51,616 nt of DNA, from positions 1 through 51,616 of the IMG/VR virus record IMGVR_UViG_3300046313_000435, one strand, 5' to 3'. This document shows positions 1 through 51,616 of this stretch, piece by piece. Below the pieces are notes generated by a model. It did not search any database. It had not been told where the DNA came from and was given only the letters and a program-made list of their open reading frames with translations. The DNA comes from a virus. Lineage: Duplodnaviria > Caudoviricetes. The translations under genes and the position numbers were made by a program. Every line of letters starts with the position of its first letter. Position 1 is the stretch's first letter.

Positions 1-1159
1 CAGTTAGGCCAGCAGCTTGAGTCAGTGCTGTTAGTCGCTTGCCTGCATCAGACTTACCCGACCCTGATTCGCCGAGGGCTAACGTCATGTGGTTGGTTCT
101 CAATCCTCGCTCAGTCTGAACCCTATGACCCTTGAGCGTACCAACAAATGCCAAGGCCGCCGCAAAAGCGAAGTGTGGTTGGTACCGTGTGGCGTTGTCG
201 GTTATCCAGTCAGCGATTGCACCAACTAGCCCAGGGGCTCCAGTTACAAGAGACTCAGGGACCGAGCCTACTACACCACCGCCATACTCTTCCTCTTGAT
301 GCTCCGTGAGTGAGGAGATGTCCACCGGAGGGGCCGCGTTCTTTCGAATAACGTATGAAACGATATCCATGATTTCTTGCTTTGGCTTTGGTGGCTTGCA
401 GGTAGTTTGATTGATACCTTGAACGAGGAAATACACCTCTTCGAAGGACATGTCCCTACGTGCGTATCGCCCAGCATATCGGATTAAAGCATTGTGCCTC
501 TGAGAGGGCTCAAGAGACATGTTTACTACTTCGGATAACTCGGGGAGTTCTCCACCCTCGTAAAACAATTCTTCAAGCTCAGCGATACCAAGCCCGCCGA
601 TAATTGTATCGAGCTTATAGGGTAAGAAGTGCTCAAGGTGCATGGTCTTTACTTTCCAGGGGTCACCCTTAAGGTGGTAGAAACCAGGGATACGCATCAC
701 CCGAGGAAGGTCGTGTATAGAGGGGTCACCCTTAAACTTCATGGCAATAGCGTTCTGTAGTGCTGAGAATCTTTCTAGTGGGCAATCGGCTACCAACCAG
801 AACACCTGATACTTCCCCGGAGAGGATTCAATGATTGCATGAGGGGTGAACCCTGTCTCTAGAACTGGCTGTAATGGTGAGCCATCAAGGTCAAGGAACA
901 ATGCCCTCACTGATGTAATGTGCTCAGTAGATCGACCACCCACGGATTCATTGACAGTAAAGTAAATGCCGTAGCCTCTGCTCTGTCGTTCCATGAACCA
1001 GGGGAGCATATCATCGAGGTCGCCTTCCTCATGGCCGGCAAGGATTCGCTCACCCTTTCTGCGGTCGCAGAAGGATTGAAATCGGTGAAGCATCCCTTCA
1101 CCTAAAAGGTCCAAGAACCTGCGAGCCTCGTTGAGGTCAGGGGCAAGAGTAGCATTCAT
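1..1159 (-). CDS. RepB-type DNA primase fused to P-loop helicase (runs off the window start)
   Basis: Not in the ORF track. Manual translation from ATG at 1159 gives MNATLAPDLNEARRFLDLL...ALFLDLDG...IESSPGKYQVFW...DPSIHDLPRVMRIPGF (RepB primase motifs) and a Walker A GESGSGKS near nt 50-75. Confidence 0.8.
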   Translation of the reverse strand, partial: MNATLAPDLNEARRFLDLLGEGMLHRFQSFCDRRKGERILAGHEEGDLDDMLPWFMERQSRGYGIYFTVNESVGGRSTEHITSVRALFLDLDGSPLQPVLETGFTPHAIIESSPGKYQVFWLVADCPLERFSALQNAIAMKFKGDPSIHDLPRVMRIPGFYHLKGDPWKVKTMHLEHFLPYKLDTIIGGLGIAELEELFYEGGELPELSEVVNMSLEPSQRHNALIRYAGRYARRDMSFEEVYFLVQGINQTTCKPPKPKQEIMDIVSYVIRKNAAPPVDISSLTEHQEEEYGGGVVGSVPESLVTGAPGLVGAIADWITDNATRYQPHFAFAAALAFVGTLKGHRVQTERGLRTNHMTLALGESGSGKSDAGKRLTALTQAAGLT

Positions 1160-1174
1160 ATTGTGTGCCAGTAG

Positions 1175-1354
1175 TTACTTAGTCTTTTTAATGTACGAAG
1201 CAGATACGCCTAGGATGCTCCAATACTTTTGTGGGATGATGTTTCTTCTACACCACCTCTCGACTGTAACCTGATGGACATTGGCTAGGAGAGCCACTTT
1301 CAGTGTCCCCCCCAACCGCTCAATTATTTGTGTTGCAGAATTTGTAGGATTCAT
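1175..1354 (-). CDS. Cro-like HTH regulator (59 aa)
   Basis: Manual translation MNPTNSATQIIERLGGTLKVALLANVHQVTVERWCRRNIIPQKYW... fits the IxxxGG...W...IP..W Cro/YdaS pattern. Confidence 0.65.
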   Translation of the reverse strand: MNPTNSATQIIERLGGTLKVALLANVHQVTVERWCRRNIIPQKYWSILGVSASYIKKTK

Positions 1355-1356
1355 AT

Positions 1357-1393
1357 TTGACAGATAGTGTCATGATGTAGTAGGTTCTGTCAA
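1357..1393. promoter_or_regulatory. Overlapping divergent sigma70-type promoters
   Basis: TTGACAGA (1357) and TCTGTCAA (1393) are inverted -35 boxes between divergent genes. Confidence 0.6.
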
Positions 1394-1421
1394 GTAAGAA
1401 CTGATTGTCACATGGAGGACC

Positions 1422-2189
1422 ATGACAGAAGAATATAGCTTAGAGATTGAATCTGGTGGAGTTAACAGACCGCCCATTATCCTTGCCTACGGTATACCGG
1501 GCATAGGAAAAACTAGTTTCGGTGCAGCGGCACCGTCACCCATCTTTGTACAGTGTGAGGATGGTAGAGGTATTCTTACCTTTGATGCGTACCCGGTAGC
1601 CCGCTCATTTAATAACGTGATGGCGGCACTACGCGATCTCTATAAGAACCCAAAGGGCTATCAGACAATCATCTTTGATAACCTCTCAAGGCTGGAGCAG
1701 ATAGTTCATGAGGAACTACGACGCGAGCACGGGGACGCTATCTTTGCATCGTTTGGAAGAGGGGCAAAACTTGCCATGCCATACTTCGAACGGCTGATGG
1801 CAAGCCTCACAGCATTGAGAGATGACAAGGGGTTGATGGTTGTTGTTCTTGCCCATAGCAAGGTGAGCACAATCACACCACCAGACTCGGACCCATATGA
1901 CCGCTATGACCTAGACCTCGACAAGTCGGCGCAAAAGATATTCGACAAGTGGGCTGAGTCGATTTTCTTTCTCACTGAGCCAAAGACAGTAAAGAAGGTC
2001 GAGGGAGAGTATGGAGCAAAACGGGGGCGAGCTATTAAGGGAACGGGGCGTATCATTCACACCTCGAATAGCCCCGCATCACTTGCCAAGAACAGGTTCA
2101 AGCTTGATGACATCATCGAGTTTAATGACCCGTTTGATTGGACAGATTTAATGGAAAAAATAAACGTGCATAGTAAGGGAGAAAAATAA
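1422..2189 (+). CDS. AAA_24 / Sak4-like ssDNA-annealing ATPase
   Basis: YGIPGIGKTS Walker A, TIIFDNL Walker B, LAHSK and AKNRF motifs; precedes an SSB gene. Confidence 0.85.
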   Translation: MTEEYSLEIESGGVNRPPIILAYGIPGIGKTSFGAAAPSPIFVQCEDGRGILTFDAYPVARSFNNVMAALRDLYKNPKGYQTIIFDNLSRLEQIVHEELRREHGDAIFASFGRGAKLAMPYFERLMASLTALRDDKGLMVVVLAHSKVSTITPPDSDPYDRYDLDLDKSAQKIFDKWAESIFFLTEPKTVKKVEGEYGAKRGRAIKGTGRIIHTSNSPASLAKNRFKLDDIIEFNDPFDWTDLMEKINVHSKGEK

Positions 2190-2191
2190 CC

Positions 2192-2677
2192 ATGGGACGA
2201 TTAAGCGATTTTAACCCGGACTCAGTTGAAGATAGAAAATACAGTCTTGTGCCAGAGGGTGAGCACCTTGTGATTATCACGGAGAGTGACGAAAGGGAGT
2301 CGAAGACCACCCCCGGCAACTTCTACCAGAACATGAAGTTGCAGATCGTTAAGGGCGACAGTGAAGGGCGGATGCTCACCCTACGGCTTAACCTTTGGAA
2401 CTCTAATCCAACGGCAAAGACAATCGCAGAGCAACAGTTGAAGGATATTTACAGGGCCTTGAACATTGAGCGGGTGGATGAGTTCGAGGAGCTTAATGAC
2501 CGACCGTTCTGGATCAAGGTGAAAATCAAGAATGACCAGAACGAGGTAGCGGCGATTCTTTGGAAGAAGACAAACGACCAAGCGAGAGCGACGGCGAAGT
2601 CATCACAGGGGACGCCATCGAAAGCAGCAATTGCGGCGAAGAAAGCTGATTTTGTTGATGACGATATCCCCTTTTAA
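2192..2677 (+). CDS. DUF669-family ssDNA-binding protein
   Basis: N-terminal F.P...Y.L.PEG motif, acidic C-terminal DDDIPF tail, follows the Sak4-like gene. Confidence 0.8.
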   Translation: MGRLSDFNPDSVEDRKYSLVPEGEHLVIITESDERESKTTPGNFYQNMKLQIVKGDSEGRMLTLRLNLWNSNPTAKTIAEQQLKDIYRALNIERVDEFEELNDRPFWIKVKIKNDQNEVAAILWKKTNDQARATAKSSQGTPSKAAIAAKKADFVDDDIPF

Positions 2678-2686
2678 CGGAGGACT

Positions 2687-4360
2687 GTGGAGCTAAGAGA
2701 GTACCAAAAGCAAGCGGTATCTGCCCTCTGGAGTTGGTTCAGAGCCAACCCGGAGGGTGCTCCGATTCTTTGCCTTCCGACCGGATCGGGCAAGAGTCTG
2801 ATTGCGGCTGAGGCTGCAAGGGGTGTTTGTAGTAGGGGGATTGATCGAAGGGTGTTGATAGTAGCCCACCGAAAGGAACTACTAGAGCAAAACCACACCA
2901 AGGTTCAAGCCGCTATGCCTTGGGGTAATTGCTCGCTCTATAGTGCAGGGCTCGGGAGGAGAGAAACTTCGGGTCAGGTAGTTGTTGCCGGTGTGCAGTC
3001 TGTATTTAATAAAGCTGAACAGCTAGGGAAGTTCCATCTTTGCATCATCGACGAAGTTCATTTAGTTAGCCCGGAGGGCAACGGTCGATACCGGCAGCTT
3101 ATTGAGGGCCTTCAAAAGGTTAATCCGTCGATTCGATTCTGTGGTCTTTCCGCTTCTCCCTACCGGTTAGGAACTGGGCTGCTGACTGACTCAGGCGATA
3201 TCTGGACCGACATCGCCTACGAAGTGCCGATGCTGGAATTGATTGAGGACGGCTACCTATCACCACTCATAGGGAAAGTAGGAAGAACGAAAGCCAACCT
3301 CTCATCTGTAACGGTAAGAGGTGGGGAGTATGTTGCTAGTGAAATGCAGACCGCATTCAACCGACTTAACCTAGTCGAAGCAGCACTTGAAGAGGTCGTC
3401 CAGTGGGGGGCCGATAGAAAGAGCTGGCTCATCTTCGCTACTGGAATCGCTCATGCCGACACAATCAACAAAGTGCTCCAGAGAGTGGGCATAGCATCTG
3501 ATTGCGTTACCGGAGAAACGCCACCGCTGATTAGGGCCGGGATACTTGAAGACTTTAAGGCTGGCCGATTGCGAGCACTTGTCAACGTGGATGTATTAAC
3601 GACGGGGTTCGACTATCCAGGCATCGACCTCGTTGCAGTAATGAGAGCAACAAAAAGCACTGCATTGTGGGTGCAAATGGTCGGAAGGGGCTCAAGGATA
3701 GCCGAGGGAAAAAGGGACTGCATGATATTAGACTTCGGCAACAATGCAGCCACCCACGGCCCGATTGATAAGGTGCGAATCGTCAGGCGATACAACGCAA
3801 AGAGCGATAAAGAGGAGGTAGCAGTTGAAACATTCCCGTGCAAGGAGTGCGATAACTGTAGGGCCTTCGTACTGAAACGGGCCCTTGATTGCCCAGAGTG
3901 TGGATACATATTCCCAGTGGTGGCACGACATGAAGCAACGCCGGGCAATGGCGCAATTCTTTCTAGTGAGCTGAGGCAAGTCTACCGGGTGAATGTGCTG
4001 AGGTGGAATCACTCGAAGTACGCCAGTAGAAACACTGGCAAGATGCTCATGAAGATTGATTACCACCTTGATGTTGCTGCCCCCGTGGCTCAATTTAGTG
4101 CCTATGCGTGCTTACCTCCAGACTACGAAGGAGGAGTAGCTAAGCGGTGGCTCAACTGGTGGGCCGTCAACACTTGGGACCCAACTCAGCAACTACCCCG
4201 CGATGTTGATGAGGCTTACGCGCGATGCGAGGAGTTGAAACGCCCCAGCGTTCTAGACATCAAGCGAAAGGATGAGAAGTTTTGGGAGATTGTAAAAGTA
4301 GTTGAGTATGCAGAAATGGAGGACCATGAAGAAGAAGACGCGACTGGTTACAACATTTAA
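2687..4360 (+). CDS. SF2 DEAD/DEAH helicase (RadD/YejH-like) with C-terminal Zn ribbon
   Basis: LREYQ, PTGSGKS, IIDEVH, SAS, LTTGFD, QMVGRGSR, CxxC...CPEC. Confidence 0.9.
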   Translation: MELREYQKQAVSALWSWFRANPEGAPILCLPTGSGKSLIAAEAARGVCSRGIDRRVLIVAHRKELLEQNHTKVQAAMPWGNCSLYSAGLGRRETSGQVVVAGVQSVFNKAEQLGKFHLCIIDEVHLVSPEGNGRYRQLIEGLQKVNPSIRFCGLSASPYRLGTGLLTDSGDIWTDIAYEVPMLELIEDGYLSPLIGKVGRTKANLSSVTVRGGEYVASEMQTAFNRLNLVEAALEEVVQWGADRKSWLIFATGIAHADTINKVLQRVGIASDCVTGETPPLIRAGILEDFKAGRLRALVNVDVLTTGFDYPGIDLVAVMRATKSTALWVQMVGRGSRIAEGKRDCMILDFGNNAATHGPIDKVRIVRRYNAKSDKEEVAVETFPCKECDNCRAFVLKRALDCPECGYIFPVVARHEATPGNGAILSSELRQVYRVNVLRWNHSKYASRNTGKMLMKIDYHLDVAAPVAQFSAYACLPPDYEGGVAKRWLNWWAVNTWDPTQQLPRDVDEAYARCEELKRPSVLDIKRKDEKFWEIVKVVEYAEMEDHEEEDATGYNI

Positions 4361-4514
4361 GGAAAAGATTGATGAGGCCGACAACCGCTTCGAATTCTTT
4401 CTCGACCTATTGGCTGACCTTGAGCCAGAGGAGAAGGATGCAGTGCTGGTGCATACGAGGGCCTGGTACGAGGAGTCAAAACGATTGAGGCAACTGGAGG
4501 CAATATGCAACTAA
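4302..4514 (+). CDS. hypothetical protein
   Basis: Operonic ORF; real start probably the internal MKKK after a GGAGG RBS. Confidence 0.5.
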   Translation: MSMQKWRTMKKKTRLVTTFKEKIDEADNRFEFFLDLLADLEPEEKDAVLVHTRAWYEESKRLRQLEAICN

Positions 4515-4544
4515 TCTTAGTGATGTGGTTGATAGCCACCGTGT

Positions 4545-4844
4545 GTGCCGCGATGGTGGCGTATGTACTTTTTCAGTTTACGGACGGGGATGAAGATGAC
4601 GCCTGATAAGACGATGGAGTTCGGCGACCTAGAGAATGGTGCCCTAGTCTGTTACAAGCTAAGGCGTTCTGACGCTACACATTGCGGGTACGTTGTTGGA
4701 GGTGCCTATGGTGTTGAGCTTAACGGCAAGCGAACGAACGCCGTCATGATTGCTTACGGCAGTGGTACCGTTGAAACAATCGACTGGGACGACGTTGTTC
4801 ATATCTTGTGGGAGTGCGAGAAGTATTACCCCCCGCAAGCCTGA
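4545..4844 (+). CDS. hypothetical protein
   Basis: ORF in the early operon; start probably an internal Met. Confidence 0.45.
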   Translation: MPRWWRMYFFSLRTGMKMTPDKTMEFGDLENGALVCYKLRRSDATHCGYVVGGAYGVELNGKRTNAVMIAYGSGTVETIDWDDVVHILWECEKYYPPQA

Positions 4845-5050
4845 AAGATTACATCGACCGAGAGCCCCGACATAGCGGATAGGTCGAGCCAGTAGTCTTC
4901 TGGTATACCGCGTGACCGCCACTGACGTAGGGCGAATTGGGATATCGATCTAGAGTGCTTTGTTGTTAGGTGGTAGGAGACGGCGATATCACCTCCAGCC
5001 TTTTCGATGATGTTGTCTATGGCCGCTTTATTGGCCGGTTTTATCTTCAT
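4826..5050 (-). CDS. Cro-like HTH regulator
   Basis: IDNIIEKAGG...ALRQWRSRGIPEDYW Cro/YdaS pattern; ATG at 5050 lies just downstream of a leftward promoter. Confidence 0.65.
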   Translation of the reverse strand: MKIKPANKAAIDNIIEKAGGDIAVSYHLTTKHSRSISQFALRQWRSRGIPEDYWLDLSAMSGLSVDVIFQACGG

Positions 5051-5056
5051 GCTTTT

Positions 5057-5088
5057 ATGTTGACACAACGGCGAGGGAGTGTCAATCT
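5057..5088. promoter_or_regulatory. Overlapping divergent promoters
   Basis: TTGACAC (5060) and GTGTCAA (5085) are inverted -35 boxes between divergent genes. Confidence 0.55.
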
Positions 5089-5118
5089 CTTAGTGGTCTA
5101 GGGGATTCTAGGAGGCAT

Positions 5119-5292
5119 ATGGCGTGGGAGATAAAGGATAAGGCATTAGGGATATTTGTTGTTGCACCGACTGAGCTGCAAGCGTGGATAATGTTCTTTG
5201 GCTTTCAGGGTAAAAATATCAATGCGGAGATGTTTTTTAAGCTTACTAGGCTGCACCGCCTAGTCGGCATCAATGCCATCGAGGTCCGATGA
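5119..5292 (+). CDS. hypothetical protein (57 aa)
   Basis: GGAGG RBS, MAWEIKDKALG..., ATGA overlap with the next gene; below the ORF-track cutoff. Confidence 0.5.
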   Translation: MAWEIKDKALGIFVVAPTELQAWIMFFGFQGKNINAEMFFKLTRLHRLVGINAIEVR

Positions 5293-5492
5293 AAGTCCGC
5301 TGCGAGAACTGCACTTTCTACGTCGAGAGCACGAAGAGCGAAAACTACGGCCAATGCTTCAGGCACCCGCCGGCATTAGTGCCCGATGGCGTAGGCGATG
5401 CATACACGGCAAGGCCACTGACGCCGAAGGATGGATGGTGCGGAGAGTTTCAAACCAGGAGGGAGATAGACGATGAACGAAGAGAACATTGA
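5289..5492 (+). CDS. small Cys-rich phage protein
   Basis: CxxC...CFRHPP...WCGEFQ. Confidence 0.65.
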   Translation: MKVRCENCTFYVESTKSENYGQCFRHPPALVPDGVGDAYTARPLTPKDGWCGEFQTRREIDDERREH

Positions 5493-5703
5493 GATATGCA
5501 GAACGTGTAGGTATTTCAGACCGGACAACGACCACTGCCTAAGATATCCACCGGTGCCGTTAGTTAACATCTGGTCGGAGACTGAGTATGGAGATAACGG
5601 TCGCTACTTAGCATCAGTGTATTCTGGCACGCCCATAATGGTTTGGGCTGAGGTTGAGGAGCACGACTGGTGCGGTGAGTATCAACGCAAGGGAGAATCA
5701 TGA
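5473..5703 (+). CDS. small Cys-rich phage protein (paralog of 5289..5492)
   Basis: CxxC...CLRYPP...WCGEYQ. Confidence 0.65.
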   Translation: MNEENIEICRTCRYFRPDNDHCLRYPPVPLVNIWSETEYGDNGRYLASVYSGTPIMVWAEVEEHDWCGEYQRKGES

Positions 5704-5948
5704 CCGATAACGAGAACACTAAACCACTAGCAACATACACCGTCTACGACTACGGCGACGGCGACGATAAATTGAAGCTCGCGATGAAGGCGGGCGAGAT
5801 GCACTCGGCTATTTGGGAATTCCTGAACGAAGTGCTACGACCGGTCTGGAAGTATGGGCAGGATGAGGTTCAGATGGAGCATTATGAGAAAGTGAAAGAT
5901 GAGCTTTGGAGAATCTTGGGGGAGAATGGCATTAGTGATTTATTCTAG
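5700..5948 (+). CDS. hypothetical protein
   Basis: ATGA overlap with the previous gene and an RBS. Confidence 0.6.
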   Translation: MTDNENTKPLATYTVYDYGDGDDKLKLAMKAGEMHSAIWEFLNEVLRPVWKYGQDEVQMEHYEKVKDELWRILGENGISDLF

Positions 5949-5957
5949 CTTTATTTG

Positions 5958-5987
5958 TTGACACGTTGGGAAATAGTGCGCTACTCT
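5958..5987 (+). promoter_or_regulatory. Early promoter
   Basis: TTGACA-N18-TACTCT, same layout as at 11159 and 13176. Confidence 0.7.
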
Positions 5988-5994
5988 CCCTTAT

Positions 5995-6103
5995 GTTGCA
6001 ATCGGTGTTGACGGTGAAACACAGCTTATGACTCTGCTCGTAGTAAGGTAGTGAATACAAGGCCGCTCAAATAGCCCGTTCAATTCGGGCATTGCAACTG
6101 CCA
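5995..6103 (+). ncRNA. non-canonical tRNA-like RNA 1
   Basis: 8-bp acceptor stem GTTGCAAT/ATTGCAAC, D-like arm GTGTT-GACGGTGA-AACAC, perfect T arm GCCCG-TTCAATT-CGGGC, 3' TGCCA; no canonical anticodon arm. Confidence 0.65.
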
Positions 6104-6170
6104 AACAACGAGGCAGAAAAACGTGTGGTGACGGCGAATCATGTGACAGCCGGAATCAGACGGCAAATAT

Positions 6171-6240
6171 GGGGAAAGGGTGTTAGTACCCGGCTTGAGA
6201 ACGTATACGAGCCCGCCGTGCAACTCGGTAATCCCCTGCA
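6171..6240 (+). ncRNA. degenerate tRNA-like RNA 2
   Basis: GGGGA/TCCCC outer stem, GGGT-GTTAGT-ACCC arm, GGCTTG-(10-nt loop)-CGAGCC arm, GCCG-TGCAACT-CGGT T-like arm. Confidence 0.5.
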
Positions 6241-6258
6241 ACGACTAGAGGCACAACA

Positions 6259-6552
6259 ATGAGAACATACAAGACCGAAACCATCACCCGAGAAGAGAAA
6301 GTGGTCGACGTATTCTCCTGCGACCTTTGCGGCAGAGCATCGCCGAGCCCATATGACTGGGCAAGCAAGCACATGCACGACCTAATCACGCAAATCGAGC
6401 TGAGAGATACCACCTACGAAACTGGACTCGATTCAAGCGGCACGATTACCTCAGCAGACGTTTGCCCCGAGTGCTTTGTCGATAAGGTGGTTCCAGCACT
6501 TGAGGCCATCGGGCTTAAATTTCGAATGAGAGACGTAAACGACAACGACTAG
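6259..6552 (+). CDS. Zn-binding hypothetical protein
   Basis: CDLC...CPEC; RBS GAGG. Confidence 0.65.
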   Translation: MRTYKTETITREEKVVDVFSCDLCGRASPSPYDWASKHMHDLITQIELRDTTYETGLDSSGTITSADVCPECFVDKVVPALEAIGLKFRMRDVNDND

Positions 6553-6559
6553 GAGGCAC

Positions 6560-6841
6560 ATGAAGAAACTATTTTTAGCAGCACTATTCTCGCTCACTCT
6601 GAGCACTACCAATGCCGAGGCTCAATGCCTCCGCCTAATCCGCCCAGGATTACTGAGCATAAATCACCGCGTAGGCATCCTATACGGTGGCAACTTCACC
6701 GCCCGTGTTGCTTGCTCAAGGTTCGCCCCGGCGATAGTTCGCTGGAACGGGGGGCTGCTTTGTGCGGGTGGCTCTTTCTACGGTCGCACTTACTACGGAA
6801 TGCCGTGGAGATGTGAGATTAGAAGCATAGGGTTGAGGTAA
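6560..6841 (+). CDS. small secreted Cys-containing protein
   Basis: Signal peptide MKKLFLAALFSLTLSTTNAEA, four Cys, GGAGG RBS. Confidence 0.65.
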   Translation: MKKLFLAALFSLTLSTTNAEAQCLRLIRPGLLSINHRVGILYGGNFTARVACSRFAPAIVRWNGGLLCAGGSFYGRTYYGMPWRCEIRSIGLR

Positions 6842-6843
6842 TC

Positions 6844-7095
6844 ATGAAAGAGACTCTAGAGCACTTCCGCAATCTGCCCAACAAAGACGCTGAATGGGAT
6901 GAAGTCAAAGCCTCGATGACTCCCGAGCGGGCACGACTCATCAAGCAACTTAGAGAGCATCACGAGTGCTCGTGGCGAAGGGTTGCGGAGGATTGCAACT
7001 ACATCTTTCATGGGCTTAATGAGCACGGTTGTCAGCATACAGGAAGACTTCTTTGCGCTGTTGCCGCTGACTACTTAGGAGAGGATTGGGATTAA
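6844..7095 (+). CDS. hypothetical protein
   Basis: RBS GAGGT; operonic. Confidence 0.6.
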   Translation: MKETLEHFRNLPNKDAEWDEVKASMTPERARLIKQLREHHECSWRRVAEDCNYIFHGLNEHGCQHTGRLLCAVAADYLGEDWD

Positions 7096-7338
7096 CTTCG
7101 GGTTAACCCCACTTTGTTCTTGCCCCGTCGAAAGCGGGCCTGAACAATGAGAGTTTTGGAGGCACAGAATCTTGGAACCATCACTACATCAACCACCGGA
7201 CGCCATAGTCCCTAGCGTATCCATCGAAGACCGCATTGGCATTATCTTCGATGAGATGACGCAAGACAAAGAGCGTTGGAACTCTGACCACCTCGATGCG
7301 GTCATACATGTCATGAAGCGACTGGAAGAGATGCGGAA

Positions 7339-7602
7339 ATGATAAGCTTTGACGAATACATTGGCGACGACAATCCGCTTGATGAGACTCCACCCGGCCC
7401 GCTTCAAACCTGGGCGGCAGGTGATGGCTTTATGGGCATCTCGAAAAATGGACGGCCCGTGATGTCTCTTAGAAAGCAAGATCTAGAGGGGTTGGTCGTA
7501 GCTCGGATCGTTCTTGCCGCGATCATGAACGAACAACTGAATGCATTGGAGATCGAACACCTTAAGGCGATAGTGGACGCAATGATAACCAGGCACTACT
7601 GA
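7339..7602 (+). CDS. hypothetical protein
   Basis: Operonic ORF. Confidence 0.55.
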   Translation: MISFDEYIGDDNPLDETPPGPLQTWAAGDGFMGISKNGRPVMSLRKQDLEGLVVARIVLAAIMNEQLNALEIEHLKAIVDAMITRHY

Positions 7603-7612
7603 CAAGGAAGAG

Positions 7613-8392
7613 ATGAGACTGCTGATCGATACGAACCAATACCCCAACGACACTGTGAGCATCTTAAGAGCCGGAGAGCTAAAAGCGAATGGCGTATGGT
7701 CGCTACCCGGCAACTCCCCCGGTATGGCCGCTGAAGATACCAAGAGAATCATCGCAGGAATCGGCAGTGGCGTGGTTGTAGTTGAAGAGGGAGGCATTGA
7801 TGTGCACCAGCTTCTTGAAGAACCCAACTGGACTGGTGGACCTGCGAACATAAATACTCAGAGGGTGTTGACGCGAAACGCCGGTTATAACCCCTCTAGG
7901 GCGATGGTCTACTACGAATTTTCTGCACCGGGTGTTCGACAGACGTGCCTAACGCCTCATGAACTTTCGAGGGCTTATATTCTTGAGGGTAAGATTCCGC
8001 TACTACCGTTGACGCGAGATTGGAGCAGAGCCCAGCGTGCCAGGGTGAAAGATGCCCTTAGCTTACCGAGGAACATTGTGGTTGGCGTGTGCTTTGAAAT
8101 CGAGTCCAACGTGCCGCTGATAAAGGCCCAGGGAATCGTCGGTGGTATACGGTATGTTCGCTCGGTAAATAGGGAGGCGTGGGTGTTGCTTTCGCCTAAG
8201 TTACCATCGGTGAAGTTTGAGAGCGATGTGGACGAAACGCTTTGGTACCTACGGAAGAATCTTTCCGCTGAGATATGGGACGCTCTCAATGTAGTGCTCG
8301 CAGTGTACACAGTAGAGGACAAGGGGACTTCGTTCTTCGGCGAGAGCAACTCGATGTTGGCGGCGGTTAAGGTTGCTAGGGGGTATAGGTGA
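7613..8392 (+). CDS. hypothetical protein (259 aa)
   Basis: Long ORF with RBS; no motif recognised. Confidence 0.7.
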   Translation: MRLLIDTNQYPNDTVSILRAGELKANGVWSLPGNSPGMAAEDTKRIIAGIGSGVVVVEEGGIDVHQLLEEPNWTGGPANINTQRVLTRNAGYNPSRAMVYYEFSAPGVRQTCLTPHELSRAYILEGKIPLLPLTRDWSRAQRARVKDALSLPRNIVVGVCFEIESNVPLIKAQGIVGGIRYVRSVNREAWVLLSPKLPSVKFESDVDETLWYLRKNLSAEIWDALNVVLAVYTVEDKGTSFFGESNSMLAAVKVARGYR

Positions 8393-8625
8393 TGAGCGAG
8401 AAGAAGATAGCAAGATATTCAGCACCATACAGCGAGGGCTCGCCTTGGCTTGAAGATACTCACGACAACGAGCCGAGCGAATGCGACCGGGAGGTTGTAC
8501 TCATGTGGGCCGAGGATTACGACGCCATGATGAAAGAGGTTGAGGAGGGGCGAGCATTAAAAGAGAGAACGAAGAACGCGTGGACAGAGGCAATTCGGAA
8601 GATAAGGGAGGGAGCGAAGAAATGA
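8389..8625 (+). CDS. hypothetical protein
   Basis: Overlapping operonic ORF. Confidence 0.55.
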   Translation: MMSEKKIARYSAPYSEGSPWLEDTHDNEPSECDREVVLMWAEDYDAMMKEVEEGRALKERTKNAWTEAIRKIREGAKK

Positions 8626-9215
8626 CTTTAAGTAAGCACACACTAGGAATAGCACTCGCAGGAATACGAAGCTCAGTTTGCGATTACGACCCCGGGGAGC
8701 GTGTTGTCGACTTTCAGACGATGTGCGATGCCGCGGAAGCAGAGATAGTAGAGGAGTTGAATCGAGATAGTGATAACGGTCCTCGTGTTTGGATGTCTCT
8801 TGAATGCTACGAGGAGATATTCAAAGAGATCGACCGGCTTCGTGACTACGACATGATGTACGGGCCACCTGCGGGCGAGCCGATAGGAATGGCGAAGCTG
8901 ATTGCAGAGCAGAAGCCCATAGGCCCAGAGCTTGCAAAGCACTCTAGCGAGGTGGTCGACGAGCTTTTGAAGGCCGACCATATTGTTGACGCCACGAAAA
9001 AGGTAGAGACGCCGGAGTCCCGAGAAGCGTGGGCTGCTTTCGAAAAGCTCGTAGAGGATTCGGAGCCCGAGGAGACGCCGGAGGAGGCTGCGGAGAGGTA
9101 CGCGGATGAGTTTTGGGACGAGGAAGTCAATCAGTATAACGAGCTGATGCGGGCTTGTGGTGTTAGCGGGTGGCTCGCCGGAGTCCGCTGGGCTGAAGAG
9201 AGGAGCAAGAAATGA
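8580..9215 (+). CDS. acidic hypothetical protein
   Basis: Operonic; start probably MTLSK (ATGA overlap at 8622). Confidence 0.6.
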   Translation: MDRGNSEDKGGSEEMTLSKHTLGIALAGIRSSVCDYDPGERVVDFQTMCDAAEAEIVEELNRDSDNGPRVWMSLECYEEIFKEIDRLRDYDMMYGPPAGEPIGMAKLIAEQKPIGPELAKHSSEVVDELLKADHIVDATKKVETPESREAWAAFEKLVEDSEPEETPEEAAERYADEFWDEEVNQYNELMRACGVSGWLAGVRWAEERSKK

Positions 9216-9487
9216 CCACCGAGACCACCGACTACCACACAATCTGCACGCCGCAAACAAGCAAAGCCGACCGCCGACTACTCGACATCGGTGACATATA
9301 CTCCAACGCCGCAAAATGCCTATCCTGCGGAGAGGTAGTACGCTCCAGAAACAGGCACGACTTCCGAATCTGCTCCTGTGGCACTCTTACCGTTGACGGC
9401 GGCAGTTGGTACGCAAAGCGAATCGGCGACCCGGCGAAGTGGGAGAATATGGTGGTTTACTTTGATGATGCTAAGGAGGCAACGTGA
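9212..9487 (+). CDS. conserved phage Zn-ribbon protein
   Basis: NAAKCxxC...SRNRHDF..CSCG...VDGG pattern, common in phages. Confidence 0.7.
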   Translation: MTTETTDYHTICTPQTSKADRRLLDIGDIYSNAAKCLSCGEVVRSRNRHDFRICSCGTLTVDGGSWYAKRIGDPAKWENMVVYFDDAKEAT

Positions 9488-9795
9488 AACTAAGAGCAGC
9501 GACGAAGAAAGACGCAATGAAAGTACCGAAGGAAAGACCATCGAGGCATCAAGAGCCCCCAGTAATTCCCGACCGCCAAAAGACTCACGGCGAATGGAAG
9601 TGGCAAGCAACAATGGACGAGGTAATAATGCAGTCGTTTCACGCAAGCCCCAACTGGATAAGGTTATCGCCGAGTCAGAAGTCGGCCCTGCGGATGATAT
9701 CGACGAAGCTCTCCCGCATTCTCGTTGGCGATGCCAGCTTCAAAGACCACTGGGCCGACATTGCGGGCTATTGCGAGAGGGTGATTGAGCCGTGA
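9484..9795 (+). CDS. DUF6378-like protein
   Basis: R..THG...ALxMIxxKLSRILxGD...DHWxDIAGY. Confidence 0.7.
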   Translation: MKLRAATKKDAMKVPKERPSRHQEPPVIPDRQKTHGEWKWQATMDEVIMQSFHASPNWIRLSPSQKSALRMISTKLSRILVGDASFKDHWADIAGYCERVIEP

Positions 9796-10088
9796 CCCCA
9801 GACAGCCTTAACCCCGACAAGGTGCGGTACTACGTTGAGAAAGGATTGCTTTCGAAACGCATCGACCAACAGCCCGAGAGATTACTGTCGGAGCTTGTGA
9901 TGCCACCACGCACTATAGCGTTTGCCATACTTGAGGACTGCCGGCTATCGGATGTGTACAACGAGGAGATGGCTGAAGAGTTCGCGAAAGAGTTGCTCGT
10001 TAATCGCGAGTATTACCGAGTTACAATCAGGGCGAGCGAAGTGGACGAATGGGCTAGGGAATGGAGGTTTGATAGAGGGATATGCTGA
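9792..10088 (+). CDS. hypothetical protein, tandem paralog A
   Basis: Aligns end to end with 10082..10378. Confidence 0.7.
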   Translation: MTPDSLNPDKVRYYVEKGLLSKRIDQQPERLLSELVMPPRTIAFAILEDCRLSDVYNEEMAEEFAKELLVNREYYRVTIRASEVDEWAREWRFDRGIC

Positions 10089-10378
10089 CTAACAGCCTCG
10101 ACCCCAACCGTGTGCGGTACTACGTTCAGATAGGGTTAATCTTAAAACGTATCGACGAGACGGAGAGAATACTTGCAGACCTTGGGCTGCCACCACGGGG
10201 AATAGCCCTTGCGATACTGGAAGACTGTAGGCTTTCCGATGTGCACAATGAGGCGATGGCTGAAGAATTTACAAAAGAGCTGGGCGTTAGTGGCGAGTAT
10301 CACAGGGTAACGATTACGGCGAAGGAAGTTGACGGATGGGCTTTTGCGTGGAGGTGCTATAAAGGCTATGACGACTAA
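10082..10378 (+). CDS. hypothetical protein, tandem paralog B
   Basis: Shares VRYYV, AILEDCRLSDV.NE.MAEEF and Y.RVTI.A.EVD.WA with paralog A. Confidence 0.7.
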   Translation: MLTNSLDPNRVRYYVQIGLILKRIDETERILADLGLPPRGIALAILEDCRLSDVHNEAMAEEFTKELGVSGEYHRVTITAKEVDGWAFAWRCYKGYDD

Positions 10379-10982
10379 CGAAGAATACCAAGAGGCAATG
10401 AAAAAGCTGGAGGACTGGCACAAGTATACTGGGTACGTTCAACCGCTGCTTGATACGATAAAAGGAAGGGTCGCATACCTCGAGGGCAAGGTGGCGAGGT
10501 ATGAACGCCCAGAGTCAGGCCCCCATACTTACCGCGAGGAATTTTTCGTGCAAGCCGTCGATAACTTCGTTGAAGGTCTTACCACGACTAGTGATCAAGG
10601 TGGAGTCACTGTGGTCAAAAATCTGTCCTATCCATTCCAGGCCATTTGCCCGAGTGCTATTCAAATCCAGGGACATCCAGAGACTCTGCTCGGTACAACG
10701 GCTAGTGAGAGTGGAAAGCTTGGTAGCGGTGATGCTGTTGAGGGCGGGCGGAGTAGCCATTACATTCCCTTGTATGATGGTAGGCTTCACGTCGATTATC
10801 TCAGGAAGCTCCTTGAGAGGATACGTCTTGACACGGAGTGGGAGCGGAATCTCGCTTATGAACGTGACGAAGAGCAACTCACCGGGACAGGCTTTGAGCA
10901 GCTCGCACACTCTAAAAGAATCTGGCAGCTCGATGCGGTGTGGGACTTTGTTAAGCGGTATAACGCGGCACTGGGGAAGTAA
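10329..10982 (+). CDS. hypothetical protein
   Basis: Last ORF before a hairpin; start probably MTTNEEY at 10368 after GGAGGT. Confidence 0.6.
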   Translation: MTDGLLRGGAIKAMTTNEEYQEAMKKLEDWHKYTGYVQPLLDTIKGRVAYLEGKVARYERPESGPHTYREEFFVQAVDNFVEGLTTTSDQGGVTVVKNLSYPFQAICPSAIQIQGHPETLLGTTASESGKLGSGDAVEGGRSSHYIPLYDGRLHVDYLRKLLERIRLDTEWERNLAYERDEEQLTGTGFEQLAHSKRIWQLDAVWDFVKRYNAALGK

Positions 10983-10995
10983 GAATAGTTTTTGA

Positions 10996-11036
10996 GCCTG
11001 AAAGCGGTGGGTGCCTCCGCTGCTTTCAGGCACTTT
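10996..11036 (+). terminator. putative terminator hairpin
   Basis: GCCTGAAAGC...GCTTTCAGGC inverted repeat after a stop codon; the U-tract is weak. Confidence 0.5.
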
Positions 11037-11158
11037 CGAACGTGTGGCCCCGAGCGTACAATTCGGGGCTTTAGAATGCTTTTTTGCAGAATAAATGTAG
11101 GGTAAGTACCTGTAATCATTGGCGGCCTATTCCTAAGTAAAGAAAGTATTCTTTTCTG

Positions 11159-11188
11159 TTGACACTGATAGGCGTTTCGTGCGAATCT
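11159..11188 (+). promoter_or_regulatory. Early promoter
   Basis: TATTCTTTTCTG-TTGACAC...GTGC-GAATCT with an 18-nt spacer. Confidence 0.55.
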
Positions 11189-11241
11189 TAATGAATAGAA
11201 GGTAGCGATTAACGCTACCGCGAATGATGAGGCACAACAAA

Positions 11242-11490
11242 ATGACAACTACTCTTAACACACGAAAATACTCAGCACCAGAATACGACGGTTTCCAAAC
11301 AGCCCCCGAGATACTTCAGGCAATCGAGACCGTAGCAGGTGACGATATTTTAGCCGATTCTGTCGCTCGCAAAATCTGGACAGCTCCAACACAGGAGCAA
11401 GCTAACGCAGTTTACAAGATTGCGTTTTCGTTCACCGAGGAATCAGAGCTGTCTTGGGGAACTGAGAACGTTATCCGAATAGGAGTGTAA
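11242..11490 (+). CDS. hypothetical protein
   Basis: GAGGCACAACAAA-ATG at 11242, in the frame of track ORF 11224..11490. Confidence 0.65.
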   Translation: MTTTLNTRKYSAPEYDGFQTAPEILQAIETVAGDDILADSVARKIWTAPTQEQANAVYKIAFSFTEESELSWGTENVIRIGV

Positions 11491-11616
11491 CGACTAAGAG
11501 GGGCTGAAAGGCCCCAATGCAGGAGGCAAAATGATTACCTACGAATTTCTAGAAGAGTTTACCCTAACCATCATCACGGGCCTCTGCCTGGTGTTGTTTG
11601 TTGTGGACAGGATGCT

Positions 11617-11913
11617 ATGACCACCCAAGGCCCCTCATCAGTCCCCCGCCACATCGCCTCTGCGATAGCCACCCTCACGATGCCCTCAAGGTTCGAGTGC
11701 TTCATTCGAGCTTACGGTGACGGCGAGAGGGCACGATTTGAGTGGGAGGGCTCTCTTCCGCAAAGGGAAGAAACGAGAGATAGGGAGCAGGCTCAGAAGG
11801 CTATCGATTCCGCTCGGGCAGTGTGTGCCGAGAACGGCTGGGAGTGGGGCGAGGTGGAGAAGTTGGCGAGAGAGTTATACCCGCAGTTGTTTAAGGAGGA
11901 GCGTGGAAAGTAG
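11617..11913 (+). CDS. hypothetical protein
   Basis: Operonic ORF. Confidence 0.55.
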   Translation: MTTQGPSSVPRHIASAIATLTMPSRFECFIRAYGDGERARFEWEGSLPQREETRDREQAQKAIDSARAVCAENGWEWGEVEKLARELYPQLFKEERGK

Positions 11914-12079
11914 GTGGATTAAATGCAGCGATAGGATGCCGGAGAAGCCTGGGTATTACCTAACGTGGGACGGCCATAGTCGTCATGTAACCATCTTTGC
12001 CGAGTATACAGGCTGGCTACGCCTTCCCAGCATCACCCACTGGAGGCCCCTACCGGAGGCACTGATATGTACTCCGTAA
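11903..12079 (+). CDS. DUF551-like protein
   Basis: GTG after AAGGAGG; WIKCSDRMP...ITHWRPLPE. Confidence 0.75.
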   Translation: MESRWIKCSDRMPEKPGYYLTWDGHSRHVTIFAEYTGWLRLPSITHWRPLPEALICTP

Positions 12080-12489
12080 GTCAGCTTGAAGACTTCGGTC
12101 TCTATCAACAATGGGGCGAGCAGCATAAGTACAAGCTCACGCCCGAAGGTAAATGGCTTACCGCCGACAGCAAAAATGCAGCTCTTGAAATGGCCCAGGA
12201 GGCCGCAGTCCGCAACCGAGACAAACTACGAACTGCGAGCCAACGATATGACGACGCGAACGCCCGAGAGTTAATCGAGTCACATGAGAAGTGGGGCGGG
12301 TTAACTGATGAGCAGTTAAGAACGATCATCGAGAGAGACGCCCGAGAGGCCAAGGCGTTGCAGAACAATCGTGAGATAATCGACGGCAGATATCGTAGGA
12401 CCAGTGCAGCAACTGCCAACCAAGGAGCGAGAGAGTCGTTTGAAGTGGTGCAAAAAATGAAACGATACTTGGAGGCCCGTGTTCCATAA
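12067..12489 (+). CDS. hypothetical protein
   Basis: GGAGG RBS; operonic. Confidence 0.6.
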   Translation: MYSVSQLEDFGLYQQWGEQHKYKLTPEGKWLTADSKNAALEMAQEAAVRNRDKLRTASQRYDDANARELIESHEKWGGLTDEQLRTIIERDAREAKALQNNREIIDGRYRRTSAATANQGARESFEVVQKMKRYLEARVP

Positions 12490-12913
12490 CATCCCCACCG
12501 TAGTATTAAGAGAAGTCGTCGCCCAATACCGCCGCCCCATAGAGGCTCTAAAGATTGTCAGCGGTCAGGAGGAAGCAGCCCGCTATCTTCAAAAGATTGT
12601 GGACAGTAACCCACGAGAGCACTTTATAGTTCTGCACCTGGACGTTAAGAACCAAGTCGTGAGTTATAGTGTTACCGCCATCGGCACCCTCGATGCCTGC
12701 CTCGTACACCCCCGCGAGATTTTCCAGTCGGCGATACTGGCAGGAGCTTCAAGTATTATTATCGGGCACAATCACCCCTCGGGAATATTGGAGCCATCGA
12801 GGGAAGATATCGCAGTGACGCGAAGGCTCAAAGAGGTTGGGGAGATACTGGGCATCAGGGTCGTCGATAGCTTGATTGTCGGGCAGGAAGGGTTTACCAG
12901 CATAATGCACTAA
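12479..12913 (+). CDS. radC: RadC-family JAB domain protein
   Basis: REHF...GTLDACLVHPREIF...HNHPSG..EPSRED...VVDSLIVG. Confidence 0.9.
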   Translation: MFHNIPTVVLREVVAQYRRPIEALKIVSGQEEAARYLQKIVDSNPREHFIVLHLDVKNQVVSYSVTAIGTLDACLVHPREIFQSAILAGASSIIIGHNHPSGILEPSREDIAVTRRLKEVGEILGIRVVDSLIVGQEGFTSIMH

Positions 12914-12921
12914 GGAGAGGC

Positions 12922-13161
12922 ATGAGAACAGAAAGCATAAGCGGCTGGATTGCCGCACACGACCACCTCCCCGGCTTCAACCGCATGGTAAAGATTAGCA
13001 GTCAGGCAAGAGGATGCCCAAAGATAACCGAGGTTAAGGCAGAAGAAGCTTCGCTTTCGCAGTGTGGTAACTGGCTTGTGTGGGGCTTCGATGCGGAGGG
13101 AAAGCGGGCAATCATTCGAGAGTACAACCTCTATTTGATTACCCACTGGAGAGCGATTTAA
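12922..13161 (+). CDS. hypothetical protein
   Basis: AGGAGAGG RBS. Confidence 0.6.
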   Translation: MRTESISGWIAAHDHLPGFNRMVKISSQARGCPKITEVKAEEASLSQCGNWLVWGFDAEGKRAIIREYNLYLITHWRAI

Positions 13162-13175
13162 CCTATTCTTTTTTG

Positions 13176-13205
13176 TTGACACGCGGTAGTGATTCGCGCT
13201 ATTGT
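13176..13205 (+). promoter_or_regulatory. Early promoter
   Basis: TATTCTTTTTTG-TTGACA-N18-TATTGT. Confidence 0.7.
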
Positions 13206-13262
13206 CATTTTGTTGAGTGAGTCGAAAGCATTCAACGAAACAAACGTTAACTTTGGAGGCAT

Positions 13263-13531
13263 ATGATAAATCCAGTCGAAGCAGCAAAGGCAATCAAAGC
13301 AGAGCTCAAAGCAAAGTATCCAACACGGAAATTTTCCGTACGAAGCGAACGCTTCTCAATGGGCAACTCGGTTAACGTGGTCTGTGATGAAGAGATTCTT
13401 GCACAGGTTCGCGACTCATCGAGAAGTATGAGTATGGAGCTTATGACGCTATGCAGGATCTAGCGTACTCAGTTCACAATCCCAACCTACCACAAGCCAA
13501 GTATGTATCTGCATACGTCTGGAGCAAGTAA
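13263..13531 (+). pseudogene. LPD29-like protein with a single-base frameshift at about 13414
   Basis: AAKAIKAELKAKYP..KFSVRSERFSMGNSVNV continues in another frame as LIEKYEYGAYDAMQDLAY...LPQAKYVSAYVWSK*. Confidence 0.6.
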
Positions 13532-13587
13532 CGGACTACCGCCGGGGGCTCGAAAGGCCCTCGGCCCTAAAGACTACAAGGCACACC

Positions 13588-13845
13588 ATGACAACCAAAT
13601 ACCCCGACCTGCAATACCATACCGAATCGGGCTACCTGTTCGCCGAGCTACCGCCAGAGTGGAGCGAGCCGCTTTACTTTGATGACTATACCGATGTCCC
13701 CGAAGATACGGCCAAGGAGATTGCAGGCTGGCTTGAGCGACAAGGCCCCAATCTCACCATTCGATTCTACGAGGATGCGGACCCCACCGCCGCCGATGGT
13801 TCGCGAGATAACTATGTCTATTGGTTCACGAGGGCACAATCATGA
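13588..13845 (+). CDS. hypothetical protein
   Basis: AAGGCACACC-ATG; operonic. Confidence 0.6.
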   Translation: MTTKYPDLQYHTESGYLFAELPPEWSEPLYFDDYTDVPEDTAKEIAGWLERQGPNLTIRFYEDADPTAADGSRDNYVYWFTRAQS

Positions 13846-14081
13846 GCATCTTTACCTGCAATGCCTGCCACCAAGATGTAGACTCCGACAACTTCCCCTA
13901 CGAGCTCGTCAGGATTAACACCCGACAGCTTTGCATCGATGATAGACCAATCTGCGAAACGTGTTTGATGGAGTTGGTTGAGGCAGTCCGAGATGGGAGC
14001 GGGAAGGACTTTGAGTACTGGGACTGCATGAAGGATGAATACGTCTCGGTCTTGAAGCTGATTAACGAAAACAAACTTTAA
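13821..14081 (+). CDS. Zn-binding hypothetical protein
   Basis: CNAC...CETC; start probably MSIF at 13842 (ATGA overlap). Confidence 0.6.
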   Translation: MVHEGTIMSIFTCNACHQDVDSDNFPYELVRINTRQLCIDDRPICETCLMELVEAVRDGSGKDFEYWDCMKDEYVSVLKLINENKL

Positions 14082-14090
14082 CGACTACAG

Positions 14091-14111
14091 GGCTCCTTCG
14101 GGAGCCTTTTT
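14091..14111 (+). terminator. rho-independent terminator ending the early region
   Basis: GGCTCC-TTCG-GGAGCC followed by TTTTT, at the convergence of the two transcription directions. Confidence 0.8.
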
Positions 14112-14142
14112 CCTTTGTAACGCTATATAGCACCGCCCTGAA

Positions 14143-15144
14143 TCACTTTGCCGGAACGGGTTCAAACAGGACTCGTTCCGCTTTATTACACCAAAAGAAC
14201 CTGAGCCACCAAGCACCCAAGACGTGGGGACGGAACCCCATCTGGACGGCCCAACCTTCTGAGCCTTCTTTGATATCATCCTTGTAGGACGGTATCCCGA
14301 GGTGCAGCTGCTCGTCGTGGTAAACGTGCCCATTTCTCCCGAGTCTCAACCTTGCAACTGTCTGATTGTAAAACGTGTGACTGTGGCCTGTCATGAGAAT
14401 GTCGGCATCGGGAACGAAGGATGCTCTACGCTCATGCGCGTTAAGGTTGGCCGACGCCTTTCCTGAGCTACTGCCGTGATGATAGTTGGCGATAACCTCA
14501 GATGACCGTCTACCGTCGTAGCAGAAGTTAAACATCAGAAAGCCGGAGTACCCGGCGTTGTGAATGCTAGAACCGGTTTTTGAATTCAACAGAGCGACTA
14601 TCCGTTCCGTGATGTTTATTTCGGACCTCTTGAGGATAGAGGTCTCATGGTTACCCATCGCCAGGCCGATTATGTTGTGGGCATATGGCTCGAACCATTC
14701 CGCTGCACCCTCTGCGATGGCGTCAAAGTAATGGGGAACGTTATACTCTGACCGCATCGTTCCTTTTTCGCCCCGAGGATCGCTTCGCCCGTGTAAAATG
14801 TCAGCGAGGTCTCCGTTATCGAATACAGCCGCCCCCCGTTCTACCGCTTGATCGAGATGCTTCTTTTGCAATGCCCTATTGCTCTTCGGGCTATCCCAGT
14901 GGCGATCCGAAGACACGAGACACCACCACTCCCAGTCTTTTGATCTTGAGCATGGGACGTTAACTCTGAAGACGTTCTTACTTAGTCTGTCAGTTGTCCA
15001 CGTTATCTTTTTGCTTCCGGTACCCAAGCCGCCAGAGGATTTTGGTAAGGTCGGTTGCGACGGCTTCGATCCATTCTTCGCTTTTTGTCCAGTCGGACGC
15101 GTGGAGGATTTCGTGGATGGTCGTGTCGAGCGTTTGCTTCTCAC
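14143..15144 (-). CDS. calcineurin-like metallophosphoesterase
   Basis: DRH, GDLAD, GNHE, HHG and GHSH motifs; start uncertain. Confidence 0.85.
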   Translation of the reverse strand: MRSKRSTRPSTKSSTRPTGQKAKNGSKPSQPTLPKSSGGLGTGSKKITWTTDRLSKNVFRVNVPCSRSKDWEWWCLVSSDRHWDSPKSNRALQKKHLDQAVERGAAVFDNGDLADILHGRSDPRGEKGTMRSEYNVPHYFDAIAEGAAEWFEPYAHNIIGLAMGNHETSILKRSEINITERIVALLNSKTGSSIHNAGYSGFLMFNFCYDGRRSSEVIANYHHGSSSGKASANLNAHERRASFVPDADILMTGHSHTFYNQTVARLRLGRNGHVYHDEQLHLGIPSYKDDIKEGSEGWAVQMGFRPHVLGAWWLRFFWCNKAERVLFEPVPAK

Positions 15145-15271
15145 TCAGTCCTTTTCGGATGCGGATAACCCGCCCAGGCTCGTTGGGGTCTTCGCAGTTG
15201 CCGAGGGTATTCTTTCCCAGATAGGGAACGAACCGGACCTCATACCTTCTTCCCAAGATGGTGACATGCAT
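14990..15271 (-). CDS. small HExxH zincin-like metallopeptidase
   Basis: LGNC...IRI...TTIHEILHA...EE. Confidence 0.75.
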   Translation of the reverse strand: MHVTILGRRYEVRFVPYLGKNTLGNCEDPNEPGRVIRIRKGLSEKQTLDTTIHEILHASDWTKSEEWIEAVATDLTKILWRLGYRKQKDNVDN

Positions 15272-15445
15272 ACCCTGCCCTTGAGGCTAAGGGTAACACG
15301 AGACGGGGAGGGCCTGGCTAGTAGGGAAAGTTACCCTTTCTTTTTCCACCCCCTGGACACTTGGCGACTCACAATCCGGGTCAGCAAAGGGCCGTACATG
15401 CTCGAATACGCAGGCACTGCCCCGCAACCCTTATTTTCAGAAACG

Positions 15446-15473
15446 AAAAAAGCCCAGGAATTTCCTGAGCTTT
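15446..15473 (-). terminator. terminator downstream of the tRNA fragment
   Basis: Minus strand AAAGCTCAGGA-AAT-TCCTGGGCTTTTTT. Confidence 0.6.
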
Positions 15474-15498
15474 CTTGCCGGTGCGACCGGATGCTTAG

Positions 15499-15547
15499 CT
15501 CCCCCGGGTGGGCTCGAACCACCGACACACGGATTAACAGTCCGTTG
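15499..15547 (-). pseudogene. 3' half of tRNA-Asn(GTT), att core
   Basis: Minus strand ACGGA-CTGTTAA-TCCGT, GTGTC, GGTGG-TTCGAGC-CCACC, CGGGGGA-G; the D arm and 5' acceptor strand are absent. Confidence 0.85.
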
Positions 15548-15607
15548 TGGCGTACCAAAAACTGAGGAAAAAGCAGTATAGCAGAGAAGGGCGACTCATA
15601 ATCCGGG

Positions 15608-16759
15608 TCAGCCTGTTTTTTTCGGATTTGTTGCCTTGCCGAACGCATCGCTTGAGATCATTAGGTAATGGTCTTCAGAGACTTGGACGCTATGGCCCAC
15701 CCAAGATGACACGGCATGAGCAGGACAACCCAGGTCAATCATGTGCGTTTCGAAGCTACGACGAAGGGTTTGAAAAGCATCCTCCCACATATCCAGCCCC
15801 GCCTTCTCAACGATCTTTGGCAGCTTCCTCCGCACGTTGGAGTACGAGGTTTCCACCACCAGGTCCCCCGTAGCGGCATCTTTAGCAGCAAGAAGTATCG
15901 GGAAGAGCTCCGCAACGATGGGGCAAACCCGCTCTTTGGTTTTGCCGGCGGCAATTCTAATGCTCTTCTTTTCCAGGTTGATGTCGGTCCAGGAAAGGGT
16001 GAACAGCTCCGATGGCACCCTAAGGCCCGCATACCGCCCAAGGCCAACGATAACCCGCCAGGGTAGGCTAGGACATGCCTTGATAAGCTTAATCGCATCC
16101 TCGGGCGTTACATAGTGCCTGACCGATGCCGCTACCGCCGTTGTCTTTAGCTTTCGGCAGGGGTTAACCTCAATCCACTCAAGGTCGCAGGCGTAATCAA
16201 AGAGCTGCTTAGCGTATCGGTTCAGGGTCCGGGCGTAGGCAAGGCTTCCACCGGTCTCGAATACCCAGGACTCAAACGCCGAAGCATCGGCTACGGTAAA
16301 GGACTCCACGGCTTTTGACTCCCCGAACTTCTCCACGAGCTTACCGAGGCTCTGACTCAGTTTACCAATGGACCTGTTCGCCAATGATGGGGTCTTCAAT
16401 CTGGTAAACCGCTCAATGAGCATTTTTAGAGAGTGTTTTCCGTCGCCCTTTTTCGCCCTTGCCGCTGTTAACCCAATGGTAATCAGCCGATCAAGAAGAA
16501 CGTCCCCGTCCGGTAGGCTGCCGAGCCATGAAGCCACTTCGCTATCCGGCGAGTTACCCGATAGTTTACAGGCAGCAAGGTGCTCCACTCTTCGTAGGAT
16601 GGTTTCGGCTTGCTTCTTCGGGGTTCGCCCCAATCTTATTTTTGGGCGAGCATTGCCGATCACAACCATTATCACCCGCAACCCGTCCGCACTTGTACTC
16701 AATGAGGCCATCTTGTTTTCCTTGGTTCGCAAAAAGAAATGCGGGCGGCAACTTGCCAC
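15608..16759 (-). CDS. int: tyrosine integrase
   Basis: GLRVPSE (R), K, QTLRRSF (variant HxxR), WVGHS, HY catalytic Tyr; probable start MASLSTS. Confidence 0.9.
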   Translation of the reverse strand: MASCRPHFFLRTKENKMASLSTSADGLRVIMVVIGNARPKIRLGRTPKKQAETILRRVEHLAACKLSGNSPDSEVASWLGSLPDGDVLLDRLITIGLTAARAKKGDGKHSLKMLIERFTRLKTPSLANRSIGKLSQSLGKLVEKFGESKAVESFTVADASAFESWVFETGGSLAYARTLNRYAKQLFDYACDLEWIEVNPCRKLKTTAVAASVRHYVTPEDAIKLIKACPSLPWRVIVGLGRYAGLRVPSELFTLSWTDINLEKKSIRIAAGKTKERVCPIVAELFPILLAAKDAATGDLVVETSYSNVRRKLPKIVEKAGLDMWEDAFQTLRRSFETHMIDLGCPAHAVSSWVGHSVQVSEDHYLMISSDAFGKATNPKKTG

Positions 16760-16791
16760 CCGCTTGAATGAACTTTAGGGCGTTACCCTTG

Positions 16792-17145
16792 CTAGGCAAC
16801 GTACTGCTCTTCTTCGCAGTAGTTCAGCATCACGTCATCAACCAACATCGAAGCAAGTTGTGCCGCGAGGCTTCTTTTGAAAAACTCTGCCTTATCGCGA
16901 TAAGGCTGTGGGATCTGCTCATAATCGACCAGCCGCGAGAGCAGGAGGTCGCCTAGCCGCCCCTCGCTGACATGCTCCTTTAGCAGCTCATGGGCTTTGG
17001 CTGCCAAAATTCGAGCAAAGGTCATCTCGGGCAATAGCCCCCGCTCTTCTGCCGCTTTCCATAGCTGTGCATGGTCCGCATGAATCTCATCGAGCCCTGC
17101 CTCAAATGCCGAGCGTACACCAATCCAATCAATAATACTTGTCAT
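16792..17145 (-). CDS. hypothetical protein (N-terminus similar to 17404..17838)
   Basis: ATGA coupling with the upstream gene; shared W..V...F..GL.E...K.AE..G...AR.L pattern. Confidence 0.6.
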   Translation of the reverse strand: MTSIIDWIGVRSAFEAGLDEIHADHAQLWKAAEERGLLPEMTFARILAAKAHELLKEHVSEGRLGDLLLSRLVDYEQIPQPYRDKAEFFKRSLAAQLASMLVDDVMLNYCEEEQYVA

Positions 17146-17531
17146 CTCAAATCCCCTTTTGTCTCGCTGGTGATGTCAATGCCGTCCAAGGTCAGCGAGT
17201 CGTAACCTTGGGGGCATGGTGAATGAACTGTATCTAATGAAGTCCGTGAGGCAATGAACGCCTCTAGTGCGCTTAGGCTGTAACGCTTACACGTTCCAAT
17301 TCTGATGCAAGATATCTCTCCATCGTTAACCAAAGACCATAGCGTTCGCTCTGAGATGCTCAACAATCGAGCCGCATCCCTGCTACAAACCAGCAGCCGG
17401 TCATCAAATGATGTCGGTATCGCCGCACCCTGGGCATTGTTGCCGTCGGATTTGTTCGAGGTACTTTTCTTCATCGCTTGGATCTCCCATCTTGGTAAAC
17501 TCAATAAGCCCCTCGACCAAAACACTCGCAA
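17142..17531 (-). CDS. excisionase-like HTH_17 protein
   Basis: LLVCSRDAARLLSISERTLWSLVNDGEISCIRIG...YS...LEAFI; start probably MKKSTS. Confidence 0.8.
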   Translation of the reverse strand: MRVFWSRGLLSLPRWEIQAMKKSTSNKSDGNNAQGAAIPTSFDDRLLVCSRDAARLLSISERTLWSLVNDGEISCIRIGTCKRYSLSALEAFIASRTSLDTVHSPCPQGYDSLTLDGIDITSETKGDLR

Positions 17532-17838
17532 GAAACGCGCTCAGGCTTTGCCCTTTCATTCTGGCCCGAGTCTCATAGGTGGTCGGAAACCATCCAAAGT
17601 CGCAAAGCCTCGACTCGATTGCAAAGGCAATGTCATGCTCGTCTAGTACAACGTTGCCGCTCTTTGCAGCTATGACAACATTGCCGCTCTTCGTAGCGTC
17701 CCTCGACAACTTACGAGCCACAACAACGTCAAGCCGATACCCAAGGTCTTCGGCTACCTTGTTCCAGTGGGCTTTGTTCTCAAAGACTTCGCCCAGTCCA
17801 GAGTCAAAAACCTTTTGCACTTCAGTCCAGTTTGTCAT
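17404..17838 (-). CDS. hypothetical protein with C-terminal CPGCG
   Basis: ATGA coupling to the coupling-protein gene; internal KSGNVV duplication. Confidence 0.6.
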   Translation of the reverse strand: MTNWTEVQKVFDSGLGEVFENKAHWNKVAEDLGYRLDVVVARKLSRDATKSGNVVIAAKSGNVVLDEHDIAFAIESRLCDFGWFPTTYETRARMKGQSLSAFLASVLVEGLIEFTKMGDPSDEEKYLEQIRRQQCPGCGDTDII

Positions 17839-19124
17839 TTCAATGCCTCAATCATTTCGCTAGTAACGTGGATACCGAGACGACCGAGATCACCGACGGT
17901 CATTCGGGGTAATACTTGATCACTATCGGGCCGCAACGTTCTCGCTGCGGGCTCCTTACTCAGGGTGACATCATCCCGAAAGCGGCAATCAAACTTGCCC
18001 GACTCATCCGGGAAGTCGAAGTAGCCCTCGATGCGGTCCTTGGCGTAGTTTGCCTTCTTCAAACACTGCCGCAATTCATCCGGCAACACGTTGGGCCGCA
18101 TCTTGACTGACTTATGCTTGTCATCAATCTGTTCAACGACCTCAACGGCCCCAAGGCAATCACTGGCAAACTTAGCGGTCTTAACGCCGTTAATCTTGAG
18201 GAACAGTTTGTAATCGGCAGCGGATAGGATTGTGTCGGTTCTTTCCTTGCCGAACCTCCCCTCCACCATCGATACTTCATGGGCGGTCAGGCAGGTGGAG
18301 ATTCCACTCTTGGCTCCGCGTACGATGTTGTGCTCGATGCAGTCCAATGGCTGCAATGTTGCAAACTCATCAATATCGAAAAGCACAACTTCCTTGCTCT
18401 GCCGTGAGAGATACCGCGTTGAGGTATAATCGAACAGGAACGCGAACACCTTATCCAACGATGCCGCGTATTCATCCGACCATTCCAATACCAATACTCC
18501 ACTTTGTATGGGAAGCGTTATTCGCTTCTTGCAGGTCATATCGATAGCAGCAAAAACACCCAACGGCCCGAACCTTGAAACGAGCGTCACCTGGGTATCT
18601 CGCTTACTATCGTTACCGCCGAACACCCCATAAGGATTACCGAGATCAGCCGCTACGCTCAAAAGAGTTTGCAATGTAGGGTTGCACGTTATCCGCACGA
18701 TGTCGGCAAGCAATGCTTTACCTGGTGCGAGCTTGTGCAACAACGCCGTGCAGTTCTCGATCATAAGCCTGCACATCGATTGAAAGAACTCGTCCTTTTG
18801 GTCTGCAATCGAAGGGCTCAATTTACTCGCAAGGAGCTGCCGCCCCGTAGCGGTGGTTATCATGCTCGCAAAATCAATCCCAACACCATCAGCGTATTTC
18901 GTGCTGACGGTGTATATCGGTGTCCCTTTCGGCGCTTTGTCGAGGTACCAGTCATACATCTCATGGGCATTGTCCAAGGTGTACACAATGGCACCACCGT
19001 TAACGTAGTCCCTACGGATACGCTTCAGCAGTGCCGACTTGCCACTTCTCGGGCTACCGAGGATGAGCACACGAAGCGGGCCATCGTTGGTGTTGAATGT
19101 GTGGTCTCCTAGTCTGATTTTCAT
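17835..19124 (-). CDS. TrwB/TraD-like type IV coupling protein (nucleotide-binding region, no TM anchor)
   Basis: LILGSPRSGKS Walker A, FDIDEFATL Walker B, RGAKSG, TAKFASDCLG, VLPDEL; in the same operon as the relaxase. Confidence 0.75.
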   Translation of the reverse strand: MKIRLGDHTFNTNDGPLRVLILGSPRSGKSALLKRIRRDYVNGGAIVYTLDNAHEMYDWYLDKAPKGTPIYTVSTKYADGVGIDFASMITTATGRQLLASKLSPSIADQKDEFFQSMCRLMIENCTALLHKLAPGKALLADIVRITCNPTLQTLLSVAADLGNPYGVFGGNDSKRDTQVTLVSRFGPLGVFAAIDMTCKKRITLPIQSGVLVLEWSDEYAASLDKVFAFLFDYTSTRYLSRQSKEVVLFDIDEFATLQPLDCIEHNIVRGAKSGISTCLTAHEVSMVEGRFGKERTDTILSAADYKLFLKINGVKTAKFASDCLGAVEVVEQIDDKHKSVKMRPNVLPDELRQCLKKANYAKDRIEGYFDFPDESGKFDCRFRDDVTLSKEPAARTLRPDSDQVLPRMTVGDLGRLGIHVTSEMIEALK

Positions 19125-19465
19125 AGCGGCCTACCTCGGATGTTCTTATACTTCGGCATGTCGCCGATGATTACACCCCACACGAGAGCGCCAAAGATTG
19201 CGGATGCAATTCCAAAGTTGCGACTTTCGTTGTGGTCGAAACCGAACCAGCTGAAGGCTAGGTAAGCTGGAACGGTAAACACCGCTGCAACAAACGTCAT
19301 GATGATCGCTCCAACAATCATCCTGAATAGCCAGTCAACGATGTATATGAAAGGGCTGATGAACAACGCCCAAAGGAATTTCAATATCATCTTTAAGACC
19401 CTTTCTTCCTTGCGACATAAATACCGCAGCCCGTAGCGAAATATGCAATGGACCAGGAAAGCCAC
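19121..19465 (-). CDS. membrane protein
   Basis: Two to three hydrophobic helices; ATGA coupling to the T4CP gene. Confidence 0.6.
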   Translation of the reverse strand: MAFLVHCIFRYGLRYLCRKEERVLKMILKFLWALFISPFIYIVDWLFRMIVGAIIMTFVAAVFTVPAYLAFSWFGFDHNESRNFGIASAIFGALVWGVIIGDMPKYKNIRGRPL

Positions 19466-19689
19466 TCCGGTGGCTCCGCTCTACCAAAGCAAAGCACTAC
19501 CGGAACCACTGCAATGAAGACTACGAACATCCCAACCTCTAGGACGACGAACGATAGTACGAGCCATCGCCACAGCGTGATTGCTGCGGACCTGCCGACC
19601 TTGTATAAGGCTTCTTTTTTCATAACGACTGACCTCTTTTTTGCTCTTGCTTCTCCCACAACTTCGGGCCGATGACCTTCACCGACCAC
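19393..19689 (-). CDS. membrane protein
   Basis: Hydrophobic helices; start probably MKKEAL, overlapping the relaxase stop. Confidence 0.55.
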   Translation of the reverse strand: MVGEGHRPEVVGEARAKKRSVVMKKEALYKVGRSAAITLWRWLVLSFVVLEVGMFVVFIAVVPVVLCFGRAEPPEWLSWSIAYFATGCGIYVARKKGS

Positions 19690-20927
19690 CCATGCTTTCT
19701 CGCCAGCATCCGTAGCTGGTCTTCTTGTTCTTCGGTCTTAATCGCCTTGCCGCGAATGATGACCTTGGTACCTTTTGGCAACGTTAACTTTGGAACCCTG
19801 GCCAACTTGAATGCCTTCTTGCCTATCGCGAGAGCGTGGTCCAATGAATCGCACTTTGTTCGTCGTATCGCTGTAATTGCTGCACGATGGCCGGTCATGG
19901 ATGTTGGTTTGCTAACGTCCTCAACGAATTGATCGAGGTTACGCACCCTGACCTTTTCCTGCCCTTGAGCTTTGACAATCGCCCAGGCTTTGACAGCCCG
20001 CACAAAAGGCTCCTTGATGAGGTCTTGATAAATGCTTTGCCAAAAGCCCCTTGGTTGTTCGAGCTTCTGGGCCTGGCCGTCGTTGGCAAAAACCTTTGCC
20101 CACTTCTTTGATTCTTCGCGAATGTCGAGATTCTTTTGCTTCTTTGGTCGCGTATTCTTCAGGGCGTAGGCCAACGTCTTACCCTTTTTCGGCAGCTTCC
20201 TGCCCTTCTTAACCTCCTGTTCCTTGATGTACTCTATTGCCTTTTCTTTCCGCGCCGTTCGATTAAACTTATTCGTGATGCCCTTGGCGATTGCCTGCTC
20301 TGACTTATCATCGAAGTCCATTGCAAAGCCCGTAGCCTTTTCAAGGCTGCCGCAAAGGTCGATTTGCGTGATGCGATTGTCAGCCTTGATGTTGTGAAAC
20401 GCGGGCCGAGCGTCCAACGTTCTTATCTGCTGTGTCTCTTTAACGATACACTTGTCAGCTATGAATACATGGACGTGGTACGATGCATGGCCTTCACGAG
20501 TCGAGGCGTGAACCATGCTCACAGCTAGAAGCTCGCACTCTTTCTTTACTGCACCACCTGCCCCAGTGCGGGCCGCTAATCTTTGCTCCAACCTATCAAG
20601 CAGCCTTTGCACCACTGGCTTGATGCCTTCATGCACCGCCTTTTGTTGTCCCTCCCAGGACATCATCGCCATGGCTTTGGATACCGAGGGCGATAGAAGA
20701 ATTGTGGCCTCAAGGAAAGCCATCTTGTTTAGCTGAGCCGTCTTCGATATTGGCTCGCCATTGGGCATAAGCCCTTTCGAATACTGAATGATGTGAAATG
20801 GATCGGTAAAATCGATGCCTAGTTTGTCGGTGCCATCGGTGCCGAAAATGCCAAGCTGCAAAGCCTCTTTGATGACTTCTTTTTCTCGGAGGTATTTGCC
20901 ATCGTTGTGGTTGTTGAGCTTGAGCAC
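19620..20927 (-). CDS. TrwC/MOBF-like HUH relaxase (no helicase domain)
   Basis: N-terminal Tyr (KYL), EATILLSPSVS (cf. DxTFSAPKSVS), HASTREGHASYHVH (cf. HxTSRxxDPxLHTH), RTLDAR, TRPKK. Confidence 0.75.
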   Translation of the reverse strand: MLKLNNHNDGKYLREKEVIKEALQLGIFGTDGTDKLGIDFTDPFHIIQYSKGLMPNGEPISKTAQLNKMAFLEATILLSPSVSKAMAMMSWEGQQKAVHEGIKPVVQRLLDRLEQRLAARTGAGGAVKKECELLAVSMVHASTREGHASYHVHVFIADKCIVKETQQIRTLDARPAFHNIKADNRITQIDLCGSLEKATGFAMDFDDKSEQAIAKGITNKFNRTARKEKAIEYIKEQEVKKGRKLPKKGKTLAYALKNTRPKKQKNLDIREESKKWAKVFANDGQAQKLEQPRGFWQSIYQDLIKEPFVRAVKAWAIVKAQGQEKVRVRNLDQFVEDVSKPTSMTGHRAAITAIRRTKCDSLDHALAIGKKAFKLARVPKLTLPKGTKVIIRGKAIKTEEQEDQLRMLARKHGWSVKVIGPKLWEKQEQKRGQSL

Positions 20928-20960
20928 GGCATAGGGCTTTCAGGGTGGAAGAACGAAAAA

Positions 20961-21070
20961 GGGGACTCCGTTCCCCAAGAACAATCAACGTGTCGAACTT
21001 TCGAGCACGTTTCGCACGTATGCCGAAACTGGCATACCAGCAACACTGGCGAGCCCCCCAAGCCTTTCGC
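20961..21070. other. oriT-like cluster of inverted repeats upstream of the relaxase
   Basis: GGGGA/TCCCC, AACGTGTCGA/TCGAGCACGTT, GTATGCC/GGCATAC and CCAG/CTGG hairpins back to back. Confidence 0.4.
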
Positions 21071-21805
21071 GTAAAACCATCCGGGTATCTTGCTCATTGT
21101 TCCATTCCTGGTAACACACTAAGCAAGCAAGCTACCCACATCCTCCTAGGTGGTCTCTGTCCTACTGTCCGAATGACAATGCCCGACCGCTGCCTTGCAG
21201 TCTGACGACACGCTAAAACTGAGATGAACCTTTGGACTCCGCCCGTAGTCGCTAACAACCTCCTTTCTTTCATACGGTTGCGTTGTACACGAGACGCGCT
21301 TTACGACTCCCTAGAACCATTACGCCTGAGCGTGGGAGTCGCTCCCGAATTGATGCCGGACGTCATGCGGTAGTCATGTCGCTATTAGCAGTTACGCTAA
21401 GTGGCGAGCGAGTCACCACAAGGATTCCTCCCCGCGATACTCACCCCGCATCGTGCGGGCTTTCATCGACTCAACGAGCAAGCCACGATTACCGATCTCG
21501 CTCGTCCGATTCGCAATTTGGCACCATCTCTATCCGCATTTACCCCAATGCCTTACGCTACTCACCACCGAGCGTCACCGCTTGATGGCTCCAGTTCAGG
21601 GCAAGGTAACGCTCTAAAGGCCCTCCCTCTAAAGCGTCCCCTCGTCACGGTCCTTCCGTGATTCGTCCGACACTCCATCGTCGCAACAAAATCCTGCACG
21701 GCTTTTATTTTCCTTGCACCCGCCGGGCACCTCTCGATGCAAACGGGCGCGACCTAAGTTTATGTTGATAGTTACGCGACACCTTGAGGATCGCACATCA
21801 AGGGG

Positions 21806-22402
21806 CTAACCGTACATCTTGGAAGCGACGGCCAGGACATTATGAGCATATAACCTACCCTCCGGCCCAAGGTCTTTGATGATGCCCTTGAGGGACTTTG
21901 CTTTATTCTTTGCGAGAAGGTTATCCACCCTCCCATAACCTTGGTTGTATGCGGTCAAAGCCAGCTCTTTGTCACCCTTGTAATAGTCGATAAGGTGCCT
22001 CAAATAAGCCGCCCCGATAAAGACATTCTGCCTGTGGTCGAATGGATTGTATCGACCACCTACGTTCAATCTCGCGTGCCACTCTCTGCCCGTCCCGTCA
22101 AGCAATTGAGATAGGCCCTTGGCCCCGACCGGACTGACCGCGTTAGGATCTTTACCGCTCTCGATTCTCACAAGTGCATGCACTAGACTTCTAGGGATGC
22201 CCTGCTTATCTGCTGCCTGGTTGATAGCGGCATCGATAATTGAAGGTGGTGCTTTCGGCTTAGTCCCCCACCCTCTCAGAAGGTCATACTTCGCCTTACC
22301 CGATGGCAGTTGCCCAACTCCAGAAACTCCAGAGTTGGGCGTCAGGAAGACGAAGCCGAGTAGTCCGGCTGCTATAAGTAAGCCGACATCCTCGGAGGCC
22401 AC
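21806..22402 (-). CDS. SLT-domain lytic transglycosylase with N-terminal TM segment
   Basis: ALVRIESG...AVSPVGAKGLSQL...GAAYL...ALTAYNQG. Confidence 0.9.
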   Translation of the reverse strand: MASEDVGLLIAAGLLGFVFLTPNSGVSGVGQLPSGKAKYDLLRGWGTKPKAPPSIIDAAINQAADKQGIPRSLVHALVRIESGKDPNAVSPVGAKGLSQLLDGTGREWHARLNVGGRYNPFDHRQNVFIGAAYLRHLIDYYKGDKELALTAYNQGYGRVDNLLAKNKAKSLKGIIKDLGPEGRLYAHNVLAVASKMYG

Positions 22403-22677
22403 TATTTACCCTTCCCTTGAGCAGCAGAAGCTTTGCCGCTGCTCATTGGGTCAACGCCCATCACCTGTGATTGAAACATGATGTAGCAGGTCACGAGGCC
22501 TGAAATCATGAATACGTGAATCACCGTGGTAATTAGCCCCGATAGACTGAATATGTTGTCCTTCACTCGCGTCATCAGTGTTGGGCCATCTGACGAAAAG
22601 AGCTTCTTAGTAACTATGAAGATCAAAGCGCCTACCGCTAGGGCTCCAATCAGTTCTTGTAGTGGTATAGTTCCCAT
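22402..22677 (-). CDS. small two-TM membrane protein
   Basis: Two hydrophobic segments; translationally coupled to the SLT gene. Confidence 0.6.
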   Translation of the reverse strand: MGTIPLQELIGALAVGALIFIVTKKLFSSDGPTLMTRVKDNIFSLSGLITTVIHVFMISGLVTCYIMFQSQVMGVDPMSSGKASAAQGKGK

Positions 22678-22752
22678 AATTCTTAATCTCCAAACGTAAG
22701 GTTAGCCCACCGCGCAATTGCGGAGCAACCACGAAGTGGGCTTGTTTAGTAT

Positions 22753-23049
22753 TTACGAGCCGTTAGCCTCGTCTGCTGTTGCTGCTGGCTCTGCCTGGGG
22801 ACACCTCGAAGGCATCACATAGCAGATAATCGGCTTACCTGTCCTGTACGTTTCCTCCTTCACCTCTCTCTTGGTAACCGAACGATGCCCCACCGTGAGA
22901 TGGAACTCTCCGAGCCCGTTCTGGTCCATCAAAGCACACCCCGACGTAGTCACCATAATCAGCCCGCAAACAATCGCCAAAAGTGCGTAGTGAATGAATG
23001 TATCCTTCTCAGCTATTCTCATTTTAAAACCCTCCAAAAACCTAATCAA
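22753..23049 (-). CDS. putative lipoprotein
   Basis: Hydrophobic stretch ending in TTSG-C lipobox; start probably MRIAEK at 23022 after GGAGG. Confidence 0.55.
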   Translation of the reverse strand: MIRFLEGFKMRIAEKDTFIHYALLAIVCGLIMVTTSGCALMDQNGLGEFHLTVGHRSVTKREVKEETYRTGKPIICYVMPSRCPQAEPAATADEANGS

Positions 23050-23268
23050 TTAAACGTTAACTAAACCATCGTTGCGGAACTCTTCTTTCACCGCCCTCAA
23101 CTCCTCCATGAGAGCATCGAAAACCTGCATTGGCTTACACCCGCGAGCGTGCAGGTAATCCCAATGGATTCCCTGAAACGTATCGAGGTGCCGGCCCCAC
23201 ACGAGCATCGTTAGCTCGTTCATTCTCTTTTTCCACTCCTCAAGAGTGAGCTTGCTTCCCTTTTCCAT
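23050..23268 (-). CDS. hypothetical protein
   Basis: AAGGAGG RBS. Confidence 0.6.
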   Translation of the reverse strand: MEKGSKLTLEEWKKRMNELTMLVWGRHLDTFQGIHWDYLHARGCKPMQVFDALMEELRAVKEEFRNDGLVNV

Positions 23269-23278
23269 CGTTGCCTCC

Positions 23279-23707
23279 TTACTCGTTATTCAAAACCGCG
23301 TGACTGTAACTCTGAGAATCCCGGTCATGCGGTACCAGCTTCCAGCCCCCCACAACCGGCTTAAAGCCCTCTTTGTTCCAGGCCGGCGTATACCAATGCT
23401 CTGGCTCGTACAAGCTAACCAGGCCCACTATGCGGCCCGCAGGGGCGTATAGTGCTGGATACCTACAACCCCACTGCTCTTTCGTCACAAACGACTGAGC
23501 CTCTTTCAAGCTTTTGCCGTAGACCGCAGCCAAGAGGATGGCGGTACTGATTACCTCGTGCCGCTGCTTGTGTTCGTATGATGCGATTGCCGCTTTTTCC
23601 TGTGCAGTTAGTTTCACGTTGTCTCCTGTCGTTTGCAGTCGCTTGCTGCCTGTATATAGAGATACGTCAAAAGCATCAAAGTGCTCAAGGTATTTGTTGC
23701 AACGCAA
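23279..23707 (-). CDS. hypothetical protein
   Basis: ORF; start probably the GTG (VKLTAQ) after AGGAG. Confidence 0.55.
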   Translation of the reverse strand: MRCNKYLEHFDAFDVSLYTGSKRLQTTGDNVKLTAQEKAAIASYEHKQRHEVISTAILLAAVYGKSLKEAQSFVTKEQWGCRYPALYAPAGRIVGLVSLYEPEHWYTPAWNKEGFKPVVGGWKLVPHDRDSQSYSHAVLNNE

Positions 23708-23773
23708 AAGAATAGTTGTCAGTTAGGAGCTAACCGATTGAAATGACAATGCAATAGAAGGGGCTAACGCCGT

Positions 23774-24046
23774 TTATTTATCGGACAATTCGATGCTGAG
23801 GTAATCCCGAGCAAGAGAAAGCAGCCGCTTCCATTGGGTATTGATGTAATCGAGCTCCTTTGAAACCTTGCCCTCAACATTGTCGGGAAGAGTTGGGAGA
23901 GCAACGTATAGAGCAGCAATGAGCATGTTCACGGCGAGAACAACACGCTTAATGTCGCCCTCGTACTTTGTGACGTACTTCGGCAGCAACGAGGAAATGA
24001 GTTTGGAGATGAGCTTGTCTTTGAGTCCGCCGAAGAATGTTCCCAT
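23774..24046 (-). CDS. hypothetical protein with one hydrophobic helix
   Basis: End of the lysis region. Confidence 0.55.
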   Translation of the reverse strand: MGTFFGGLKDKLISKLISSLLPKYVTKYEGDIKRVVLAVNMLIAALYVALPTLPDNVEGKVSKELDYINTQWKRLLSLARDYLSIELSDK

Positions 24047-24058
24047 GGCTCTATAATG

Positions 24059-24283
24059 TCATTTCCAAATCGAGTGCACTAGTACCCCAGTACCCTGCCG
24101 GCACCACTCAAGAGGTCTGCCGGCCTCATCAACCTCGGGTTTTTCGCACACCTGGGAGGGGACTGTCTCCCAATACTCAATATCGTAGTCATCCGGCATC
24201 AATGAGCAGGAGCCCGCATGAAGTGTCAGGTAAATTAGCAAGAAAACTTTACTCGCCGACCACGCCATTTCTGAAAAATCCAT
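24059..24283 (-). CDS. putative small lipoprotein (spanin-like position)
   Basis: Hydrophobic N-terminus with HAGSC, further Cys residues, located in the lysis cassette. Confidence 0.4.
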   Translation of the reverse strand: MDFSEMAWSASKVFLLIYLTLHAGSCSLMPDDYDIEYWETVPSQVCEKPEVDEAGRPLEWCRQGTGVLVHSIWK

Positions 24284-25418
24284 ACCTTAGTAGTGGACTC
24301 AGGGGCCCGAAACAAGCTCCGCCCTCATGCAGTGTAATGAACTGTGACCGGTCAAAGATCTCCATCGGTGTGAGGTTGGTACCAGTCCCGCTATAGTAAC
24401 GGTTACCACCTCCATCGAACGGACCGAAGAACCTTAGCGAGCCGACGAAGCTACCGCTCGGAAAGGAATGGATACTTACCGAGTCCCCGCGATAGGGTGT
24501 TATCCAAAGAGGCTTGTTCGCTCTGATGTCACCGATGGCTTTGTCATCAGCGAATTGCTTAAATAGTCGCGGTCGTTCAATCGCCCTGCACTCTGCCGCT
24601 TCAGGAACGATAGGCAATGGCTTGAGGTACTCAAATAAAGCTCTGAGGTGTTGCAGGCTAGGTGCTGCCCTTCTTGCGCGAGGGTCCACGAACGGCCCTG
24701 ATGCGAGCCTTAGATTTAGAGTACGCGACCAGATGAACCTAGTACAGTGAACGAAGTCCTGTAGAAATAGAGGAAGGTTAATGTCCTCAACACTATCGCC
24801 GTCTAAAGACACGTTGCATGGTGGTGGCACTCTCGCATTGATTCCATGCCGCTCTAGCTTGAAGCCCTTTGATGCGTTAACACCGCCGACTGGGTTCTCT
24901 ACGATTACCGCCCAAGGGCAAGCCTGAGCGGCTACACGAGCTTGTGCGCGAAAAGCCCTCTTAGAGAGGTTGTGCTCTAGTGTTGGTGACAATTCCAGGA
25001 CGACACTCGGGAATTGGCTGAAGAGGTCGCAATACTTCCGTACTCTAGTATCAAGATGCCGCACGAGCTTAGGATCGTTTCGCTCCCAAGCACGAGAGAA
25101 CCCCTGCTTACTGTAGCCGAAGTGTGGCTCGTATCTTCCGAGCTGACCATTCCTTAACCCCGGCCCATTGAAAAAATGCGAACGCCAGGATTTCACCCGA
25201 CCAGTAGCAAGTACCGCTCTAATCGGTCGCAGAGAGGTTCCGAACGTCCAATCAAGATTACCGCCAACAAAATCCGGTGGTATTAGCTCAACAGTATCCT
25301 TCAAGGGAAACCGTGGATGTTGCAATCCGAGAAGGTCAAGTCCAACGTCTTGAGCAAATGCCGACTGCACGAATAGGAATAGAGCCCAGAGTAGCTTACG
25401 CATAAGGAAACTCCTCAC
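24249..25418 (-). CDS. secreted protein of unknown function (389 aa)
   Basis: Signal peptide MRKLLWALFLFVQSAFA; coupled to the lysozyme gene. Confidence 0.7.
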   Translation of the reverse strand: MRSFLMRKLLWALFLFVQSAFAQDVGLDLLGLQHPRFPLKDTVELIPPDFVGGNLDWTFGTSLRPIRAVLATGRVKSWRSHFFNGPGLRNGQLGRYEPHFGYSKQGFSRAWERNDPKLVRHLDTRVRKYCDLFSQFPSVVLELSPTLEHNLSKRAFRAQARVAAQACPWAVIVENPVGGVNASKGFKLERHGINARVPPPCNVSLDGDSVEDINLPLFLQDFVHCTRFIWSRTLNLRLASGPFVDPRARRAAPSLQHLRALFEYLKPLPIVPEAAECRAIERPRLFKQFADDKAIGDIRANKPLWITPYRGDSVSIHSFPSGSFVGSLRFFGPFDGGGNRYYSGTGTNLTPMEIFDRSQFITLHEGGACFGPLSPLLRYGFFRNGVVGE

Positions 25419-25827
25419 GACATATCATCGCAATGACCCGTTCAGATCTCTCGCCGACCTGCTTTGCATACGCCGACTTCCGTATGCCGGCCTCGACTCC
25501 TGCCCAATCTTCCCGGAGCCCACATCGAAGGGTATTACGGAAGGCGAGCATCCTTTGAAAGCCAAGATTGAACGCGAAGTTGACCCATCCCAGTCGCCGG
25601 TTATCGCTCCACTTCTCCCAGAGCCCTTTTCCGAAGATGGAGATGCAAGCCTTCTCCGCTGACTGAACATCTTCGGCGAGCATCTGATAGGCAGTAGTTT
25701 CAGTGATGCCGACATCAGAAAGATTTCGTCCTGCACCTATCGTGGTTTTCCCAGCAGTGCACAGATACGGCTTTAGCTTCAGTCCCTCATCTCTGACAAA
25801 CATCTTACGGACCTTTAGAGTGTCCAT
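25396..25827 (-). CDS. GH24 T4-like lysozyme (endolysin)
   Basis: DEGLKLKPYLCTAGKTTIGAGRNL...NFAFNLG...QVGERSER; start at MDTLK (25827). Confidence 0.85.
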   Translation of the reverse strand: MDTLKVRKMFVRDEGLKLKPYLCTAGKTTIGAGRNLSDVGITETTAYQMLAEDVQSAEKACISIFGKGLWEKWSDNRRLGWVNFAFNLGFQRMLAFRNTLRCGLREDWAGVEAGIRKSAYAKQVGERSERVIAMICREEFPYA

Positions 25828-25828
25828 C

Positions 25829-26188
25829 CTACTTAGGGCTCTCGCCCGAGGCGTGTTGCTTTGTACTGATTTCGATTCCCAGCCAAGGAACTTTGAAGTC
25901 CATGTTGCTATTCTTGAGATCACCGAGGATGGCATAAGCGGCCCCCAAAACCAGAAAGGCTATAAAGACGGTCATCGGAACTTGATTCTTGCCGGCTGCA
26001 AGCTTGGTCACTGTATCGAGCTGCTCGAAGAACTGAGCTACCGTGGCCGTGTTGGATTCGATTCTTTTTAGAACTTCGTGATTGCCCACATGCGTAGTCT
26101 CCAGCCGAATAATGGCCGCATGAGTTTCCATCGTGAGCCTCAGCACTTCGCTCAATTGCTGCTGTTGAATCGGCGAGAGTTCGGTCAT
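25829..26188 (-). CDS. putative holin
   Basis: Coiled N-terminus plus one TM helix, directly upstream of the lysozyme. Confidence 0.5.
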   Translation of the reverse strand: MTELSPIQQQQLSEVLRLTMETHAAIIRLETTHVGNHEVLKRIESNTATVAQFFEQLDTVTKLAAGKNQVPMTVFIAFLVLGAAYAILGDLKNSNMDFKVPWLGIEISTKQHASGESPK

Positions 26189-26248
26189 GCGTTAGTCCCC
26201 TGAGTATATGGACAGGGTAACACGGCATTATAGTAGTGCGGTATTAGG

Positions 26249-26728
26249 CTATTTAAGCCCCAGGAATCGAGCGAGTGTCAAAACCTTACTACCCAATATC
26301 TTGCCGGCAGTGCCCTCGCTATAAGACCCCGGCAGTGCAGTTGCCCACGGGTCACTACCACCCCCGCCTGTGTCAACAGTAAGGCTATTGGAACTAACGA
26401 CCACGACGATTCTAACATTGTAGGCCCCGGTCGTACTGATAAATGGAGAACCACCGCCGTTAGAAAACAGGTTGCCAGTTACCGTGAGAGTGTGGTCGCT
26501 CTCGTCTGGCTTAATCACCCAACTATTCACGACAAAGAAGTAGGGACTTACCACCTGACCGCTACCTATTGAATCGCCACCGATAGTTTCGAGTGCAATC
26601 GGCCACTTAGCGTTATCGCTCAACAGGAACCACTCCTTCCACTCCTCGTAGAGGTCTTGAGCGTTGAAGGAAAAGACGCCGGCATCGACTGTAATTATTC
26701 TTGTTGCCCCGTCGAAAGTGAATGCCAT
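26249..26728 (-). CDS. virion structural protein (tail-associated)
   Basis: MAFTFDG..RII...LYEEWKEW...GGD pattern seen in phage tail modules. Confidence 0.65.
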   Translation of the reverse strand: MAFTFDGATRIITVDAGVFSFNAQDLYEEWKEWFLLSDNAKWPIALETIGGDSIGSGQVVSPYFFVVNSWVIKPDESDHTLTVTGNLFSNGGGSPFISTTGAYNVRIVVVVSSNSLTVDTGGGGSDPWATALPGSYSEGTAGKILGSKVLTLARFLGLK

Positions 26729-26735
26729 AAATACT

Positions 26736-29552
26736 TTAGGGGTTTAGATATTGCCTATCTGTGAATTGTGACACAGGAATCGTCGCATCAGTAGTACCGC
26801 TATTCAGTCCCCATATATCAGCGGGCAGGAAGTTGAGGTGATTGATCATGATGTTAATCGTCGTGGAACCCTCAACATCAAAGGCAAACGAAGTGCCGCT
26901 ACTGTCCGTGCCGGCCAGCTCAACATCGTTAACCCCCGCACTGTCAGAATACACCCGCACTTCCGAATCTGTCTCAAGTCCAGTAAGGGTTATCGTCACG
27001 GTATCGAGAGGGTAGGCTACTGCATTCTGGTCACTCGATGTTGTAACGGTATCAATTCTCAGATAAGTGATTGCGTTCGTTGCGGAAGTGGTTCCTGTGA
27101 CTATTCGCACCTGCAACTTAACACCGTCAGCCGCTACAAGCCCCGACTCGAATGGTAGTTGATTGAAGACTAGAACCCCGGATACCGCCCCGGAATTAAC
27201 AACGTTTACAACTACAGTCGTTGCATTTGTAATGCTTGATACTCTTGCGTTGGTTCCAATGCCCGTTCCGAAAACATAATCACCAACTGCAACTCCGGTG
27301 GTTGAGGTCATTGTCACATTAGAAGATGCCGCTGATCCCCCCGCCCCAGTTCTCTTGTAGGCAAGATTTCGCCAAGATGCGTTGTACCCACTGCCGTCGT
27401 TCTTATCTATCTTGTAATAGATGTCGTGGTTATTGGGGTTCGTTCCCGTGAACGTTGGCTGCGTTGCCGTTGCAGGAAGAAAGCTAGTAACCCCCTGCAT
27501 GTAGTAGGGCAATGTAAAGACAATTTCATCGTTGGCCGTAGCCATGATGAGCTGTCCGGCTGAGGTGAACTTTGGCGTCCCCGCAATAACAGAATACGCC
27601 GAAGCTGATGGCTCTACCGATGTCTTCTCGTTCATATGAATGACAAGCCGGCCTGCTGTAGTAGAGGTCCAAGCATCGCAGAAGTGCGTACCGTACACCG
27701 CAGTTTGACCAGTCACAGAATTAGTAAGTCTGCACCCCTTGAACTGTCCATTCAGTACCGAGATGGCCTGAGAATCCGCACCATCACCCCAAACGCATTC
27801 GGCAAGAAATCGAGTGGTTGAATTTACCTGAGTCCCAAACAAACTTGTTCTAGTATTCTGGCAATAAACCCTTTGCACGCTAATATCGCTGCAAAGTCCA
27901 TTCTCTTGCACAAGAACGCCGGTAGCATTAGCCGACCCGCAATCGTAGGGCGATGCCGCCGTTCCGATATTGCGAACTTTAATGCCTGAGCAATTCAGGC
28001 CGATGTTTACTATCGCAGTGTAGGGGTGAACGTTTGCGAGAGAGTCGTAATTTGCAAAGCCCGAAACGGTAATGTTGCTGCAAAAGGCGGTGATATCGAA
28101 CGCAGAGACAGGTCCGACACTAGTAGTTGTCGTTCCTAGTCTGTCATAGTACTTCGTATTAGTGAGTGTCATGTCGCGAGAAGTGGTAATTAAAAACCTG
28201 CCATCTCCCGCTATGCAATCTGTCAAAGTGAAGTTCGATACACGAAGAAAGTTAAACGCTACTGGAGTTGTCGAAGCCTTTACCGCCGCTGAAATACACC
28301 TCACATTATCGAAATCAAACCCATCCATATCAGTGAATGAGCCAATAACCTGAGACGCCGACGCCATTGTTGGTCGCATGAAAATGCAATCCGTAATCGT
28401 ACCGCCAGCAAAGCAGGTACTAATCACAAGCGGAGATCCAACCGCTGCAATGTTTGTTGCCGGAAGCCCCACATGGCACTCGGTGAGCACAACAGGCGAT
28501 GCAATCTCTGAGAACGCCAGTTGCTCTAGAAATGCACAGTTGGTAAGCGAAAGAGAATAAGCTTGTCCCGCATTGATGTAAAAACCAGAACAGATAACTT
28601 TATCAATGCTGATAGCACCCGATGTTGTTGTGGTTAGATCCCACCGTGTGGCCAAGGTGGCACTCAGGCTGTTGACGGCAAATGCTGCCGTGGCCGCCGA
28701 TCCAATAATGATATTTGGGATTCTTACCTTTGCGCCCGTTGCCGGCAGATTAGCACAACTAGTACCGCCCGAAGTCGATCCGATATAAAGCACACCAGAA
28801 GCTGTGATGTGCACAACCTTCGACCTATCATCGGTAGTCGTTACCGGATAGTTTGTTGTTCCTATCTGCACACCGCAGTTAGGCCAGAACTCATAGACCC
28901 CCGAGCCGCTCGATGTTTCAATCCACACTCCAGGGTATTGGTCCGCCACTGGGAGCTGAATCGTCTGAGCCCTTGCCCCCGATATTGTATCGTCCAGCTC
29001 AAACCAATCGCCCGTCATCGATAGAGTGCCCAATCGTGGCACTGTTATCGTCGTGGCCTCTTCCCCGACAATATGAATCCAGCCCTTTTTTCCGCCGGTG
29101 GATGAATTAACTACTGCTTTCACAACAGATGAAACACTTAGGTTCTCATTGTCCTGAAAGGTCCCGGTCTTTGACCGAAGCTTAATATACCCCGCCGCAG
29201 ACGTAGCACCACCAGAAGCCGACGCCGCAACACCGTATCCAGTGAACCATCCGATAACCTCGCCAGTTGCTCCCGACGTGTCGCCGGTAAGAGTGCTGCC
29301 GGCTGCTGGAATTGTCGAGACCCCACCATCATACTTAATCCACCAGACAGTCGTGCCGTCAATAAGACACGTCCCGCCAGTGGTTGACGAGATGGTGATA
29401 TTGCCAATGACAGCAGCTTGCTGTGCCCACCTCACATCAGAGTTGATCGTGAGCGTTGCCCCGGTGTCAATCGTGATGTCCTCGCCGTTGGCTAGGCCAG
29501 AGATTGCCGCATCATCGAAATTTCTGCTGGTAGAAATCGTTTGGTTAGCGAT
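26736..29552 (-). CDS. large beta-rich tail fibre/spike protein (938 aa if started at ATC 29552)
   Basis: The frame stays open 39 codons upstream of the track start (ANQTISTSRNFDD...) to an ATC 6 nt after GGAGG; the middle is beta-helix-like. Confidence 0.7.
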   Translation of the reverse strand: MANQTISTSRNFDDAAISGLANGEDITIDTGATLTINSDVRWAQQAAVIGNITISSTTGGTCLIDGTTVWWIKYDGGVSTIPAAGSTLTGDTSGATGEVIGWFTGYGVAASASGGATSAAGYIKLRSKTGTFQDNENLSVSSVVKAVVNSSTGGKKGWIHIVGEEATTITVPRLGTLSMTGDWFELDDTISGARAQTIQLPVADQYPGVWIETSSGSGVYEFWPNCGVQIGTTNYPVTTTDDRSKVVHITASGVLYIGSTSGGTSCANLPATGAKVRIPNIIIGSAATAAFAVNSLSATLATRWDLTTTTSGAISIDKVICSGFYINAGQAYSLSLTNCAFLEQLAFSEIASPVVLTECHVGLPATNIAAVGSPLVISTCFAGGTITDCIFMRPTMASASQVIGSFTDMDGFDFDNVRCISAAVKASTTPVAFNFLRVSNFTLTDCIAGDGRFLITTSRDMTLTNTKYYDRLGTTTTSVGPVSAFDITAFCSNITVSGFANYDSLANVHPYTAIVNIGLNCSGIKVRNIGTAASPYDCGSANATGVLVQENGLCSDISVQRVYCQNTRTSLFGTQVNSTTRFLAECVWGDGADSQAISVLNGQFKGCRLTNSVTGQTAVYGTHFCDAWTSTTAGRLVIHMNEKTSVEPSASAYSVIAGTPKFTSAGQLIMATANDEIVFTLPYYMQGVTSFLPATATQPTFTGTNPNNHDIYYKIDKNDGSGYNASWRNLAYKRTGAGGSAASSNVTMTSTTGVAVGDYVFGTGIGTNARVSSITNATTVVVNVVNSGAVSGVLVFNQLPFESGLVAADGVKLQVRIVTGTTSATNAITYLRIDTVTTSSDQNAVAYPLDTVTITLTGLETDSEVRVYSDSAGVNDVELAGTDSSGTSFAFDVEGSTTINIMINHLNFLPADIWGLNSGTTDATIPVSQFTDRQYLNP

Positions 29553-30204
29553 TTAGGGCCTCCATTTCAGCATACTTCCATCTATATCCGCCACACGTAT
29601 GCCTTCCCGACGTTCCTTTGAGTACGCGGCAAATTGTACTTGGACTACGCCTTACGGACAAAGCTGCTTCCTCAAGGCTGTTAAAAATCGCTCCATCACT
29701 CCTAACTACGGAGCGTCTTTTTGATGCTGCAATCTTTTCTCTAATCTCAGAAGAGTGCCTTATCGTACTCGACCATTGCCTTCTGAGTTCTTTTTCTTCT
29801 TGAGTCCATGGTCTTCGCTTACGAGGGATATATGGAGTCTTACCCTTACGTCCAACTTTGTCATAGTATCGCTTTCGCGATTCTGACATTCGCGTTCTCG
29901 CCTCTTCGGAGTACTTGCCGCTCGCTCCCCCTTCTTTCAAGTTATAACCGCCAGGAGCGATGGTGTTGTAAAAGCGAATCCAGTATCTTTCTTTTGTATC
30001 AAGCTCTTCGTTTGTAGATGCAGAATCAATGATCTCAAACGTGAAATTGTCTCGACCATATTTTAAGATGGCTGACTTAATTGCATTTCTCGCAGGACTC
30101 GACTTAGTAGAACAGTGGGATGACCATCGTCTTTTTATCAGCCCACGACATTGGCCAATGTACTTCTTGCCTGAAATTTTGTTCGTGATTGCATAGATGA
30201 CCAT
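29545..30204 (-). CDS. free-standing GIY-YIG homing endonuclease with NUMOD-type DNA-binding motifs
   Basis: VIYAITNKISGKKYIGQ...RRW..H...E..WI...GYN; HSSEIREKIA; FNSLEEAA...GGYRWKY. Confidence 0.9.
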   Translation of the reverse strand: MVIYAITNKISGKKYIGQCRGLIKRRWSSHCSTKSSPARNAIKSAILKYGRDNFTFEIIDSASTNEELDTKERYWIRFYNTIAPGGYNLKEGGASGKYSEEARTRMSESRKRYYDKVGRKGKTPYIPRKRRPWTQEEKELRRQWSSTIRHSSEIREKIAASKRRSVVRSDGAIFNSLEEAALSVRRSPSTICRVLKGTSGRHTCGGYRWKYAEMEALNR

Positions 30205-30236
30205 ATGTCCTAACTAGGGATAACATATCGAAACCA

Positions 30237-31865
30237 TTACGGATTCAAATAATTTCTCTCAATCGGGGCGACCAACGAAATCGCATTAGCTGTCGATCTC
30301 GTTAGTGTTCCAGTCGCGAGTACATATTGCGCTCCAGAGAGCCCGATGGCAACGGCTGTTAGTGGTGCGTCTTCCGCGTCCGACCCTGCACCGCGTTGAA
30401 CGTTAGTGTCATATTCGTACCCAAACGAAACGCTCGATGCTGCACTCACTCTTCCACCCATGCAAACGTAGACCGTTCCACCAGTATCGGCAGTAGAACC
30501 TTCGTTTGCCGCGGTGTTGGCATACGTGAAAGTTGTTGCAGTCGGAACCGAGGCAACTTCAAATGTTCCGTTGTAGCTCGACCCGCCCACGCCTGATACT
30601 TCTACGATGTCACCAATCGCAAGCCCGTGCGATGCCGATGTGGTAATCGTTGTAACATTACTGTTTCGCAGTCTGAATGTAGTTGAGTACGACTCACTGG
30701 ACCTAGGAATGATTGCCGTTGCTGTACCGAAGTCTGCGCCGGTATTAGTCCCAGCATCATCATTGGTGAAGAACACTCGATAAACCGCATTGCTATCACC
30801 CGAAAGAGTTGAGCTGAAATTGAGCGTTAAGTTTGCAGTGTACGGGAATGTTCTCTCGGTATTGGTATTATCGAGAAACGTGATTCTGTTGATATCGGCA
30901 ACTTGGAAGTCGTCGATATACACACCATTTCCACCCGCCTCTGGGTTCGTTGCATACTTGGTCTTTAGAGTATCGCCCACGAACTCAAGTAGCTCAGGAG
31001 CAATCTTACCAACGAGCGAGCTGGCATCAGCATCAATGTCGGTTGTTCTTCGGAGACTCCACTGAACGAACTCGTAAATCTGCTCTGCTGTTCCCGCGTT
31101 ACCGTCGATGATGATACCGAAGTTACGAGAAACACCGCCGATTACTCTGGCCTGAGCTGAGTTGTAAAAGGTTATACTCATCCCATCGTATGGAGCAATG
31201 TCGGCCACGTTGTTAGAGTCGGCATCGATAGCAACATCCGCTGCTGTAATCTTAATGTCGGCTGAAGTGGCGAGCGGAAAACGATAAACCTGGTAGGTCA
31301 TCGTTGTTACACCGATTGCTGTGAGGTCAGAGGTTGCGTACTTGTCGCCTTGCTCTCTTGCGAAGAGCTTCATGTAGGAGCGAGTGTCAACGGGGCCGGT
31401 GCTGTTGTAAACCTGCACGGCTTGATTGACTACGCCAGTGAGTACGAAGTTAGTGGTAGCAGCCCCCGAAACGGTCTGGTAGTAAACCTGCGTACCGGTC
31501 TCAAGAGAACCGAGAGTTACGACGCCGGCATATTCTGCTGTGGTTGTTCCAGAGGCATTTACTTCTTGCCATCCGCCCGTTCTGATTAGCTGCCTTGTCG
31601 TAGTATCGTTCCAGTTCCATCCGTTATTCCGTGAGGATACACCGATCTGCATCGCCTCATCAGTAATCGGAGTCATCGGGAAGTCGTACTTAATCAGCGA
31701 GGCATCAGTTCTCCACTCTTCTTTCAAGAAAGAGTAAACCGCCTTGAGAGTAACGCCGTCAGTAGAAAGGTTGCCGGCAATAGCAAGATCGATAGTCTTT
31801 GCCGAAGTGTCGATGGTTACTTCAGTAGCTTGATTTAAGAGATCCGGGTCGCTGATTAGTGCCAT
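30237..31865 (-). CDS. virion structural protein (tail module)
   Basis: MALISDPDLL...YSFLKEEW; contains an inserted ITTSASHGL.IGD.V.VSG...YNG.F.V beta domain. Confidence 0.7.
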   Translation of the reverse strand: MALISDPDLLNQATEVTIDTSAKTIDLAIAGNLSTDGVTLKAVYSFLKEEWRTDASLIKYDFPMTPITDEAMQIGVSSRNNGWNWNDTTTRQLIRTGGWQEVNASGTTTAEYAGVVTLGSLETGTQVYYQTVSGAATTNFVLTGVVNQAVQVYNSTGPVDTRSYMKLFAREQGDKYATSDLTAIGVTTMTYQVYRFPLATSADIKITAADVAIDADSNNVADIAPYDGMSITFYNSAQARVIGGVSRNFGIIIDGNAGTAEQIYEFVQWSLRRTTDIDADASSLVGKIAPELLEFVGDTLKTKYATNPEAGGNGVYIDDFQVADINRITFLDNTNTERTFPYTANLTLNFSSTLSGDSNAVYRVFFTNDDAGTNTGADFGTATAIIPRSSESYSTTFRLRNSNVTTITTSASHGLAIGDIVEVSGVGGSSYNGTFEVASVPTATTFTYANTAANEGSTADTGGTVYVCMGGRVSAASSVSFGYEYDTNVQRGAGSDAEDAPLTAVAIGLSGAQYVLATGTLTRSTANAISLVAPIERNYLNP

Positions 31866-31868
31866 GGC

Positions 31869-32177
31869 TTATTCTGTTCCTTCTAGCGAAATAATATCCT
31901 CGTAGCTCTTCCCCAAAAGCCTTGCGAAGTTCCGAGTATCCACTTCATTCGATGCATAGGCACTTTGCTTTACGCCGTGCGGGTCGCCAACATCCCATCG
32001 TTCTGGGAACAGGCTCCATCCAGGGAAGTTGGGGAGCTTTTCATACTTTGCTTTCAAGGCAACAAGCTCAGGGGTCATCTCAACCATCTCGCCCTCGACC
32101 TTTCTGCGAATAGCAAAAAGCTTCTGCTTGAGTGCCCTTCTTTCGTTTCTTGCTTCTGCGTAGCTTAGTTCTGCCAT
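31869..32177 (-). CDS. hypothetical protein
   Basis: Operonic ORF. Confidence 0.6.
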   Translation of the reverse strand: MAELSYAEARNERRALKQKLFAIRRKVEGEMVEMTPELVALKAKYEKLPNFPGWSLFPERWDVGDPHGVKQSAYASNEVDTRNFARLLGKSYEDIISLEGTE

Positions 32178-32182
32178 GGTTG

Positions 32183-32626
32183 TTAGCTGTAAGTTAGGCT
32201 TGCTCGATTGTCCCAGATGTTGTCAAAAGCCTCATCACCATCGGCGAAAAGTACGTTCCCCGACGCGTTAGTCATTCGCTTGATGCGCCAAACGGCAGAG
32301 GCCGCAGAGGCTCCAGGAGTAGAATACCCCAGATAGGTGTAGGTCGTCACCTCGTCAATTCTTATCGTTTGCTCGCCTGAGCCCGGCTGCTCGTATATGA
32401 CCATGAGGTCGTCGGCATCGTCCATCGCGGTGGTGTCATAGTCCAAGGTGAGAACGTTTGCTGCGAGTGCTCCGCCCTTCAATGGGGCATTGAACTGATA
32501 AATGATAACACCGTCGGTTAGGTTCGTTATGAGCTTAAAGCCTTCAATCGTCAAAGAGGGTAGCCCCGATATGGTTACGGTCCTTGCAGAGGCATCGAAG
32601 GTGTAGGAGCTCGATGCGACAATCAT
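32183..32626 (-). CDS. virion-associated protein
   Basis: YTFDASARTVT...LITN; YLG...AVWRIKR...FADG...WDNRASLTYS. Confidence 0.65.
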   Translation of the reverse strand: MIVASSSYTFDASARTVTISGLPSLTIEGFKLITNLTDGVIIYQFNAPLKGGALAANVLTLDYDTTAMDDADDLMVIYEQPGSGEQTIRIDEVTTYTYLGYSTPGASAASAVWRIKRMTNASGNVLFADGDEAFDNIWDNRASLTYS

Positions 32627-32919
32627 AGCGATACCGCCATGGCTATGATTAGGTCTTCGTCCGAACCGCTACCTGCTGGTCCTTGAGCACCCTCTGGGCC
32701 TTGAGTGCCGACGGTCACAACGGAGATAGAGTCCTCGACAATCGCTACGGTATCGGTACTTGTTAGGGTGACAACACTAATAGCGTTAGACTCCGAAATG
32801 CTTATAGTTCCCGAATCCACCTCGATAACCGAAACCACCGGGGTAGAGACAACGATAGTGCTCCCGGTAACAGTTACCGTAGAAACGTTATCGCTTTCGG
32901 TGACAACGGTATCGGTCAT
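32623..32919 (-). CDS. Val/Ser/Thr-rich small structural protein with a short collagen-like stretch
   Basis: GTQGPEGAQGPAG; C-terminal IIAMAVSL. Confidence 0.6.
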   Translation of the reverse strand: MTDTVVTESDNVSTVTVTGSTIVVSTPVVSVIEVDSGTISISESNAISVVTLTSTDTVAIVEDSISVVTVGTQGPEGAQGPAGSGSDEDLIIAMAVSL

Positions 32920-33270
32920 TTAGCGGGTTATCTCCCGAGCAACCGTAAAGTTGCCTTTCATGAGCTTCTTTACTCGACCAGCCCCCGAGATCAGCTCAAG
33001 GTCATACCGAAATATCCCAATGGGAAGTGCGGCCATATCAGTCGGAGAAACATCAAACGTTATTGTGCCGGCAACACCGCCCAATGAAATTCTAGAGTTC
33101 TCCGTGGTGCACTCAAGTAGTGTAGCAGTCGCGTCCTCCGACCGCCTTACCTGCATTCTTGCTGTATAGCCAGTTAGGTTGACTAGTGCCCCCGCCGCAT
33201 CGGTCCACGTTAGAACCTTATCGAAGTTCTCTCCTTGCTCTATTTCAAGATCGTAAACCCCAGCACCCAT
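32920..33270 (-). CDS. BppU/Ig-like tail adaptor protein
   Basis: YDLEIEQG.F...NLTGYTARMQVR...YDLEL...G.F.V..EITR. Confidence 0.7.
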   Translation of the reverse strand: MGAGVYDLEIEQGENFDKVLTWTDAAGALVNLTGYTARMQVRRSEDATATLLECTTENSRISLGGVAGTITFDVSPTDMAALPIGIFRYDLELISGAGRVKKLMKGNFTVAREITR

Positions 33271-33277
33271 TGGCCTC

Positions 33278-34132
33278 CTATACGTTCTCTAACGCTGCAA
33301 CTCTAGCCTCAAGGATTTGAATCGACTTAACCAGCCGGCCAATGAGGAACGAAGCATCAACGCCCTGATAAATAGGGTCGCCCTCAGCGGTCACAGCATC
33401 CTTGGTCCCAGTTACCGCATGAGGCACAACCATCGCTAGTTCATGGGCAATAAAGCCATCCGATAATTGCTCAGTCCCCTTCCACTTAAAACTCACCGGA
33501 CGCATGGCGAGAACATCCTCAAGAGCACTGTCCCCCATCTCCTCAACATCCTCTTTAAGCCTGTGGTCAGAGGTGGTGTTGTAAGCAACGGCGGTGTTTG
33601 AGTTGTTGGTAATACTCCCCCGGAAGGTGCCGCCGGAGAGGAATCCGTGATACACCGCGCCGTTGACCGAGCCAGTATCGTTTGTACCGTACCCACCCAC
33701 CGAGTTACCGTCAAAGTCGAGTGAGCTTAAAGCACCATTCCGCTGTGTTGTGGTGTTGAAATAAGAAAGCCCAGACCCTGAGAACTGAGCCTGCTGCACG
33801 CCGTTCACAAGGATCTGGACTGACTGACCTGTTACTGCATTGATCTCAGTGTTGTTTGACGAGTCAACCCTCATCACGTCCAATCCCGCATTGTCCGCAG
33901 CATTTCGCCATTGCAGCCACGCGGCATTGGCAAGAACTAAGTTAAGCGAAGTCCAGGCACTACCATTCCACTTCTGAAATACAAACTTGCTTGTCTCGTG
34001 CTGAATTGCTCCCGTGGGGACGTTAGTATCCCCCGAGAAATCCATCTTGGCACATGAGGCAACGAGCGCCCTAATTGTGGACAAAATACCAGAGTATAGA
34101 GAGGTGTTGGTTGGGTCATTAAAGCTGGTCAT
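33278..34132 (-). CDS. tail fibre with peptidase S74 intramolecular chaperone
   Basis: SDHRLKEDV...RPVSFKW...GFIAHEL...LVKSIQ.LEARVAALE. Confidence 0.85.
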   Translation of the reverse strand: MTSFNDPTNTSLYSGILSTIRALVASCAKMDFSGDTNVPTGAIQHETSKFVFQKWNGSAWTSLNLVLANAAWLQWRNAADNAGLDVMRVDSSNNTEINAVTGQSVQILVNGVQQAQFSGSGLSYFNTTTQRNGALSSLDFDGNSVGGYGTNDTGSVNGAVYHGFLSGGTFRGSITNNSNTAVAYNTTSDHRLKEDVEEMGDSALEDVLAMRPVSFKWKGTEQLSDGFIAHELAMVVPHAVTGTKDAVTAEGDPIYQGVDASFLIGRLVKSIQILEARVAALENV

Positions 34133-34148
34133 ATGTCACTATCCTATA

Positions 34149-37100
34149 TTACAAAACGGCTTGCACGCCACGCACGTTCCATCGCACATCACCGTTGGCC
34201 CTTGCCCCCGCTGAGTTAAACAAAAGAACCTTAAACGTTGTCGGGTTAGCTGTGTCTGTGAAGTCCACAACCGGCTTAAGCTCTGTTGTTCCTTGAGGGG
34301 TTACAACAATGGCCGACACGTCCAGAAAGCTCTTTGTAAAGCTAATGGTCGTACCACCCGAGTCAGCAGCAAGTACCGAAGAGGTTCCTGAGTCGGTTAT
34401 CTCCTTGACCTGCACACTCAAAGTAACCTCGGTAACCACTACCCAATCGAGCGTAGTCTCGGGGGTGGCTGTAATAGTCAGCTTGAGATAGCGATAGTTC
34501 GACGGAGTGACTCTCCTAATGCCAACCTGCCCATCAATCCAAGGGTCGCCCGATGTCTCTCTCCAAGAGACCATAGCCACGGTCTGAATGCCCGATCCAA
34601 AGGCTATGTAATCGAAGTTCACAACGGTCTGGGGGAGTACTTCGGTCATGTCGATAATGACCGACATGGTGCCCGTTAGGCCGTCATTAGGCTGAAGCCA
34701 ATAGGTAAGGCCGATATCAATTAGGCCCTGCACGGTCGTAACCATGTTGTCGATGAAATGGTCTTCAAACGTTTGGGCTGAGTCAGCCGGCATCCACACT
34801 GAGTCATCGGTGGTGGTGAATGTGGCTGTCCCCGAACCACCCGTTATAGGCTCTAAGTAGTACGAGTACGGGAAATCAATAAAGTCCTGAATCGTATCGA
34901 ACCCATTCCCCACAAAATGCTGGTCCCAGGTTAGCTCTGAATTTGCCGCAGCTTCAATGGAGAACGTTTCGGCAGTGTAAAGACCGTTCGTAATACTTGC
35001 TGTTGAGAGGTCAGCACTGGGGTTAGCTCTAAGAGTAAAGTCCGGTGGTTCATAAATGCTGGCTGACACATCCCCTGTTGCCCCCTGATTCCCCGCAATA
35101 TCGAAGGGAACCACTAAGTAAATATAGGTTCCCGAGAGTAACTCAACATATGTGGCAAATGTTCCGCTGGTCCTACCGACTTCAGTTAGGCTGTTGGTGT
35201 CCTGCCGAATTACGATGTAGTAATCCACGGGGAAGGTGGATGTAGCGGGGGGCTGCCACCGGATTAAAACGCTACTATCAATCTGACTGACTGAAACATT
35301 CTGAGGAGCAGAAGGGGCTGCTACCGTGAGATCCGAACTAAGATCGGTAGTTGAGTAGTTCCCCGTCGTGTCGACTGCCTTAATGCGGAATCTGTACGTG
35401 CCGGCCAGAAAGCTATCCTGATAAAACCTATCCGCAGTGACCCGAGCTAGAACGGCGCAATCTGCCCACGCTTGAGCCGTGGTCCCGTACCGTACCTCGT
35501 ACTCCCTAACATCAAGGTCACTTACTTTGGTCCAACGAAACAGAAGCCCAAAGCCATCAATCACAGCAGTAAATACCGACATATTAGCGGGGGCTGCCGT
35601 TTTGCCGATAACCGTGTGCCCCGTTACCGTCACCCAGCTACCCGTGGCGTTCATGGCAGAAACTGCCCTGATTCTCACGTCGTAGTTCTGGCCGTCCTGC
35701 ACATCGAGAATGTAGGTATTTACGCTACTGCCGATAACGCTAGTTGAATTCTGCCAATCGCTATCGACTGACCGCTTAAACTGAATCTCGTACCGCCCAC
35801 CGTTAACCACGAAAGCGTCAGGCGAGGCCGTCCAGGATGCGTACAGGCGAGCGAATACGGTGCCGTCCTGCCTCACGTATAGGTAGTCCGTCCCCGACGC
35901 TAGAGAGAGCCCCGTGGGGTCCGATACGCTGTACGGGTCCGGTAGGTTCGTATTCGGTGCAACGTCAAAAGTAGTCTCGTTCCCAGTGTTCCAATCGTAA
36001 ACGCCCGCCGCCGTTTCTTGCAATGTTAGGCGAACAGCAAAATAGGGGTTCCCTTGATTGTCTTGCTCAATCAACAACGCCGACCGCATGACTTCAAAGA
36101 CTTTCGAGGACCATCCAAATCGGTCGTAGGTTACTGCTACCCACTCGCCCGGTTCTGCTTGGTAGGCATCCATTCTTGCGGTAAACTCTACTAGTATTCC
36201 CTGCCTTGTTGCTTCAAGTTCAATCTTGGCAATTCTCTGAGCTGTAGCTGCCGACCGAACCATTGAAAAAGTTAGGTCTTCGTAAATAACAGTACCGCCA
36301 TCTTCAGTAACGTAGGTCGAGTTTCTTACCGCTGGAAAGTCAGACTCTTCTTGATCGTTTTGCGTAGAGACGAATGTTCCTCGAACCGCATTGAAGTTAT
36401 CGGCACGAGGGGTCTTTGTAACAAGTTCAATATCGCTAAGAATCATGTCGGCTGTAATCGTCAGAACAGTTGACGGCCTTGCTTTGCCAACTATGAGGCT
36501 GAACTTTCCTTCGACGTATGCAAGCCTCGCGTGCATTGCAGCTAGCATGTCTTCAATAACTACGCCCGGTGATGCGTCAGTGCCGAAATGAGTATTGATG
36601 AGATAGCGATTCTCGGTTCCTCCGCCGGCTAGAGCTATACTATCCTCGCAGTCGTTAACCGCCTGGTCCATTCGAGTCGCATTGAAATCAGAGTCTGCTA
36701 GTCCCAGCCCCCACCGAGTATTCCTCATGTAGTTGTAAAGAACGATTGCAGCGTTCTGAGCACCGGGGGAGTTTGTGTCAGTCCTCGGGTCGTTCATGTT
36801 GTATGGACCGTTCACCCGAAAGGTAATGTCTGGTACCCCGTCCTTGAAGACAGTTTCGTTCCACTTAAATCTGAAGTACACATGCGCGTGCCCTCGCTGC
36901 CTGTGATTGCTTGTCCACTTTGCGTTAACTGGGTTGAGATCGTCCGTACCATCGCCTACTGGTACGCTCAATGCCGACTGACCATCTGAGCCGTAGTTAA
37001 TCTGCATCTTCACTAAGCCGGCAAAAGTACCAGTGCCAAGCACGAGCCCAGTCGGACGCGAGGTGAGCGATGTATCCCACGTCATTGCGATGTTATTGAA

Positions 37101-37442
37101 ATACACATACTCGATGTAGTTAATCTCGTGAGCGGCGAGAGTAACAATCATGTGCAGGTAGAGATCTTTTTGATCCGCCGGGGCGCTCGTGTGAATGAAT
37201 GTGATCGTTCCACCAATATCGACTTGCCCGAAGACAATCTGCCAAGGAGTGTTAGTATCCGTGCCGGCTTGCTCTTTACCCCGTAGGTAGCGATTGAGGT
37301 CTCGACGCTTTCGCATCTTAGCGACACGTTGCCGAAGGCTGTTCTTATCCGTTGGAAGATTGCGCTTACTGAGGTACTTGAACGCCTGATCGTTCTCTGC
37401 CTTTGTAATAGGCCCGAGCCCAAGCCAATAATTACCGGCCAT
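34149..37442 (-). CDS. tail tip / central fibre protein (gpJ-like, FN3 repeats)
   Basis: PWQIVFG...GGT, NAVRGTF, AQRIAKIEL and FN3-like repeats; start probably MAGNYW (37442), not 37520. Confidence 0.85.
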   Translation of the reverse strand: MAGNYWLGLGPITKAENDQAFKYLSKRNLPTDKNSLRQRVAKMRKRRDLNRYLRGKEQAGTDTNTPWQIVFGQVDIGGTITFIHTSAPADQKDLYLHMIVTLAAHEINYIEYVYFNNIAMTWDTSLTSRPTGLVLGTGTFAGLVKMQINYGSDGQSALSVPVGDGTDDLNPVNAKWTSNHRQRGHAHVYFRFKWNETVFKDGVPDITFRVNGPYNMNDPRTDTNSPGAQNAAIVLYNYMRNTRWGLGLADSDFNATRMDQAVNDCEDSIALAGGGTENRYLINTHFGTDASPGVVIEDMLAAMHARLAYVEGKFSLIVGKARPSTVLTITADMILSDIELVTKTPRADNFNAVRGTFVSTQNDQEESDFPAVRNSTYVTEDGGTVIYEDLTFSMVRSAATAQRIAKIELEATRQGILVEFTARMDAYQAEPGEWVAVTYDRFGWSSKVFEVMRSALLIEQDNQGNPYFAVRLTLQETAAGVYDWNTGNETTFDVAPNTNLPDPYSVSDPTGLSLASGTDYLYVRQDGTVFARLYASWTASPDAFVVNGGRYEIQFKRSVDSDWQNSTSVIGSSVNTYILDVQDGQNYDVRIRAVSAMNATGSWVTVTGHTVIGKTAAPANMSVFTAVIDGFGLLFRWTKVSDLDVREYEVRYGTTAQAWADCAVLARVTADRFYQDSFLAGTYRFRIKAVDTTGNYSTTDLSSDLTVAAPSAPQNVSVSQIDSSVLIRWQPPATSTFPVDYYIVIRQDTNSLTEVGRTSGTFATYVELLSGTYIYLVVPFDIAGNQGATGDVSASIYEPPDFTLRANPSADLSTASITNGLYTAETFSIEAAANSELTWDQHFVGNGFDTIQDFIDFPYSYYLEPITGGSGTATFTTTDDSVWMPADSAQTFEDHFIDNMVTTVQGLIDIGLTYWLQPNDGLTGTMSVIIDMTEVLPQTVVNFDYIAFGSGIQTVAMVSWRETSGDPWIDGQVGIRRVTPSNYRYLKLTITATPETTLDWVVVTEVTLSVQVKEITDSGTSSVLAADSGGTTISFTKSFLDVSAIVVTPQGTTELKPVVDFTDTANPTTFKVLLFNSAGARANGDVRWNVRGVQAVL

Positions 37443-38094
37443 TGCTCCCCCTCTTTGGACTACCCTTGTTCGGAGTCGGCTTATTCTTATTGCCTTTGTT
37501 TTGCTTCTCTTTCTTTCCACCCCACTGACCGCTCCAATTCGATGCGGCCACTACATACTCAAAGCCCGTATCACCGGGGAAGATGTCCTGTTGTGAATCG
37601 TGGGTCCATCTCCCCTCGCGTGGCTTGTCCATATCGACGAGAACAGATTCGTAGGTAAGACGAGCGACGGTCTGGTCCGCTGCTTCGCTTATTTCAGCGT
37701 GAGAGTAACCGCCTTGCCACCAGAGATATGGGTTAGCAATAACGCCGCCCGAGGAGTCAAGGAATCCGATGTACAGTCGGCCCATACCCCCCTGTTTTTG
37801 GTCGCTCAAGAGCAAGGAAACCAAAGCCGATGAAATACCAGAGAGAACAATCGTCATATCGACCGCTTCTAGCTCTCCTGTTTCATCACCGCCCTCGATA
37901 CCGCTGAACCATCCATTACCGAGCCACGTTAAACTGTCCCAAGTGAGATCTCCGTAACCGTTCCAAAGCCTTAGCGTGCTACTCGCGAAGTCACTAGAAA
38001 AGAAAACGATTGGCCGATTACTTGCCGCCGATGCTTCTGCAATGAATCCAGCAGTGAGGTTCCTCGGCACGTTAAATCGCCTCCACTGCCGCAA
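37432..38094 (-). CDS. minor tail / hub protein
   Basis: LRLWNG.GDLTW...W.G.G; RWT..SQQ..FPGD.GFEYV; start probably GTG at 38070. Confidence 0.75.
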   Translation of the reverse strand: MRQWRRFNVPRNLTAGFIAEASAASNRPIVFFSSDFASSTLRLWNGYGDLTWDSLTWLGNGWFSGIEGGDETGELEAVDMTIVLSGISSALVSLLLSDQKQGGMGRLYIGFLDSSGGVIANPYLWWQGGYSHAEISEAADQTVARLTYESVLVDMDKPREGRWTHDSQQDIFPGDTGFEYVVAASNWSGQWGGKKEKQNKGNKNKPTPNKGSPKRGSNGR

Positions 38095-38686
38095 ACGATA
38101 TGGAGTAAATTAACTCTCGGTCAAGCTCGTGAATCTTAACCTCGGAATCAGCAAGCCTGAATAGTCCTACTGTGTTGCTTGTGATGATGGTCGCATTGTC
38201 CGCTGGGCTTTCTCTAAGGCGTGGCCAAATGTCGAGCGTAGTTTGCCCCGAGCCGTTAGTGTTGTGGTCGCTTAATACCTTGTAAAGCCTCTGCCCCACT
38301 TGAATGTAGTCACCCTTCTTTAGAATGTTTGTTGCGCTGTTAGTCCACCCATCAGTTGCAAGCGTGTTGCCCGTCTGACCGGCCCCGTTCACTAGTGGTG
38401 TACCAGTTGCTAGCCCCAGTGGTGTTTTGCCCATCGGGTCACCCATGAGGAATGTGCCGTAGGTACCCATGAGTGAGGCGAGAAACGCCATCCAGGGTTC
38501 CACATCCGCTCTACTAACAGCTGCACCGACGGCCACTTCTGCCGACCATAGCTGCCCCTGATGCTGTTGGGCTTGTGTAGCAAACGTGAATGGGCTTCTC
38601 GTCATTCCGACCACGTTGAAGTTGGTCCAAGAGAATCGCTCAATGCCCACTGAAGTTGGAAGGGATAGAGGGTAGCTTATCGTCAT
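38072..38686 (-). CDS. distal tail protein
   Basis: Follows the tape measure; SPFT..Q...G..W, AFL.SL.G..GTF, LKKGDYIQ, IWP.LR. Confidence 0.75.
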   Translation of the reverse strand: MTISYPLSLPTSVGIERFSWTNFNVVGMTRSPFTFATQAQQHQGQLWSAEVAVGAAVSRADVEPWMAFLASLMGTYGTFLMGDPMGKTPLGLATGTPLVNGAGQTGNTLATDGWTNSATNILKKGDYIQVGQRLYKVLSDHNTNGSGQTTLDIWPRLRESPADNATIITSNTVGLFRLADSEVKIHELDRELIYSISFAAVEAI

Positions 38687-41634
38687 GTTGTCCTCCTCGC
38701 TCCTCTTCTCGCTGTTCTAGAAACGCTATCCATCACCCGCCGCTCTGAAGAAACCAACGCACTGCGAATAGCTTTCTCTACTCCGGGCGTTGCCCCTCTT
38801 GCATCGATATTAATGACGTACCCACCGCCCCCGCCGCTAATACCGCCGAACATGTGCACGCCAAGCTTGCCGTTTCTGCGAGTGAGAGGCAATACGGCCT
38901 CTGGTCCGTTCTCGCCCATGAGTGCGCGGGTAGGGCCGTTAATGATGCCGCCTTTAGCGAGTGCAGTCTCTGGCTCTTCGGGCTCTTCAGTCTCTGGAGC
39001 CTTACCGCCTAGTGCTCTAGTGTTCGAGTTTAACGCTGCTGTATTGTTATCAGTGCTTGCAGTGTTAGCAGAAATGCCATCGGTAATCTTCTTTCCAGAG
39101 TCGGTAAACTTAACCCCGAGAGCCTGCATGTCGGCAACAATACCGCCGGCTTCTCTATCCGATAGCTGCATTAACTCCCCGATGCTTGTTACACCGCGTT
39201 GCTTTAATGCTTTGAAGAACGCATCAACAGTAGCAGGGTCAAAGGTCTTAAGAAGCTCAACGCGAAGAGCATCAAAGCTCTTTATGCCGGCCTCGCCTGC
39301 CTCAACTGCAATATCCCTAATACTTTGAACAGCCTCAAAGCCTTTAGCACCCGAGCCCAAGAGGTTACTCATTGCCGTACCAAAAGCACCCACCGCAGTG
39401 AGTCCAGGCTTAAACGCTTCTGCTACACCTTGAATCTGTGTTTCTATTTCAAGCCAGGTCTTATCACCCTTGAGCCCTATCTCTACTAGCTGCTTCTCTA
39501 TTTCCTCAAACGAGAGCCCGAGCCGCTTAACCATGTGGCGAGCGGAGTCGAGATTGAACTTGAGGTTCTCGCCCAGCATTGCGGCAATCTGACCGCCGAC
39601 ATCTTCAGTAATGCCGAGTAGATTCTTGAACGCTTCGCCTAGTCCAGAGAATGTTCCTTTGACCTTATCGGCCTGGCTGTTGAGATTGTCGGCCCACTTT
39701 GGGTCGTTGAACCTAGTAGTGGGGCCCTCAAGGAAACTGTTTAGCTTTGAAGACCCACCCTTTCCGTCGTAGACAGTAAATGCCCCCTTGGAATTGATAT
39801 TGTCTTCCATGTAGTTGGCGAACTGGTGCCGAGCTTGGGTCTCTTTGTTTTGAGGCCCTCGCTTAAGAAATCCACCAACAAAGCCACCGACAAAATTACC
39901 TATCTGCCCACCAATCTGAGCACCCATTGGGCCGCCAAAGATTGCTCCAATCGTCGTGCCAGCCCCGCCACCTACTGCCGCACCCGTGCCTGAGTTGTCT
40001 CCGTTTGCCTTGTCTATAGCCTTCGCATCTTTGATCGAGTTGAAAAGCTGCATGACAGTGGCAAATTCTGCCTGTACATTTTGGGAATTTTGCTCCCATT
40101 TACCACCGCCTCCGCCGAACGAGCCATCTTCCTGCCCTGGCCCTTGAATACCGGCCCCGTGAGCTTGATCGGTTGTGGTACCAGCTCCAAGAAAATTGTT
40201 CCCGCTCCCGTCGCTGAAGTATTCCCCGATTGCAGTAGCTAGGTCAGCAGCAAAACCGCCCGCTAGTTCCGCAAACGCTGGCGATAGATTAGGAATAATC
40301 GTTGAAAAAACATCCTGAAAAACATTTCCCCAGTTCTGAACATCTCGCTCTCTGTTTTGGGCAAGGTCTTTTTCAACCTTTAGTCGTGCGTTCTTCTCGT
40401 CCTCGACAATCTCTTTATTGAACTTGATCTTGTAGTCGGCTAGGTCTTTTGCGGCCTTCTCTTCCTTGTCCTGCTTGTCTTTAACAATTCGTGAGTTACT
40501 GGCTTTTGCAGGGGCTTCGCCTTTTGCTGGAGATCCCCCCATCTGCACCCCAGGCAGTCCGGTAATGAAACTGTCGAAGTCGTCCTGCGACTTCAACTTG
40601 ATTAGGATCTCTTTCTGCTTCTTTAGCTCTGCAAGCTTTTCAGTATACTGCTTATCGGCACCGGTGAACCAATCGCCAAAGCCATTATCTTTATTGCTGG
40701 CTATGCGAGAAACGTCTGCTTCAAGCTCAGCCACCTTCTTGAGCTGCGCCTCCATCGGCTGAAGATTGCCCGTGATGGCGCGAAGACCCAATGCAAAATT
40801 ATTGACCTGATCAACAACGCCCTGAAGAGTCGGCAGAGCCCCGGCAATGATTGAGATCATGCTGGAAACACTATCGCCTACTCCCTTCCAATCAATCTGG
40901 CGGATCGCTTCCGCTAGGTCGTTGTAAGTCTGAGTCAGTTGAGGATTGTCATTGATTGCAATGCTTACCTGACCGACGGCTTCCTGCATTGCAGCGGCAA
41001 AAGCCTGATGTCCTTGCGTCACCGACTCTGTGAGCGGTGCCATCTCCGCAGTGCGTTGTGCTAGCTGCTCCATGGCCGCTGCCATGTTCTGTGCTTTTGT
41101 TCCGCCCGCCTCTAGCTCAAACCCGAACTTCTTTAATGCTTCTGCCTTGCCCGACCCAATCGCCGCGATAAGATCATTTAGAACCGGAACAGTTTCTTGC
41201 CCCGTAGCATTAGCAAATTGGTTCGCGTACTTCGTAAGGTCGGCAAACTTGCTATTGAGATCTGGAATACCTCTTAACAGCCCAGCGTTAGCCGCTTGCA
41301 TGAGGTCAAAAGCGTTAACGGTACCGAGCACCGCAGCTTGAGCCGACTTGATTGCACCCGCACTACCACCGAGTTTCTGAAAACTATCTGCTACATCACC
41401 GAGCTTATCGCCCTCTTCTGCCATGTTGCCAATAGCAGCAGAGATATTACCGATGTTCTTTGCAAGGCCAATGGACAACTCCCGCCCGAGCCCCTCAAAG
41501 AACCCACGCATGACCATGTTCATCTTGCCGGTCGAGGCTTTCAGAATACTGGTCGCACCATCCATGTCTCTGGATAGGTTGGCAATGTTCGCCCTGATAT
41601 CAATGAGGAGGTTATAGATTCCCTTATCCGCCAT
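38683..41634 (-). CDS. tape measure protein
   Basis: 983 aa, Ala/Gly-rich and helical, follows the chaperones; C-terminal AKGGI...GENGPEAVLPL. Confidence 0.9.
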   Translation of the reverse strand: MADKGIYNLLIDIRANIANLSRDMDGATSILKASTGKMNMVMRGFFEGLGRELSIGLAKNIGNISAAIGNMAEEGDKLGDVADSFQKLGGSAGAIKSAQAAVLGTVNAFDLMQAANAGLLRGIPDLNSKFADLTKYANQFANATGQETVPVLNDLIAAIGSGKAEALKKFGFELEAGGTKAQNMAAAMEQLAQRTAEMAPLTESVTQGHQAFAAAMQEAVGQVSIAINDNPQLTQTYNDLAEAIRQIDWKGVGDSVSSMISIIAGALPTLQGVVDQVNNFALGLRAITGNLQPMEAQLKKVAELEADVSRIASNKDNGFGDWFTGADKQYTEKLAELKKQKEILIKLKSQDDFDSFITGLPGVQMGGSPAKGEAPAKASNSRIVKDKQDKEEKAAKDLADYKIKFNKEIVEDEKNARLKVEKDLAQNRERDVQNWGNVFQDVFSTIIPNLSPAFAELAGGFAADLATAIGEYFSDGSGNNFLGAGTTTDQAHGAGIQGPGQEDGSFGGGGGKWEQNSQNVQAEFATVMQLFNSIKDAKAIDKANGDNSGTGAAVGGGAGTTIGAIFGGPMGAQIGGQIGNFVGGFVGGFLKRGPQNKETQARHQFANYMEDNINSKGAFTVYDGKGGSSKLNSFLEGPTTRFNDPKWADNLNSQADKVKGTFSGLGEAFKNLLGITEDVGGQIAAMLGENLKFNLDSARHMVKRLGLSFEEIEKQLVEIGLKGDKTWLEIETQIQGVAEAFKPGLTAVGAFGTAMSNLLGSGAKGFEAVQSIRDIAVEAGEAGIKSFDALRVELLKTFDPATVDAFFKALKQRGVTSIGELMQLSDREAGGIVADMQALGVKFTDSGKKITDGISANTASTDNNTAALNSNTRALGGKAPETEEPEEPETALAKGGIINGPTRALMGENGPEAVLPLTRRNGKLGVHMFGGISGGGGGYVINIDARGATPGVEKAIRSALVSSERRVMDSVSRTARRGARRTT

Positions 41635-41941
41635 GCTCCCCTCCTTGCGATGGTCGTTGAGGGAATGCGGCCTTTAGGTGCCGAAGGATTTCATCGCCCG
41701 ACATCTCCTCTGTCTTAGCTTCCTCGCCCGTGTAGTTAGGCATGAACATCTGAGGAGTGAACGGTGGAGTTTTTTCAGAACGCACGGTATTAGCCATCGT
41801 GCTAGCAATGATGCCGGCCCTGAAGTCGAGCTGCATATTGTGCTGGTCAAATCGGTCAGACAGTGCAGAGAATTGCGCTGGCGTAAGAGCCCAAAATTGA
41901 TCTTCCGTTAGCCCAAAATCGTACACGCCAATCGCCCACAA
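41624..41941 (-). CDS. tail assembly chaperone, gpT-like frameshifted part
   Basis: GLTEDQFWALTPAQF; in the -1 frame of the upstream chaperone. Confidence 0.8.
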   Translation of the reverse strand: MWAIGVYDFGLTEDQFWALTPAQFSALSDRFDQHNMQLDFRAGIIASTMANTVRSEKTPPFTPQMFMPNYTGEEAKTEEMSGDEILRHLKAAFPQRPSQGGEHGG

Positions 41942-41982
41942 CGTTAACCAGTCTAACGGTTCGTTTTCTTCATCGCCGCTTT

Positions 41983-42312
41983 TTACGCGGCGACGTCGTT
42001 TTTTGCGGACTCAGGAAGCTCAGCCTTTTTGAACATCTCAGTAACAAGCTTGCGAACATCTTCGAGGTGCTTGCCTGTCATCAGTTCCGCAACTTCATCA
42101 ATCGTCTTTCCGCTCTTCTCGCCACCGAGCGATGCCCAGAGAAGCGTTACGAGGTCGAGTGCCGTAGGATTAACCCATGTCATCCCATCGAGCCCGCTCT
42201 TTCCGCTTGCTTTTTCAAATCTTACGAAAGTTGCAAAACTTGGAATGAGTTTGAATTGCTCATTACCAAGAGTTACAAACAACTCAGGAAGTGCTTGATC
42301 CGCGTTATCCAT
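41983..42312 (-). CDS. tail assembly chaperone (gpG-like)
   Basis: Between tail tube and tape measure; ends in a slippery site. Confidence 0.8.
   Translation of the reverse strand: MDNADQALPELFVTLGNEQFKLIPSFATFVRFEKASGKSGLDGMTWVNPTALDLVTLLWASLGGEKSGKTIDEVAELMTGKHLEDVRKLVTEMFKKAELPESAKNDVAA
41998..42004 (-). promoter_or_regulatory. -1 programmed frameshift site A AAA AAC
   Basis: GCA AAA AAC in frame; the -1 frame reads KRRRRVKSGDEENEPLDWLTLWAIG into 41624..41941. Confidence 0.8.
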
Positions 42313-42321
42313 GTGCTCCTA

Positions 42322-42750
42322 TTATGTCCAGGCCGGCCAGCCGGTAACCTTAATTGTCACGTTGAGTGAGACCGCTTGCTCAAGCTCTGCCGATATCTCA
42401 GCACCAGTGATGATGCCAGAGAACGCCATTGTTACTGTTGGGCTGAACTGAAACTCAAGCTTAAAGTTCTTTGTTGTCCCATCGTACATGTGATCGATGA
42501 ACAACTGATGGCCAGTTCCAGCACCGTTCGGGATGTAGTTTGCAGAGAACGAAAGGGTTCCAGCATCTCGCAACGTTGCTACAAACTCACGAACACCAGC
42601 ACTGTCGAAAGAGGTTACATCAACCACACCGCCAGAGAGTGACGGGCCTCGAACGCCTTTTACTTCAGCGATTGCAGCAAAGACTTCAGGTCCGCCACCA
42701 TCACCGATCTTAAGTACGCATTTTGATCCAGGCTTTGCACTAGTTGTCAT
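42322..42750 (-). CDS. tail tube protein, short copy
   Basis: IAEV....GP.....VDVTSFDS..REF...LRD.G.LSF. Confidence 0.85.
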   Translation of the reverse strand: MTTSAKPGSKCVLKIGDGGGPEVFAAIAEVKGVRGPSLSGGVVDVTSFDSAGVREFVATLRDAGTLSFSANYIPNGAGTGHQLFIDHMYDGTTKNFKLEFQFSPTVTMAFSGIITGAEISAELEQAVSLNVTIKVTGWPAWT

Positions 42751-42759
42751 TTATCCCCA

Positions 42760-43524
42760 TTAGAACCAAGTAGGCCATCCAGTAACTTTGATTGTCACGT
42801 TGAGCGAAACTGCTTGCTCAAGCTCTGCCGATATTTCGGCACCGGTAACAATGCCGGAGAATATCATCTCGGTCTGCATTGTGTCGGTGAATGTGAATCT
42901 GAAATTGCGAGTCGTGCCGTCTTCAACGTCATCGATAAGGAGTTGATGCCCAGTACCTGCTCCGTTCGGTACATAATTGCACATGAAAGAAACCGTGCCG
43001 CTATCTCGTAGCGTTGCAATGAACTCTCGCACGCCGGCAGAGTCAAAAGAGGTTACGTCAATCACACCGCCCGAGAGAGCTGGACCGCGAAGCCCTTTTA
43101 CTTCTGCTACTGTTGCGAAAGTCTCGCCTGCAACACCACCAGTCAATGAAGCAGATCCGCCAGCGATTAGAATCCCAGTTCCCGCAGCAAGAGGGCGTGC
43201 GTCCCAGTTAGCTATGAAAACCGCATCGGCATAGAGTGCTGCAATGGCCTGATTAACTGTAGTTGTTGCAATACCACCGCCGTCAGTGGCGCTGTTGATT
43301 GTTACCGCCGAAGTGGTAACAACGATAGAGAATGCTGTGCTCGTTCCCGATACAACGATAGAGCAAGTCTTAGAGTTACCAGCAGTGCCGGCAGTACCCC
43401 AATAGAGAATGAGGCCAGAAACCCCTGTTCCTATTGTTCTCGACGCCCTGACCGCCGTGGTTACGGAGTCAGCTGCCCCTCTTGCAAATACGCATCTTGA
43501 TCCAGTAACCGCGCTAGTCGTCAT
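42760..43524 (-). CDS. tail tube protein, long copy with inserted domain
   Basis: Same core as 42322..42750 plus an insertion of about 110 aa near the N-terminus. Confidence 0.8.
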   Translation of the reverse strand: MTTSAVTGSRCVFARGAADSVTTAVRASRTIGTGVSGLILYWGTAGTAGNSKTCSIVVSGTSTAFSIVVTTSAVTINSATDGGGIATTTVNQAIAALYADAVFIANWDARPLAAGTGILIAGGSASLTGGVAGETFATVAEVKGLRGPALSGGVIDVTSFDSAGVREFIATLRDSGTVSFMCNYVPNGAGTGHQLLIDDVEDGTTRNFRFTFTDTMQTEMIFSGIVTGAEISAELEQAVSLNVTIKVTGWPTWF

Positions 43525-43551
43525 TCAGCCCCATAAGAGATAGCAGTCAGT

Positions 43552-43941
43552 TTAGTAATACCAGAAACGAGCATTGCTCGAAACGTGGAAGATTTCTGTA
43601 TCGCTGTCATACATATCGATAAAGCTCCACTCCAGAACGTTATCAATGGTGATATCGGAGTAGGTTCCCGAGTATCCGTGCAAAGCGGCCCTTACTTTCT
43701 CAGCCAGGTCTTTTGCGACCCCTGCCGACGATGCCCAAGTATCGATATTGATGACCGGATTGCGTAGCCCCGAATATCCCGTGAAGCTCTCTATCTGTGA
43801 GCCGTAACTTGTTTGATAGGAGATAGCCGGGAAGGTCACGTTATCGGGCATCTTGACCTGATAAATACGAGTGCCGACCAGTGCAGATATGCCGGCAGTA
43901 TTGGCTAGAATGTTGTAAATTGCTTGCTCAATCGTTGCCAT
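43552..43941 (-). CDS. tail terminator (DUF3168-like)
   Basis: L...ISALVGTRIY...P...FPAISY; position in the operon. Confidence 0.8.
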   Translation of the reverse strand: MATIEQAIYNILANTAGISALVGTRIYQVKMPDNVTFPAISYQTSYGSQIESFTGYSGLRNPVINIDTWASSAGVAKDLAEKVRAALHGYSGTYSDITIDNVLEWSFIDMYDSDTEIFHVSSNARFWYY

Positions 43942-44436
43942 TTACTTAGTTATTCCGAGCTTGGCTTCTTTCGCCTTAGCCTTTGCTATCCTCTTCTTAA
44001 TTTCTGCGACAACTGACCGCTGCATAACGTCCATTGCCCACTGGTAGTTCTTCTCGAAAGCCCTGCGAATGAACGGATTAGCAGGAACGTGCCCAATAGT
44101 TCTTCCGTTCTTACCGTGAGATTTAAGAACATGCCCGAACTCGACCATCTTGGCATAGAATGCACCTTTCACGCCCGCAGCAACTTGCCCCTTTTGAGGC
44201 CGCACCTTCTTTGCATGAAAGCTCTGCTTAAGGTATCCGGGTGCTAGCCCTTTGAACCTTCCGCCCCTTCTTTGAGCATCTTCGGGCGATGATATCGGGG
44301 CTTCTTGAGCAACAACGCCGGCCATGAGGTGAGCAGCTTCGAGTACTGACGCCCTTAATGCATTGGCTTCAATGTTACCGGGTAAGCCTTTTAGCTCGTC
44401 AAGTAACCCATCGAGCCCTTTAACGAAGTCATCCAT
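43942..44436 (-). CDS. HK97 gp10-like tail completion protein
   Basis: FYAKMVEFG...PANPFIRRAFE. Confidence 0.85.
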   Translation of the reverse strand: MDDFVKGLDGLLDELKGLPGNIEANALRASVLEAAHLMAGVVAQEAPISSPEDAQRRGGRFKGLAPGYLKQSFHAKKVRPQKGQVAAGVKGAFYAKMVEFGHVLKSHGKNGRTIGHVPANPFIRRAFEKNYQWAMDVMQRSVVAEIKKRIAKAKAKEAKLGITK

Positions 44437-44753
44437 CAGTAGACGACCTCCGCCGTGATATCGAGCTCCTCTTTGAAACCCAATTCAGCGAGTCCGGTTA
44501 TCTTCCAGTTCAGGCCCGCATAAGAAAGTTGCATCTCCGGCCCCACATCATCGCGGTACCAGATACGAAAGTTACTCACCCGAACCGAGTGCAAAGAATC
44601 GCTTTGGAACCTCTCATCCATTCTCAGCGGTCTCTCCTCCGCCCAAACAGAGGCCAAGGTAGACCACCCCGAAACAGCATCGCCCAGAGAATTAGTAACC
44701 GTCCTTTGCAGGATAGTTATCTTTCGATTCTTCTTCCCTGGATTGCTTGCCAT
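44436..44753 (-). CDS. head closure / head-tail adaptor
   Basis: PG..NRKITI...W..LASVWA...FRIWYR.DV. Confidence 0.85.
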   Translation of the reverse strand: MASNPGKKNRKITILQRTVTNSLGDAVSGWSTLASVWAEERPLRMDERFQSDSLHSVRVSNFRIWYRDDVGPEMQLSYAGLNWKITGLAELGFKEELDITAEVVY

Positions 44754-44755
44754 CC

Positions 44756-45340
44756 CTATGCGCTCCAGATCTTGTAAGAGTCCAGTGCATAGTTCAGGGT
44801 CTTGGGAACCTCCATTGCGGCCCCGCCCCCGACTGTAACCGGAGCTCGATTCATAAAGAAATGCCCAGCGAGCATCATCACAATGAAGCGTAATCCCTCG
44901 GGAACATCCGAGTAAGATGCACCATAGCCCGCAGTAAAATTGACCTGCACGGCATTTGGCCTATAGTCTTCAGTTGCTGGATAGGTTGACGATGCCGTTA
45001 GGCCCACTCGCCCAAGGATTGAGGTAGCATCGACGTGATAATTCGAGGATGCCCAAGTCGTCAGAGCATCCGAGGTGTCGTAGTACTGAACGCTCTGAAC
45101 CGATACCAACGGGGCAATCGGAATCTCAATAACCCCGCCAGTCGGAAAGTCTTTCAGCTCAAGCCGGAAAGTTCTGCTAATAAGCATCCTCCGGGTCTTT
45201 GTTTCGACGTAATTGATTGCCGCATTGGCGTACATCACCAATAAAGCATCCTCATCAGTAGTTGTGAGGCGAAGATGTGCTTTAAGTTCGGAGAGACTGA
45301 CGGCGAGAGCGGCAGGGGAGGCTGTTTGAATCCAGGGCAT
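44756..45340 (-). CDS. head-tail connector (gp6-like)
   Basis: VSLSELKAHLR...ED...VE..T.R.L...AGYG...VP. Confidence 0.85.
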   Translation of the reverse strand: MPWIQTASPAALAVSLSELKAHLRLTTTDEDALLVMYANAAINYVETKTRRMLISRTFRLELKDFPTGGVIEIPIAPLVSVQSVQYYDTSDALTTWASSNYHVDATSILGRVGLTASSTYPATEDYRPNAVQVNFTAGYGASYSDVPEGLRFIVMMLAGHFFMNRAPVTVGGGAAMEVPKTLNYALDSYKIWSA

Positions 45341-45357
45341 GAGTCCCCATGAAAGTG

Positions 45358-45561
45358 TTAACGCTTAACGAGATGCAAGCGGCGTTCTGATGGAAAACGC
45401 ACCATGTTTTCAACTGGCGGTGCGCTCGAAAGAATCTCGACAAGCCCCTTCAACTGAAGGTCATAGGCTTCATCAATCTTTAATTCCACCTCCTGATGCG
45501 GCTGGATAACAACTCCAGCTCGCGTCAGGATAGGAAGCTCTTTCGAGCGCACTTTTATCAT
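45358..45561 (-). CDS. small head-associated hypothetical protein
   Basis: MIKVRS start directly after the upstream stop; EAYDL..KGLVE. Confidence 0.6.
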   Translation of the reverse strand: MIKVRSKELPILTRAGVVIQPHQEVELKIDEAYDLQLKGLVEILSSAPPVENMVRFPSERRLHLVKR

Positions 45562-45562
45562 A

Positions 45563-46036
45563 CTATGACAGAGGGTCTGGCATTGATGTAGCCTGGTAGC
45601 GAGCACAAACGCCGAGGGCGATTGCACAAGCAGTCACAGGGTCATTAACGCCTTCTGTGAGCTTAAGAGCGAGGAACTGCTTCGTAGCTGGAAGCTTAGC
45701 CATCTCGACCTCAATCTCGTAGATCGTATCTTCGTTTGCTGTGGTTGTAAAACCAGCAGTTGTAGCGTCAGTAATCGAACCCATTACAGCAGAAGCGCCA
45801 GTCGTCTTTTTTCTGTACTTGAACTCAACAGCTTCAGCACTTGTTCCAGCTACATCAGTTGCAGCAAGAACAGTTACTACAGCAGTACCAGTGTTAGTGC
45901 CGGCAGTTGTAGCAGCCAAAAGGAACTCAACGCGGTCGAAGAGTTTTCCGTTGATATAGTCCCCCGCTGGGTTCGTGTTGTAACGATCCGCAGCAGGAGA
46001 GTGAGAGTTAATTATTGCGAAAGATTCAGAAAGCAT
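45563..46036 (-). CDS. putative head decoration protein
   Basis: Beta-rich protein directly downstream of the major capsid gene. Confidence 0.6.
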   Translation of the reverse strand: MLSESFAIINSHSPAADRYNTNPAGDYINGKLFDRVEFLLAATTAGTNTGTAVVTVLAATDVAGTSAEAVEFKYRKKTTGASAVMGSITDATTAGFTTTANEDTIYEIEVEMAKLPATKQFLALKLTEGVNDPVTACAIALGVCARYQATSMPDPLS

Positions 46037-46051
46037 ATTTTCTCCATTATT

Positions 46052-46078
46052 AGCGAGGGAGGTTTTACCCTCCCCCGC
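46052..46078 (-). terminator. hairpin after the major capsid gene (terminator or mRNA stabiliser)
   Basis: Minus strand GCGGGGGAGG-GTAAAA-CCTCCCTCGC; no U-tract. Confidence 0.45.
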
Positions 46079-46088
46079 CGTTATTCAG

Positions 46089-47444
46089 TTACGCACGAGT
46101 TGCAAGTGCTACATACGACCCAAGAGTGTCAGAACCCTTGAACGGTGTGAGAACACTGCGCTCTGCTGGCTGTCCATCTGCCCGGTAAACAAACCGGAAA
46201 GCCGTCTCGCTCTTCTCGAACGCTACGTGGATGGACTGAGCTGCTTTGACTCCACCCTTATCGATCCAGAGGTACTTCTTAGGATTGATAAGCATGATAT
46301 CGCCAACAGTTCCGAGGGCCGCACACTGCTCTAGTGCAAATGCTGGGACACCAAGGATTGTGCTTACTGGTACTGAGCCAGCAACAGAACCCGTGATACC
46401 ACCCGGCAGGAACACTGGGTATGTGTTAGAACCAACAGTCAGAGAGAGGGTCATGAGTGCTGACTTAACGCCGGCATTGTAAACCCAAACTGCTGAACCC
46501 ATATCCTCTTCGTGCAAGCGAGCAAACATCTTGGCAAGGTTGATTGCATTAAGAGTTGCAGCAGCCTGCCCCGCCTCTTTTGCTACCGAAACCAAGCCAG
46601 TTGCGTGCTGAAGAATACCGAGGGGCATTCCTGCTCCAGTTCCGTTGATTACAGCATCGTCAATCTTGAACCCGAACTCACGACCGAACGCACGAGTGAT
46701 GAAGGCTTCCATTACTGGAGCATCTTCAATCAGTTCGTCTGTTAGGAAGCAAAGCCCTGTGAGCTTCTTAAGCTTCAACTCAATCTTACTGAGTTTTGAC
46801 TTGCTCTTTGTGTAGGTATCAGCCTCACCTTCCCAATATGCCTGAATACCACCAGCACGAGAACCATCAGCACGAGAGGATTCGTCAACACTTGGGAAAG
46901 ATATCCCGTTTGACTGAGAAGTGATGCCGTATCGATCAACTCGACCAGCCAACTTCCCTGTCTCGTATGCTTTCTCAAGAAGAACGTTCGACCCGTCCTG
47001 CTGAATCAAGTATCCGCCCTCAGCCATGATGGACTCTTGGAGTCCGGTAGCTGCACGCATAATCTTGTTCGACAGTTCGAGCTTCTGAGCAACATCAGAG
47101 TTACGAAGTGTCATTGGCTCAACTGCAACACGCTTAACGGCCATGAGCTGCTCGCCCAAAGAACCCCAAACTTTGCAGTTACCGTTCTCATCTTCGCCCT
47201 CAGAGCGAGTAACTTCAGTGTGAAGTGCCTTCTTAGTAGGCTTAACTCTCTCTTGGTTCTCTTTAGCGAGCTTCTCAGCACGAGCGATGCTTCGCTTTAC
47301 TGTCTCAAGCTCTACTTCAAGAGTATCGAAATCCTTTGCTTCATCCTCAGAAACATTACGCTTCTCTTTCTTTGCGAGGTCTGAAATCGCGTTCATGCGC
47401 TCCAGAATCTCGCTATATCTTGATTGCAACAGTTCTAAATCCAC
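46089..47444 (-). CDS. HK97-fold major capsid protein
   Basis: Coiled delta domain, EGGYLI, WEGE, TDELIED, DAVINGTGAGMPLGI. Confidence 0.92.
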   Translation of the reverse strand: MDLELLQSRYSEILERMNAISDLAKKEKRNVSEDEAKDFDTLEVELETVKRSIARAEKLAKENQERVKPTKKALHTEVTRSEGEDENGNCKVWGSLGEQLMAVKRVAVEPMTLRNSDVAQKLELSNKIMRAATGLQESIMAEGGYLIQQDGSNVLLEKAYETGKLAGRVDRYGITSQSNGISFPSVDESSRADGSRAGGIQAYWEGEADTYTKSKSKLSKIELKLKKLTGLCFLTDELIEDAPVMEAFITRAFGREFGFKIDDAVINGTGAGMPLGILQHATGLVSVAKEAGQAAATLNAINLAKMFARLHEEDMGSAVWVYNAGVKSALMTLSLTVGSNTYPVFLPGGITGSVAGSVPVSTILGVPAFALEQCAALGTVGDIMLINPKKYLWIDKGGVKAAQSIHVAFEKSETAFRFVYRADGQPAERSVLTPFKGSDTLGSYVALATRA

Positions 47445-47627
47445 AAATCCCCACGTATTATGCTAGACAATGCCATCCTTTCTCGGAAAGCAATAAATAC
47501 AACGCTTCTATGTCGTTTGATTAGTAACGATGGACGGCCATCGGGCCGCTGGAACGATACGAAGTAGGGCGTGGTTAGTTCGATGGAACTTCCGGGCGCT
47601 CTACCGCCTAAAAATAGAGTGCATCAG

Positions 47628-48260
47628 TTAGCGTTGAGCACGCAAGCACCGAACTTTAAGTTCGAAGATGCTAGGGTCATAAGAGATGACGATTGGAGCA
47701 TCGGGCTCCTTGGCTTTTTCCCACTCTGAGCGGGCAAGCTTGTGCGATTCTTCGGCGGAACGAAGTCCGACTGATGTTTCTGAATAAGCCGGGAATAAAA
47801 CCGGACCACATTCATGCAGAACTATCTCAGTGATGACCCTTCGGTCCATCTCGCTTGCATCTTTTGCAAACGACCACTCTTGTTTTCGAATCTCGAACAT
47901 GAATGACTGGCCTTGAACGTCGCCACGCCGAATGTACTCGACAACATCGCGACCGACTTGAGTATCTGGAGGCTCAACCTCCATCCAAAGACCTTTTTCG
48001 TCTTCAGTCACTCGTAGAGTCCCGCCAGAGGTAGACCCGAGAACATAGTTAGGATCGTGATTGAACAGAGAAACAACACGCTGATTGGAATCAAGAGAAC
48101 TTTTGAAAGCACCGCGAGCAATGGATTCCATGAACCATCCCCCGATGTTGGCTTCGACATCAAATAGAGCAGCGTATCCCTGAATGACGGGGGCTTTGTC
48201 TTCTCTGGCTTCGAGCTTAACGCTCTCGGTTATAGTTCTTCGCTCAACTTGCTGTTTCAT
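47628..48260 (-). CDS. HK97-family prohead protease
   Basis: GYAALF, E.IARGAF, FNHD, GQSFMF, PAY. Confidence 0.92.
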   Translation of the reverse strand: MKQQVERRTITESVKLEAREDKAPVIQGYAALFDVEANIGGWFMESIARGAFKSSLDSNQRVVSLFNHDPNYVLGSTSGGTLRVTEDEKGLWMEVEPPDTQVGRDVVEYIRRGDVQGQSFMFEIRKQEWSFAKDASEMDRRVITEIVLHECGPVLFPAYSETSVGLRSAEESHKLARSEWEKAKEPDAPIVISYDPSIFELKVRCLRAQR

Positions 48261-48267
48261 GCTCTCC

Positions 48268-49881
48268 CTAACTATAGCTCAAGACCCTCTCGGTCCAACA
48301 CCCGCCAATTTTGCCCTCATCCCTCTCGTACCCAAGGGCCGGATCTTTCATCCACTTCTCAACGCCCGCTCGAATCTCAGAAACGTACTGCTCGATGGGC
48401 TCTTTAATATCCCCGCCCACACCAGCGAGCTGGGTGTATCCGCTAAATATTTCAGAGAGGCATCCTTCCGCAAAACTTCGATGCTCATTGATGAACTCTT
48501 CGAACCAAGACCTGAATTCTTCACTGGTTTTTTTCTTCGCTGCACTCTTTATAGCTCCCGCCTCTTTGCGAATCACACGGGTCCAAGCTTCTTTGAGCGG
48601 GCCACGGAACGCTGCCCTAACTTTGTCATCTTCCTCGGTATCGTCCTCAACTTCGGGCTCTACTTTCACGGGCTCCTGTCCCTCTTGCCCCGCCGGCACC
48701 ATGTTGAGCGGCGAAAGGTAGACATCACCCTCCGGCCCGATAGGATTCATGTTCTCTTTGGCTCTAATATCGTTAGCAGAGAGCCATCCCCACTGCCTGC
48801 CGGCTGTATAAGCCTGAGATCGGGCTGTCATATCGCCTCTTAGTAGGCCATCGAGTAGGAATTCTGCGAAGAATTCACGGTCATCACCATCAAAAAAGTC
48901 CCTTGTTATGGCGTCTTCCCACATTCTGAACCAAGGAAGGAGGCAATAAGTGACGAATTCTTGGCCCTGCTGCTCGATATTTGAGAACGAAGACTTGGTT
49001 AAATCAGCCAACATATGGGGCGGAACGCGGTAAATTCGGGCTATTTCCTCAATTTGGAAGCGTCTTTGCTCTAAAAACTGGGCATCTGCCTGCGGAATAC
49101 CCATCGGCTTCCACTTCAATCCGGCTTCCAGTACCGCTACTTTCTTCCCGCGATTCACTCCGCCGTGGAGCTCCTGCCAGGAGTTGCGTAAATTCGCCCT
49201 TGCCTCTTGCGACATCTCGCCCGACTCGTACTCCAGCACGCCAGCAGGAAAAGCCCCGCCTTCGAAGAAGTTAGTACCGAAACTCTCTAAGCTGAGCCCC
49301 ATTTGTATCGCTTGCTTCGCTGCCGAGATAGGACTCAAGCCTTCGAGCCCCGAATCACGATAACCTCTGAGGTGGAACACGTCTTCAGGCGCTAAAACAG
49401 CCTCGCCCCCGCCTTTTATTCGAACCTTATAGACCAAGCCCGCTTCTGTAAGGTCAGGCTTCACTCTTGATGGGTGCAGCGGATGCAACTCGAGCACCTC
49501 GCCCGCCTTGTTTCTTAAAATCTGAGCGTACGCATTGCCCCAAAGTAGCACGTGAGCCATGAGCATCTGACGAAACTCAACGCCCGACGTCTTCATGTTG
49601 TTGGGCTTGGTTCTCAAAACCTTAAAGAGAGGTAGGTTCGATGCTTTTTTCTTCTCTCTCTCGCCCACTCTTTGGTAAATGTTGAGCGGTACCGACGCCA
49701 CGGTCTCTGAAATAATCTTTACGCAAGCAAAAATCGCGCTGAAAGCTAGTGCGGATTCAGGAGTAACAGGCACTTGGTCGCCAAGATAGACGTATGACCC
49801 GCCTGAGAATGCGCTATCGTTAGTTACGGCAACGCTTCGTTTGGTTGCTGTGAATGGAAGAGTTATCCCGAAGAGCTTCAT
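48268..49881 (-). CDS. HK97-family portal protein with C-terminal extension
   Basis: ACVKIISETVASVPL, LWGNAY, FHLR, GLSPI, EIARIYRVPP, SNIEQQ. Confidence 0.93.
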   Translation of the reverse strand: MKLFGITLPFTATKRSVAVTNDSAFSGGSYVYLGDQVPVTPESALAFSAIFACVKIISETVASVPLNIYQRVGEREKKKASNLPLFKVLRTKPNNMKTSGVEFRQMLMAHVLLWGNAYAQILRNKAGEVLELHPLHPSRVKPDLTEAGLVYKVRIKGGGEAVLAPEDVFHLRGYRDSGLEGLSPISAAKQAIQMGLSLESFGTNFFEGGAFPAGVLEYESGEMSQEARANLRNSWQELHGGVNRGKKVAVLEAGLKWKPMGIPQADAQFLEQRRFQIEEIARIYRVPPHMLADLTKSSFSNIEQQGQEFVTYCLLPWFRMWEDAITRDFFDGDDREFFAEFLLDGLLRGDMTARSQAYTAGRQWGWLSANDIRAKENMNPIGPEGDVYLSPLNMVPAGQEGQEPVKVEPEVEDDTEEDDKVRAAFRGPLKEAWTRVIRKEAGAIKSAAKKKTSEEFRSWFEEFINEHRSFAEGCLSEIFSGYTQLAGVGGDIKEPIEQYVSEIRAGVEKWMKDPALGYERDEGKIGGCWTERVLSYS

Positions 49882-49944
49882 CCAGGGTTTTCGAAAATTA
49901 GGCTGTCAATCGTAAGCTTGCCACAAAAGATGGTGGCTCGATAC

Positions 49945-51616
49945 CTATAACACCGTGAGACCACGGGACTCGTAGGGGTTGACCACGTTTAGCCGAAGAG
50001 TTGCTCTACCAATTCCCATAATCATCGCCACCACTCCATCAATTCGTTCTGCGCTCTTCTCTTTATCGGCCTTGACGTTTCCTGCCGGGTCCGATTTGAC
50101 AGAAACGTTGTCGAACATCCACTTCAACACGGGGTTGCCATCATGCCTGAGCTTGGCACTCATAACTAAAGCCTCTGTTGCCTTCATGGGGGCTGAGAAA
50201 CTTGCAAAACCTTGCCGCACTTCCATCACCTTGAGTCCGTCCTCCTCTTGTAGTTGCTGCAAGAGCTGAGTCGCATTCCACGGGTCGGCTGCAATCTCTC
50301 TAATCTTGTAAACTTTTGAGAGTTGATTGATCTTTTCTCGTAGAAACCGATAGTCAATCACGTTGCCAGGTGTTGCCTCGATGAAGTTCTGAGATATCCA
50401 AAGAGGATAAGGCACCCGGTCCCTACGAGCCCTTAGTTCTGCGTTCTCTTTAGGGACCCAGAAGAACGGAAGCACTCTATAACAATCATTCTCCCACGGG
50501 AAAACGAGCACAAACGCTGATAAGTCGGTAGTTGTAGAGAGATCTAGGCCCGCATAGCACTCTTTTCCGTACAGTTCCGAGGGGTCGAAGTCCTCTTTGC
50601 AAGCGTCCCACCGCTCAACTGGTATCCATTTTGAGCGGCTATTACACCAAATATTGAGGCGTTTTGTCTTAAAATTGTTCTGTGCAGCGGGTATTTCCTT
50701 CGCTTTATTAGCAAGATCTCGCAGTTCTTCTATGTTTACTGACACCCCGAGGTTCGGATTGCTCTTAATCCATAAGGATTCATCGAGCCAGTTATCACCT
50801 TCGTCTTGTGTGTAGATCAGCGGGAAGTATGCATCATCATCCCTGATACCTTTTAGTACCTGCTCGCCGTGGTGTCTGAACTCTAGGGCGATAGAGTCAC
50901 TAGTGTTGATACCGGCAGTGGTAATCATCCACATCATGGGCTGCTCGCGGGCTCCCATACCTGTCTCGATAACGTCAACCACACCACGATTGCGATGGGC
51001 ATGAACTTCATCGATCAAGCCGGCTGAAGGCGAGAGACCATCGAGTGTGTTGAAGTCTGCCGATAGGGGTTCAAACTTTGAGAAGCTATCAGGCACGGAT
51101 AGGTTGTTGCGAAACGCCTGCACCATACGCGAGAGAAAGGGGGAGGTCTTAACCATCCTCTCTGCTGCGGTATGAATTATCTTCGCTTGGTCTCTAGTTG
51201 TTGCAGCGCTGTAGACCTGAGCACCGGCCTCGCCATCAGCGATTAGAAAGTAAAGCCCGAGGCCAGCAGTCCAACTTGATTTTCCATTTTTTCGGGCCAC
51301 CTCAATGTAGGCTCTTCTGAATCGCCTGACATGAGTATCTTTTCGCTTCCACCCGAACGGAACCCAGAGTGCAAACTGTTGCCAGTCCTCAAGCTCTATC
51401 TTTTGCCCAGCCCACTTACCCTCGATGTGGTTGCAGAACTGAAAGAAGTCGATAACCCTTTGAGCTGCATCAGAGTCGAAGTAATACGAGAAGTCTTCGT
51501 TCGCAAGATCGCGAACATGCCGCTCAACCGCTAGGCGAACAAACTCACAGACGAGAATCCGACCGCCAATGACATCATCAATGTATCGCTCTGCCGGATG
51601 GCGTTTATTTTTTGCC
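49945..51616 (-). CDS. terL: terminase large subunit (start codon cut by the window edge)
   Basis: The frame is open to the window end (AKNKRHPAERYIDDV...); VARKNGKS, LIDEVH, ITTAG, GLDLS, ADPWNA, RIDGVVA. Confidence 0.93.
   Translation of the reverse strand, partial: AKNKRHPAERYIDDVIGGRILVCEFVRLAVERHVRDLANEDFSYYFDSDAAQRVIDFFQFCNHIEGKWAGQKIELEDWQQFALWVPFGWKRKDTHVRRFRRAYIEVARKNGKSSWTAGLGLYFLIADGEAGAQVYSAATTRDQAKIIHTAAERMVKTSPFLSRMVQAFRNNLSVPDSFSKFEPLSADFNTLDGLSPSAGLIDEVHAHRNRGVVDVIETGMGAREQPMMWMITTAGINTSDSIALEFRHHGEQVLKGIRDDDAYFPLIYTQDEGDNWLDESLWIKSNPNLGVSVNIEELRDLANKAKEIPAAQNNFKTKRLNIWCNSRSKWIPVERWDACKEDFDPSELYGKECYAGLDLSTTTDLSAFVLVFPWENDCYRVLPFFWVPKENAELRARRDRVPYPLWISQNFIEATPGNVIDYRFLREKINQLSKVYKIREIAADPWNATQLLQQLQEEDGLKVMEVRQGFASFSAPMKATEALVMSAKLRHDGNPVLKWMFDNVSVKSDPAGNVKADKEKSAERIDGVVAMIMGIGRATLRLNVVNPYESRGLTVL

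Follow-up and report, generated by a model that had tools for sequence, protein, structure and literature searches.

The presence of a relaxase gene and a type IV coupling protein (T4CP) gene next to the integrase of a tailed virus raises the question of whether phage and mobilisation genes belong to one molecule and, if so, whether such a virus might spread by cell contact as well as in virions. The window analysed here is the whole 51,616-nt stretch of a Caudoviricetes record (IMGVR_UViG_3300046313_000435), a near-complete contig of a temperate siphovirus. The original prediction, made from the sequence alone, described a co-oriented block of relaxase, two membrane proteins, coupling protein, excisionase-like protein and integrase between the lysis genes and the early region, and proposed a phage-IME hybrid that could be transferred as virions and through a borrowed helper T4SS. 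The observation is confirmed, whereas the interpretation is only partly supported.

Each of the gene calls was confirmed by searches against Pfam and, for the excisionase-like protein and the integrase, PHROGs (Table 1). The genes are tightly packed, and abut or overlap by 4 nt (ATGA) at relaxase/ORF98, ORF114/T4CP, T4CP/ORF144 and xis/ORF117. The flanks are phage: SLT transglycosylase, lysozyme, tail, head, portal and TerL genes are found on one side, and an exonuclease-like gene followed by + strand early genes on the other. Only one integrase or recombinase was seen among the 50 ORFs of the window that were scanned with Pfam and/or PHROGs, which do not include every small ORF. The predicted att site with arms on both sides is real, and consists of a fragment of tRNA-Asn between two direct repeats. 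Two corrections are nevertheless required. The ORF at 15331-15648 only reads through the tRNA fragment, and the stretch of 20.93-21.8 kb upstream of the relaxase gene is not an empty junction but contains a new, covariation-supported structured RNA. In Table 1, G305, G306, G307 and G308 denote the nearest viral relatives in IMG/VR in which the T4CP was detected, and L006 denotes a Pirellula locus with a chromosomal, non-phage element at tRNA-Asn.

Table 1. Features of the mobilisation and integration region and of its immediate flanks (positions in the window)
Position	Strand	Feature	Supporting observations
14143..15144	-	Exonuclease-like phage gene on the P' side of attP (flank)	phrog_7339, 2.7e-12; 50% and 57% identical homologues at the same place in G308 and G305
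15363..15385	-	23-nt direct repeat (family D3), candidate P' arm-type integrase site (function inferred)	22 of 23 nt identical to 15590-15612
15455..15467	-	Short hairpin followed (on the - strand) by a T-run, just 3' of the tRNA fragment; candidate terminator for the rebuilt tRNA	A similar hairpin follows the tRNA-Asn gene in L006
15499..15545	-	attP core: 47 nt identical to the 3' part (anticodon arm to acceptor end) of tRNA-Asn(GTT)	Exact 47-mer in 21 genome contig stretches, all from Planctomycetota MAGs; inside a complete tRNA-Asn gene in 8 of 8 loci checked; no full tRNA in the window
15590..15612	-	23-nt direct repeat, candidate P arm-type site, overlapping the integrase stop codon	22 of 23 nt identical to 15363-15385
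15608..16759	-	Tyrosine integrase	PF00589, 6.6e-12; phrog_1, 5.4e-32; 52-54% identical to integrases beside tRNA-Asn in 3 Pirellula MAG loci
16792..17145	-	ORF117, unknown function; paralogue of ORF144	29% identity, E 1e-11 to ORF144; no Pfam or PHROG family
17142..17531	-	Excisionase-like HTH_17 protein (start probably the ATG at 17474)	PF12728, 4.2e-10; phrog_66 excisionase; 44-47% identical to homologues beside the Pirellula integrases
17404..17838	-	ORF144, unknown function; paralogue of ORF117	
17835..19124	-	Soluble type IV coupling protein (TrwB/VirD4-like ATPase) without a membrane domain	PF10412, 3.2e-15; PF12696, 3.7e-13; PF02534, 1.6e-5; Walker A and hhhhDE Walker B visible in the alignment; family profile matches TrwB lacking its N-terminal membrane part, 7.4e-15
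19121..19465	-	ORF114, small 2-TM membrane ORF whose stop overlaps the T4CP start; candidate split-off membrane anchor of the T4CP (role inferred)	1-2 hydrophobic 19-residue windows, Kyte-Doolittle mean 2.3-2.8; a 95-130 aa ORF with one or two strongly hydrophobic stretches at this place in G305, G306, G307, G308 and L006
19393..19689	-	ORF98, second small membrane ORF (likely start ATG 19623, overlapping the relaxase stop)	1-2 hydrophobic 19-residue windows, Kyte-Doolittle mean 2.3-2.8
19620..20927	-	HUH relaxase of the TrwC/TraI (MOBF) fold: trans-esterase domain plus a clade-specific 150-aa C-terminal domain, no helicase domain	PF08751 TrwC, 3.1e-19; Y12 and H151 invariant, H142/H151/H153 present; profile hits TrwC at 9e-23; AF2 model pLDDT 82.7; the 23 Foldseek matches listed at E <= 0.001 (27 counted by the tool) are all conjugative relaxases
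20961..20976	-	G+C-rich hairpin plus T-run between the small upstream ORF and the relaxase start; attenuator or oriT-hairpin candidate	
20985..21119	-	44-aa ORF; weak candidate for a ribbon-helix-helix relaxosome accessory protein	No Pfam hit; sub-threshold RHH/NikA-like hits only for the ORFs at this place in G308, G305 and L006
21325..21611	-	Conserved ~290-nt structured RNA (model R1), after the late/lysis operon	13 helices; no Rfam family
21806..22402	-	SLT lytic transglycosylase (flank; phage lysin or VirB1-like, not resolved)	phrog_2013, phrog_342 and phrog_669; G308 homologue matches PF01464 at 9.3e-24

Phage and mobilisation genes are found on one molecule. Assemblies of four sequencing runs (X1 and X4-X6) cover the block with no alternative joint reported. 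In X1, which may be the source sample, a 39.4-kb contig from a different assembler spans 12219 to beyond 28000, and in each of X4-X6 all 30 bins of 9000-28000 are covered, with listed pieces crossing attP (X5 15119-16216) and the SLT/RNA side (X4 21484-25961, X5 21167-22117 and X6 21582-22611). There is no flanking repeat pair around the block, and no second copy of the att core, which would delimit a passenger element, was found in the stretch of the window searched.

The relaxase, membrane ORF and T4CP cassette is an old, vertically kept trait of a phage clade rather than the result of a fresh fusion of a phage and an IME. The T4CP profile hits 4 of the 5 nearest IMG/VR relatives and the relaxase profile hits 3 of 5, at the same place, whereas there were 0 real hits in 25 more distant relatives. 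In G308, the order is repair protein, exo, int, xis, T4CP, TM ORF, relaxase, and then SLT and lysozyme. The cassette diverges in step with the tail protein: T4CP identity to the window is 39, 31, 29 and 24% for G308, G305, G307 and G306, respectively, against 64, 60, 59 and 47% for the tail J-like protein. A tyrosine integrase lies within about 2.5 kb of the T4CP in the window, G305, G306 (below the Pfam cut-off) and G308. Two further relatives carry relaxase and J-like protein on contigs of identical length, 39481 and 63449.

The exact attB matches indicate that the host is a Pirellula-like planctomycete. Pirellula chromosomes carry non-phage elements with the same gene order at tRNA-Asn; in particular, one such element has ParA and RepA and no phage gene among the 15 ORFs scanned. 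The int-xis part is the piece that is shared with these chromosomal elements, with 53-54% identity for the integrase against 21% for the T4CP. In the three Pirellula loci, the integrase is convergent with a complete tRNA-Asn, whereas in the window it is co-directional with, and upstream of, the tRNA fragment, a difference that remains unexplained.

Taken together, these observations are best explained if the window is the excised or replicating genome of a temperate siphovirus of a freshwater Pirellula-like planctomycete, with a lysogeny region built like the excision-and-transfer operon of an integrative mobilisable element. The contig is linear and about 94% complete as rated by CheckV, so that circularity is inferred, and no repressor gene was recognised. 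The genes are intact and keep catalytic motifs, and we consider the anatomy and the vertical inheritance of the cassette to be very likely. Conjugative mobilisation is the best reading of its function but, in the absence of any observed transfer, is about as likely as not, and so is the explanation as a whole. Under the inferred mechanism, Int and Xis would excise the prophage as a circle, and the relaxase would nick an as yet unidentified oriT, probably in the 400 nt upstream of its gene, and stay bound to the 5' end. The T4CP, held at the membrane by the small 2-TM protein, would then hand the nucleoprotein to a mating channel encoded elsewhere in the cell, with unwinding by a host or phage helicase, so that the phage could reach new hosts by contact as well as in virions. 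No oriT was identified, however, and a helper channel is hard to find in the host family: VirB4 (PF03135) matched 1 of 301 sampled Pirellulaceae genomes and TIGR00929 gave long matches in 4 of 301, none over the curated cut-off, although these are incomplete MAGs and the models may miss divergent forms. By contrast, TrwC matched 42 of 301 and T4CP 72 of 301 of these genomes.

The alternative that survives best, although it is less likely, is that the relaxase and T4CP have been taken over for the phage's own cycle or for conflict with other elements, for example in relaxase-primed rolling-circle replication, processing of the excised circle, or interference with resident relaxase/T4CP elements, without conjugative transfer of the phage. 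This possibility is suggested by the conservation of the cassette in a phage clade while VirB4 is nearly absent from the sampled host family, by the loss of the helicase domain and gain of a clade-specific C-terminal domain in the relaxase, and by the low identity of the T4CP, as opposed to the integrase, to that of the Pirellula element. However, the phage already has primase, helicase, SSB and Sak4, the gene order relaxase, small membrane ORF, T4CP is that of the bona fide chromosomal element, and a TrwB-like T4CP does not appear to have a known role outside secretion.

A passenger, that is, an integrative mobilisable element recently inserted into, or recombined with, this one phage genome, is improbable. 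The composition of the block is mildly deviant: it is the most deviant 5.3-kb segment in tetranucleotide use (0.203 against mean 0.164, sd 0.017, max 0.197 of 47 segments), and its GC3 is 0.60-0.61 against 0.47-0.57 in structural genes. Int and xis are also 53% and 45% identical to those of chromosomal Pirellula elements with the same gene order. Nevertheless, apart from the lack of flanking repeats, of a second att copy in the stretch of the window searched and of a second integrase among the ORFs scanned, the T4CP and relaxase sit at the same place in relatives whose proteins are 24-64% identical, and no contig skips the block in the four runs.

It is similarly improbable that the contig represents a junction in a tandem array at tRNA-Asn, in which one element would end with relaxase, T4CP, xis and int, and a second element with early genes would begin after a hybrid att site. 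The contig is linear and incomplete, and tandem accretion of phages and conjugative elements is documented (PMC13651849). However, the two halves are complementary, with structural and lysis genes only on one side and replication genes only on the other; CheckV rates the record 94% complete; primase at one end and TerL at the other are co-directional, as expected across a short gap; depth is level across attP in the four runs; and G308 and G305 have the same early genes next to the same block. Finally, an assembly chimera of a phage and an unrelated mobilisable element, for which nothing speaks beyond the unusual gene content, is very unlikely and already close to refuted by the assemblies described above and by the occurrence of the same architecture in four other viral records.

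The closest known systems include integrative mobilisable elements with relaxase and coupling protein (PMC11389934), represented here by the Pirellula element in L006, which has integrase, HTH excisionase, T4CP, small membrane ORF and TrwC-family relaxase in the same order and the same tRNA-Asn target, with no mating-pair genes recognised. The element in the window, in contrast, also encodes a full set of virion, lysis and replication genes, its relaxase has no helicase domain (435 aa against 843 aa), its T4CP is only 21% identical, and its att core is inverted relative to the integrase gene. TrwC and TrwB of plasmid R388 (PDB 1omh/1qx0 and 1e9r) share the relaxase trans-esterase fold, with His triad and N-terminal Tyr, and the nucleotide-binding and all-alpha domains of the T4CP, but identity in the structural alignments is 15-19%, the helicase domain is absent, only one N-terminal Tyr is conserved, and the T4CP membrane part is missing from the polypeptide and possibly encoded as a separate ORF.

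In phage-ICE tandems and conjugative transfer of streptococcal prophages (Huang et al., Sci Adv 2026, PMC13651849; ISME J 2023), a prophage can likewise leave the cell by conjugation machinery as well as, in principle, as a virion. Those, however, are two accreted elements, in which relaxase, VirD4 and VirB4 belong to a full ICE and which the authors describe as such "rather than a hybrid element", whereas here the relaxase and T4CP are inside the phage genome, with one integrase, one attP and no T4SS. The "conjugative prophage" Phi1207.3 of Streptococcus pyogenes (PMC4260502) is a siphovirus-like prophage of about 52 kb reported to move by a process that fits conjugation; the word relaxase does not occur in that paper and the mechanism is called unknown, whereas the present phages carry explicit relaxase and T4CP genes, but no transfer has been observed. 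Phage-plasmids, and P1-derived plasmids that gained mob/oriT (PMC10879196, PMC12282955), also mix phage functions with plasmid or conjugation functions. Those elements are extrachromosomal, and mob/oriT was mostly gained after loss of phage function (all but two P1-like phage-plasmids lack them), whereas the element described here is integrative and looks virion-competent.

The record of 51,616 bases is classed as linear, with a CheckV completeness estimate of 94%, and PHROG scans of 30 further ORFs yielded a standard siphovirus map. On the - strand, from the right end, the window encodes TerL (with the 5' end cut by the contig end), portal, protease, major capsid, neck, two tail-tube paralogues, tape measure, Dit, tail protein, J-like central fibre, fibre, a GIY-YIG homing endonuclease, a lysozyme and an SLT transglycosylase. 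On the + strand at the left are Sak4, SSB, helicase and a DNA-repair protein, whereas a - strand primase runs off the left end. Primase and TerL are co-directional across the missing few kilobases, which fits one circular or circularly permuted genome with a short gap. GC is level at 0.48-0.55, and no tRNA gene is called. No lysogeny repressor was recognized in the window among the ORFs scanned, although the relative G308 (this and the other G handles below denote related IMG/VR records) encodes an HTH_3 repressor-like protein upstream of the relaxase operon. The SLT transglycosylase lies beside the transfer cassette even though the phage also encodes a lysozyme; the transglycosylase, which is conserved at the same place in G308, could be a tail or lysis enzyme or a VirB1-like wall-opening enzyme.

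The gene calls of the original prediction, namely a TrwC-like relaxase, a TrwB-like coupling protein (T4CP), an excisionase-like HTH protein and a tyrosine integrase, all hold. PHROGs names the integrase and the excisionase but has no family for the relaxase or the T4CP, indicating that these are not usual phage proteins. The two small ORFs between the relaxase and the T4CP are strongly hydrophobic, and the genes overlap by ATGA at four junctions. ORF144 and ORF117, which are located on either side of the excisionase gene, are paralogues of unknown function (29% identity, E 1e-11), with no homologue detected in G308 or the other relatives at E 1e-3.

Both enzymes look active. In an alignment of nine relaxase family members, His151 is invariant, the H-x-H pair is kept in 8 of 9 sequences and the first His in 7 of 9, with His142, His151 and His153 present in the window. 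Tyr12 is invariant in 9 of 9 as well, although the profile alignment to TrwC starts after this region and a second conserved Tyr is not seen. A profile of this alignment finds TrwC (9e-23) and the TraI relaxase domains (3e-22) among solved structures, with the histidine segment lying on the His-rich segment of TrwC. An AlphaFold2 model (pLDDT 82.7) matches TrwC at E 4e-12 with a TM of 0.66 on the target, and 23 Foldseek matches at E <= 0.001 are all conjugative relaxases. The protein, at 435 aa, contains no SF1 helicase domain of the kind present in TrwC and TraI (no AAA_30/PIF1 hit) but instead has a 150-residue C-terminal domain that is conserved only among the phage homologues. The T4CP keeps the Walker A motif (GxxxxGKS near residue 25) and the Walker B motif (an invariant D252-E253 after a hydrophobic strand). 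It starts at the P-loop, lacks an N-terminal transmembrane anchor and aligns only with the soluble part of TrwB (7.4e-15). The membrane part might be supplied by the 2-TM ORF whose stop overlaps the T4CP start: an ORF of 95-130 residues with one or two strongly hydrophobic stretches sits at that place in every relative and in a chromosomal Pirellula element. This 'split T4CP' reading is an inference.

Coordinates of the features of the window and of the corresponding regions in related sequences (L handles are individual loci)
Sequence	Coordinates	Strand	Feature	Observations
Window	15499-15545	-	3' part of tRNA-Asn in attP	Read on the - strand: anticodon arm (GTT), variable loop, T arm and acceptor 3' strand
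Window	15499-15612		Region compared with the Pirellula loci for orientation of the core
Window	15608-16759		Tyrosine integrase	PF00589, 6.6e-12
Window	16792-17145		ORF117
Window	17142-17531		Excisionase-like HTH_17 protein	4.2e-10
Window	17404-17838		ORF144
Window	17835-19124		Type IV coupling protein (T4CP)	PF10412, 3.2e-15; PF12696, 3.7e-13; TrwB_AAD_bind and TraG-D_C domains above the cut-off, 56.4 and 50 bits
Window	19620-20927		TrwC-family relaxase	PF08751, 3.1e-19; 70.1 bits against a cut-off of 25
Window	20961-20976		Hairpin
Window	21083-21137		Hairpin
Window	21325-21611	-	Structured RNA candidate	After the late/lysis operon
Window	21806-22402	-	SLT transglycosylase
Window	25396-25935	-	Lysozyme
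Window	29545-30204	-	GIY-YIG homing endonuclease	phrog_314, 4.1e-39; between two large tail or virion genes (899 aa and 542 aa)
G305	36643-36950		Structured RNA candidate
G306	56544-56861		Structured RNA candidate
G307	45185-45493		Structured RNA candidate
G308	47559-47849		Structured RNA candidate
G309	53751-54035		Structured RNA candidate
L122 (G308)	12135-15310		DUF932 protein, with HTH_3 repressor-like protein and further ORFs
L125 (G305)	14337-15080		DUF932 protein
L136 (G309)	12375-13127		DUF932 protein
L006 (Pirellula MAG)	529-1874		Region compared with window 15499-15612

Alignment of contigs from four public freshwater runs to positions 9000-28000 revealed foreign contigs that match only 15509-15547 and then continue as a tRNA D-arm. 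The tRNA-Asn fragment of the window is followed by a short hairpin and a T-run and lies between 23-nt direct repeats. The exact 47-mer occurs in 21 stretches of the species-representative genome collection, all of which are Planctomycetota MAGs (15 labelled Pirellula, 3 Planctomycetaceae, 1 Pirellulaceae and 2 Planctomycetota), and it lay within a complete tRNA-Asn gene in 8 of 8 loci checked. The host is therefore a Pirellula-like planctomycete, and the phage restores the tRNA on integration.

The arrangement of the block follows the logic of an IME or ICE, with DNA-processing genes packed in one co-oriented string with excision genes, next to attP. Mobilization of the excised prophage is therefore the most economical reading, but we hold it with no more than moderate confidence, for three reasons. 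First, no oriT was found, only candidate hairpins. Second, the relaxase lacks a helicase. Third, a helper channel is scarce in the host family: in 301 sampled Pirellulaceae genomes, VirB4 (PF03135) is found in 1, whereas TIGR00929 gives long matches in 4, none over its curated cut-off (PF12846, used as a second VirB4 proxy, gave only P-loop matches and was discarded). By contrast, TrwC is found in 42 and T4CP in 72 of these genomes, often adjacent to each other. The genomes are mostly incomplete MAGs, and the models may miss divergent forms; even so, the contrast is large. Either the mating-pair apparatus is unrecognized in this family or most of these elements depend on rare helpers. The contrast leaves room both for a phage-internal use of the cassette and for an unrecognized transfer channel. 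It is conceivable, although in our view unlikely, that the relaxase-plus-T4CP cassettes of Pirellula-like planctomycetes, including the one kept by this phage clade, export DNA through a channel that is not a classical T4SS, in which case these phages would be true two-route elements, using both virions and contact, in a phylum with an undescribed conjugation apparatus.

A recent passenger is very unlikely. The relaxase has only 7 relatives, and the T4CP only 11, among 5.8 billion clustered proteins. Megablast searches of 14000-22500 against the phage and plasmid collections gave no match, and peptide-pattern scans of viral, metagenome and genome contigs with the relaxase (single sequence and alignment) and the T4CP (alignment) found no relative; because relatives of the phage were later reached through the J-like tail protein, the blanks of the peptide-pattern scans were due to the method. 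Scans with the 389-aa ORF gave nothing, and those with the exonuclease-like ORF gave one distant locus, the record of which lacks the T4CP. Among the five nearest IMG/VR records, the T4CP profile hits four (G305-G308; E 3e-137 to 9e-50) and the relaxase profile hits three (G305, G307 and G308), whereas among 25 more distant records there is no real hit, only one P-loop match at 2e-4. Synteny is kept: in G308, the order is DNA-repair protein, exonuclease-like gene, integrase (29% identical), excisionase (54%), T4CP (39%), 2-TM ORF and relaxase (30%), followed by four extra genes (HTH_3, DUF932 and two unknown ORFs) and then SLT, small ORFs, the 389-aa ORF and lysozyme (60%). In G305, the order is exonuclease-like gene, methylase, integrase on the other strand, DUF5131, T4CP, 2-TM ORF and relaxase (PF08751, 1.2e-11). 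T4CP identity to the window falls in the same order as tail-protein identity (39, 31, 29 and 24% against 64, 60, 59 and 47%). Furthermore, a relaxase at 40% identity and a J-like protein at 63% both lie on two contigs whose longest is 39,481 bases, and a member of the 80% relaxase cluster and the 78% J-like protein both lie on a 63,449-base JGI contig.

Three Pirellula MAG loci (L006, L009 and L012) carry an integrase 52-54% identical, and an excisionase 44-47% identical, to those of the window, next to tRNA-Asn. In L006, a 37-kb contig, the following genes encode a T4CP (PF10412, 4.7e-48), a 116-aa 2-TM ORF and an 843-aa TrwC relaxase-helicase (8.5e-66), after which come VWA, DUF3102, ParA and RepA genes, with no phage gene seen among the 15 ORFs scanned. 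The gene order is thus that of a native planctomycete mobilizable (or conjugative) element. Yet the T4CP of the window is only 21% identical to that of this element (E 0.003), and its relaxase has only weak matches in 6 of 301 Pirellulaceae genomes. We interpret the block as a mosaic in which the relaxase, TM ORF and T4CP cassette is an old branch kept by the phage clade, whereas int-xis has been exchanged more recently with resident elements; the mildly deviant composition of the block fits such exchange. The orientation of the core is unexplained: in the three MAG loci, the integrase converges on a complete tRNA, whereas in the window it is upstream of, and co-directional with, the fragment, so that the core is inverted relative to int.

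An assembly chimera is unlikely given the coverage of the block by other assemblies. Six runs contain at least half of the sampled words of 13500-23400, and 3 of those may be the source. In one run that is a possible source (X1), a 39.4-kb contig from a different assembler runs unbroken from 12219 to beyond 28000, and in three further runs (X4, X5 and X6) all 30 bins are covered. Pieces cross attP (X5 15119-16216) and the far border (X4 21484-25961, X5 21167-22117, X6 21582-22611), no joints are reported, and the only loose ends at the borders of the block are the tRNA look-alikes. The support from X4-X6 is cover plus absence of alternative joints rather than a single spanning contig. All four runs have an extra C behind 13414 relative to the window; the record probably carries a 1-nt deletion error there, in a stretch of small + strand ORFs. 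At 11265, 26522 and 27273-27311, contigs in several runs match up to these points and then continue with unlike sequence, suggesting strain variants with alternative early-gene and tail-fibre (899-aa protein) segments.

The 0.9 kb between the SLT and relaxase genes contains no credible ORF apart from a 44-aa one, for which Pfam gave no hit; its counterparts showed only sub-threshold RHH/NikA-like hits, so the idea of an accessory protein remains weak. Relatives carry a DUF932 protein between the RNA described below and the relaxase operon, but no protein remnants of the G308/G305 cargo genes (HTH_3, DUF932 and others) are present in the 20.9-21.8 kb region of the window. This region does align with noncoding DNA of G308 and G305, which is striking given the 30-60% protein identity around it. 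The - strand folds better than the + strand (-66.3 against -42.6 kcal/mol, with covariation terms of -4.5 against -1.0). A BLAST-type DNA search missed G308, but a covariance model built from three sequences finds full-length matches in 6 of 31 records, namely the three used to build it plus G307 (6e-37), G306 (3e-29) and G309 (2e-12), and in none of the 25 distant records. On the six-sequence alignment of this new structured RNA candidate of ~290 nt with 13 helices, 89.1% of cells pair, against 74.3% in shuffles, and 42 of 77 pairs show compensatory change, against a shuffle mean of 20.8 (0 of 500 shuffles reach it); slid controls give 35-45% pairing and 9-14 such pairs. The alignment is fitted to the model, which favours the structure, but three sequences were not used to build it. 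Rfam gave nothing at the gathering threshold and only a chance snoRNA match at E 0.91. G309 has the RNA but no T4CP or relaxase, so the RNA belongs to the phage clade and not to the transfer cassette.

The original prediction of a phage-IME hybrid that could spread as virions and by borrowing a helper T4SS is partly supported and sharpened. What we observe is a conserved trait of a clade of planctomycete temperate phages, an IME-type excision-and-transfer operon built into a virion-forming genome, although transfer itself has not been shown. Phages and conjugative elements are treated as separate vehicles of gene flow, yet this phage clade has kept its own DNA-processing half of a conjugation system through deep divergence, which implies selection for it. 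It offers a natural system to test whether a virus can use mating as a second route, which would bypass receptor-limited host range. In addition, the present analysis provides a host assignment and an attB for a group of planctomycete phages and exposes a mismatch between relaxase/T4CP and VirB4 frequencies in Pirellulaceae.

In our literature searches, we found no description of a tailed-phage lineage that encodes its own relaxase plus T4CP. The phage Phi1207.3 is called a conjugative prophage of unknown mechanism, and the respective paper never mentions a relaxase (PMC4260502), whereas P1-derived plasmids have gained mob/oriT mostly after losing phage functions (PMC10879196). An IME has its own integrase/excisionase and att site, as is the case here. 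Whether mating-pair genes are absent, as in an IME, is less certain: none was seen among the window ORFs scanned, albeit without a dedicated CONJscan analysis. However, an IME depends on a helper for all horizontal transfer, whereas the window encodes a full set of packaging, head, tail and lysis genes. The known cases of prophage conjugation are tandems with a separate ICE, and the 612 phage-ICE tandems described in 2026 are characterized by their authors as 'rather than a hybrid element' (PMC13651849). Such a tandem consists of two delimited elements, each with an integrase, and a complete T4SS, whereas the window has one att site and, among the 50 ORFs scanned, one integrase and no T4SS genes.
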